From assembly GCA_038087875.1 (NCBI GenBank), contig CM075991.1, positions 2,852,001 through 2,916,000 on the forward strand: DNA of 64,000 nt, given 5' to 3'. Both the position numbers and the translations under genes were made by a program. The DNA is from Malacoraja senta (taxonomy: Eukaryota). The notes under the pieces were generated by a model that did no database searches, had not been told where the DNA came from, and worked only from the letters and a program-made list of their open reading frames with translations. This document shows, piece by piece, positions 1 to 64,000 of the stretch. Positions within the stretch are counted from its first letter, which is position 1, and each line of letters opens with the position of its first letter.

Positions 1-841
1 ATAACAAGGGAGAAAATAAGTCCTCTTAAGGATCAATCTGGGTGTCTACATGTGGAGCTACAGATGAGTGAGTTGTTAAGTGAATATTTCTCCGCTGTAT
101 TTACCATGGATAACATCGTGGAGGCTGGGGAGTAAGGGAAATAAATAGTGATTTATTGGAGGAGGTGCTGGCAGTCTTTAAGCACATTAATGTGGCCTCA
201 TCAAGTGTATTCTAGGACTTTGTGGGAAGCCAAGGAAGAAACTGCATGGATGGTTAGGATGGCTTTGTGCATGGAAAATTGTAGCACACAAATTTAAATG
301 AGTTTTTAAAGAGGTGACCAAGAGAATTGACAAAGGCAAGACAGTGCATGTTTGCAAAGTCTTGACTAAGGTCATAAAAAATAGGAGTAGAATTAGGCCA
401 TTCAGCCCATCAAGTCTACTCCACCATTCAATCATGGCTGATCCATCTCTCCCTCCTAACCCCATTCTCCTGCCTTCTCCCCACAACCTATGACACCCGA
501 ACTAATCAAGAATTAAACTAGGTCCCGTATGGTAGGATAGTTTGGAAGTTTAGATCATATGGGGTCCAGGATGAATTGGCCAAATGACCATGTAAAATAG
601 ACTGTATAGAATATAGAATGGTACCGAACAGGAACATGCTCTTTGGCCCACAATGTCTGTACCAAACAGGATGCCAAATTGAACTGATATCTCTTGCCTG
701 CAAGTGATCCATATCCCTCCAAATCCATCCATATGCCTATCTAACAGTCTCTTAACAGGCACTATCCTATCTACCTCCACCACACCTCTGGCACCACATT
801 CCAGGCACCCACCCAAAACTTGCCCCAAACGACTCAGAAGG

Positions 842-1290
842 ATGTGAGGGAATCTTATTGAAACATATAAGATTATTAAGGGTTAGGACATGCTAGAGGC
901 AGGAAACATGTTCCCGATGTTGGGGGAGTCCAGAACCAGGGGCCACAGTTTAAGAATAAGGAGTAAGCCATTTGGAACGGAGACGAGGAAACACTTTTTC
1001 TCACAGAGAGTGGTGAGTCTGTGGAATTCTCTGCCTCAGAGGGCGGTGGCGGCAGGTTCTCTGGAAACTTTCAAGAGAGAGCTTGATAGGGCTCTTAAAG
1101 ATAGCGGAGTCAGGGGATATGGGGAGAAGGCAGGAACGGGGTACTGATTGTGGATGATCAGCCATGATCACATTGAATGGCGGTGCTGGCTCGAAGGGCC
1201 GAATGGCCTACTCCTGCACATATTTTGTATGTATGATCAGCCTTGATCACATTGAATGGCGGTGCCGAACTATTGTCCATTGTCTATTTC
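842..1290 (+). mobile_element. CR1 LINE 3' fragment
   Basis: ORF2 C-terminus (TRGHSLRI...FSQRVVSLWNSLP) plus the typical 3' UTR. Confidence 0.85.
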
Positions 1291-1887
1291 CTTTAAACTT
1301 TGCACCTCTCATCTTAAACCTATGACTGCTAGTATTTGAGATTTCCACCCTGTGATCAATATTCTGTCTCTCATAGTTTTATACACTTCTATCTGATCTC
1401 CCCTCAGCCTCAGATTCTTGAGTTGTTGCCCTGGAACAAAGGCGATTTGCCTGATGTTGGATAGAGCATGGTGGGTTTCGTTAGAGAGAAACTCTTAACA
1501 TGAAAGACCAGGAAAAAAACAGATTAAATGCAAAAGCAAAAGATAAAAGGCTTCAGGTCTGGTGAAGGGGTGGAGATAATGTGAGGATAAGCAGTTTCTT
1601 TAAAGATATAGAGTGGTCATGAATCGGGACCTGCACAGTTGTTGGAAATAGACCTACTGTAGATTCAATCAGGGCTCTCAGTAGGAAATTGGACAGGCTT
1701 GAGGGGCAGTAATTTGCAGGGTTATGAGCAAAGACCCACAGAATTTAATGGCATTTCCTGTAAGGAACCTGCATGGAATCCAAGGGACGAATTGCCTTCC
1801 TTTGTACGATACAATTTTATTATACAGCTTTGTACATGGTTACCACCAATTTTATTATATAGTCAAGGTGAATATCTGAAAATGTCG

Positions 1888-2097
1888 TGACCTGCGTGTT
1901 TTTTTTCCAAGATCTTCTTTCCTCCCACACTCCAAAGTACAGGTTTGTAGGTTAAATGGCTTGGTGAATGTGAAAATTGTCCCTTGTGGGTGTAGCATAG
2001 TGTTAATGTGCGGGGATCGCTGGTCGGCGCGGACCCGGTGGGCCGAAGGGCCTGTTTCCGTGCTGTATCTCTAAACTAAACTCAACTAAAACTTAAA
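1888..2097 (+). mobile_element. HE1-type V-SINE, 3' portion
   Basis: V-SINE body, CR1-like tail GGGCCGAAGGGCCTGTTTCCGTGCTGTATCTC and (CTAAA)n end. Confidence 0.65.
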
Positions 2098-2155
2098 TAA
2101 GAGTGTTCACTGGTAGACTATGGCCTTGTGGCATGATGTCTAGGTCTGAAGCTGA

Positions 2156-4225
2156 AAAGAGTAAATCAGGGAAGGTAGTGCATCCGTGGATAACAAGGGA
2201 AATCAGGGATAGTATCAAAACAAAAGAGGAAGCCTACAAATTAGCCAGAACAAGCAGCCTACCAGAGGACTGGGAGAAATTCAGAGTCCAGCAGAGGAGG
2301 ACAAAAGGCTTAATTAGGAAAGGGAAAATAGATTATGAAAGAAAACTGGCAGGGAACATAAAAACTGACTGCAAAAGTTTTTATAGATATGTCAAGAGGA
2401 AAAGATTAGTTATAACAAATGTAGGTCCCTTGCAGTCAGAAACAAGCGAATTGATCATGGGGAACAAGGACATGGCAGACCAATTGAATAATTACTTTGG
2501 TTCTGTCTTCACTAAGGAAGACATAAATAATCTGCCGGAAATAGCAAGGGCCCGGGGGTCAAATGAGATGGAGGAACTGAGTGAAATCCAGGTTAGCCGG
2601 GAAGTGGTGTTAGGTAAATTGAATGGATTAAAGGCCGATAAATCCCCAGGGCCGGATAAGTTGCATCCCAGAGTACTTAAGGAAGTAGCCGCAGAAATAG
2701 TGGATGCATTAGTGATAACTTTTCAAAACTCTTTAGATTCTGGAGTAATTCCTGAGGACTGGAGGGTAGCTAATGTAACCCCACTTTTTATAAAGGGAGG
2801 GAGAGAGAAAACATGGAATTACAGACCAGGTAGTCTAACATCAGTGGTGGGGAAAATTCTGGAGTCAGTTATTAAAGATGGGATAGCAGCACATTTGGAA
2901 AGTGGTGAGTTCATTGGACAAAGTCAGCATGGATTTATGGAAGGTAAATCATGTCTGACGAATCTTATAGAATTTTTCGAGGATGTAACTAGTAGAGTGG
3001 ATAAGGGAGAACCAGTGGATGTGTTATATCTGGACATTCAGAAGGTTTTCGACAAGGTCCCACATAAGAGATTAGCATACAAACTTAAAGCACATGGTAT
3101 TGGGGGTTCAGTATTGATGTGGATAGAGAACTGGCTGGCAGTCAGGAAGCAAAGAGTAGGAGTAAACGGGTCCTTTTCAGAATGGCAGGCAGTGACTAGT
3201 GGGGTACCGCAAGGCTCAGTGCTGGGACCCCAGCTATTTACAATATATTAATGATCTGGATGAGGGAATTGAATGCAACATCTCCAAGTTTGCGGATGAC
3301 ACGAAGCTGGGGGGCAGTGTTAGCTGTGAGGAGGATGCTAGGAGGCTGCAAGGTGACTTGGATATGTTGGGTGAGTGGGCAAAGGCATGGCAGATGCAGT
3401 ATAATGTGGATAAATGTGAGGTTATCCACTTTGGTGGGAAAAACAGGAAAGTAGACTATTATCTGAATGGTGGCCGATTAGGAAAAGGGGAGATGCAACG
3501 AGACCTGGATGTCATGGTGCACCAGTCATTGAAAGTAGGAATGCAGGTGCAGCAGGCAGTGAAGAAAGCAAATGGTATGTTAGCATTCAGAGCAAAAGGA
3601 TTTGAGTATAAGAGCAGGGAGGTTCTACTGCAGTTGTACAGGGTCTTGGTGAGACCACATCTGGAGTATTGCGTACAGTTTTAGTCTCCTAATCTGAGGA
3701 AAGACATTCTTGCCATAGAGGGAGTACAGAGAAGGTTCACCAGACTGATTCCTGGATGGCAGGACTTTCATATGAGGAAAGACTGGATAGACTCGGCTTG
3801 TACACGTTGGAATTCAGAAGACTGAGGGGGGATCTTATAGAAACTTACAAAATTCTTAAGGGGTTGGACAGGCTAGATGCAGGAAGATTATTCCCGATGT
3901 TGGGGAAGTCCCAGAACTAGGGGTCACAGTTTAAGGATAAGAGGGAAGAATTTTAGGACCGAGATGAGGAAATCATTTTTTACACAGAGAGTGGTGAATC
4001 TGTGGAATTCTCTGGCACAGAAGGTAGTTGAGGCCAGTTCATTGGCTATGTTTAAGAGGGAGTTAGATGTGGCCCTTGTGGCTTAGGGATCAGGGGGTTT
4101 GGAGAGAAGGCAGGGATGGGATACTGAGTTGGATGATCAGCCATGATCATATCAAATGGCGGTGCAGGGCTGAAGGGCCGAATGGCCTACTCCTGCACCT
4201 ATTGTCTATGTTTCTATGTTTCTAT
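2156..4225 (+). mobile_element. 5'-truncated CR1 LINE with a disrupted ORF2 reverse transcriptase
   Basis: QHGF, GVPQGSVLGP and FADD motifs; frameshift near 3245 and stop at 3682-3684; (TTTCTATG)n tail. Confidence 0.95.
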
Positions 4226-5502
4226 ATGTTCCCTGAAAGATAGACACAAAATGCTGGAGTAACTCAGCGGGTCAGGCAGCATCTCTGGAGAGAAAGAATG
4301 GGTGCTATTTCGGGTCAAGACCCCTCTTCAGACCCGACCTGAAACGTCACCCATTCCTTCTCTTGAGAGATGCTGTCTGTCCTGCTGATTTACTCCAGCT
4401 TGTTGTGTCTACCTTTGGTTTAAACCAGCATCTGCAGTTCCTTCCTAGACATGTCCCCTGAAAGATATTGCTCAGGTATTTCGTGTGGGGAAGTGGTCTA
4501 AGTAGGTACCGGGAGTGTACATATGTTAAATCCAGTTAACAGACATTGTCATGAGTTGCAACCTTACTAATGCTGAGTCCATTTTGTCTTTCAACATAAT
4601 TGCTTTCTAGGCACGCATTTGTTTTCTATAATATATATTTGACACATTGAAATATCACTGCCCAAAGTACACTTAAAGTATGAAAATACAGCACTAAATT
4701 CAACAATCAACATTGTAGTGTAATGTTGATTAGGCTCCCAGTATAAAACACAATCAGAGATATAATTGCAGAGGTTAGTGTGTCCAATTCAATATGCTCT
4801 TGCACTCTTGATTTTATTCTGGTGATATTTGATGACAAGACAAATTTGAAGTTACGAGGTTGAACTATTTTATGTGCTTCCAGTGCTTCTGTGAAAACAT
4901 TATTAATCCTCTTTATTAATCTTCAATATCTTGTTGAAAGACTGCTCCCTGTATGTTTATTACTACAGTTGTCTCACCCAGGTCACGTTGATAGGTGAAG
5001 CCAATAGGTTTTTGGTACAGCGTGCGAAATCTCAGGGTAACACGAGAGTACCCAGATTTACATTGATTTCCACTCGCAAGTCTCGCTATTTACCAAGAGG
5101 ATGTGAAATCACCAGCTCGGGCCTGCATGGTTTAATAAAGCACATAAGCTGGAGTGCAGGACTCCAGGATGGCATCTAGTTTCAAATCAGTGGTCACTGA
5201 TTCACGTAAAACCTCTGCAGGCGCTGTTTTAGGCGCAGTTTGCTGTGCGCCAACATCCTCACTAACTCTGCACGACAATATCCGTGCCGTCATGACGAGG
5301 TACAAAAATGCACGGATGTATCCGATGCGATTTTGGAACCAAAGTAACATCTAAAGGTTTTGTCACATTTGCACACAACTTCGCTATACCTGATGTGGAA
5401 ATGAAAATGCAGCACATAATCCCAGCACAGTCATCCTACCATCATGAGCATTTATTTCACATCTCCAACATCGCCATCCCCCTAAACAAGCACTTACTAG
5501 GG

Positions 5503-5780
5503 ATAGACATGAAAAGCTGGAGTAACTCAGTGGGACAGGCCGCATCTCTGGAGTGAAGCAATGGGTGACGTTTCGGGTCGAGACCCTTATTCAGTCTTCA
5601 GACTGAAGAAGGGTCTCGTCCCGAAACATCACCCATTCCTTCTTCATTCTGAAGAAGGATCTCGACCCAATACGTCACCTATTCCTTCTCTCCAGAGATG
5701 CTGCCTGTCCCGCTGAGTTACTCCAGCTTTTTGTGTCTATCTTCGGTTTAAAGCAGCATCTGCAGTTCCTTCCTGCACAC
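5503..5780. mobile_element. Penelope-like element terminal-repeat fold-back with hammerhead-like motifs. Similar units at about 4241-4450, 13080-13250, 16145-16361, 19128-19325, 20360-20555, 30280-30510 and 33168-33370.
   Basis: Inverted pair of the ~90-bp unit GCTGGAGTAACTCAGCGGG...GGGTCGAGACCCTTCTTCAG / CTGAAGAAGGGTCTCGACCCGAAACGTC...GAGTTACTCCAGC. The same unit follows GIY-YIG-type tails elsewhere in the window. Confidence 0.7.
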
Positions 5781-5784
5781 TTAC

Positions 5785-6018
5785 TGGGGATGCAGCTTGT
5801 AAACTGATCCATCAATTCCAACTGTGATGCTCATCGTTCCTTTGCATTTGTTCTCCCACATCCGATTTATAACGCCCGCCAATCCTGCGGCACAGATATG
5901 CGCTGCTCGCGTCGACACACTCTTGCATGCCAAATGGACAATATCGCAATCGACTTGGGATGGCATCACACCTAATGTGTTCAAAATATTACAGATTTGC
6001 TTCTGGTCAGCTGCGTCA
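5785..6018 (-). CDS. GCK: Glucokinase exon 9 (234 nt)
   Basis: AAG|T GAC...[88 protein letters not shown]. Confidence 0.96.
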
Positions 6019-7254
6019 CTTAAATAAAAGAAGAAAGATTATGAAAATAGTAAATTGTCTTAAACAGGGTGGTACATAACATTTAACTAACATAGGTGGT
6101 GCATTTTTAAAGGAAAATACCACGCTAACTTCACAAAAACGCAGTCATTCTTGCCATAACTTGACCCGAGGCTCGTGTCTGGCAGATCCAGATCTTAGGC
6201 ACAGGTTTCCACAGCTAAACATTCAACTGGAGCACAACAAGGTGGCGATATTTTCAAATGTTGATATCAATAGCAACCAAAGACAAAGTTAAACTGATTC
6301 TGTGGAAATGGAACAGTTGATAACTGTGTTTTAATGCATAATTAACTGGACTCATGGGTAACAGATCTAGCATCAAGCTCAAGCGGCAGCAGATGCTAGA
6401 ATCTGGGGCAAAAACCAAATTGATGGAGGAACTCAGCTGGTCAAGCAGCATCTGCGGGGGCAGAGGAAATGTGAGCACGCAGAAGAACTGAGAATGGAGA
6501 GGAAGGATTACCAATATAAAGAGAGGGGGAGGGGGATTAGACAGACCTGTAACTGATAGGTGGACCAAGTGGAATAAGCCAGGCGGAGTGGGTAGGTAGA
6601 GGCAGGTGGGTGATAGGTGGAAACAACTAAGGGGAAACAAAGCCAAATGGCACCAGGCTGGGGGGGGGGGGGGGGGTAGAGGGGTGGGTGAATAGAGAGA
6701 CAGTAGCTGAACATTGATAAGGAAGGTGATAATGGAAACTATTAGGGGAAAGATGCAAGTCTAAAGGAATCAAGGGTAGTGGGGAAAAAGTAGGAATGGG
6801 GGTACTGCTTTTAGATGATCAGCCATTATCATATTGAATAGCGGTGCTGGCTCGAAGGGCCGAATGGCCTACTCCTGCACCTATTTTTCTATGTTTCTAT
6901 GTTTCTAAGTCAGATAGAACCACCTGTGAGCCAGTAGATGCAGTGGGTGGCTGGAATCGGCAGGGGGGTGGGTGATGGGGACCAGGAAAGGGGTTTAATG
7001 AGAAAGGGAATTTCGTCACCTTGTCTTCAACTTATTGGGTGGAAGAAATAGGAAAATTTGAGAAAAATACAATATTCCAATTGCGGTCTAACCAATTTCC
7101 TATAGAGCTGCATCGTGACTTCCTAACTCTTATATTTAATGCCCCTAGCAATGAAGGCAAGCCTACCATATGCCTTGTTAACCACCCTATCTACATGTGC
7201 TGTTAACTTCAGGGAACTATGAACTTCGACTCCAAGGTCCCTCTGTACATCAAT

Positions 7255-7875
7255 GCTGAGTATAGGAGCAAAGAGGTCCTTCTGCAGTTGTACAGGGCCC
7301 TAGTGAGACCACACCTGGAGTATTGTGTGCAGTTTTGGTCTCCAAATTTGAGGAAGGACATTCTTGCTATTGAGGGAGTGCAGCGCAGGTTCACAAGGTT
7401 AATTCCAGGGATGGCGGGACTGTCATATGCCGAGAGAATGGAGCGGCTGGGCTTGTATACTCTGGAATTTAGAAGGATGAGAGGTGATCTTATTGAAACA
7501 TATAAGATTATTAAGGGTTTGGACACGCTAGAGGCAGGAAACATGTTCCCGATGTTGGGGGAGTCCAGAACCAGGGGCGACAGTTTAAGAATAAGGGGTA
7601 AGCTGTTTAGAATGGAGATGAGGAAACACTTTTTCACACAGAGAGTTGTGAGTCGGTAAAATTCTCTGCCTCAGAGGGCGGTGGAGGCCGGTTCTTTGGA
7701 GACTTTCAAGAGAGAGTGAGATAGGGCTTTTGAAGATAGCGGAGTCAGAGGATATGGGGAGAAGGCAGGAACGGGGTACTGATTGTGGAGGATCAGCCAT
7801 GATCATATTGAATGGCGGTGCTGGCTTGAAGGGCCGTAAGGCCTACTCCTGCACCTATTGCCTGTTGTCTATTGT
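7255..7875 (+). mobile_element. CR1 LINE 3' fragment
   Basis: [19 protein letters not shown]...QRRFTRLIPG ORF2 C-terminus plus 3' UTR. Confidence 0.9.
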
Positions 7876-10179
7876 AAAGGGTCTTGCAATTAACTGTATC
7901 CTTATGTTCAACCTCCCGAAGTGCAGTCCTCCTTGTAAATGATGAAAGGCCTGCTGTTTTCTGGCATTTAACTGGTTTTGATGCTAAAGTGAAGCGTATA
8001 GAACAGTACAGCACAGGAACAGGTAATTCAGCCCATGATGTCTCAGGCAAACAGGATGCCAAATTAACCTACTTGTTTCTTCCTGCACATGAACCATATC
8101 CCAACAGTGCCTTGATCTTCATATGTCTATCTAAACACCTCTTAAATCCCACAATTGTAGCTGCCTCCACCACCACTCCTGGCAGCGCATTCCGGGCGCC
8201 TAAAATACTTGTCCCACACATCTCCTTTAAACTTTCCCCCCTCTAACCTTGAAGCTATGCTGCCTACTATTTGACATTAACACCCTGCCCAAAAGTGTCC
8301 GCCTGTGAACCTTAACTGTGCCTCTTATTATTTTATAAACATATCAGCCTCCAATGCTCTAGAGAAAACTATCCAAGTTCATCCAATCTCTCCTTATCGC
8401 TAATTACTGCCTAACGGAGGCAGCAATCTGGTAAACCACTTCTGTACCCTCTCCAAAGCTGCCTCGTCCGTCCGCCAGAACTGTACATAAAACTCCAAAA
8501 GACCCAACCAAAGTTTTATAAAGCCGCAATATGACTTTCTGACTGTTTTCTCAATGCCTGGGCGATCAAACCGAAATCTTTACCACTCTATCTTCTTGTG
8601 TTGCCACTTCCCGGGAACAATGGGCTTGCATCCATGACCCCTCTGTACATCAATGGTGATAGGAGTCCTGCCATTTATTGAATACTTTCCCCTTAACTAA
8701 ACAAACACATTTTCTCAGATTGAACTCTATCTGCCATTTCTCCTCTATTTGTAACTGATCTATATATATCCTGCTGCATCCTTTGATGGCCTTCTTCGTA
8801 GACTGCAACTCCACCAAATTTTGTGTTGTCTACAGCCAACCAATCTGCATTTCATAAAAGTCATTTGTCTATATATAATGAGCAAGAGGTCCTACCAATT
8901 ACACATGTGGAAAACCACTGGTCTCAGACCTCCGGCCAGAAGAACACCCTTCCATCACTACCCTTTAGCTTCTATGGGTAAGTCAGTTCTGAATCCAAAC
9001 TACAAACTCACTTTGGATGCCATGCATCTTAATCTTCTTAATCAGCCTGCCATTGTAGTCCAGGCTATAACGTTGACTGCTCTCCCACTGATCTCATCCA
9101 TTCCCCAATGCTCACAACTCACATACTTTGAAACATATTAGTTTAAAATAAATTTAAAGTATCCTTAAGGTATAACGCAGAATGCAGACTATGAGCACGG
9201 GAAATAAAAATAGTCACGTTATATTTCACTATTTCACTGCCTCATATTTCACTTGGGCAGTTTACATCCGAGCGGTATGAACATTGACTTCTCCAATTTC
9301 AGGTAGTCCCTGCATTCTCCTCCCCTTCCCAGCTCTCTGTCACCCCACTGTCCCCGCCTCTTCCTTTCTTCTTCCTGCCCCCCCCCCCCCCACCCTCACA
9401 TCAGTCTGAAGAAGGGTCTCGACCCGAAACGTCGCCTATTTCCTTCGCTCCATAGATGCTGCCTCACCCGCTGAGTTTCTCCAGCATTTTTGTCCACCTT
9501 CCCTCTCCCCTCATCAATCACTTTTGTCACCTTCTCAAAAAGCTCAATCGTTTGCAAGTTCCTAATTAACCCATCGCCTTCCAATTAAAATAAATCTTAA
9601 CCTTAAGAATCCTCTCTAATAACTTCCCTATCACTGAGGTGAGGCTCTACTTTCCAGGATAATCCCTATTTCCATTCTTAAAGGAACAACAAGGATTATT
9701 TTCCAGACCACTCATGCAAAGGGGAGAATGCAAGAACCTCTTTAGAAGCCTGAGCAATCTCCTCTCCGCCCTCTCCCAATAACTCGGGATAGATCCCAAC
9801 AGGCCCTGGGGACATATCCACCTGAATGCTCTTCAAGAGATCCAATACCATCTCCATCTTGATTTCATCATGCCCTTGCATATTATATACCTCCCACTGA
9901 TCTCAGGCATTCCCCAATGCTCACAAATCACATTCTTTGAAATATTAGTTTAAATTTTTTTTAAGTATCCTTAAGGTATAACGCAGAATGCAGACATAAA
10001 AAGCAAACTATGAGCACGGGAAATAAAAATAGTCACGTTATAAAAGAGCAAGGCAGGATAGAGGTGTTATTCGATTATCTCTGTACTTCCAGTGCTTTGT
10101 GTTTTCAACTGGGTACAAGAGGAGAGTGGAAAGTCACACCTCTTGAATCCTGTACACAAACAGTTAAGGTGATCTGTAC

Positions 10180-10335
10180 CTTTCTATGTGCGAGAGGAAT
10201 CTTGTTTCAAAGCTCCCTTGAGTTTTCAGCTGCTCAGATGCCTCTCCATTGAAGAGCAGGTTTTGATTTACCAGTTTCAGTAGCACAAGCCGTGTAAGCT
10301 CGCCCATATATTTCCCACCAACAATCTTCTCAAAT
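10180..10335 (-). CDS. GCK: Glucokinase exon 8 (156 nt)
   Basis: TAG|A TTT GAG...[62 protein letters not shown](S). Confidence 0.96.
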
Positions 10336-10522
10336 CTAATTAAGATAAAAAGGACACATTTAATCATATGCAGTAAATATTATGTCCTTTCCAGGCTCCA
10401 AATAGCAGCTTAAAGTATTTCTTTCAGAAAAGAGCCAAGCAATAATTTAATAAAAGTCCTATTGAATTACCCTGATAATTCCCCTTTCTCTTACATTTTA
10501 TACTAAAATTTTCATTTGTTAA

Positions 10523-10840
10523 GGGCCCGTCCCACTGTACGAGGTAATTCAACAGTTTTCCCGAGTTTTCCCCTGATTCGAACTCGGAGAATGTCCGTAG
10601 CGGCTCGTACGAATAACGGTAGGTACTCGCGAAATCCGGTAAACTCGTGACGTTTTTTCACCACTGAAAAATGTCCACGAGTAAAAAAATACTCGAGATG
10701 AAAAAAATGAGTATTTACTCCTATGAGCCGCTACAGGACACCCACGGACTCCTACAGACCCGCTACGGACATTCTCCGAGTTCGAATCAGGGGAAAACTC
10801 GGGAGAACGCTTGAATTACCTCGTACAGTGGGACAGGCCC
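10523..10840. mobile_element. MITE (PIF/Harbinger- or Kolobok-like) with long TIRs. Relatives at 14785-15160, 34033-34301 and a partial copy from 11647.
   Basis: TTAA|GGGCCCGTCCCACTGTACGAGGTAATTCAA...TTGAATTACCTCGTACAGTGGGACAGGCCC|TTAA; imperfect inverted repeats of ~80 bp. Confidence 0.85.
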
Positions 10841-13800
10841 TTAACTATGCCTTCGCAAGATACACTGCCAAAGTGCTGTTCTCTATTGATGCCCTACAGA
10901 CCAAGATTTTGAACTGCAATAACTCATTGCCGTGCTAATCTCGTCTTCTGACACCATCAACACTCTTCTCCCAACTTGGATGTCAAGTCTGGCATTCTCC
11001 TGAGATCCTAACTATCACAGAAGGCAACATTTTCCATCCATTTTATATGTCAGCGAGGTTTTACACAGAAAAGGCAATGGGACTAGAGAACATCTTGGCT
11101 GTAGCATCAAAGAGCTGCACTCCAGACCCACTCCCCTCCAGTCAAGCCTTTGATACAGTAGCATCTACATGTTCATGCTTAGGTTTAGTTCACGAAAAAG
11201 CAGGAGAAAGCCAACACAGTATCATTATCATCCAGTCAATCTCCTCTCAATCATCAGTGAAATGATGACATTGCTATCAAACAGCACCCACCAGCTAATG
11301 TCCAGCTTGGGTATCCCATGTACCACCCAGCTCTAGACCTCACCTCAGCCTTGGTCCAAATATGCACCAAAGAGGTGAATGCCAGAGGTCAGATGAGCAC
11401 GATTGTGTCAGCCTTTGACCAAGTATAGACAATAGACAATAGACAATAGGTGCAGGAGTAGGCCATTTGGCCCTTTGGTATAGCATCAAGCAGCTCCAGT
11501 AGAGTGGAATCATTGGCATCAAGCGGCAAACACAGCACTGGCTAGAGTCATACCTTACAGAAAGAAAGATAATTGTGGACATTTTCGGTCAATGATCCCA
11601 GCCCCAGGACATCACCGCAGGAGTTCCTTGGGCCAAACACCTTAAAGGGCCTGTCCCACTTCGGCGACTTGCCAGCACCCGCCATAGTTGCAGCAGGTTG
11701 CCGAAACTTTTCAACATTGAAAATCCAGCAGCGACCAGAAAAAGGTACGACTCTTTGGGCGTCTACTCACCACCAAGCAGGCGTCAGCCCGCGAGTCGCA
11801 ATGTTGATTCCATTGGCAACCCTTCAGTAAACTATTCACCTGCGTGCAGCAAGTCCTGGACAACTTCAGTTGCAGGTAGCTTTCACCCTATAGGAAAGCC
11901 AGTGACCAGCTCCAACAAGAGAGAGTTTAACCCACTACTCTTGATATTAAATGGACTTATCCACAATATCACAGGACTGCATTTGACTGGAAGCTCAAAC
12001 AAAGTGGTACAAAATACTGTGGCTGCAGCAGGATAGAGGTTGGGTACCCTGCAATGAGCCGCCACCTCCTGATACCACGAAGCCTGTCCACTATCCCTAA
12101 GTCAGGAGTGTGGCGGAATATTGCCCAATTGCCTTGATGAGCGTATCTCCAACTCAGGAAACTCAACATCATCCAGAACAATACAACTAACTTGATTCCA
12201 CTCCATCCACCAACTAATTATTCATTCCATCCACAGTAGCTGCTCTTTGTATTGTTCACAAGTTAATCTCCTTGCCTATACCAATATCAAATCTGTGACC
12301 TCTGGTGCTAAAAAGGGCAAAGGCTTCAGATGGGGAACATTAGAGTCAGAGGGTAGTTAATCTCTGGACAAATAAAAACAAATATAAGCAAAATTCCATG
12401 TTGTCAGCAAAGATCATTGACCTTTTTTCTCTTTCTAATCTTATTAGCTAATAAAAAGATAAACATTTCAGCAAAATGATGATCAAAGTTACAAAGGATT
12501 TCGATAAGGTAATGGCACTGTCATTTTATCCGTTGAGTTACCATTCACATATTATGTGAACGCAGAGTTTGGCTTTGGGAACAGTATTGAGTGGGTGGGT
12601 GGGGGTAGTTAGGAAATGTGAATAGTTTGTGGCAGGAGATGGTGTTCAGAATGTGGGTTTGGAGGGTGGCTGGAGGTGGGATTCCTGGATGAGCCGGATT
12701 TGCATCGGAGCCAGGATCGGGATCAGGATGGGGATCGGGATTGGAAACAACAAGGGTCGGGAATGAAGATTGGTTTACATTGAAACTGAAACTGAAATCT
12801 ACAAGGCAATGTTATATCCACGAGGGTTTGACCATGGTGTATCAATGTACCTGAACGTCATTGCCTTTAGCTGGGTAATACTGAACAAAGTGACTACAGG
12901 ACATTTACAAAATATAATTGGCATGGTGTGATGGAAGCAAAAATATGCTTTATGAATCTAATGAGTTCTTTGTGGCAATAACCAGAATTTATAAGGTGAA
13001 ACCATTGATAGTATATCTCTGGATTTTCAAATGACCTTCAATGAGGTAGCTACATACAGCAAAGCAAGGATTAACTAGATGGTAGACAAAAAGGCTGGAG
13101 AAACTCAGCGGGTGAGGCAGCACTTAAGGAAGGGTCTCGACCCGAAACGTTGCCTTTTTCCTTCGCTCCATAGATGCTGCCTCACCCGCTGAATTTCTCC
13201 AACATTTTGTCTACCTTCGATTTTCCAGCATCTGCAGTTCCTTCTTAAACATTCACTAGATTTCTCAAGCAGGTATTGAGGACAGGTTAAAGAACAGAAA
13301 GCAGCAGGAATAAGTGGGTCATTTACAGGTTGCCAGGCCAACAGTTTACAATCCATATTAATAACTTCTATGAAGCGACCAGGTCTAATTTATTCAAACT
13401 TGCTGACAACACAAAGCTGGTGGGAAAAATTGAGCCAGAAATGTAATGGAGAGTATATAACAAGGTGGCAGATGGAGTATAATGATGAAAAATCGAGGTC
13501 ATTTACCTTGTGGGATGATTGATTTTATTTTGAAATAGTGGAAAACTATCAAATATTCGTGTTCAAGGGGATTTTAATATCTAAAACACCAGAAGTTAAC
13601 GTGAAGATTTTGGAAGCTACAATATATGGGAAAGAAATATCACATTGGTCTTTATTGTACAGGGGCCAGTAACAGAGAAAGTCTTTCTGCATTTGTACAG
13701 GACTCCTCTGTGGCTGAAACCTGTGTGCAGTTTTGGTCTCTTCTCCCCAGAGGATATGCTTGGCCTTGGATACGATGCTGTTGGATTAGTAGGGATGAGG

Positions 13801-15276
13801 GGATTCTAAAAAGTATTTACTGCAGCTTAAAAGAATAAGGATATGATATCTCTAAAATAAGAAGTCTGAAGAAGGGTCTCGACCCGAAACGTCACCCATT
13901 CCTTCTCTCCAGAGATGCTGCCTGTCCCGCTGAGTTACTCCAGCATTCTTGGTCTACCTATTGCTAAAATAAGTATTGGGGAAGCTCGACAATGAGGCAT
14001 CTAGGAGGCTATTTCCTAGGGATGATAGGTCTGGAAGCGGATACTCAGGGGAAGGTAGAAGCAAGGAATTGCAGATGTTGATTACAAAAAAAGAACACAA
14101 AGTGCTGGAGTAACCAAGTGAGACAGGCAGCATCTCTGTTGAACATGGATAGAGTCATAGAGTGATACAGTGTGGAAACAGGCCTTTCGGCCCAACTTGC
14201 CCACACTGGCCATCATGGCCCAGCTTCACCAGTTCCACCTGCATGCCATATCCCATTTGGTCCATATCCCCCCAAACCTGTCCTGTCCATGTACTGTTTC
14301 TTAAACGTTAGGATAGTCTCAGCCTCAACTACCTCCTCTGGCAGCTTGTTCCATACACCCACCACCCTTTGTGTGGAAAAGTTACATCTCTGATTCCTAA
14401 TCAATCTTTTCCCCTTCACCTTTAAACCTATGTCCTCTGGTCCTCAATTCTCCTACTCTGGGCAAGAGACTCTGTGCAGACTCTGTACCCAATCTATTCC
14501 TCTCATGATTTTATACACATAATAGGTGAAGGTGAAGTTTCAGGTCGGGACCCTTCTTCAAGTCTGAAGAATGGTCCTGACCCGAAACGTTGCCTATCCA
14601 TGTTCTGCAGGGATGCTGCTTGACCTGCTGAGTTACTCCAGCTGTCATGTCTTTTTTTCTGGGTAATTCAGGTTGCCTAACCTGTCTAATTCAGGTTGTG
14701 CCTTGTAAACTATAGGGATATGTGCCTATCAAACTCGGTTAGGTGATGTTTTGGGTCGGGAATCGTCTCAGAATTAGGGAATAAGGGCCTGTCCCAATTA
14801 GGCTATTTTTAGGCGACTGTCATAGTCGTAGCAGGTCGCTGAAAAAACGATGACTGGATCCCCCTTCGACATAAAATTTGAAATAGAATTATTACTTTAA
14901 CAACAACAAAAAAACAAAGTCAGCCAGGTGACAACCTACGTCACCTGGCGACAACTTTGAGAGCACCTACGTCAGGAGAAGTCAAGCTACGCTCATTGGC
15001 GTCAAACCCACTGTCGCCGACTGTCTCCGATATTTTTTCCAACATGTTGAAAATCCAGCGGCGACCAGAAAGACGCTACGACTTTGGGCGACTGAGGAGA
15101 CGACTCACGACCATACAGGCGACACCCTAGTCGCCTAAAAATAGCCTGTGGGACAGGCCCTTCAGCCTTTTGGAAATGAGATGCAATTTCTTCTTTCCAA
15201 AGGTTTTGAATCTTAGCAATGGCCTCTTCCTGAAGGTTACGAATTCTCAGTTGTTGAGAATATACAAGGTTATACA

Positions 15277-16015
15277 ATGTTAAAATTGTACAAGGCATTG
15301 GTGAGGCCAATTCTGGAGTATGGAGTACAATTTTGGTCGCCTAATTATAGGAAGGATGTCAACAAAATAGAGAGAGTACAGAGGAGATTTACTAGAATGT
15401 TGCCTGGGTTTCAGCAACTAAGTTACAGAGAAAGGTTGAACAGGTTAGGTACACAAAAATGCTGGAGAAACTCAGCGGGTGCAGCAGCATCTATGGAGCG
15501 AAGGAAATAGGTAACGTTTCGGGCCAAAACCCTTCTTCAGAACTTAACTTGAACAAGTTAGGTCTTTATTCTTTGGAGCGCAGAAGGTTCAGAGGGGACT
15601 TGATAGAGGTCTTTAAAATTATGAGCGGGTTAGACAGAGTGGACGTGGATAAGCTTTTCCCATTGAGAGTAGGGAAGATTCAAACAAGGGGACATGACTT
15701 GAGAATTAAGGGACAGAAGTTTAGGGGGAACATTAGGGGGAACTTCTTTACTCAGAGAGTGGTAGCTGTGTGGAATGAGCTTCCAGTGGAAGTGGTGGAG
15801 GCAGATTCGATGTTATCCTTTAAAAATAGATTGGATGGGTATATGGACGGGAAAGGAATGGAGGGTTATGGTCTGAGTGCAGGTAGATGGGACTAGGGGG
15901 AAGTATTTATTTTTAATTTAAAAAAAAAAATTAAAAAATGTTCGGCACGGACTTGAAGGGCCGAGATGGCCTGTTTCCGTGCTGTTATGGTTATATGGTT
16001 ATATGGTTATATGGT
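15277..16015 (+). mobile_element. CR1 LINE 3' fragment, (GGTTATAT)n-tailed subfamily, interrupted by a Penelope-like unit at ~15451-15548
   Basis: Nearly identical to the CR1 at 24372-24905 apart from indels. The insert is flanked by a duplicated TTGAACA(G/A)GTTAGGT. Confidence 0.9.
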
Positions 16016-18202
16016 TGAGATCAGGAGATATTTGGAAGGGACTTACAGGATAGGAGAAGCTGAGGACCAGCTGTAACTTCAGAGAAAGAAAGATCACGAC
16101 ACCTGGGTCCCTCAAATTTACAAAACACACTGTTATATCTGAGGTGTTAAAGAAGGAACTGCAGATGCTGGAAAATCGAAGGTACACAAAAATGCTGGAG
16201 AAACTCAGCGGGTGCAGCAGCATCTATGGAGCGAAGGAAATAGGCAACGTTTCGGGCCGAAATAGGGTCTGAAGAAGGGTTTCGGCCTGAAACGTTGCCT
16301 ATTTCCTTCGCTCCATAGATGCTGCTGCACCCGCTGAGTTTCTCCAGCATTTTTGTGTACCTGTTACATCTGATTACTGATTGGGAAATCTGATTTCAAG
16401 TTTTGTGCCATTTAGCTCAGCACTGTGATTTTATTACACTGTGACACAAAGTATGAAAAACACATTTGATGTGACCTTGTGTGGCGATCGTTGCATTATC
16501 TAATTGTTTTAAATGCTTTGTATCAATACACATTGATCTTTTAATTGCTGAAAAAGGCAAAATGTTCCAATTAAACTCAGACCAACTATAAATTGCTGAG
16601 GCACAAGAAACGGCAGATTCTGGAATCTTGAGAAAAGCACAGAGTGCTGGAGGAACTCAGCAGGTCAAAGGTTGAGAAAGCAAATGTTCTTCTCCTCACC
16701 TTCCTGTCCTCGGCCTCCTCCATTGCAAAATTGAGGCCACGTGGAAACCGGAAGTGCAGCACCTCTATTCCACTTGGGTAGCTTACAACCCAACAATATG
16801 AAATTTGAATTCTCCAACTTCAAGTAATTCCCCCCCCTCCCCTCCCCCTCCCCTCCCCCTTCATTCCCATGACCGCCCTCACCCCCCACCCACCCCCCCC
16901 GAGCAATCCCACTTTCCTATCTCCCACCAACCCAGTCATCCTGCCCCAGTCCCCCATTTGACTTTTATCCCCCCCTTTATCCCCCTCCCCTTTCCAGTCT
17001 CTGCCCCCCCACTCTCCCGTCGCCTTCTACCCTCATCTCTCCCTCCAGCTTTACGTTTTACTACTCTGCTCCTCATCAAACATCCATTTGTCCCGTCACC
17101 TCTAGACTTTATCACTTACTCCAAACATCTTCAAATCAAACCATCACCTGTATCCATCCATCACCTATATCCACCAATTACTGGCTCGGCTTGTCCCCAA
17201 CACCCCCCCCCCCCCCCCCTCACCTCCCTTTTCCAGTCTCGTCTCCACTTCCTGCTACAATCAGTCTGAAGAAGGGTCCTGACCCAAAATAGACCCAAAA
17301 AGCTGGAGTAACTCAGGCAGCGTCTCTGGAGAGAAGGAATGGGTGACATTTCGGGTTCCTCACACCCAAAACATGGTCTGTCGATCACCTCCACAGATGC
17401 TGTCTGACCCGCTAGGTTCGTCCAGCAGTGTGTGTGTTTTGCTAAAATTGCTGAGGCTGGGTTGAGCTTCTCCCAATGTTTGGGGATTGAAAGCTATTGA
17501 AGAGCCGGTGAGCTTTGACTCCGTAACTGCAGCAATACTGGGCAAAATTGTAAACAGTTTAATTCAGACCCTGTTCACGTTTGAGACATAATCACCCATT
17601 AGCTGAATGGGTAATAGCAGTTGCTGCAGGTCAGTTTGGTCTGATGGGCGCAAGCTGCGTAATAACACATCATTACTCCCGTACAGTTAAGATTTATTGT
17701 TGCATTATTGAACAGCGCCCTTCAAACACCATCAAAACAACCTGCAGCAGCAAAATGGAGAGGGAGATGATTACTGGTTTAGATGCAATCTGCTTTGTGT
17801 TGTAAATGTTTAGATAGCTTAGCTAAAACAAGTGCATGACAAACATTACCAAAAAGATGATTGCAGGATCTAAAAAATCTGATCTGATCTTAAAAATCCC
17901 CTTGCAATTTGCTGTTCTGTTGGCAATCTCCCCACTACCGCACACAGCTTCCTGACTGGAAAAATATGTTGTTACGCTTTTATCCCCGGAGCAACAATCC
18001 TGGACTTGCCAAGTTAAAGTGTGATTCTAGCACCATCAGAGCAGCAGTTCAATATGATTTCATCACCATAACCACCACAGCCACCCAAGTGCAAAGATAG
18101 ATCAGAAGTAAATGTGGTCCCATCGAAGCGAAACAGATGAACCTCTGCTCCAGCAAGCACATTTCCCAATATGATGACATACTGCACATCCTGCAAAAGT
18201 GA

Positions 18203-18660
18203 TAGAAGAATTAGGCCATTCGGCCCATCAAATCTACTCCGCCATTCAATCATGGCTGATCTATCACTCTCACCTAACCCCATTCTCCTGCCTTCTCCCC
18301 ATCACCTCTGACACCAGTACTAATCAAGAATCTATCTATCTCTGCTTTAAAAATATCCACTGACTTGGCCTCCACAGCCTTCTGTGGCAAAGAATTCCAC
18401 AGATTCACCACCCTCTGACTTAAGAAATTTCTCTTCATCTCCTTCCTAAAAGAACGTCCTTTAATTCTTAGGCTGTAACCTTTTAGTCCTAGACTCTCCC
18501 ACTAGTGAAAACATCCTCTCCACATCCACTCTATCCAGGCCTTTCACTATTCTGTACGTTTCAATGAGGCCCCCCTCATTCTTCTAAACTCCAGCGAGTA
18601 CAGGCCCAGTGCCGACAAACGCGCATCATGGGTTAACCTACCCGTTTCTGGGGATCATTC
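18203..18660 (-). mobile_element. CR1 LINE 3' fragment
   Basis: Reverse complement of a CR1 ORF2 end and 3' UTR, ~65 bp from the GCK exon 7 donor. Confidence 0.8.
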
Positions 18661-18725
18661 TACAATGATGCAACTCTACATAGCAGTAGGAATATTGAGT
18701 ATGGATATTTTGCGTTGGTACTTAC

Positions 18726-18909
18726 AACTGGTATCCTGGATTGATAGATGTCTCGTCAATAATACAATCATATTCCAGACGGAACTCCTCAAGTTCACCC
18801 GTGTCTCCAAACCCACCCCACTCTGTGTTCACGCACATTCTCCCTTCTTCCCCTTCCACTAGCTCCACATTTTTCATTTCCTCCATGTAGCAAGCATTAC
18901 AGCCGGTGC
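18726..18909 (-). CDS. GCK: Glucokinase exon 7 (184 nt)
   Basis: TAG|GC ACC...CAG TT|GTAAG; (G)[60 protein letters not shown](L). Confidence 0.97.
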
Positions 18910-21095
18910 CTAGAAGCAGAGGAACAGGTATGTTATTAGATCAAAGTTAAGTTGTTTGGCCCCGCAGTGCCAAAGGCTATTTATTTTCGAGAAGATAGCA
19001 AAACAAAACCGCTGCAAACCTGAAGTAAGAAAGCAGAAAATGCTGAAAATACTCAGCATGTCAAGCAGTATCTGTGGTGAGAGAGAAAAAAATAAAATGT
19101 CAATCTTTGATGTTTCATCAGAACTTAGGCACAAAAAGCTGGTGTAACTCAGCGGGACAGGCAGCATCTCTGGAGAGAAGGAATGGGTGACGACTCGGGT
19201 AGAGACCCTTCTGCAGACACAATACGTCACGCATTCCTTCCCTCCAGAGATGCTGCCTGAACCGGTGAGTTACTCGAGCTTTTTGTGTCTATCTTTGGTT
19301 TAAACCGGCATATGCAGTTCCTTCCGACGCATGTGATATGGGGAGCATATTGCCGGTTTCATCATTAAACCATCCTTATTTAAAGTGCATACTGAACATT
19401 TTAAATTTTAATAATACATTCACTGGAGGTTTCTGTTATCAGCAACATCCCACCAATTGTGGAATATTTCAACGTGGGAATATTCATCAAAACCCTGGTG
19501 AGGGTTCAACCGACAGCTGCAATTATTAAAGTGCTTACTCCATCTGGCAGCATCAAGAAATTTATCTGAACCTAGAATATAAAAGCAGGGATGTAATGCT
19601 GAGGTTTTATAAGGCGTTGGTCAGACCACTTTTGGAGTATTATGAGCAGTTTTGGGCCCGATATCTGAAGATGCATGTGTTGGCTTTGGAGAGCGTTCAG
19701 AGGTCCTGGGGGTGATTGGGGCTAAAGTATGATGAGCATTTAATGGCTCTGGGCCTGTACTCGGTGGAGTTTAGAAGGTGGAGGGGGGCTCCCATTGAAA
19801 CTTACCAAATAGTGAAAGGCCTGGATGAAGTGGATGTTGAGAGGATGCTTCCATTAGTGGGTAAGTCTAGCACCAGAGAGCACAGCTTCAGAATAAAAGG
19901 ACGTACTTTTAAAAAGGAGATGAGGAGGAATTTCTTTAGCCAGAGGGAGGTGAATGTTTGGAATTAATTGCTACATATAGCCAATGAGGCCAAGTCGTTG
20001 GATATTTTTAAACAGAGATTGGCAGATTGGTAAGTGTGTCAAAGGTTGCGGGAAGATGACAGGAGAGTGGGATTGGGAGTGAAAGATAGGATCAGCCATG
20101 ATTGAATGGCGGGGTAGACTCGATATGCCGAATGGCCCAATTCTGCTCCTATGACATGAATATAAATTTCTCAACGTTAATCAGAGATTAACATCTGGTT
20201 TTCACTCTTTGATTTTGGTTGCCAATCAAATTCTCTCTTTAATATCCAGAACCTATCCCAACCTGTATTTCATTTGGTGCCACATTTTAGCAACAAGGTA
20301 ATATCACTTTCTGTGCTCTGAGCCAGGTTGTTAGAATCATTTATTTTCTTAATCAATGATACAAAGTGCTGGAGCAACTAAGCGGGTCGGGCAGCAACTC
20401 TGGAGAACATGGATAGGCGATGTTTTGGGTTTGGACACTTGTTCCAATGCAAAACCTTACCGATCCATGTTCTCCTGAGATGCTGCCCGACCCGCTGAGT
20501 TACTCCAGCACTTTGTGTCTCTTTTCGTCAAACAGCATCTGCAGTTCCTTGTGTCTAGTCTTTACTTCTGCCTGGTGCGAGGCAATGTCAAGTGTAATGG
20601 CAGATTCCACCTGACATTGGATATTCACCATGTTGATAGCCTCAGGCATGAATGTACACGGTGGCATGGTGCTGCAGTAGAGGGTGCTCTCGCCTTCACA
20701 TCTCCAGCAACACTGACCTCTGGTGCTGACTGTGTGGAGTTTGCATGTCCTTGCTAAGACTGTGTGGCTTTCCTCCAGCTGGTCTGGATTCCTCCCACAA
20801 TCCAGAGTGCTGGTTGGTGGGTTAACTGACGACTGTAGATCACCTTCCACTGTTAGTGGGTGGCAGGACGATCATGGTGGAGTTGGGTACACGAGAGAGA
20901 ATTGGTTATAATTTAGTGTGGGAATGGGATTAACGGAATTGTTGTGAAAGACAACGTAGACTTGATGGGCCAAATGGCCTCTTGTGAATAAAATATGAAA
21001 CAGCAGATCATCTCTTCGGTCCCGTGCCCTTGGCCATAGGGTGCACGATGATTCAGACTTCATTCCTCATACGTTTCCGATTCTAATATGCTTCA

Positions 21096-21218
<123 letters not shown>

Positions 21219-21995
21219 CTACAATAAAAGAGAAGTATTAAAATATACATTTCATATTCTCCAATTGAATTTAGTTAAGAATAAGGGATAAAGCATGTGA
21301 TTTATAAACCTCACACAATACTTGTAACTGCCCAACTGTGCTCATTCCTTTAGTTATATTGTCCTTTAGATATGGCCAAAAAGGTCGATGAGGGCAGAGC
21401 TGTAGATGTTGTATATATGGATTTCAGCAAGGCATTCGACAAAGTTCCACATGGTAGGCTGCTCTGGAAGGTTAGAGGGCATGGGATCTAAGGAGAGATA
21501 GCTGAATGGATAGAAAATTGGCTTCATGGAAGGAAGCAGAGGGTGATGGTGGAAGGTTGCTTCTCGGACTGGAGGCCTATTACTAGTGGTGTGCCTCAAG
21601 GTTTGGTGCTGGGCCCATTGCTGTTTGCCATCTATGTCAATCATTTATTTAGACAAGAACGTATATGGTAAGATGAGCAAGTTTGCAGATGATACAAAAG
21701 TGGGTGGTATTGTAGACAGTGAAGAAGGCTGTCTAAAGTTGCAGCAGGATCTTGATCGGTCGGCCAGGTGGGCTGAGGAATGGTTGATGGAATTTAATAC
21801 AGAGAAATGTGAGGTGTTGCATTTTGGGAAGTCTAACATGGCCAGAGCCTACAAAGTACAATGGTAGGCCTTGTAGAGCAGAGGGATCTAGGAGTGCAAG
21901 TGCATGGTTCCTTGAAAGTGGCGTCACAGGTAGATAGGGTGGTCATAAAGGCGTTTGATACATTGGCCTTCATCAGTCAGAGTATTGAGTATAGA

Positions 21996-22401
21996 TATTC
22001 CGTATCCGACCTCTCTGTCCTGCTCCCGGTGGCTCAGCACTTCAACTCCCCCTCCCACTCCGTATCCGACCTCTCTGTCCTGGGTCTCCTCCATGGCCAG
22101 AGCAAGCAACACCGGAAATTGGAGGAACAGCACCTCATATTCCTCTTGGGGAGTCTGCATCCTGGGGGCATGAACATTGAATTCTCCCAATTTTGTTAGC
22201 CCTTGCCGTCTCCTCCCCTTCCTCAGCCCTCGGGCTGTCTCCTCCCATCCCTCAGCCGTCGGGCTCCTCCTCCGCCTTTTTCCTTTCTTCTCCCCACCCC
22301 CCATCAGTCTGAAGAAGGGTTTCGGCCCGAAACGTTGCCTATTTCCTTCGCTCCATAGATGCTGCTGCACCCGCTGAGTTTCTCCAGCATTTTTGTCTAC
22401 C
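21996..22401 (+). mobile_element. Penelope-like element 3' fragment (endonuclease tail plus terminal repeat)
   Basis: LPVAQHFNSPSHS...KLEEQHLIFLLGSLHPGGMNIEFS followed by CTGAAGAAGGGTTTCGGCCCGAAAC; flanked by a duplicated ATTGAGTATA. Confidence 0.75.
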
Positions 22402-22412
22402 CATTGAGTATA

Positions 22413-25286
22413 ATCATAAATAATAAAAGCTTTATTTCAGACACAGGTCCATAGAACACATCAAACAGTATAAGGAGATACAAAAATACATATAAAATTG
22501 CATATTAGCCTATAAGATATACAAGCTATTGCACCAATGCCGTCTTAGCCTAGAAGTGAATCTATAGCAGCTTTTCAGAGGGCTGACTAGGGCTTCAATT
22601 ATGTGGTTCTCTGACTTATCCAGGCGACACATAAAACTAAACATCAGCTGTCTTAAGAGTGCCTCACAGGTTGGCACTCTAGTGGACACAAACAATTGAC
22701 TGGCACTATGCCATCTAGGGACACGAAGTAGCAACCTCATTGCATCATTGTATGCTACCTTGAGCCTCTGCATACTCTTTTTCTTATAATTAGGCCACAA
22801 TTGAGCAGTATATAACGGTGTGATGTAGGTTCTGAACAGTGAACACTTCACAGAGTCAGAGCACATAGAAAACTTCCTTATAAGCATGTTAGCTTGAAGA
22901 TAAATGTGACAGCGCTGTCGGTAGAGGTCTTTGTCATCCGTCCAGTCATCAGATATGACATGACCTAGGTATTTAATTTCCTCACACACAGCAAGAGGAC
23001 TGTCTGACAAATAAAAAGTCGGAAAAGTTGATTTCCTGTCCTCAGCGCTTCTAACTATCATTATGCGGCTTTTCTTAGCGTAATACTTGATGTCATAATC
23101 AAGGCCATACTGAGAGCACACCTTCAGCATCTGCTGCAGCCCAACACTATATGGACAGAGCAGGACCAGGTCGTCTGCATACATAAGATGATTAACAATA
23201 GTGTTGCCCACAAGACAGCCAGTTTTTAACCTATTTAACTGATTTGACAATTCATCCATATAAACATAAATAAAATAGGAGACAAAATTCCTCCTTGCTG
23301 CACTCCGTTACTAACACAGAATGGAGCAGATACAACATTGTCCCATTTAACCTGAAACGTTTGATGGGCATACCAAAACACTAAAATTCTCACTAAGAAT
23401 TTAGGGGCACCTCTATCTAGCAATTTTACAAACAATTGTTCATGATTCATTCTATCAAATGCCTTGGACGCATCAATAAAACATAAAAATACGGATGAAT
23501 TCAGACTTGTGTACCTGAACACAATCTCTTTAAGAGCATAGATACACAGGTCAGTTCCATGTTTTCTTTTGAACCCAAACTGATTGTCAGTAGTAAGGAC
23601 ATACATTTCTAGCTTTGTCAACAGTATTCTCTCCAGTACTTTAGATAAGATACTGGCTAATGCAATAGGTCGGTATGGATTTGTGCCTGGAAGGTCATGC
23701 TTGACTAATCTTCTTGAATTTTTCGAAGAGGTTACTAGGGAAATTGATGAGGGTAAAGCAGTGGATGTTGTCTATATGGACTTCAGTAAGGCCTTTGACA
23801 AGGTTCCTCATGGAAGGTTGGTTAAGAAGATTCAATTGTTGGGTATTAATGGTGGAGTAGCAAGATGGATTCAACAGTGGCTGAATGGGAGATGCCAGAG
23901 AGTAATGGTGGATGGCTGTTTGTCAGGTTGGAGGCCGGTGACTAGTGGGGTGCCTCAGGGGTCTGTGTTGGGTCCACTGTTGTTTGTCATGTACATCAAT
24001 GATCTGGATGATGGTGTGGAAAATTGGATTAGTAAGTATGCAGATGATACTAAGATAGGTGGTGTTGTGGATAATGAAGTAGATTTTCAAAGTCTACAGA
24101 GAGATTTAGGCCATTTGGAAGAGTGGGCTGAAAGATGGCAGATGGAGTTTAATGCTGACAAATGTGAGGTGCTACATCTTGGCAGGACAAATCAAAATAG
24201 GACGTACACGGTAAATGGTAGCGAATTGAGGAATGCAGTTGAACAGAGGGATCTAGGAATAACTGTGCATAGTTCCCTGAAGGTGGAATCTCATGTAGAT
24301 AGGGTGGTAAAGAAAGCTTTTGGTGTGCTGGCCTTTATAAATCAGAGCATTGAATATAGAAGTTGGGATGTAATGTTAAAATTGTACAAGGCATTGGTGA
24401 GGCCAATTCTGGAGTATGGAGTACAATTTTGGTTGCCTAATTATAGGAAGGATGTCAACAAAATAGAGAGAGTACAGAGGAGATTTACTAGAATGTTGCC
24501 TGGGTTTCAGCAACTAAGTTACAGAGAAAGGTTGAACAAGTTAGGTCTTTATTCTTTGGAGCGCAGAAGGTTAAGAGGGGACTTGATAGAGGTCTTTAAA
24601 ATTATGAGCGGGTTAGACAGAGTGGACGTGGATAAGCTTTTCCCATTGAGAGTAGGGAAGATTCAAACAAGGGGACATGACTTGAGAATTAAGGGACAGA
24701 AGTTTAGGGGGAACATTAGGGGGAACTTTTTTACTCAGAGAGTGGTAGCTGTGTGGAATGAGCTTCCAGTGGAAGTGGTGGAGGCAGGTTCGATGTTATC
24801 CTTTAAAAATAGATTGGATGGGTAAAATGTTCGGCACGGACTTGAAGGGCCGAGATGGCCTGTTTCCGTGCTGTTATGGTTATATGGTTATATGGTTATA
24901 TATATGGTAATTATCAATACTGTTGAGCTTACCAGCCTTATCTTTAAGCACAGGCACTAACATTACAGACATAATAGCATTTGGCAGGACACCATGAAGC
25001 AGACAACCATTAAAGCACATGGAAAGCAAAGGGCAGAGCTTATAGCTGGCATATTTTAGATGTTCTGCAGTAATGCAGTCCATACCGCAGGCTTTGTTGT
25101 TATCCAACATGTTAATGGCATCATAGACATCTGCTGCCCTAACTACCATATCTACAGAGAGAGCAATATGTTCATGATTGATTCTAACTGGGTTACTTTT
25201 AACAGTTAAAAAGGTTACGGTGGTGCTCACACCAACTCTCAGCTATATTTTCTGGGCTACTAACACCTTCAATGTCAGACGGTAGG
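22413..25286 (-). mobile_element. Non-LTR retrotransposon RT region (RTE-X-like), 5'-truncated
   Basis: NKACGMDCITAEHLKY...NY|RPIAL...QFGFK...FIDASKAFD...GVQQGGILSP...MYADD; AT-rich 3' tail. The clade assignment is by recalled similarity only. Confidence 0.75.
23676..24905 (+). mobile_element. Young CR1 LINE inserted into the RTE-X-like element
   Basis: Open RT frame (GVPQGSVLGP, YADD), (GGTTATAT)n tail and GGTA duplication that splits the host NYRPI motif. Confidence 0.93.
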
Positions 25287-28241
25287 GTATAGAAGTTGCG
25301 AGGTCATGTTGCAGTTGTATAAGAGATTTGTTAGGCCACATTTGGTGTATTGTGTTCAGTTTTGGGCACCATGTTATAGGAAAGATATTATCAAGCTGGA
25401 AAGGGTGCAGAGAAGATTTACAAGGATGTTACCAGGACTCGAGGGTCTGGGCTATAGGGAGAGGTTAGCAGGCTAGGAATTATTTGGAGTGCAGGAGGAA
25501 GAGAGGTGATCTTAAAGAGGTGTACAAAATCATGAGAGGAATAGGTGGAGTAAATGCACAGAGTCTCTTGCCCAAAGTAGGGGAGTCGAGACCCAGAGGA
25601 CATAGGTTTGAGGTGAGGGTGGGACAGATTTAATAGGTACCTGAGGGAGAACTGTTTTGCACAAAGGGTGGGGTGAGTGAATGGAACAAGCTGCCGGAGG
25701 AGGAAGGTAGCTATTATCGCATTGTTTAAGAAACATTTGGACAGGTACATTGGATAGGATAGGTTTAGAGGGATATGGCCAAAGATAGGCAGGTGGGACC
25801 AGTGCAGATGGGACATGTTGGTCGTTGTGGACAAGTTGGGCCAAAGGGCCGTATCCAATGCTGCATATCTCTATGAATCTCTAAATTTTCCTATCCATGT
25901 ACCTGTCTAAACATCTTTCAAATCTTGTTATTGTATCTGCCTCAACTATTTCCTCTGGCAGATGGTTCCATATAACCACCTGCTGTCTGAAAAAGATGCC
26001 CCTAAGGTTCCGATTAAATCTTTTCAAACACATCTTAAATCAATGACCTCGAGTTCTTGTTTCCCCTACCCTGGAAAAAAGGCTGCATTCACAGTATCTA
26101 GTCCACCCCATAATTTTATACATCTCTAAAATATCACCCCTCTGCTTCCTATACTCAAAGGAATAAAGTTCAAGCCTGCTCAAACTCTCCTTGCAGCTCA
26201 GTCTCAATTTCCTGGCAATTTCCTGGTAAACTTTCTTTGCACCCTTCCAGCTTACTGGCATCTTTTCAATAGCGGTTTAAGCGACCAAAACTGAACACAA
26301 TACTTCAAGTGCAGACTCACCAACATCGCATACAACCGTAACATAACATAACGGCCCAACTCCTATACAATTCCTTCTCCTGAAGATTTCCTTACTTTTA
26401 TACTCAAATTAATAAAGGCTAACATAGCAATGAGCTTTTAAATTGCTTGCCTCACCTGCATTTTAGGTTCAGCAAGCATTTCTAGGTCCCATTAAACAAC
26501 AATTCCCCATTGTTCACCAGTAAATAAATGTAACACTTTCCTGTTAAGTGCATCAAAGTGATTTTCTATATCATGTTCCATCAGCCATGTTCTCGGCCAT
26601 TCATTTGTCGTCTCCATTCCCCTCATGAACGCGTTTTACATCCTCCTCTATTCTCACACACAATTCTACCCAAGTTAGTCACGTCAGCAAGCTCGGCAAT
26701 ATGACATGTGGTCATCCCAGCACAATTGTTAATACAGCTCATGAAAAGCTGAGGCCCAAACACCCCATCACCGCAGCACACCAATACACCTTCTGGCAGC
26801 TTGAGAGGGCTTCCATTTACTACCAAGCCTTATTCTCCATTTGATGAACAAATCTCACTCATGTTGGCATGCTACCCCCAATTCCATGTACTCTAACTTT
26901 GTTAACCAAATTCTTGGATATATCAAATGCCTTATGAAAATCAAATACATGGAAATGTAAAAGACATGGAAATGTTCAAGACAAAGGTGATAACTTTGAA
27001 GTGAAAGGGGCAAAGATGAAACATGTGCGGAGCAAGTTTTATTTTTAACACAGAGGATCATGAGTGCCTGGAAACACACTGGGGGCAGATACAATTAGGG
27101 GCTCTAGTGGCTTTTGATCAGCACATGGATCATCAAAGGATGGAGGGAAATGGGTCAAGTTCAAGCAGAGGAGACTGGTTTAACTTGGCATCATGTTTGC
27201 CATGGACATTGTGGAACAAAGGGCCTGTTCCTATGCTGCGCTGTTCCGTTCTAAGTTCCACGTCGCATTCACTGGATACGTGACAGTCAGAAGAAGAGTC
27301 TCGACCCGAAACGTCATCCACTCCAGAGATGCTGCCTGTCCCGCTGAGTTACTCCAGCATTTTGTGTCTATCTTCACATCCACTAATGACATTCTCAAAG
27401 ATCTCCTGTAAATTTTCCTCTAATAACTCCCTAATGTTCTGCTCAAGACTACTATTCCTTTCAGGGTGTTATTATGTTCTTCAATACAGATTGTAATATT
27501 AAAAAGTGGTGGAGTAACTCAGCGGGTCAGGCAGCATCTCTGGAGAATATGGGTAGGTGACATTTCGGGTCGGGACCCTTCTTCAGAATGGTGGAACAGA
27601 GGAGGACAGAATAAAGCCTGGCTGGTAATAGGTTGATATGCAGTTTTGACATGCAGTTGGCTGGACCAAGGCCAGAGATGAAGAGGCAGAAGGTTCGAGA
27701 CAAAATGACTGATGAGTTGCAAAGTTGATTCCAATATTTTCCCAACCATTGACATGAGTCTAACAAGATCATTGTTTATCTCACCGTTTATTCTGAAACA
27801 GTGGCATCACATTTGATAGCCTCCAATCCATCAGTACTATTTTATCTCAGCTCTGATTATTCAAGGATTCGGCCCCCACAACATCCAGGGCAAGGAATTT
27901 CAAAGGCTCACAACAATTTGAAAGAAGATATTCTTCCTCATATCAATCTCAAATGTGCTCCCCCTTTTCTGAGACTCTGCTCTCTGGTCTTTGACTCTTT
28001 CACAAGAGAAAACATTGTCCTGGTAAGAACTTCATGTTTCAATTTCACTGCGAGGATAGTTGGGTTTTGTATTGGCGGGAAGGACAGTGTTAATCAGATA
28101 ATAGGTATTTGAGGCAACATCATTTTAAGTCTACGAGGAAAGAATGGGAAATGGAGTTCTGAAGTTCAGTCTTTCAGTAGCTGACAGATGTCATGGGTAG
28201 AATGGCCTTTACTCCTACCATACTAATCTGATTTATTTTTA

Positions 28242-28490
<249 letters not shown>

Positions 28491-28675
28491 CTATTTGTTT
28501 TCCTAAGCATGGTTCGAAATGCTGTGCTGCTAATTTAGCTGACAACTCCATTTTACTGACATAGTCTGTTTAACCCATTACATTACAGGACGTTATAGGT
28601 AATGGTTTACTTGAAAGTACTTTTATGCACCATGTAAGTATGAGCGTCGATAATGATGTATGAGAAGGCTCTCAC

Positions 28676-28795
28676 CTTGTCGATTCTCTCGTGTCGGACA
28701 GGGAATGAAAAGGTAAATCCCAGAGAGAGTTTCTTGTGTTTCATGTTGTGTTGATCCAGGAAGTTGGAAATACACTTCGCAATGTAATCAAACAG
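28676..28795 (-). CDS. GCK: Glucokinase exon 4 (120 nt)
   Basis: CAG|CTG...[48 protein letters not shown] (hexokinase signature LGFTFSFP). Too short for the ORF track; translated by hand. Confidence 0.96.
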
Positions 28796-28860
28796 CTGTT
28801 AATGACATGCAAGCAATGTTAGTGAGGGTCATTATAATCACAGAAAGCATGACTGAGGGA

Positions 28861-29357
28861 CTATACCAACGCTCAAAATGTGGATTGCAAGTATGTTGGA
28901 TACCGCACATTTTGAGGAGATGCGATTCCTCCTAATAGATAAATTTGACCAATTCATAACGAGTTGGTCTCCATTTGTCGTCTTTTTGGAAACATATGGC
29001 GCAACACAAGTGTAAAAGCTAATCCGTGACTGGGTGAGGAATGGTCAAGTATATAAATACGATCTCCTTACTTCTCTTTTCTTTTTCTTCTCTTTTCTTC
29101 TTTTACTCTTTTTCTTCTATTTTCTATTTCTTAACTTTCTTCTTTCACTCTCTATTTTTCTTTTTCACACACTATATATCTCACATTTTTCTATTCTTCA
29201 TTATCTAATTTCTTTTTCTTTTTCTTCTTTATTACAAAATTAAAAAAATAAGAAGCTGTACATAAAATGTATTATGAAAAATATGATTGTATACAATTGT
29301 ACTTACTTCTAATAAAAATAAATAATAATAAAAAATAAAAAAAACACATTTTTAAAA
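28861..29357 (+). mobile_element. L1/Tx1-like LINE 3' fragment with A-rich tail and 17-bp TSD
   Basis: AAAGCATGACTGAGGGA at 28844-28860 and 29358-29374; T-rich 3' UTR, AATAAA and A-rich tail; similar to 41934-42660. Confidence 0.8.
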
Positions 29358-29733
29358 AAAGCATGACTGAGGGAAGGAAGCATACTTCATAATTTACAAA
29401 ATAGTTCAGAAACTATATAGTTCTGATATTGCTATGGAATTAGTGAAAACAAATCAAGAACAAGTTGCACCACCAGGAGATTTTGTTTAAACAGAAGATA
29501 GACACAAAAAGCTGGAGTAACTCAGCGGGACAGGCAGCATCTCTGGAGAGAAGGAATGGGTGACATTTCTGGTCTCTTTTCGACCCAAAACGTCACCCAT
29601 GGCTTCTCTCCAGAGATGCTGGCCGTCCCGCTGAGTTTTTTGTGTCTATCTTCGGTTTGCACCAGGTGGTTGTTTTATTTAAAAATTCCATTTTTACCAA
29701 TCTGAAGCAATGGGCAAGTTTGTCAGTCCTCAC

Positions 29734-29888
29734 CATTTCAGCTGTGCCAGTCATGACGTCAGTGGGAATGGTGTACATTTGGTTGCTGGTTGAGATTTTC
29801 CAGCTTCTCTTTTCATCTTCGCCCACTTTAACCAACATCACTCTGAAATTTGTGCCTCCCAGGTCCACTGCCAGGAAATCGCCCACCT
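29734..29888 (-). CDS. GCK: Glucokinase exon 3 (155 nt)
   Basis: TAG|AG GTG...ATG|GTGAG; (E)[51 protein letters not shown], including the phosphate-1 motif DLGGTNFR. Confidence 0.96.
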
Positions 29889-30629
29889 CTAGAAGATAAT
29901 AATACGTCTTTTTTAAAGAACGGTCAGTTTAGTTCATCAAGACTGATAAGTAAACATTTTCTAATGCAAAGTTCAATCTTGGGAAATTTTAAATATTAAG
30001 GCTCAAGAAGTAGAATTCATGTTTTCTCACCATATCACTCCTTTGTTTCCTCCTGTGTACAAGATTTATTCAACACAAGTTGAACCAAGTGATTTCAAGC
30101 TCCGTTCATCATCTTTGCTTCCCTTCTAAATGCTCAAGCATGTAAATATTCTGGATCATGTAGGTGAATAACCTATTAACCTTAATACTTAAATCACCTC
30201 ATTACAAATAGTACCAAGTGTGATTACTACTTTGTATTTCACACAATCCACCTTCCTTACACAACCTAATTTCTTCATAGGTAGACAAAATTGCTGGAGA
30301 AACTCAGCGGGTGCGGCAGCATCTACGGAGCGAAGGAAATAGGCAACGTTTCGGGCCGAAACAACGTTTCTGGTTTCAGTATGAAGAAGGGTTTCGACCC
30401 GAAACGTTGCCTATTTCCTTCGCTCCATAGATGCTGCCACACCCGCTGAGTTTCTCCAGCAATTTTGTCTACCTTCGATTCTCCAACATCTGCAGTTCCT
30501 TCTTGAACACTAATTTCTTCATGCCTAGGAAGGTACTGTAGATGCTGATTTACACAGAAGTTAGACACAAAATGCTGGAGTAACTCAGTGGGACAGTCAA
30601 TGGGCATGATTGTCAACATTCACATCACT

Positions 30630-31225
30630 GATTATTTTGCTGAACACCTCCGCTCAGTCCGCCTAAACCCACATGACCTCCCGGTCGCTAAACACTTTAA
30701 TTCACCCTCTCATTCCCTCACTTACCTTTCTGTCCTGGGCCTCCTCCACTGTCAGAGTGAGGCCCAATGCAAATTGGAGGAACAGCACCTCGTATTTCGT
30801 TTGGGCAGCTAACACCCCAGCGGTATGAATATTGACTTCTCCAACTTCAAGTAACCCTCGCTATCCCTCTCTCTCCTTTCCTCCCCCATCGTAGTTCTCT
30901 GACTGTCCTCCTGATTACGTTTTATCTTTGTATGTTTCGTTGTCACCTCCTAACCAACAATGATCTATTCTACATTTGCCTTGAGCTTTGTACCCTTTGA
31001 TCTCTTGTTTTCACACCTCACCCTTCCATATCTCTATGTCTCCCTCTCTCCTGACTCTGTTTTTCATTCATTTATTCTATATCTCTCTGCATCACTGTCC
31101 CTATCTCTCGTTTCCCTTTCCCCTGACTAGTCTGAATAAGGGTCTCAAAACGAAACATCACCCACTCCTTCCATCGAGAGAGGTTGCCTGTCCCGCTGAG
31201 TTGCTCTGGCATTTTGTGTCTTATT
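30630..31225 (+). mobile_element. Penelope-like element 3' fragment
   Basis: FAEHLRSVRLNPHDLPVAKHFNSPSHS...KLEEQHLVFRLGS (C-terminal part of a GIY-YIG endonuclease) followed by a degenerate terminal repeat. Confidence 0.75.
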
Positions 31226-31649
31226 TCTTTATGTATCTGTGCCTAAAGAAAGCTCCTTCCCCAATTCAGATAGAACAACATTTTAAAATGCTGAAGATCT
31301 GAAATAAATGCTAGAAATATTCAGAAAGATGGGCCGCATGTGTGGAGAAGGTAAACCCAGTTCATAATTCAGGCTGGTGGCCTTTCATCAGTCGAGTTTA
31401 TTGTCATATGCACAAGTACAGTGAAGTGAGTTTAAATATAAATCTTGTTTGCAGCAGCATCACAGACATTGACTCAGACAAAACACAAAAAACATAAGTT
31501 GCACATAAACTACACGGCAGTGAAAGAAAATGATCGTGAAAAACAAGGCATTAGTGCAAAACATAATTGGAAAACAAGTCCATGGTAGTATAAGAGGTTG
31601 TTTGTCATGTTCACTTGCTGAGCTAGGATTAGGATTGTGCTGGTCTGGG

Positions 31650-33085
31650 TGGTGCCACCGGGTGGCGCCAGCAATGGCTGCCTCGCCAACAGTCTATCTG
31701 TTCCTTCCTTCTTTGTTGTTTGTTTTAGTATGTTTTAAATATATGTTTTTGTGTTCTTTACTTTGTTTATGTGGGGGGGACTTTATTTATCTCTTACCTC
31801 GATGGAGATGTGATTTTTTTCGGTATCGTGTCTCCCACCGCACCGCGGCCTAACATCGAGGAGTTGGCGGCCTCTGGTGGAGATTGACCGGGTGCTCCAT
31901 CGAGGGAGCCTGCGGACTTTCCATCACGGAGCTTGCGATCTCTGTCGAGGATCGAACTCGGAGCTCCAAACCGCGGGAGCCTGCGGACTTTGACACCGTG
32001 GAGCTCGCGGTCCCTGGTTAGAGGCCGACTTCGGGAGCTCCAGGCCGCAGGGGCTTCGACTGCCCCGACTGGGGATGGTTCGACTGCCCCGACTGCGGGA
32101 GAATAAAGAGGGAAGAAGAGACTTCATTGCCTTCCATCACAGTGAAGAATGGGGCTCATGTTGTCGACCTGCCCGTGGTGAGCCCTGTCAACTGACCTCA
32201 GTCAGGCGAACGACAACAAACAGAGACAGCAGCAGCGACGCAGCTTGGCGCCAACCCGGAGCATGCGCCTTTTTAGGGCGGGCACCTACGGTTGACGAAC
32301 TGGATGGCATCACCCTGCTGCGGACTTCTGCTGCCTCAAAGGCAAGAAGAAGAAGCTCGTGAGGGCTCTGGTGAGACCACATCTGGAGTATTTTGTACAG
32401 TTTTGGTCTCCTAATTTGAGGAAGGACATCCTTGTGATTGAGGCAGTGCAGCGTAGGTTCACGAGATGATCCCTGGGATGGCGGGACTGTCATATGAGGA
32501 AAGATTGAAAAGACTAGGCTTGTATTCACTGGAGTTTAGAAGGATGAGGGGTGATCTTATAGAAACATATAAAATTATAAAAGGACTGGACAAGCTAGAT
32601 GCAGGAAAAATGTTCCCAATGTTGGGCGAGTCCAGAACCAGGGGCCACAGTCTTAGAATAAAGGGGGGGTTTTCATTTAAGACTGAGGTGAGAGCAAACC
32701 TTTTCACCCAGAGAGTTGTGAATTTATGGAATTCCCTGCCACAGAGGGCAGTGGAGGCCAAGTCACTGGATGGAGAGAGTTAGATGGAGCTCTCGGGGCT
32801 AGTGGAGTCAAGGGATATGGGGAGAAGGCAGGCACGGGTTATTGATAGGGGATGATCAGCCATGATCACAATGAATGGCGGTGCTGGTTCGAAGGGCTGA
32901 ATGGCCTCCTCCTGCACCTTTTTTTTATGTTTCTGTTTCTATGAATGTGCGGAATCCGCTGTGGTGGATGTTTATGTTAACTTTTATATAGATGTGTGTC
33001 TTGTTTTTTTTTTAGTATGGCTGTATGGTAATTCGAATATCATTGTACCTTAATTGGTACACGTGACGATAAAAGACTTTTGAAA
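31650..33085 (+). mobile_element. GC-rich non-autonomous retroelement interrupted by a chimeric CR1 insertion (32154-32942)
   Basis: CpG-rich body with internal repeats. It resumes at 32943 after a duplicated GAATG and ends ...GTACACGTGACGATAAAAGAC. A similar element lies on the minus strand at ~62305-63050. Confidence 0.55.
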
Positions 33086-35679
33086 CGTTTGAAACCTTTG
33101 TTCAAGAAACTGATGGCTGTAGAAAAGTAGCTGTTCCAGAACCTAGTGATGTGGAACTTAACATGTAGAACTGCAGATGCTGGTTTAAACCCGAAGATAG
33201 ACACAAAAAGCTGGAGTAACTCAGCCAGACAGGCAGCACCTCCAGAGAGAAGGAATGGTGATGTTTCGGGTCGAGACCCAAAGGTCCCAAGACTGTCGAC
33301 CCGAAAGGTCACCCATTCCTTCTCTCCAGAGATGCCTGCCTGTCCCGCTGAGTTACTCCAGCTTTTTGTGATGTGGATCTTAAGGCTTTGGTATTTCCTG
33401 TCCAACATGAAAAGAGGGTCAAGGCACTAATGGTGGTGGTCCTTCATAGATGCCACCTTCTTGAACTAGTCTTCGGCAGATAGTGGTAGAGTCATCTTGT
33501 GATAGACCTGGTTGAGTCCACCACTCTGTAGCCTCTTGTGTTCCTGGGCACTGGAACTGCCATACCATACCATGATGCATCCAGTCAAGATATTTTGCAC
33601 AGTTCACCTGTAGAAGTTTGTTGGAGTATCGGGTGACGTACTGAATCTCTTTAAACTTCTAAGCAGGCGTGCTGGCATGACATCTTCATGATTATGTCAG
33701 ACTGTTAGGTCCAGGACAGGTCATCTGAGATGGAACGTGAAACTGCTCTCTTCACTGCTGAACCACCGATCTCACAACCTCCCCATCGTGAAGATAACAT
33801 GGTTTTGTTAATGTTAAGCAAAACACAAAGTGCTGGAGGAACTCAGCAGGTTAGGAGGGAATGGACAGGTGATGTTTTGGGGTCAGACCCTTCTTCAGAC
33901 CAATAGGAGTGGGGGGGGGGGGGGAGAGAGAGGGTGTGGGAGTGTGATGAATCTTTATGTAGTCTTCCCAGAGAAGGATCTATCATCTATTACAATTGCT
34001 CTACTCTTTTAAATGTCTTTTCTACCTGTAATGGGCCCGTCCCACTTGGCGATTTTTTTGGCAACTGCTGGCGACCGTCAAAGTCGTAGCAGGCCCCGAA
34101 AAACTGGCGACAACCTATGTCAGCACCTACGTCAGGAGAAGTCAGGCTATGCTCACTGGCGTCAAACCCACTGTCGTCGTTAGCAGCGATCAGAAAGACT
34201 TTTTGTGCGACTGAGGAGACTACTTCCGGCGACCACAGGTGAACATGTGGCGAGAAACTATTGTGTGGTTGCCTAAAGAATTACCTAAGTGGGACAGGCC
34301 TATTAGTATAGCATATTCTGCTCCCTGTTTCTTCCCCTTTGCTCTATCTATTGTATTTCGAGTTTGACTTCATTGTGCGTAGTACTACCTGATCTCATTG
34401 GATAGCATGCAAAACCAAGCTTTTCACTGTACTTCGGTACACGTGGCAACAACATACCTAAACCTAGCTGGAAAAGAGAGGCTGAACAAGGCCTGGCAAG
34501 TGATCGGTGGATACAGATAAGGGGGGGGGTTGATTGGCAAATAGGTGGAGTAAGTGACAAAGGCTAGAGGTGCAAAGGGTGTAAGATAAGGAGAGGAGGA
34601 GAGAAATGTAAGGCCAGGTGGAGGGTCTCGACCCCCACCTCTCTTATCCAATATTGGCAGACTTTGATTCACCCTCACTGATCTTTCCATATTACCTCCT
34701 CGGATGTTGCCTGACCCGCCGCTGTTCCTCAACACTGTGTTTGGCTGAAGATTTCAGCATCTATTGTTCCTTGTGTCAACGTTAAGTAAGAGGTTGTTGT
34801 TGCGGCACCACTCAACCAGGAGTTCCATATCTCTCTTGTAGACTCATTCATCGCCACACATGAATGGGCCAACAACTGAGGTGTCGTCATCAAGTTGATA
34901 GCTGGTGTTGGAGCTGTGCTTAGGCCCAGAGTCATAAGGTCATAGGTGTTGAGAGTAGAATTAGGCCATTCGGCCCATTAAGTCTACTCCGCCATCAATC
35001 ATGGCTGACCTATATCTCCCCTCCTAACCCCATTCTCCTGCCATCTCCCCATAACCTCTGACACTTGTACTAATCAAGAATCTATCTATCTCTGCCTTAA
35101 AAAATCCTCTAATGGCCTCCATGGCCTTCTGTGGCAAAGACTTCCACAGATTCACCACCCTCTGACTAAAGAGTTTTCTCCTCATCTCCTTCCTAAAAGA
35201 AGTCATAAATGTAAAGAGAGTAGACCAGGCACACCTGTGCTGGTGGTTGGTGAGGAGATTGAGGGAGTCAATGATCCAGTAATAAAGGGAGATACAGAGG
35301 CCCAGGTCTTGGAGTAGGGTGAGGAGATTGGAGGGGATGAGAATGCTGAACTCCGAGCTATAGTCAATGAACAGCAGCCTGACATTAATGTTCTGTTTTC
35401 TAGGTCCAGAGCAGAGTGGAGAATCAGTGAGATAGTATCTGCTATTGATCTGTTATGGTGATAGGCAAATTAAAGCAGAACCATGTTATTTCTAGCGCCA
35501 TAACCAGCCTGTCGAAGCACTTCATTGTAGTGGATGCAAGTGTTATCGGATTATAGTTATTGAGGCAGGACATCGTGCCCTTCTTGGGCACCGATACAGT
35601 AGATGTCCTTTTGAAGCAGTTGGGAACCCCAGACCGCAGAAGCGAGAGGTTGAAGATGTCATAGAGTCATAGAGTGATA

Positions 35680-36500
35680 AGTAAGTAAGTAAGTAAGTTT
35701 ATTGGCCAAGTATTCACATACAAGGAATTTGCCTTGGTGCTCTGCCCACAAGTAACAACATGACATACAGTGACAGTTACGAATGACTCAGAAAACACTA
35801 AACATTAATAATAATAAAACATTAATGATAAAACACCATTGATCAAGCATGTGAACCAACAAAATACCAGATCAAAGGGAGGCTACAGATTTTTGGCTGT
35901 TGAGTAGAGCAACTACTCGTGGATAAAGACTGTTTTTATGTCTGGCTGAGGCAGCTTTGACAATCCGGAGTCACCTTCCAGAGGGAAGTGATTCAAAGAG
36001 TTTGTGGCCAGGGTGAGAGGGGTCAGAGATGATCTTGCCCGCTCGCTTCCTGGCCCTTGCAGTGTACAGTTCATCAATGGAGGGAAGGTTGCAGCCAATA
36101 ATCTTCTCTGCTGATCGGACAATTCGCTGAAGCCTCCAGGTGTCGTGCTTGGTGGCTGAGCCAAACCAGACCATGATGGAGAAGGTGAGAACAGACTCTA
36201 TGATGGCCGTGTAGAATTGGACCTTCATTGCCTGTGGCAGATTGTGCTTCCTCAGTTGCCGTAGGAAGTACATCCTCGGTTGTGCCTTTTTGACTGTGGA
36301 GTCGATGGTAGCCCCTTAAGGTCCTTGGAGATGATGGTTCCCAGGAACTTAAAAGACTCCACAGATGTGACTGTGGTGTTCTTGATGGTGAGTGGGGTGA
36401 GGGATGGGGGAGCTCTCCTAAAGTCTACAATAAATTCCGCTGTCTTAAGAGCATTGAGCTCTAGGTTGTTACGATGGCACCAGGATGCCAGCTGTGACAC
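35680..36500 (-). mobile_element. Rex1/Babar-like LINE 3' fragment
   Basis: WCHRNNLELNALKTAEFIVDFR...FYTAIIESVLTFSIMVWFG...HKLFESLPSGR; (TTAC)n tail. Confidence 0.8.
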
Positions 36501-37324
36501 GTCCTGTTGGAAACAGGCCCTCAGCCCAACGTGCCCACACCGGCCAACATGTCCCAGCTACACTAGTCCCACCTGCCTACCCTTGGTCCGTATCCCTCCA
36601 AACACGTCCTTGAATACTCCAGGGTTCGTAACAGTAAGAGGTGATTTCACTGACACTGACAAAATGTTTGCAGCATTCTAGAACCTGGGACCCCATTTTT
36701 AGAGCAAAGTGTAGGGCATTTTGGACTGAGATAGGAGAATGTCTTCACTCATAGAGTGAATGAAGAATCTTTGCATTTCTTTACCCAGGAGCTCGATCAA
36801 GGCTCAGTCTTCAAATTAATCAAACAGTGAATAATAGACTTCTAGATGTTATAGGAACCTTGGAATTTGGGGACAATGCAGGCGAATGATGCTGGGGTAT
36901 AATGATAGCCGTGATCTTAATGAACGACCATGTGGTATGGGCGTTATCATCACCTGTACCGAGATACAGCAAAAACGTTGTTTGCGTGCTATCCAGACAT
37001 ATCACACCAGAGTACAGAAAGGAGATAGTTGCCAAGCCAAGTTATGGATGCATCCCAAACACGATTCCCTCTGAAGAATGGTCTCAACCTGAAATTTCAA
37101 GATGGGTTTCGGCCCGAAACATTGCCTATTTCCTTTGCTCCATAGATGCTGCTGCACCCGCTGGGTTTCTCCAGCATTTTTGTGTACCTTCGATTTTCTA
37201 GCATCTGCAGTTCCTTCTTAAACACTGAAATGTCACCCATTCCTTCGCTCCAGAGATGCTGCCTGTCCCACTGAGTTACTGCAGCTTTTTCTGTCCATCT
37301 TCAGTTGAACCCACCATCTGCAGG

Positions 37325-38010
37325 AAAGGGTCAAGAACTTCAAATTCCTGGGCTGGCATATTTCCGAAGATCTTTCCTGGTCCCAGCACCTCTACTTATA
37401 AAGAAGGCACATCAGCGCCTCTACTTCCTGAGAAGATTACGGAGAGTCGGTATGTCAAGGAGGACTCTCTCGAACTTCTACAGGTGCACAGTAGAGAGCA
37501 TTCTAACTAGCTGCATCATGGCTTGGTTCGGCAACTTGAATATCCAGGAGCGGAAAAGAATGCAGAAAGTTGTGACCACTGCCCAGTCCATCATCGGCTC
37601 TGACCTCCCCACCATCGAAGGGATCTATTGCAGTCGTTGCCTCAAAAAGGCAGCCAGCATCATCAAAGACCCACACCATCCTGGCCACACACTCATCGCT
37701 CCGTTGCCATCGGGAAGAAGGTACAGGAGCTTGAAATCTGAACATCCAGGTTCAAGAATAGCTTCTTCCCCACAGCCATCAGGCTGCTAAATGCAACATC
37801 AAACAAGCTCTGAACAAAAACAGTCTATTGCACTTTATCTGTTTATTTATTGTGTACATATATGGTCTATGGTATATAGACGCACTGAACTTTTATCTCC
37901 TGTTCTGTACTATGTTTACATATACTGTTGTGCTGCAGCAAGCAAGAATTTCATTGTCCTATCTGGGGCACATGACAATAAAACTCTCTTGCCTTGACTC
38001 TTGACTCTTC
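37325..38010 (+). mobile_element. Rex1/Babar-like LINE 3' fragment
   Basis: KKAHQRLYFLRRLR...FYRCTVESILTSCIMAWFG...LPSGRRYRS; AATAAA and (CTTGA)n-like tail. Confidence 0.8.
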
Positions 38011-40931
38011 CTACACAAGATTCCCTTGACGGTGCATTTGTAGAAGTTGGTAAGTGTTGATTAAGACATGCCAAACGTCTTTAATCTTCAGTGGAAGCAG
38101 AGGTATGGTGTACTTTCTTAGTTGTAGCCTTCAATGTGGTTGGTGCAGGACAAATATGTTAACGATATCTGTGCTAGGGACTTGAAGCTCGCGCCCATCT
38201 CCACTTTAGCACTATTGACACTGATTGGGCATGTGCACCACCTCATCCTCATTTCCTGAAGACAATAACTAGCTCCTTCGTCTTGCCCCCGAGTCCGGGA
38301 AACATTCTAATAAATCTTTTCTGCACCCTTTTCAGCTTAATAGCATCTTTCCCATTATAGGGTGAACTGACCACAATACTCTAATGTGGCCTCACCAATG
38401 TATTGGACAATTCTAACATCATCTTCCAACTCTAGCTCCTTTTTGTGCTCTGTCTCATCGTTGTTCGAAATCCGAATCTCAACCCGAAACGTCACTACGA
38501 TGGTGTCAACTACAAACTTGTAAATGCAGTTAGAGCAGAATTTGGCCACATATTCATGAATGCATAGAGAATATAGTATGGGGCCGAGTATGCATCCTTG
38601 CGGGGCTCCAGTAGTGAGAATATCAGGGAAGATGTTTTATTGTCTCTCCGCACTGATTGCGGTCTATGGGTCAGGAAGGAGAGGATCCAGTGGCAGGTGT
38701 TGGCTCCCAGGGGTTGAAGATGAGTTTGGTTGGTATTGAGGTGTTGAAATAGGATTCAGGCAGACGTAGGTTTCCTTGTTATCCAGATGTTCCAGCAATG
38801 ATGCAGGACCAGGGAGCTGACATCTGCTGTGAACATTTGTGGCGGTAGGTGAGGTGCAGTTTATCAATGAAGTCTGGGAGGCTGAGGTTAACGAGCCTCT
38901 CGAAGCACTGCATGATCATGGATGTCAAGACCACTGCATGGTGGTCATTAAGGCAAGCTACAGTTCTTGAAGCAGGTGGGAACCGCAGAATGGAGGAGTA
39001 TGGAGAGGTTAAAGATGTCCACTGTTACTCCTCACAGGTTTCCAGGCCAAGGCCGGACACTCCGTTAGGACCAGTCAGGAAGGCCAAACTGTGATAGTGA
39101 CTATGGGTATAAGTGCACTCCAAGCTGTCATTCCACCAACCCTCTGTCTGAAGAAGGGTCTCGACCCGAAACGTCACCTATTCCTTCGCTCCATAGATGC
39201 TGCCTCACCCGCTGAGTTTCTCCAGTTTATCTACCTTCGATTTTTCCAGCATCTGCAGTTCTTTCTTAAACAACCCTCTGTTTATACAGGCTTTGAGCTC
39301 GATGGGAATGGACATGTTGAATCACAATACTGCACAACTTCACTTTGTAGCCCCTTATAGTATGTCGGCCCAACCTCAAACGGCAGAAGTCCACATGGTT
39401 TTACTGGGGCTCTAGCTTCCCTCTTGACATCCTTGATGGCTTTGCTAAAGTTGTATGGAGATCTCTAGTTTGGTTCAGGATTGTTTGATTTGAACGCTCA
39501 CAGGTAGTGGTGTGGGAGGTAACTAGTCTGTGGCTTTGTAATGGACACTGGTCGCAAAGCAATTCCCCAAAATGGAGATGGAAAATTTGAATAAGGGAAG
39601 AGTCAGAGCCAAGCCAGATGAAAGTGAAGGTTGGGTAGCAAGTGGCAGCTCAGATGATGAAACCGCTGGAAGCTGCACCAACACAAACATGAATATACCA
39701 GAAAATCAGATAAGCAACTGAAAAATGAAATGCCCCACACAATCCACAGAGAAATAGGAATAGATTGATCCAAGAGGAATTCCCATAGCCATACCTTTGA
39801 TTTTTTTTTAAACCCGATGAGTTGGCGTAGAGGAGAAGATCGGGAGCAGAGGAACATTGGTTAGTTCTGCTCAAGTGAGAAGCAAAGTGCCCTCAGGTCA
39901 CCCTGGTGTGAGATGGTGGTATAGAGTGAGTAGGGATCCATGGTGCTGGCTTGGCCAGGAAACATTACTGGGCTAAAGGCCTCCTCCTTATTGGAACCTT
40001 CTTGTAATTGATTACAATATTTCTGTGCTACTGAACTGCTCAAGCAACCCCACGATGCCCGGATCAATACTTAAACCACCATTCTACCTCTTATCCGGAC
40101 CATTCCCCAGATACAATCCTCTGTTCTCTTATCCAAGGAACATAAACACAAACAGATATGACAGACGAGTGTTTTTTTTCCATTAATCGGCAAGACCACG
40201 GAGCATTATTGAACATTCTACTCTTACCGACCAGAACGGTTCACAATTGCAGTCATTCGGGAACATAAATATAATTCTCAATTTCTACTCCACCAATGGT
40301 TTTCTTACAGTCCTCTCTCTCCCTGTCTTCTCCATCCTTGGCTCCCATTACAGGTTTGAAATGCTCTTTTTTTTAATCACGCAGATGGAAATCATTGTGT
40401 GGGAAGGAACTGCAGGTGCTGGTTTAAACCGAAGATAGAAACAAAAAGCTGGAGTAACTCCGCGGGACGGGCAGCATCTCTGGAGAGAAGGAATGGGTGA
40501 TGTTTTTGGTTGAGACCCTTCTTCAGAGATCATTGGTAAGTTCCCTCTACTCATGGCCAAATATGACAATAGACAATTGGTGCAGGAGTAGGCCATTCGG
40601 CCCTTCGAGCCAGCACCTCTCGATTAAATCAATATTATGGTCAAAGTTCTAGTATTCTTACCAAATCTAACCAAACTTATTTTTATCATTTACTCACATA
40701 TTAATACTTATGTACTCACCTATTTATCTTCATCCAGTACTCAGATTCATCTTAAACAATGAGACCAGATTTCTGCTTGCTTGATGCTATTCTCATATAA
40801 TTGTCAACCATCCAAGCTGTTTATTAATATTGTTTGTGATTCGTCTTCCGAAGAGAATGATTGATCCCCTTCAATTCTGCCTTCATCACCGCTGTCCTTG
40901 AAATATCCAGCCCTTTGTTGCCCCATCCCCA

Positions 40932-41505
40932 ACAGGGCCCTGGTGAGACCACACCTGGAGTATTGTGTGCAGTTTTGATCTCCTAGGTTGAGGAAGGACA
41001 TTCTTGCTATTGAGGGAGTGCAGCGTAGGTTCACCAGGTTAATTCCTGGGATGGCGGGACTGACTTATGATGAAAGAATGGATCAACTGGGCTTATATTC
41101 ACTGGAATTTAGAAGGGTGAGAGGGGATCATAGTAACATGTCAAATTATTAAAGGATTGGACTGGCTCGATGCAGGAAAAATGCTCCCGATGTTGGGGGA
41201 GTCCAGAACCAGGGGTCACAGTTTAAGAATGAGGGATAGGCCATTTAGAACTGAGATGAGGAAACACTTTTTCACCCAGAGAGTTGTGAATCTGTGGAAT
41301 TCTCTGCCACAGAAGGCAGTGGAGGCCAATTCACTGGATGTTTTCAAGAGAGAGTTAGATGTAGCTCTTCGGGTTAACGGAATAAGGGATATGGGGTGAA
41401 AGCATGAACGAGGTACTGATTCTGGATGATCCGCCATGATCATATTGAATGGTGGTGCTGGCTCAAAGGGCCGAATAGCCTACTCCTGCACCTATTTTCT
41501 ATGTT
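40932..41505 (+). mobile_element. CR1 LINE 3' fragment
   Basis: ORF2 C-terminus and 3' UTR. Confidence 0.88.
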
Positions 41506-41933
41506 GCTCTTTTCCCTCTTTCAGCCCGTCAAATTCATACCTAACTTTCCTGGAGTCAGGATTCTTCCCCACCACAGAGTCAAAGTAGCTCTGGTTATAT
41601 TCACTCAGGACATCTTATATGATTCTGTCAAAGACAATCTAATCCTCTTTGTTCTTTTCAACTTCTGCAACTTTTGACCATCGTTTGTTGCCACCATTGC
41701 CCATCTAGTGGAAATGTGCTTATCTAAGCTGTTCCAGCCGGAGAATTGTCAGCAATGGTTCCTCTGCACTAACTAACAGTAACTAAGTGGGCCAGGCACC
41801 ATCTCTAGAGGACATGCATAGACGACATTCAGACTGGAGTCTTAAGAAGGGTCTTGATTTGAAACCTCACCTACCCATGTCCACCCGAGATACTGTCTGT
41901 CCTGCTGAGTTACGCCACCACTTTGTGTTCTTT

Positions 41934-42660
41934 TTTCTTCTTTTTTATGTTTATTTTATTAGAAGCAATTGTACAAGAATAAAGTAATCGGCATAACAAT
42001 TATACAATTTTCGTACAGCTTCATTTTTAACATTTTATGTATTGATTCCTGAAACGGAAAGAAAATTAAAAAGGAAAGAATGAAGAAAAAGGAGAATGAA
42101 ACAAAAAAGAGAGAAGAAAAGACCCCTGAACTACCAAAGAAGTGCGAGAAGAGAAAGAAAAAGAAAAAAGAAAAAAAAGAAAAAAACGGAGATATGTCCC
42201 ACTATCCTTCCCTTCCCCCCCAACCCCCCTCCCCACCCCCCCCCCCCCAGCCCGCTCACCCATCCCAAGCATCGGTTTTTAATTTGTGTTCAACCATTCT
42301 ATTGTTGAAGAAATTCAGTGAAAGGAGACCATGTTTTTGGAGAATTGGTCTGATTTATCAGCCAAAACAAGCCTAATGATTTCTAAATGTCGTGTCTCGG
42401 TCATTTCAGTGATCCACATCTTCACTGTGGGAACTGTTATCTTTTTACAGAATTTGAGTATACGTTTTTTCGCCGTTATTAAGCCGTAGTCAAGGAAACG
42501 TCTTTGGAATGTCGTTAACTTAGAACAGCCCTCTGACATTCATAAAATTATTAGTTTTGCATCTGAATCCAGTTGAATTTTAAGTGTTTTAGAGATGATA
42601 TTGAATATTCCCATCCAGAACTTTTGTATTTTTATACAGGATGCGAAGGAATGGGTTACG
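41934..42660 (-). mobile_element. L1/Tx1-like LINE 3' fragment with 13-bp TSD
   Basis: ORF2 tail ...AKKRILKFCK...PTVKMWITEM...; CTTTGTGTTCTTT at 41921 and 42661. Confidence 0.78.
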
Positions 42661-43437
42661 CTTTGTGTTCTTTAAACTACTTTGACTCTCAGTTCATTTA
42701 AAAGTTACCAACTTTGTTTCCCCTGCTGCCTATTTTTTTCATTCTTTATAATATTTTCCCGCTATCCTCATTATTCTGGGATCTTGTGAACTATATATTT
42801 TAGCAATTCAGCATTGGATTGGATATTAAAGAGAGTATTGGCTATAGAAAGGAATAGGAATATGAGCAAAATATATTCAATATCCTGCCTTCAAATAAAT
42901 ATATTCCACTAATCTTTTGGGCTATGGAATTAGGAACAGCACTTCATACAGTATTTCACTTGGGCAGCTTACACCTCAGCAGTATGAGTATTGATTGTTC
43001 TAATTTCAATTGCAACCCTTACATTCCCTCTCTCTCTCCACCCCTCCCCCACTCTAGCCATCACTGTCTGTATCCACTCCTTTCACTTTTTTTACAGCCA
43101 ACAATGGACCATTGTGGGCTCTACCTTGATCATCGCTGCTGGCTTTGATTTGTACTTTTCATACCTTTCATTCATTTGTTCTTTGTACCTTTTCCTACCT
43201 CTAGTTTCTCTTTCCCCTGACTCTCAGTCTGAAGAAGGGTCTCGACCCTTCCTTTTCTCCAGAGATGCTGCCTGACCCGCTGAGTTACTCCAGCATTCTG
43301 TGCCTATCATCAATATTATCAGGCAGCTAAAGCAATGAGTTGTGCAAATACAAGATTTGATTGTTTTGATGCAGGTGTGGATATTAATGGCAGATTTTTT
43401 ATACTCTGTTTATCAGGCTAACACAGCTTATTCTGAT

Positions 43438-43910
43438 TAGACAATAGACAATAGACAATATGTGCAGGAGTAGGCCATTTGGACCTTCGAGCCAGCACCG
43501 CCATTCAATGTGATCATGGCTGATCATCCCGAATCAGTACCCCGTTCCTGCCTTCTCCCCATATCTCCTGACTCCACCATTTTTAAGAGCCCTATCTAGC
43601 TCTCTCTTGAAAGCATCCAGAGAACCGGCCTCCACCGTCCTCTGAGGCAGACAATTCCACAGACTCACAACTCTGTGTGAAAAAGTGTTTCCTCGTCTCC
43701 ATTCTAAAGGGCTTGCTCCTTATTCTTAAACTGTGGTCCCTGGTTATGGTCTCCCCCAACATGTTTCCTGCCTCTAGCGTGTCCGAGCCCTTAACAATCT
43801 TATATGTTTCAATAAGATCCCTCTCATCCTTCTAAACTCCAGAATGTACAAGCCCAGCCGCTCCATTATCTCAGCATATGACAGTCTCGCCATCCCGGGA
43901 ATTAACCTTG
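43438..43910 (-). mobile_element. CR1 LINE 3' fragment
   Basis: Reverse complement of a CR1 ORF2 end with (TCTATTG)n tail. Confidence 0.85.
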
Positions 43911-43974
43911 TAATTATCTAATAATTATTTTTTTAGAGTGTGCTGACAGTTATTCAGTAGAAGAATTTTTCTAC

Positions 43975-44137
43975 CTGAGCCATCTGGAGTTGAAAGTACA
44001 TAAGTGGGTAACATCTTCACACTGGCTGTTTCATGGGTTTCCAGTCGGAGACCTTTCTCCATCTCCTGCTGTATTCGCCGTTTCACTTCCAGGAGCTCTT
44101 CCTTCCGGAGTTGAAATTCCGATAAAATTTGTTGCAC
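43975..44137 (-). CDS. GCK: Glucokinase exon 2 (163 nt)
   Basis: TAG|GTG...[62 protein letters not shown]. Confidence 0.95.
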
Positions 44138-44236
44138 CTACGAGAGAACAGACCATGCAGTTTATGAAGGAGCAGGTACAGCATATGCTTATGCACGTGG
44201 TACACTACGCCATTCACAAGTTGTGTTAATATGGTA

Positions 44237-44881
44237 CAGGTCCACCACCGATTTTCCAGCAACTGGTGGTCCGGCAACTCCAGTAATCCGAACAAACTTA
44301 CCCAAAATCCCCCTTGGAAGTAACGCTGAAAATGTGGCATCTCGGCCGGGTGAGGCGGCCGATCTCGACCTCATTTGGACTTCCAATGCCGGACTTCCGA
44401 TCGGCAGGTCGAAATTGACCCCTGCAGCCGGGGCTCTGGAACTCCGGGCCGGTGGGAGCGGATGGATCCGTTGCCAAAGCCGACTGCATAGGTTTGTGTC
44501 TATCTTCGGTTTAAACCAGCATCTGCAGTTCCTTCCTACACATTTCACATCCCGGCAGCCTAGGTGGAACATTCGGGTACCATTGCTACTCGTCCTTATG
44601 CATTTTCGGCGGATTCAGCAAATCTCCGGTCGGAACGGTGGCAGTCCCACTGGGAAAGCTGCGCATCAGCCCCCCAGCGTTAACTGGCACCCGGGCAGCT
44701 GTAAAATTAATTTACACTTAATATGTTTTATTTAAGTCTCTAGCAGAGACACCGGAGGAGTGTAATTAATGGATCAGAGATGAATTGTTATCATTATTAT
44801 GTGACCTCTGTTGGCCCGGCAAAATGGATAATATGGCAAGGCTCTGGAACCAAGGGTGCCAGAAAATCAGTGGTGGTCCTG
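44237..44881. mobile_element. Tc1/mariner-pogo (Tigger-like) MITE
   Basis: TA|CAGGTCCACCACCGATTTTCCAGCA...GCCAGAAAATCAGTGGTGGTCCTG|TA: TA TSD, CAG termini and ~24-bp imperfect TIRs. Confidence 0.75.
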
Positions 44882-45514
44882 TAATTCCCAGAAAGGGACA
44901 AAATGCCTATTGTGTGTGTGTGTTTTTCTGTAGCAATCTCCATGTTGTTTTTCTTAGTGCCATATTATCTGAATGGTGTCAAGTTGGGAAAAGGGGAAGT
45001 ACAACGGGATCTGGGGGTCCTCATGTTGGCCTTCATAACAAGAGGAGTCGGGTATAGGAGCAAAGAGGTCCTTTTGCAGCTGTATAGGGCCCGTTATGAG
45101 ACCACACCTGGAGTATTGTGTGCAGTTTTGGTCCCCTAATTTGAGGAAGGACATCTATATTACTAAAACTAAGATCTTGACCGCTTTCGACTTTTTATTT
45201 TGTGATTTCTGAGAGAACGCTGCCACTTACAGCCGTCAATTTTGGTCACCTCGTTCAGAGCCCCCCTCCGCTGCATTGGACTGGAGGATTTTTCCCACCG
45301 AAGAAAAATCAGAGATTTATTAATGTTTTAAAAATTTCGCCATTCTCTCTGCTGCCCCCGCTGGCGGCAGGGGGAGGGACTAAAAACCCGGAAGTGTCAT
45401 GCCTCACTCAGTCTCTGCGAGACGGAGGAAGCGAGAGGGTCATGGCTCACGGCTCTCTGAGCTGTGAATAACACTGAACGCACGTCTACTCTACGGTGAG
45501 TCCCCTGGATGTGG

Positions 45515-46055
45515 TTTTCAGAAAATGTGTTTGTTGGCTTGCAAAGTGTTTTTGCCCAATTGGCTTGGCTTTTAAAGGGCTTTCAGAAAATGTGTTTTGT
45601 TGGCTTGCAAAGTGTTTTTGACTAATTGGCTTGGCTTTTAAAGGGCTTTCAGCAAATGTGTTTTATTGGCTTGCAAAGTGTTTTTGCCCAATTGGCTTGG
45701 CTTTTAAAGGGCTTTCAGAAAATGTGTTTTGTTGGCTTGCAAAGTGTTTTTTCCCCAATTGGCTTGGCTTTTAAAGGGCTTTCAGAAATGTGTTTTGTTG
45801 GCTTGCAAAGTGTTTTTGCCCAATTGGCTTGGCTTTTAAAGGGCTTTCAGAAAATATGTTTTGTTGGCTTGCAAAGTGTTTTTGCCCAATTGGCTTGGCT
45901 TTTAAAGGGCTTTCAGAAAATGTGTTTCGTTGGCTTGCAAAGTGTTTCTGCCCAATTGGCTTAGCTTAAAAGCCTTTAAAAAGGGCTTTCAGAAAATGTG
46001 TTTCGTTGGCTTGCAAAGTGTTTGCCCAATTGGCTTGGCTTTTAAAGGGCTTTCA
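45515..46055 (+). repeat. 66-bp minisatellite, ~8 copies (a further ~3.3 copies at 48447-48670)
   Basis: Unit TTGGCTTGGCTTTTAAAGGGCTTTCAGAAAATGTGTTTTGTTGGCTTGCAAAGTGTTTTTGCCCAA; 22-aa periodicity in the ORF track. Confidence 0.93.
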
Positions 46056-46571
46056 ACAGTTTTCGGATGGATAAAGCATGAATAAACATTTTTATTAGAT
46101 CAGGACTGTGTTTAATAGCAAAATTGGCGCTCATTACGTGTCTTCCACTTAGTGGCAAGATGGTGCCGATGATGTCATTTCCGGATAGCGGCAAGATGGC
46201 GCTGAGTGCGTCATTTCCGGTTCGTGGCAAGATGGCGCTGACTGCAGAAGGCATAGAGTGAAGATGTCGTTGAATAATTCAAGAGAGCTGACTGTTCTGT
46301 CTATGGTGAGTGTGTTTGTTGGACGTTATGTATCTCTGTCTATGTGTGTGTGTGTGTGTGTGTGTGTCTTTGTGTGTGTGTGTGTGTCTGTGTGTGAGTG
46401 TGTGTCTGAGAGTCTGTGTGTGTGTGTGTATAGGGTTGTTGCACGTAGGGTCTCCAGGTGAAAGGGCTTGACGAACAGAACCGCTCAATCCATCTGGAGG
46501 ACATCGCAGCTTCTGGTATATGTTGTTAATACATGAAACGCGTATTTTCCTACCTGCTAAAAACCGCCCAA

Positions 46572-46790
46572 ATTGTGATTTTTTGCGCTGTAAATAATTG
46601 TGGACATCGGGATAACCGTGAGAGACATCTATCCTATTTTCGAATTCCAAAAGTGAAGAGAAATGAAGGTAAAGAGAAGCAAGAGCTGAAGAGACAACAA
46701 CAGCTAAAGTGCTTGGCGAACATTGGCCGTGCAGATATCGAGATTGAAAATATTGGGAATTACCACGTTTGCTCACTGCATTTCATCAAG
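46572..46790 (+). pseudogene. THAP (C2CH zinc-finger) domain fragment carried in the Helitron; second copy at ~49365-49580
   Basis: CAVNNC...SYFRIP...KCLANIGR...VCSLHFI matches the THAP pattern C-x4-C...FxxP...W...R...VCSxHF, with the Trp replaced by Cys. Confidence 0.75.
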
Positions 46791-48446
46791 GCATTATATG
46801 TGTTTTTTCTTGATTCCTTTGGTATCTAAAGTTTCAGGAGTGATAAATCTGGCTGTAAAATCTTTAAATCGCTCATGGTTTATGAAGTGGGTTTTTACAT
46901 GCAAAAAGAAAACTCTTCTGAAGCTAAATTTATCATTAAAAAAATCTCCAAATTTACGAGTGGTGTGTGGAAAGTAAGTTTTCTATCTTTATGGTATTGA
47001 GGTATATTTTGGCAAATAATAAAATGTCCTGACAGCTTAAACACCCACTCCCTTTCAATAGGATATTGTCAATTTGCTGAGGTTGATTATGTCCAATTAG
47101 CAGCTAACAATTATGCCATTGCTTGGCTTGCATCTGAGTAAAATGTAATTCAAAACCCATGTACGGTTTGCGATTTTTTAAAAGGATACTGCCAGCCCAT
47201 CAGCTGTGAGTGACTGAACTGCCAGCCCACCAGCCGTGAGTGACTGCACTGCCAGCCCACCAGCCGTGAATAAGTGAACTGCCAGCCCAATAATCCATTC
47301 AGTCCATCCACTCCCCCTTCTCTCTCACAGAGACTGTTTTGGGCAGAATTTCTGGCAGTTTCTCGGCTGCCAGCCTGCGAGGTCCGAGTGACTGTACTGC
47401 CAGGCCTCATTGACTGAGCTGCCTGGCCACAGTGACTGAGCTGCCTGGCCTCAGTGACTGAGCTGCCAGCCCAATAATTCATTCGGCCCACAATGTCCAT
47501 ACTAGCCCTCTGGAAACCAGTCCCTTCGGCCCACAACACCCATACAAGCGCAACAGAATGTCCCCCCCCCCTCACTGGCCAGCAATATTGGAATTGGTGG
47601 AGAGGTGAAATATTGCGTTGGATGACCAGCCCTCCAGTGTGATGCTGGGACCCAACGGGTCCCACTTAGTCTAGTTATTGCTATTGAGGGAGTGCAGCAT
47701 AGCTTGACAAGGTTAATTCCCAGGATGGTGGGACTATCATATGCTGAGAGAATGGAGCAGCTGGGCTTGTATACTCTGGAGTTTAGAAGGATGGACTGGG
47801 ATCTTATTGAAACATTTAAGATTATTAAGGGTTTGGACACGCTAGAGGCAGGAAACATGTTCCAGATGTTGGGGAAGTCCAGAACCAGGGGCACAGTTTA
47901 AGAATAAGGGGTAAGCCATTTAGAACGAAGATGAGGAAACACTTTTTCACACAGAGAATTGTGAGTCCGTGGAATTCTCTGCCTCAGATAGCGGTGAAGG
48001 CCAGTTCTCTGGATACTTTCAAGGGAGAGCTAGATCGGGCATTTAAAGATAGCGGAGTCAAGGGATGTGGGGAGAAGGCAGGAATGTGCTACTAATTGGG
48101 GATGATCAGCCATGATCACATTGAATGGCGGTGCTGGTTTGAAGGGCCGAATGGCCTACTCCGGCACCTATTGCCTATTGTCATATATTTTCCCAGTTCC
48201 AATATTTACCTATTGAAAGTACAAGCGTTCATTACCTCAATTAATTTATTTTAAAGGGATACAGCATGGAAACAGGCCTTTCAGCCCACAATGACCATCG
48301 ATCACCTGTTCACTATGTTATCCCACTCTCTACAAAGTCAGGGCATTTTTGTTTTACAGAGGCCAATTAACCTAAAAAAATGACACATCTTTGGGATAGG
48401 GGAAGAAAACCCAAACACCCGGAGGAGACCAATATGGTCAAGGGGA

Positions 48447-51202
48447 TTGGCTTGGCTTTTAAAGGGCTTTCAGAAAATGTGTTTTGTTGGCTTGCAAAGT
48501 GTTTTTGCCCAATTGGCTTGGCTTTTAAAGGGCTTTCAGAAAATGTGTTTTGTTGGCTTGCAAAGTGTTTTTGCCCAATTGGCTTGGCTATTAAAGGGCT
48601 TTCGGAAAATGTGTTTTGTTGGCTTGCAAAGTGTTTTTGCCCAATTGGCTTGGCTTTTAAAGGTCTTTCAACAGTTTTCGGATGAATAAAGCATGAATAA
48701 ACATTTTATTAGATCAGGACTGTGTTTAATTGCAAAATTGGCGCTCATTACGTGACTTCCGCTTAGTGGCAAGATGGTGCCGATGACGTCATTTCCGGAT
48801 AGCGGCAAGATGGCACTGAGTGTGTCATTTCCGGTTCGTGGCAAGATGGCGCTGACTGCAGAAGGCACAGAGTGAAGACGTCGTTGAATAATTCAAGAGA
48901 GCTGACTATTCTGTCTATGGTGAGTGTGTTTGTTGGACGTTATTTAAAGCACGTTTTTGCTTCAGCAGCAGCCTCGACAGGAGGCTTTAAATGTTTGAAT
49001 CATTCGGTTTAGACACTGTATGTTCACCACGTTCTGAAGTTACTTGGCATTTTAGCATTGGTTGTGTATGAGTGCGTCTGTGTGTGTGTGTGTGTGTGTG
49101 AATGAGCCTGTGTGTCTCTGTGTGTGTATCTCTGTCTGTGTGTGTGTGTGTGTGTGTGTCTTTGTGTGTGTGTGTGTGTCTGTGTGTGAGTGTGTGTCTG
49201 AGAGTCCGTGTGTGTGGGTATAGGGGGGTTGCACGTAGGGTCCCTGGGTGAAGGGGCTTGACGAACGGAACCGATCAATCCATCTGGAGGACATCGCAGC
49301 TTGTGGTATATGTTGTTAATACACAAAACGTGTATTTTCCTACCTGCTAAAAACCGCCAAAATTTTGATTTTTTTCGCTGTAAATAATTGTGGACAACGG
49401 GGTAACCGTGAGAGACATCTATCCTATTTTCGAATTCCAAAAGTGAAGAGAAATGAAGGTAAAGAGAAGCGAGAGCTGAAGAGACAACAACAGCTAAAGT
49501 GCTTGGCGAACATTGGCCGTGCAGATATCGAGATTGAAAATATTGGGAATTATCACGTTTGCTCACTGCATTTCATCAACAGTAAGGCATTATATGCGTT
49601 TTTGCTTGATTCCTTTGGTATCTAAAGTTTCAGAAGTGATAAATCTGGCTGTAAAATCTTTAAATTGCCCATGGTTTATGAAGTGGGTTTTTACATGCAA
49701 AAAGAAAACGCTTCTGAAGCTAAATTTATCATTAAAAAAATCTCCAGACTTACGAGTGGTGTGTGGAAAAGTAAGTTTTCTATCTTTATGGTAATGAGGT
49801 ATATTTTGGCAAATAATAAAATGTCCTGACAGCTTAAACACCCACTCCCATTCAATAGAATATTGTCAATTTGCTGAGGTTGATTATGTCCAATTAACAG
49901 CTAACAATTATGCCATTGCTTGGCTTGCATCTGAGTAAAATGTAATTCAAAACACACGTACGGTTTGCTATTTTTTTAAAGGATACTGCCAGCCCATCAG
50001 CTGTGAGTGACTGAACTGCCAACCCACCAGCCGTGAGTGACTGCACTGCTAGCCCACCAGCCGTGAGTAAGTGAACTGCCAGCCCAATAATCCATTCAGT
50101 CCATCCTCTCCCCCTTCTCTCTCACAGAGACTGTTTTGGGCAGAATTTCTGGCAGTTTCTCAGCTGCCAGCCTGCCTGGTCCGAGTGAGTGTACTACCAG
50201 GCCTCAGTGACTGAGCTGCCAGCCCAAGAATTCATTCAGCCCACAACGTCCATACTAGCCCTCTGGAAACCAGTCCCTTCGGCCCAAAACACCCATACAA
50301 GCGCAATAGAATGCCCCCCACCTCACTGGCCAGCAATATTGGAATTGGTGGAGAGGTGAAATATTGCGTTGGGTGACCAGCCCTCCAGTGTGATGCTGGG
50401 ACCCAACGGGTCCCACTTAGTCTAGTTATTGCTGTTGAGGGAGGGAGTGCAGCGTAGTTTGACAAGGTTAATTCCCAGGATGGCGGGACTATCATATGCT
50501 GAGAGAATGGAGTGGCTGAGCTTGTATACTCTGGAGTTTAGAAGGATGAACTGGGATCTTATTGAAACATATAAGATTATTAAGGGTTTGGACACGCTAG
50601 AGGCAGGAAACATATTCCAGATGTTGGGGAAGTCCAGAACCAGGGGCCACAGTTTAAGAATACGGGGTAAGCCATTTAGAACAAAGATGAGGAAACACTT
50701 TTTCACACAGAGAATTGTGAGTCCGTGGAATTCTCTGCCTCAGATGGCGGTGAAGGCCAGTTCTCTGGATACTTTCAAGGGAGAGCTAGATCGGGCATTT
50801 AAAGATAGCGGAGTCAAGGGATGTGGGGAGAAGACAGATATGTGGTACTAATTGGGGATGATCAGCCATGATCACATTGAATGGCGGTGCTGGCTTGAAG
50901 GGCCGAATGGCCTACTCCTGCACCTATTGTCTATTGTCATATATATTCCCAGTTCAAATATTTACCTATTGAAAGAAGAAGCATTCATTACCTCAATTAA
51001 TTTATTTTAAAGGGATACAGCATGGAAACAGGCCTTTCAGCCCACAGTGACCATTGATCACCTGCTCACTATGTAATCCCACTCTCTATAAAGTCAGGGC
51101 ATTTTTGTTTTACAGAGGCCAATTAACCTAAAAAAATCACACATCTTTGGGATAGGGGAAGAAAACCCAAACACCCGGAGGAGACCAATATGGTCAAGGG
51201 GA
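48447..51202 (+). repeat. Second copy of a ~2.7-kb tandem duplication (first copy ~45830-48446)
   Basis: Minisatellite, motif repeats, (TG)n, THAP fragment, Helitron 3' end (CTAG at 50421-50424), CR1 3' end and SINE recur in order; junction ...GGTCAAGGGGA|TTGGCTTGG. Confidence 0.92.
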
Positions 51203-51689
51203 GAACATGCAAACTCCACACAGACAGCACCCGTGGTCATAATTGAGCCCTGGTGTCTGGTGCTGTAAGGCAGTAATCTACCAGCTGCATTACTGTGCCG
51301 CCCTAAGTTCGTGTTGTAAAATATCCCACATGGTATGCATAAGATCAGCATGTTACAATAGACAATAGACAATAGGTCCAGGAGTAGGCCATTCGCCCCT
51401 TTGAGCCCCATTCAATATGATCATGGCTGTTCATCCACTTGTTAAATAAACAACATTGTAGACAGGTGCTGAATATATGCACTAAATATGTGCATGGCCA
51501 CATGCTAGGTTCAGCATGCAGTGCATGCCGAGGTAATAGGCACAAGCAGGATTTGCAAGCTATATTGTGTGTGCTGCATGGTGTAGCTGGGACATGTTGG
51601 CCAGCGTGGGCAAGTTGGGCTGAAGGGCCTGTTTCCACACTGTATCACTCTAGGACTCCATTCATCACAATCTAGTCTCTGGACAACAG

Positions 51690-51889
51690 NNNNNNNNNNN
51701 NNNNNNNNNNNNNNNNNNNNNNNNNNNNNNNNNNNNNNNNNNNNNNNNNNNNNNNNNNNNNNNNNNNNNNNNNNNNNNNNNNNNNNNNNNNNNNNNNNNN
51801 NNNNNNNNNNNNNNNNNNNNNNNNNNNNNNNNNNNNNNNNNNNNNNNNNNNNNNNNNNNNNNNNNNNNNNNNNNNNNNNNNNNNNNNNN
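51690..51889. other. Assembly gap (200 N)
   Basis: Run of 200 N; true size unknown. Confidence 1.
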
Positions 51890-54800
51890 CTTCACAGGAA
51901 TATAGGATGGTCCAAAAATCTTTTTGCGACACATTGGCCTTCATCAGTTAGAGTATTGACTATAGAAGTTGGGAGGTGATGTTGCAGTTGTATAAGACAT
52001 TGGTGAGGCTGCATTTAGAGTATTGGGTTCAGTTTAGGGCACCATGATATAGGAAAGATGTTGTCAAACTAGAAAGGATGCAGAGAAGATTTACATTGCC
52101 AGGGCGTGAGAGCCACAGCTATAGGGAGAGGTTGAGCAGACTAGGACACAATTCCTTGGAGCGCAGGAGGATGAGGGATGTACAAAAATCATGAGAGGTA
52201 TAGATCACGTAGATGCACAGTCTCTTGCCCAGAGTAGGGGAATCGAGAACCAGGGGATATAGGTTTAAGGTGAGGGGGGAACGATTTAATAGGAAGAAGA
52301 GCCCGTCCAGCTGCACACGCGTCAATCTTCAAAGCTGCGGAGTGAAATCACTGACGACAATTACTGAAGTATGATAGTAAGATACATAAAGACTAGAACT
52401 ACCAGCTCGATCTTTTATGAGGGTGGGAGCGGAGGGCACGTAATCCCTCAACATAACTCCTCATAAAATAAAGATCAAACTTCAAACTGGTAAGTTCTCA
52501 TTTAATCTTACTATTTTAATTTGGAGTCACGTGAGTGACTATGTGAAGATTTCAAAGCTCTGTGATTTCAGGCCCTAGATTAAATCCAGGCGCTCACTGC
52601 ATTGATTGACTCTAAATAAGTAAAATAATCAACAGTGCACAACCATAACATGGATGCAACCAATTAATGGTTAATTTATCACCATAATAGTAACCCCTTT
52701 ATCACAAGAGGAATATTTAATACTAAATCCCCAAATAACACCACCAAATAACCATACGTATTATATTCTCCATATGTTAATAGGTGAATTCTTTCACTTA
52801 TGCCTGCAGCCACGAGGATATGTCTTATTAGAACATCCAATTCCTTGGCCGTCAAACTTGATGGTGCCCTGGTGAAATAAGATTAAACATTTTCAGTATC
52901 CATACCTGCATCAAGCAACACATGCTTTAGCCATGTTTTAAATAGTCTAAACCGACACTTTCCTATGCAGTTATTTATGGCTAATAAAATACTCATACTG
53001 AACCTTTTTAAGGTTCTGATAGCTTCAATCTAACATTGTAAATGTGATACCACACATAGACGTGGATCCGTAGGATATGGTGAAACCCCAACTTACATCC
53101 TGTGATTCCACATCTACTCTGTTTAAGCAATTCATAGACATAGAACACAATAGTAACTGTTTGTCTCTTTCCATCAATTCTATTCTTACTTTCTGCAATA
53201 GTTGCACTCTCTGTGCATAAACCAGTCCCCTGAACTTGACTTCCTAATGATAATTCAAGCCAAGGACCGCACTGTAATAGGAGTCCATAAACAAACAATA
53301 TAGCATATCTCTTACATTCCAGATTATTGTATACTTGTGTCTAAGAGGTTTTAGAATTAAAATCCTTTCATAAATTTGCAGACCAAATGGTGTACCCCTA
53401 CGATATTTTGTTCTGATTCCTCCATAGATATGCAGTATTGGCACTCCTTGCAGTATTCATATCATTATAGCTTAACTGCTAATAAAATAAAGAGTTTACA
53501 GAACTCTAACACTACTGATATGTCTATAGTGTGATATGTAATAGTCTGCTTAAACAAAACATATCCCATTTCTTTATGTAAGAATTGTACTACTTCTGGG
53601 TACATCCCTCCAGATTGCAATAATATCCATAGTACAATCTGATAGTCCTCTTCAGATAAATGTCACTCCTTAAAATCTTTAAATCAACAACCAATATGAT
53701 TATGTAAAGGATGTGAATCATCAGTTATAGAGTGCACAAACAGATTAATTCTGTTTGGAAATCATAAGAGGCTTTTGTGATCATTTTAAACACCTCAGGG
53801 TACCATGGTTTTGTAGATCCAATCTAGTACCACCAATACTCCCAAAACGGAATCCTGTTTGCTCTTCTGTATATACTGTTAAATGAGAAAAATGGAAAAT
53901 GTATACAAACATTTTACCCCTATGCAGCAAAAAAACATTCACCACTACTGCCCCAGTATCAGACTTTATAACATATATTTAGGTAATGGGTGGTTAAATC
54001 TGGATACAAACAAGTCATCAATTGTGCTATAATATTGTTAAATTTCACACGATTCAACATACATTCTATATTATCATTGATTTACATGACTTTTGAGTCT
54101 TCAACTATATTGAATCTACCTCATAGGTAGATTGCCAATCAAATATTTCTGGTAAATAGCAGATCCAGATCACATTAGTCAATTACAAGATACTGACTTA
54201 AACCACTCAAATGATTGACATACGTTCTATTCCGTAGTCTCAAACTATGTCTAAACATGCAACTTTGCATATAAGAGCAAATAAGCTTTAGGTCATAAAT
54301 GTTCCTAAAACTTACATAATGATCCCTTGTTATTTGATCAAAAGGTACTTTCTCCATATTCCCTGTACCTCCACAGCTGAAAATACGTATAAGTATGACC
54401 ACAACTTAGAGCACTACCATTAGTGTGTAGCATAATGGAAGGTGTTTAGCCAGAATCTCTCTGGAGGCATTTGAGACACTCCTGATTCATTAATATTCCA
54501 GTAATAACTGTAACTGGCAAATACATGGCCTGGCAAACTTACCATAAATTGTATTATCCATGCTTACTATAAATTTTGATAATGCCGCAATCTAAATTCT
54601 ACAGCTGAAAATAAGCAACATTTGTAACATAGGCTTGTTTCCTGCCTAATTGAAGGTTGGTGCTCTATAATGAGCTTAATACCACTTCCAATTAAATGCC
54701 TAATTAAGGATTAGTGCTCTATATTGACCTTTATACAATGGTTGATGCTCTATAATGAGCTACGTACAACTTCCACTTAAATGCAGCCTTAATCCTGCAA

Positions 54801-56994
54801 TCGAATCATGGTCATGTGTTCTCATTTAATAATGGAACCCAAATCATCAATAACTGTGTTTGGAAACTGTTTTAGATTTATCTCGATGGTTAACAAATCT
54901 CCAAAATGAGCTTTATTCTAACACTCATGGTTCTGTTGTAGTCCAAATGTTTCCTACAATCAGAATATGGCAATAGACCATTACCAAATGGCCCCGAGTC
55001 CTTAGTAAAGCTAATATTAAATCCTGTCAAATAGCCTCAAGGCTGAGGCTAAACATAATACAGTGCTTTAAATTGCCATCATTGGCTTATCTAGATAAAA
55101 TAGAAAATCTATTATACCATACACAGTCACATAGTAAAATGCTTATTTGTGAAATTGGCTGCATAACATTAACAAATGTTATCCACTGTTTATACTGTAC
55201 AAAATAGAGTTTAAATTTGTCAGATGTAGATAAATCTACACCCACCATCCTTATTTGCTCTCATAACATATTTGGCATTAATTGATGGTAATGGTGAACT
55301 GACCTCTTAATCATCTCTTTCCCACAATATTTCATGTTTTGTCTGAATCTACATATTCTCTTATTTTGAGAAAATATGTGTCTGGTTTCAAATACCTTAG
55401 TAAGAGAAACCAAATATGGGTAGAACTACATTCTAAACCCCATAATACTGTACAGTATAATATCAATTTGCCATTTTATAGTAAGCAATGTAATCTTCCC
55501 CAACTTGTAAGTGTAAAACATTTAATATGTTTCTTACAGAACCAGACCTCCTCCTCAGGGTTTGCTCATGGAAATTGTTATCCCCTGATCTTAGTGGAAT
55601 ATTATAACTTCCACATAACTCAGGAGGAGTGCGCCTATAATGCACATATGGGAAAGACAGAATTGATACTTTACTATCCCCAGTCACCACATATTGGTAG
55701 GGAAAACTGCCTTAATTTTATCTGTTAATCACACAGGATCATACCTTTTTTGGCTAGATTTTTCTAAAACAGATTAATAGACAATTTAAATATTAGATGG
55801 TGTACAGAGCCCCCCAAACTTAGGGTATATATTAGGTTTTATAGCACTTTTATAAAACAATTACTTGAAAGTGCACACTACTACATGAGTGCTAATTCAA
55901 CACATGCTCTCCATCCACCTTTGGTCAAAAAAGCCTTAACGCCTGACCAGTAATTTCAATACCCTCTCCCCCACTGAGACTTGCTTATCATGCTCAATAC
56001 TGCGGGTTTATATTTGTAGACAGCTCATACCTGGTTAGAACCTGGAGCTGCTGGGAGAGTAAGTATTTTATTGACATAGTTTATTTATCTCCCAATGGTT
56101 CCCTCATCTTTTTGGAACCAACTATACCAATTAGGCATTTAATTGGAAGTTGTATTAAGCTCATTACGTAGCACCAACCCTCAATTAGGCAGGAAACAAG
56201 CCTATTTTACAAATGTTGCTTATTTTCAGCTGTAGAATTTAGACTGCGGTATTATCAGAGTTTATAGTAAGCATGGATAGAGGAATGGATAATTCAATTT
56301 ATGGTAAGTTTGCCAGGCCATGTATTTGCCAGTTACAGTTATTACTGGAATATTAATGAATCAGGAGTGTCTCAAATGCCTCCAGAGAGATTCTGGCTAA
56401 ACACCTTCCATTATGCTACACACTAATGGTAGTGCTCTAAGTTGAGGTCATACTTATAAGTATTTTCAGCTGTGGAGGTACATGGAATATGGAGAAAGTA
56501 CCTTTTGATCCAATAACAAGGGATCATTATGTAAGTTTTAGGAACATTTATGACCTAAAGCTTATTGCTCTTATATGCAAAGTTGCATGTTTAGACATAG
56601 ATTGAGACTACGGAATAGAAGGTATGTCAATCATTCGAGTGGCTTAAGTCAGTATCTTGTAATAGACTGGCTAATGTGATCTGGATCTGGTGTTTACCAG
56701 AAATATTTGATTGGCAATCTACCTATGAGGTAGATTCAATATAGTTGAAGACTCAAAAGTCATGTAAATCAATGATAATATAGAATGTATGTTGGATCGT
56801 GAGAAATTTAATAATATTATAGCACGATTGATGACTTGTTTGTATCCAGATTTAACCACCAATTACCTAAATATATGTTATAAAGTCTGATACTGGGGCA
56901 GTAGTGGTGGATGTTTCTCGCTGCATTGTGGTAAAATGTTTGTATACATTTTTCCATTTTTTCTCATTTAACAGTATATACAGAAGAGCAAACA

Positions 56995-58042
56995 GTAGGT
57001 ATGTTACAATACTTACCTTCAGCGGCGCTGTAATTCTGCCACTGGCCGTGTGCGTGATTTTGGCGCCTTTAAGGGGGGGGGGGGGGGGGGTTAAAACGCG
57101 GGTTTCTCCTACCTTGTCCTGTATTATATGTCGTTGGAGTGCAACCTTTTGCTGAAATCTTTCCTACGGGCGTTTTGTGTATTTTTTATTTTTATTAAAT
57201 CGACAATGTCAGCGCTGGAGTCATTTTAAAATCAGCTTCTGAAGCCGTCAACGCCGACAACGGGGACGGATTTCACACACGGGACAGGTAAACGAAAGTG
57301 GTTTATTTTAATGTATAAAAGTGCTTCTTAAGAAGCCTTTAATTCATATTTTTTCATGCGAAACGGTGATATTTTTCCCCGAACTAACGGCAGAATTTTT
57401 CATGCCGATACGGGGTTAAAATCACCGCAAATCAACGTTCCAAATGATCGCGTTCTAGAAAACCTCACTCGCAAAATGATTTAAATGGCCATTAATTTAC
57501 AGGTATTAAACATTCAATTCCTTCCATTCGGCCTGTTAATCCATGACAATGAGATTTAAAAATTATGTTATATTGTGAATTCTTGTGTGAATGTTATTTG
57601 GACACTTAGGCTATTTAAAAATGTTAATCTATTCTTAAGAAATTGATAGATGTTTAGATCTAGTAATTGAATTTTGTAATTAGCTACAATTAGGTAACTA
57701 ACTAATTATATGCTTTAATTTCATGTCATCTAAGTAAGATTGTTTCATATTTGTTTCAGAATGCTTCAATCTATAATAACTGAAAATTTCTTTCAGTTCT
57801 CTTAATTTTTATGAAAGTTATGGGCTTTTGACTGTCCTCGATCACAGCTTTTGTGTTAAGTCAATGGAAAAGCAATAGGGAACAAGATGCTAATTTCCGA
57901 GTATGAAAATGGCCATAACCTTTTTAATACTGAAGATATGAAAGTGAATTAGGTGTCAAATTTAACTTATTTTTATGCTTTATCTGATGGGATAAATTGC
58001 AGACTTTATTTTTTAAATCTCAAAATTTTGTAACATTGCTAC
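56995..58042. mobile_element. Non-autonomous TIR DNA transposon (superfamily uncertain) in the right DIRS arm
   Basis: TIRs GTAGGTATGTTACAA / TTGTAACATTGCTAC. TSD is AAACA (or CAAACAG if the termini are TAG...CTA). The empty site is visible in the left arm at ~53850-53865. Confidence 0.85.
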
Positions 58043-58591
58043 AAACAGGATTCCGTTTCGGGAGTATTGGTGGTACTAGATTGGATCTACAAATCCATGG
58101 TACCCTGAGGTGTTTAAAATGATCACAAAGCCTCTTACGATTTCCAAACAGAATTAATCTGTTTGTGCACTCTATAACTGATGATTCACATCCATTACAT
58201 AATCGTATTGGTTGTTGATTTACAGAGTTTAAGGAGTGACATTTATTGGAAGAGGACTATCAGATTGTACTGTGGATATTATTGCAACCTGGAGGGATAT
58301 TACCCAGAAGTAGTACAATTCTTACATAAAGAAATGGGATATGTTTTATTTAAGCAGAATATTACATATCACACTATAGACATATCAGTAGTGTTAGAGT
58401 TCTGTAAACTCTTATTTAGTTAGCAGTTAAACTGTAATACTATGAATACTGCAAGGAGTGCCGTTACTGCATATCTATGGAGGATTCAGAATAAAATGTT
58501 GTAGGGTTACACCCTTTGGTCTGCAAATTTATGAAAGGATTTTAATTCTAAACCTCTTAGACACAAGTATACAATAATCTGGAATGTAAGA

Positions 58592-60422
58592 AGAGAAAGA
58601 GATTAATTAAAACAAATGTAGGTCCCTTGCAGTCAGAAACAGGTGAATTGATCATGGGGAACAAGGGCATGGTGGACCAATTGAATAAGTACTTTGGTTC
58701 CGTCTTCACTAAGGAAGACATAAATAATCTGCCGGAAATAGCAGGGGACCGCGGGTCAAAGGAGATGGAGGAACTGAGTGAAATCCAGGTGAGCCGGGAA
58801 GTGGTGTTAGGTAAATTGAATGGATTAAAGGCTGATAATTCCTAGGGCCAGATAGGCTGCATCCCAGAGTACTTAAGGAAGTAGCTCCAGAAATAGTGGA
58901 TGCATAGTGATAATTTTTCAAAACTCTTTAGATTCTGGAGTAGTTCCTGAGGATTGGAGGGTAGCTAATGTAACCCCACTTTTTAAAAAGGGAGGGAGAG
59001 AGAAAACGGGGAATTACAGACTAGTTATTCTAACATCGGTAGTGGGGAAACTGCTAGAGTCAGTTATTAAAGATGGGATAGCAGCTCATTTGAAAAGTGG
59101 TGAAATCATTGGACAAAGTCAGCATGGATTTACGAAAGGTAAATCATGTCTGACGAATCTTATAGAAATTTTCAAGGATGTAACTAGTAGAGTGCATAGG
59201 GGAGAACCAGTGGATGTGTTATATCTGGACTTTCAGAAGGTTTTCGACAAGGTCCCACATAAGAGATTAGTATACAAACTTAAAGCACACGGTATTGGGG
59301 GTTCAGTATTGATGTGGATAGAGAACTGGCTGGCAAACTGGAAGCAAAGAGTAGGAGTAAACGGGTCCTTTTCAGAATGGCAGGCAGTGACTAGTGGGGT
59401 ACCACAAGGCTCAGTGCTGGGACCCCAGCTATTTACAATATATATTAATGATTTGGACGAGGGAATTGAATGCAACATCTCCAAGTTTGCGGATGACACT
59501 AAGCTGGGGGGCAGTGTTAGCTGTGAGGAGGATGCTAGGAGGCTGCAAGGTGACTTGGATAGGCTGGGTGAGTGGGCAAATGCATGGCAGATGCAGTATA
59601 ATGTGGATAAATGTGAGGTTATCCACTTTGGTGGCAAAAACAGGAAAGCAGACTATTATCTAAATGGTGGCCGATTAGAAAAAGGGGAGATGCAACGAGA
59701 CCTGGGTGTCATGGTACACCAGTCATTGAAAGTAGGCATTCAGGTGCAGCAGGCAGTGAAGAAAGTGAATGGTATGTTAGCATTCGTAGCAAAAAGATTT
59801 GAGTATAGGAGCAGGGAGGTTCTACTGCAGTTGTACAGGGTCTTGGTGAGACCACACCTGGAGTATTGCGTACAGTTTTGGTCTCCAAATCTGAGGAAGG
59901 ACATTATTGCCATAGAGGGAGTGCAGAGAAGGTTCACCAGACTGATTCCTGGGATGTCAGGACTTTCATATGAAGAAAGACTGGATAGACTCGGCTTGTA
60001 CTCGCTAGAATTTAGGAGATTGAGGGGGGATCTTATAGAAGCTTACAATATTCTTAAGGGGTTGGACAGGCTAGATGCAGGAAGATTGTTCCCGATGTTG
60101 GGGAAGTCCAGGACAAGGGGTCACAGTTTAAGGATAAGGGGGAAATCCTTTAGGACCGAGATGAGAAAAAATAAATTCACACAGAGAGTGGTGAATCTGT
60201 GGAACTCTCTGCCACAGAAGGTAGTTGAGGCCAGTTCATTGGCTATATTTAAGAGGGAGTTAGATGTGGCCCTTGTGGCTAAAGGGATCAGGGGGTATGG
60301 AGAGAAGGCAGGTACGGGATATTGAGTTGGATGATCAGTCATGATCATATTGAATGGCGGTGCAGGCTCGAAGGGCCGAATGGCCTACTCCTGCACCTAT
60401 TTTCTATGTTTTTATGTTTTCT
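58592..60422 (+). mobile_element. 5'-truncated young CR1 LINE with a 472-aa open RT/C-terminal frame
   Basis: ORF 58907-60325 with QHGF, GVPQGSVLGP and FADD; TSD ATGTAAGA at 58584-58591 and 60423-60430. Confidence 0.95.
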
Positions 60423-61260
60423 ATGTAAGAGATATATTATATTGTTTGTTTATGGACTCCTATTACAGTGCTGTCCTTGGCTTGAATTACCATAATGGAA
60501 GTCAAGTTCAGGGGACTGGTTTATGCACAGAGAGTGCAACTATTGCAGAAAGTAAGAATAGACATGATGGAAAGAGCAACAGTTACTATTGTGTTCTATG
60601 TCTATGAATTGCTTAAACAGAGTAGATGTGGAATCACAGGATGTAAGTTGGGGTTTCACCATATCCTACGGATCCACGTCTATGTGTGGTATCACATTTA
60701 CAATGTTAGATTGAAGCTATCAGAACCTTAAAAAGGTTCAGTATGAGTATTTTATTAGCCATAAATAGCTGCATAGGAAAGTGTCGGTTTAGACTATTTT
60801 AAAAATGGCTAAAGCATGTGTTGCTTGATGCAGGTATGGATACTGACAAAGTTTAATCTTATTTCACCAGGGCACCATCAAGTTTGACGGCCAAGGAATT
60901 GGATGTTCTAATAAAACATATCCTCGTGGCTGCAGGCATAAGTGAAATAAGGAGATTATAATACCTGTGGTTATTTGGTGGTGTTATTTTTTGGTTTTAA
61001 TATTGAATATTCCTCTTGTGATAAAGGGGTTACTATTATGGTGATAAATTAACCATTAATTGGTTGCATCCATGTTATGGTTGTGCATTGTTGATTGTTT
61101 TACTTATTTAGAGTCAATCAATGCAGTGAGCGCCTGGATTGAATCTACAGCCTGAAATCACAGAGCTTTGAAATCTTCACATAGTCACTCACGTGACTCC
61201 GAAGTAAAATAGTAAGATTAAACGAGAGCTTACCAGTTTGAAGTTTGATCTTTATTTTAT

Positions 61261-61631
61261 AGAAACATAGAAACATAGAAAATAGGTGCAGGAGTAGGCC
61301 ATTCGGCCCTTCGAGCCTGCACCGCCATTCGATATGATCATGGCTGATCATCCAACTCAGTATCCCATCCCTGCCTTCTCTCCGTACCCCCTGATCCCTT
61401 TAGCCAGAAGGGCCACATCTAACTCCCTCTTAAATATAGCCAATGAACTGGCCTCAACTACCTTCTGTGGCAGAGAATTCCACAGATTCACCACTCTCAG
61501 TGTAAAAAATGATTTTCTCATCTCGGTCCTAAAAGACTTCCCTCTTATCCTTAAACTGTGACCCCTTGTTCTGGACTTCCCCAACATCGGGAATAATCTT
61601 CCTGCATCGAGCCTGTCCAACCCCTTAAGAA
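61261..61631 (-). mobile_element. CR1 3' fragment inserted in the DIRS ICR
   Basis: Reverse CR1 tail; flanked by a duplicated TTTAT. Confidence 0.88.
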
Positions 61632-63254
61632 TTTATGAGGAGTTACGTTGAGGGATTACGTGCCCTCCGCTCCCACCCTCATAAAAGATTGAGCTGGTAG
61701 TTCTAGTCCTTATGTATCTTACTATCATACTTCAGTAATTGTCGTCTGTGATTTCACTCCGCTGCTTTGAAGATTGACGCGTGTGCGGCTGGACGGGTTC
61801 TTCTTCACGTAGTCCGTCAACGTAACTCCTCATAAAATAAAGATAAACTTCAAACTGGTAAGTTCTCATTTAATCTTACTATTTAATAGGAACCTGAGGG
61901 GTAACCTTTTCATGGAAACGTTGATAGGTATATGAAACAAGCTGCCAAAGGAGGTAATTGAGCCAGGGACTATTGCAATGTTTAAGAAATATTTAGACAG
62001 GTACATGGATAGGACAAGTTTAGAGGGATATGGGCCAAATGCAGGCAGGTATGACTAGTGTAGATGGGACATATTGGCCAGTGTGGGCAAGTTGGGCTGA
62101 ACAGCCTGTTTCCATGCTGTAAGATTCTATAACTCTTTGAAAGTTGACTGTTCCTGAAGTTCTTTGGGCTCCATGAATAACGATTGTTCAACATCAACGC
62201 AGGTACCTCAAATCTGAAACACCTTCACATTATCCTGAACTACAGATATCCCTGTGGGGTACACACTGGGGGGAAATAGATGGAATAGATGGTTGGGCTT
62301 CCGAAGACAAGACAAGAGACAAGCAAGAGACATTTATTGTTACATGCACCAATTGGTACAGTGAAATTTGTGGTCACCATACAGCCATACGAATAAAATA
62401 TGTATTCGCACTTTATTTTAACACACACGATAGTCTTTAACACAAACATCCCCACACAGCGGAATCAAGTTTCCCACTGTGAGGGAAGGCACCAAAGTTC
62501 AGTCATCCTCCACTGTTGTTCTGTTGTTCACCCATTGTCGGGGCCTCCCCCCGCTATCGCCGCTACGGGCAGCCCGATGCTCAGGCCCTCTCGCCGGGAT
62601 GATGGAACTCAGACGTCGGAACGGGAGAACATTCTCAGCGGCCACTTCCACAGTCCGAGCTGGGCGGAGATTCACGCTGGTGGCCCTCGGCAAAGGGTCC
62701 CAGGACTCCACGATGTTGAAGTCAGCGCCGCCTGCGGCTGGGAGCTCTGCAAACCCCAGCTCCGTGATGTTGAAGCAGCAGGCCCAACACTCCGGAGCTT
62801 CAAACGACGATACGGGTAAAGCATCGTCCCGCTCCGCGATGTATCCAGCGCTGTGCCGCCGCCGAAGCTTTGGCCGGTCTCCGGCAGGAAAAGCCGCGCC
62901 AATCCAGTTGGTAGGCCACGAGAGGGGGGCGAGGACGCGACTCGGAGAATAGTCGCATCCTCGCCAGGAGGTGACTGGGAAATGGTCTCCCCCTTACCCT
63001 ACCCCCCTCCCCCACATAGAAAAGCTAAAGAAATCCTCCAAAACATACCTTTAAACAAATGCAGGTGGATAACGTTTTGGGAAAGAAGTCTGAAGAAAGG
63101 TCTGGTCCAAAAACGTTATCTACCTATATTCTCCAGAGATGCTGCCTGACCCACTGAATTACTCCAACACATTGAGTCTGAAATATTTTGTTTCTTAAAT
63201 GTTCCATATTTATTCAGGCTTTCAGCACGGATTAGCCTAGTGCACATTCAAATT

Positions 63255-63560
63255 AGTTTACTGTAGTTTAGAGATACAGCCTGCAAACAGGCCATTCGGC
63301 CCACTGAGTCTGCGATGACCTGCAATTCCCGCACACTAACACTGCCCTACACACACGAGGGACAATTTATAATTGTAGCAAGCCAATTAACCTGCAAACC
63401 TGTACGTCTTTGGAGTGTGGGAGGAAACCGGAGATCTGGGAGAAAACCCACAGTCATGGGGAGAAGGTACAAACTCCATACAGGCAGCACCCATGGTCAG
63501 GATGGAATGTGGGTCTCTGGCGCTGTAAGGCAGCAACTCTACCTCTGCGCCACCATGCCG
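63255..63560 (-). mobile_element. HE1-type tRNA-derived V-SINE (others at ~20660-20990 + and ~51010-51300 -)
   Basis: tRNA-like head GGTGGCGCAGAGGTAGAGTTGCTGCC, V-core TGTATGGAGTTTGTACCTTCTCCCC and CR1-like tail. Confidence 0.75.
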
Positions 63561-63638
63561 CTCTAATGAACGTATGAGCACGCGGGTGAGATTAGTATGA
63601 GCACGCGTGTGAGATTGTGTGTTTTATTTTCTCTGAAG

Positions 63639-63734
63639 GAAGTTTGATTTTCGCAAACATGGCAGTGGCAATACTGGAGCAGGGCCTGCCCCTATGGATG
63701 ATGAAGACCATGTGTTCCCCAAAACTACAGCTAG
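63639..63734 (+). CDS. SLC18A1: Vesicular monoamine transporter (VMAT1-like) internal exon, TM7 and luminal loop (96 nt)
   Basis: AAG|GA AGT...CTA G|GTATGA; (G)[31 protein letters not shown], compared with VMAT1 [32 protein letters not shown]. Confidence 0.85.
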
Positions 63735-63854
63735 GTATGAGATCAACAAAACCATTTGTTTACAAAGCCGACTCGGTAACGGGCAAGATGGGGGCGCGAT
63801 CAGCTCCCTGCCACCTCCACATCTTCATTAATCCCAGTCTGTTTCTCCGGATAG

Positions 63855-63933
63855 GTCTGGCTTTCTTGCCCTCCACCATTGCCTACCTGCTGGGCACAAG
63901 TCTCTTCGGAGTCGTTGCCAACAAAATAGGCAG
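63855..63933 (+). CDS. SLC18A1: Vesicular monoamine transporter (VMAT1-like) internal exon, TM8 (79 nt)
   Basis: TAG|GT CTG...GGC AG|GTAGG; (G)[25 protein letters not shown](R). GLAF, LFG and ANK are closer to VMAT1 than to VMAT2 (GVAF, IFG, AHK). Confidence 0.85.
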
Positions 63934-64000
63934 GTAGGAACAACGTGAGATGTGAACACAAACTGGATCAGACCTTGCTTACAAATAACTCATTCCATGT

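Follow-up and report, generated by a model that had tools for sequence, protein, structure and literature searches.

A palindromic DIRS1-like element with 2.4-kb inverted arms in Malacoraja senta, possibly born by snap-back of an aborted cDNA

A large palindrome of DIRS1-like sequence interrupts a CR1-type LINE in the window analysed here, a stretch of 64,000 nucleotides from Malacoraja senta (GenBank assembly GCA_038087875.1, contig CM075991.1, positions 2,852,001 to 2,916,000 of the forward strand). The host CR1 lies on the plus strand; its left part (51890..52287) starts at a 200-N assembly gap (51690-51889), 400 bp left of the palindrome, and is 14% apart from paralogues at 25288-25637 and 14388-14512 in BLAST comparisons, and its right part (61885..62136) reaches the 3' end. 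Differing overall by 14–21% from its paralogues, this CR1 is older than the split between the two arms of the palindrome. The insertion site is present once in two CR1 paralogues, and the loose CR1 end after 52295 runs on as the right flank in four of four public runs. The original prediction of a CR1 contiguous across the whole structure was thus borne out and, with it, that of one insertion event at a single target site. Runs X1 and X5 (organisms A and B; 5% of words) cover the terminus and the CR1 deeply and the interior thinly, and are uninformative on the empty site. Elements classified as Gypsy/DIRS1 make up 2.5–3.7% of five batoid genomes, according to the accessible text of a preprint (10.64898/2026.10.27.761883).

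Other CR1 sequences in the window include a tail-to-tail pair of oppositely oriented 3' ends of the host family, ~65% alike (25287-26368), and a CR1 3' end in each copy of a direct duplication of ~2.1 kb at 93% identity (46329-48446 and 49125-51202). Open LINE frames of 265, 413 and 384 codons occupy, respectively, 22510-23307, 23584-24825 and 2097-3251; by eye, the clade of the first looks different from CR1. A tandem array with a 66-bp unit (45513-46059) has a shorter second block 2.4 kb away (48446-48674), short palindromic MITE-like repeats occur in more than 15 copies (for instance at 5502-5785, 29485-29665, 30279-30511 and 33167-33370), and 10518-10845 is a self-inverted element of 328 bp (74%). 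Searching the 64-kb window for other pieces of the palindrome's DIRS found none (six matches, all with E 0.72).

The palindrome had been predicted to consist of 2.4-kb arms that are reverse complements of each other once three insertions are removed, and a self-comparison had been proposed. Run as self-BLAST, this gave collinear inverted blocks at 94–96% (52293-52467/61806-61632, 52463-53317/61260-60423, 53310-53861/58591-58042 and 53855-54705/56995-56129), that is, three collinear blocks plus an outer block, and together with alignment it upheld the arms at 52293-54705 and 61806-56129. With the nested insertions set aside, they differ at 99 of 2389 aligned sites (4.1%; K2P 4.3%), through 51 transitions and 48 transversions. 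The left arm (52293..54705, minus strand) carries the RT thumb, RNase H, MT, YR, both ICR halves and the inner right ITR, as defined by self-BLAST and alignments, and the outer terminus is absent from it. Contiguous with it on the same strand is the spacer, or loop (54706..56128), containing the end of ORF1 (56094-55756) and RT (55538-54740). At the fold junction (56128..56129), antisense ORF1 abuts sense RT thumb, from where the right arm (56129..61884, plus strand) runs to a complete right terminus, interrupted by the three insertions. A degenerate triple repeat (54640..54790, minus strand) lies at the RT/thumb boundary, and the right arm begins at the junction between its second and third copies. 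A small duplication at 54655-54790 had been placed at the fold point; the repeat exists, but it marks the landing site, and the fold itself is at 56128/56129. The sequences brought together share no word longer than 4 nt where the right arm actually lands (background p=0.51), and the adjacent copy of the repeat offers one of 6 nt (p=0.036). Among the 15 joints listed, of 403 from public contigs, none spans the fold, and the junction is known from this assembly alone. Because the arms have diverged by 4.1% and carry three insertions with target duplications, we treat the structure as biological, and not as a read fold-back or a mis-join.

Coding remnants lie in DIRS order along the minus strand. 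Pfam matched none of 12 whole decayed frames and neither of two RT segments, so that the profile searches for RT, MT and YR envisaged in the original prediction were empty on this side, but frameshift-aware alignment scored above all 40 shuffles. The decayed tyrosine recombinase ORF (52754..53691, minus strand) retrieved 25 phmmer matches among 1.84 billion proteins, the best of them from Leucoraja erinacea (E 3.2e-10); 14 of the 15 scanned matches contain Phage_integrase (Pfam), and the remaining one an MT-like domain plus the YR N-terminus. A word-seeded search for homologues of the decayed YR/MT frame gave none among 4159 candidates, and Rfam had no match in 51890-62400. As reference for the frameshift-aware alignments we used P0026, a Holothuria (sea-cucumber) protein with Pfam RVT_1, a weak Dam and Phage_integrase; the 29–34% identities to this protein stem from forced alignments and carry no significance. 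Minus-strand scores exceeded those of all 40 shuffles in five of five segments (ORF1, RT, thumb/RNase H, MT and YR), recovering the RT, RNase H, MT and YR regions in the order typical of DIRS. The YR scored 236 against a shuffled maximum of 44, and the MT, within a decayed RNase H plus methyltransferase region (53834..54460, minus strand), 59 against 39. The thumb/RNase H segment is only weakly resolved by strand (minus 52, plus 44, shuffled maximum 41). Both the YLDD and the HSTR catalytic motifs are altered in the alignment to P0026.

For the spacer, ORF1 and RT scored 59 and 57 on the minus strand and 33 and 25 on the plus strand, with shuffled maxima of 47 and 40. Since the plus-strand scores are background and the minus-strand ones exceed the shuffles, the spacer continues the left arm. 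The decayed RT previously noticed in this 1.4-kb spacer is therefore there, together with the end of ORF1, and its assignment is corrected to the minus strand, as a continuation of the left arm. On these alignments, the minus strand of 56128-52293 reads as a single 5'-truncated copy, with the ORF1 end at 56094-55756, pol at 55538-53834 and YR at 53691-52754, and 56129-61884 reads as a shorter plus-strand copy, from the RT thumb to the complete terminus.

The right end is canonical, in agreement with the complete ICR/ITR/TTT terminus predicted, and its terminal TTT lies at a target TTT. The right terminus (61806..61884, plus strand) is complementary to the right ICR, with which it forms a hairpin (z=-5.8); it matches the right ICR copy at 95%. 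In the left arm, the ICR (52437..52549, minus strand) comprises a right half (52437-52516), which is a copy of the right terminus, a TTT circle junction (52514-52516) and a left half that extends to 52549. The two halves overlap at this 3-bp TTT junction, following the two-part definition of the ICR in the accessible text of the survey of DIRS1-like elements (PMC3266345). The join of ITR to terminus (joint 52318/52437) is present in four of four public runs. A left terminus, complementary to the left ICR, is absent from this copy. A search for a normal copy, with two terminal motifs in metagenome contigs and one in viral contigs, gave no locus. We also considered that the right terminus was inherited, from its 3/79 differences to both ICR copies, and dropped the argument (chance p=0.23). 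In each of the four runs the terminus/ICR region at 52332-52619 reaches a summed depth between hundreds of thousands and millions, even in organisms A and B, where contigs hardly extend over the interior of the element; such terminus/ICR ends seem to be common to many DIRS families.

The left junction (52284..52297, plus strand) is composed of ATTT, AATAG and GAA, and allows two readings, a duplicated target or the beginning of a right terminus in reverse (9/10 match) that then lost 72 nt. Two copies of the 12-bp word ATTTAATAGGAA are present in the window, at 52284 and 61881; none of 100 shuffles contains it. Among its 12 bases, only the five of AATAG are absent from the present ends of the element, and AATAG also fits the reversed terminus; all 12 bases on both sides are thus also readable as derived from the element. 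The duplication on both sides that had been predicted is real, in two copies, but should not be taken as a plain target site duplication, since part of it may come from the element. Of the eight target bases that follow the TTT on its right, seven agree with the reversed terminus of the element, as do nine of the ten bases that open the left junction. Allowing three registers, background sites of equal quality in the window were 0 of 767 ATTT and 2 of 3017 TTT. The part missing from the left arm is bounded exactly by two AAGA words that stand 72 nt apart in the reversed terminus, and these 72 nt are one stem of the terminal hairpin. Because the target resembles the reversed terminus (7/8, as opposed to no other ATTT site), the left arm is likely to have started out with a complete right terminus and to have lost 72 nt afterwards. 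The 7/8 match was noticed post hoc, and a target preference of the whole family would weaken this two-tailed argument.

The three nested insertions all lie in the right arm; each is flanked by an exact target duplication, and the left arm retains the corresponding empty site. The first is a non-coding element of 1046 bp (56996..58041; insertion 56996-58048), with 14-bp TIRs matching at 12/14 and an exact 7-bp target duplication, and may be hAT-like. The second (58592..60422, plus strand; insertion 58592-60430) is a 5'-truncated CR1 LINE with an 8-bp target duplication and an open RT frame of 482 codons, 85–93% identical to three Leucoraja erinacea proteins; it differs from a paralogue by ~5% at codon positions 1–2, similar to the split of the arms. 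The third is a CR1 3' end within the right ICR (61261..61631, minus strand; insertion 61261-61636), with a 5-bp target duplication. That all three are in one arm has a probability of about 0.06; this, and the apparent age of the large CR1, sit less well with a single event.

Both arms share the same ORF decay, as predicted: each of the 14 left-arm stops recurs in the right arm, and of 20 frameshift calls, 13 are separated by more than 10 nt from the nearest indel between the arms. The common stops argue that the template was already dead before the duplication. Together with the domain order on the minus strand, this sustains the earlier description of the element as DIRS1-like and copied from an already dead template.

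The family of this template was followed in public runs X7 and X8 of organism C (one study, two samples; 47% and 38% of words; contigs at 80% likeness). Summed contig depth across 24 of 24 interior bins was 7,700–72,000 in X7 and 1,400–9,500 in X8, with 19–84 and 4–66, respectively, for the long pieces listed; these values are to be read only as pointing to a many-copy family, RT part included, given that summed contig depth does not equal copy number. A single one of the 14 stops has an alternative letter among the 40 variant sites listed, of 353, and 89–93% of the depth in X7 and X8 keeps the letter of the window. Going by this one checkable stop, the family would mostly carry it and appears to have spread widely after the death of its ORFs. 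The ratio of summed depth between arms and spacer was 1.36 and 1.25 (medians 1.34 and 1.12), where 2 is expected if most copies were palindromic; such a ratio, since depth is not copy number, speaks weakly against a palindromic family, and the palindromic non-autonomous family first suggested is as yet unsupported.

Comparison with the family also bears on whether one template gave rise to both arms. We compared 23 of the 25 left-arm sites listed, the other two being without variant depth in X7 or X8. There are 12 near-fixed differences from the family, 10 of them private to the left arm, with the family letter in the right, and two common to both arms. At 11 listed polymorphic sites the arms agree in 10, including a minority letter at 53111-53112. 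This sharing of variants indicates that the two arms started out almost identical and not far from the common form of the family. A/T-derived differences number 45 versus 31 between the arms (p=0.14), and neither arm looks older.

Together, these features lead us to explain the palindrome as a faulty replication product of a dead, trans-mobilised DIRS1-like family, in which an antisense cDNA, its synthesis aborted, would have snapped back, served as its own template and entered the genome in a single insertion, a reading that we give about an even chance of being correct. The RNA of an ORF-dead copy would have been reverse-transcribed by the proteins of another element, with the antisense cDNA starting at the right terminus and stopping about 3.9 kb later, within the end of ORF1. 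The cDNA may then have bent its 3' end back over 1.4 kb, the distance spanned by the loop, to pair with its own strand at the RT thumb, and copied itself to the end, giving a hairpin in which both strand ends are the right terminus, in keeping with the geometry of arms and spacer. Such a hairpin could have been inserted once in the old CR1, at a site that resembles both of its ends (ATTT plus the 7/8 match to the reversed terminus), joined either by YR strand exchange or by microhomology capture at a break. The left arm would later have lost its outer 72 nt between the two AAGA words; three elements entered the right arm and divergence between the arms reached 4.1%. Snap-back is expected to leave a unique loop flanked by two right termini. 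A snap-back or template-switch origin had been the explanation first put forward, and it stands as the leading one: its main difficulty, that the complete terminus belongs to the arm that the loop does not continue, is lifted because the left junction resembles a reversed terminus. Linear single-stranded antisense DIRS-1 cDNA lacking only the left LTR is known, according to the accessible text of PMC7192593. Against snap-back, homology at the fold is weak, the fold junction does not appear among the 15 joints listed, and the deletion of 72 nt is an extra event to be supposed, with a 7/8 match that is post hoc and that a family-wide target preference could explain. Likewise, should organism C belong to a different species, the two shared near-fixed sites could simply separate the species, and the nested insertions fall in one arm only, the large CR1 looking about as old as the arm split.

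A rather unlikely alternative is double priming, in which both 3' ends of a staggered break would prime on sense RNAs from the same source locus, through LINE machinery or break repair, and the truncated cDNAs would be end-joined head to head. It would account for the microhomology at both outer junctions, with up to 12 duplicated bases, and has parallels in the nested CR1 insertions of this locus, with their 5–8 bp duplications and tail microhomology. For L1, two templates give products of opposite orientation (PMC11702581), and inversion junctions carry duplications (PMC12350158), as described in the accessible parts of these papers, but the experimental overlaps in the former are of 1–10 bp, versus 2.4 kb here. 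Double priming also requires two RNAs from one locus in a many-copy family, yet the arms share polymorphic and near-private letters, and the palindrome has no poly(A) tail. Recognition by CR1 may require CR1's own 3' tail, which would also count against it.

The later deletion becomes unnecessary if a reverse transcriptase on sense RNA jumped at the thumb to an antisense right-ITR RNA and ran to the 5' end of this RNA, within the ITR, the linear cDNA being then joined to the target. We see such copy-choice as very unlikely, although the left end of the palindrome coincides with the edge of the stem paired with the ICR and adjoins an unpaired bulge, and although a 4-kb antisense RNA, lasDIRS-1, arises from the right LTR of Dictyostelium DIRS-1 according to the accessible text of PMC3950715, compared with 3.84 kb for left arm plus spacer. 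A cDNA that ends there should regain a left terminus from the left ICR, and the 7/8 match between target and reversed terminus is left as a coincidence. On the extent of the right LTR in sense DIRS-1 RNA, the texts of PMC7192593 and PMC3950715 disagree in the parts accessible. No better are the prospects of an in-situ rearrangement of a normal copy by replication template switching (of the FoSTeS/MMBIR or ODIRA type) through its inverted ITRs. It would explain a right junction with a canonical terminus at a target TTT and arms identical at birth, and inverted duplications with microhomology are common, according to the accessible text of PMC12350158; however, it involves three junctions, the loss of the left terminus and of most of ORF1, and a gain of target or terminus bases at the left. 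Moreover, only two of the 12 near-fixed differences are shared, so that a rearrangement must date from soon after insertion. Finally, two independent insertions at one site with a central deletion, or an assembly artefact, are highly improbable: DIRS-1 tends to enter older copies (accessible text of PMC7192593), a 200-N gap lies 400 bp to the left and the fold is missing among the listed joints, but there is one target site in a contiguous CR1, the arms share near-private letters, and their 4.1% divergence and three insertions with target duplications are unlike a read fold-back.

The snap-back reading has a counterpart in the copy-back, or snap-back, defective genomes of RNA viruses, where the polymerase abandons its template to copy the strand it has just made, so that one terminus appears twice around a unique loop. 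The palindrome differs from these in being a DNA fossil in a chromosome, of which a single copy has been seen. It resembles DIRS1-like elements such as DIRS-1 of Dictyostelium (PMC3266345) in the order ORF1, RT, RNase H, MT and YR, an ITR of ~150 bp, a two-part ICR overlapping at TTT and a right terminus TTT at a target TTT. Unlike them, it lacks a left terminus and most of ORF1, contains 2.4 kb of the 3' half twice, inverted, has 5–12 bases that appear duplicated at its target, and all its ORFs are dead. Its family amplifies without working ORFs, as do TOC1 of Chlamydomonas and zebrafish DIRS-N1, so far as the accessible literature describes them, but this family keeps recognisable, point-decayed remains of every domain. 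With the twin-priming inversions and two-template insertions of L1, in the accessible accounts of PMC11702581 and PMC12350158, it shares an inverted 5' block, junction microhomology and perhaps a short target duplication; it departs from them in its DIRS cargo, a product overlap of 2.4 kb, the lack of poly(A) and outer ends that are probably both the element's 3' terminus. Degenerate DIRS1-like families are already known (accessible text of PMC9210276). We found no description of a fold-back DIRS copy in the titles and opening abstract lines of the literature consulted, nor in the accessible text of PMC9004415, PMC6387122 and PMC6681497, with most subscription papers and Repbase/Dfam, whose entries may already cover the family, outside its scope. 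What is new is the match of the target to the reversed terminus, the DIRS1-like structure and non-autonomous elements of DIRS order being already known.

In all, the palindrome is probably a one-off, dead fold-back variant of a known element class. We regard as quite unlikely that two-tailed fold-back products recur and are mobile in this skate DIRS family, whose recombinase would integrate hairpin cDNAs at sites resembling a tail-to-tail junction, without a left end or an ICR-closed circle; if true, this would amount to a second route of DIRS integration, and would fix the start of the cDNA. As one dead copy, the palindrome implies no functional change, and is a molecular fossil rather than a new working system. 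The replication of DIRS elements is still largely a model, with the primer unknown and the specificity of the recombinase untested (accessible text of PMC7192593), and a fixed aberrant product preserves steps that are erased in normal copies. A DIRS family that spread after the death of its ORFs offers many copies in which to count fold-back events. If our snap-back reading holds, the cDNA would start at the very right terminus, the reverse transcriptase could fold back, and a molecule without a left end could integrate where the site resembles two right ends.
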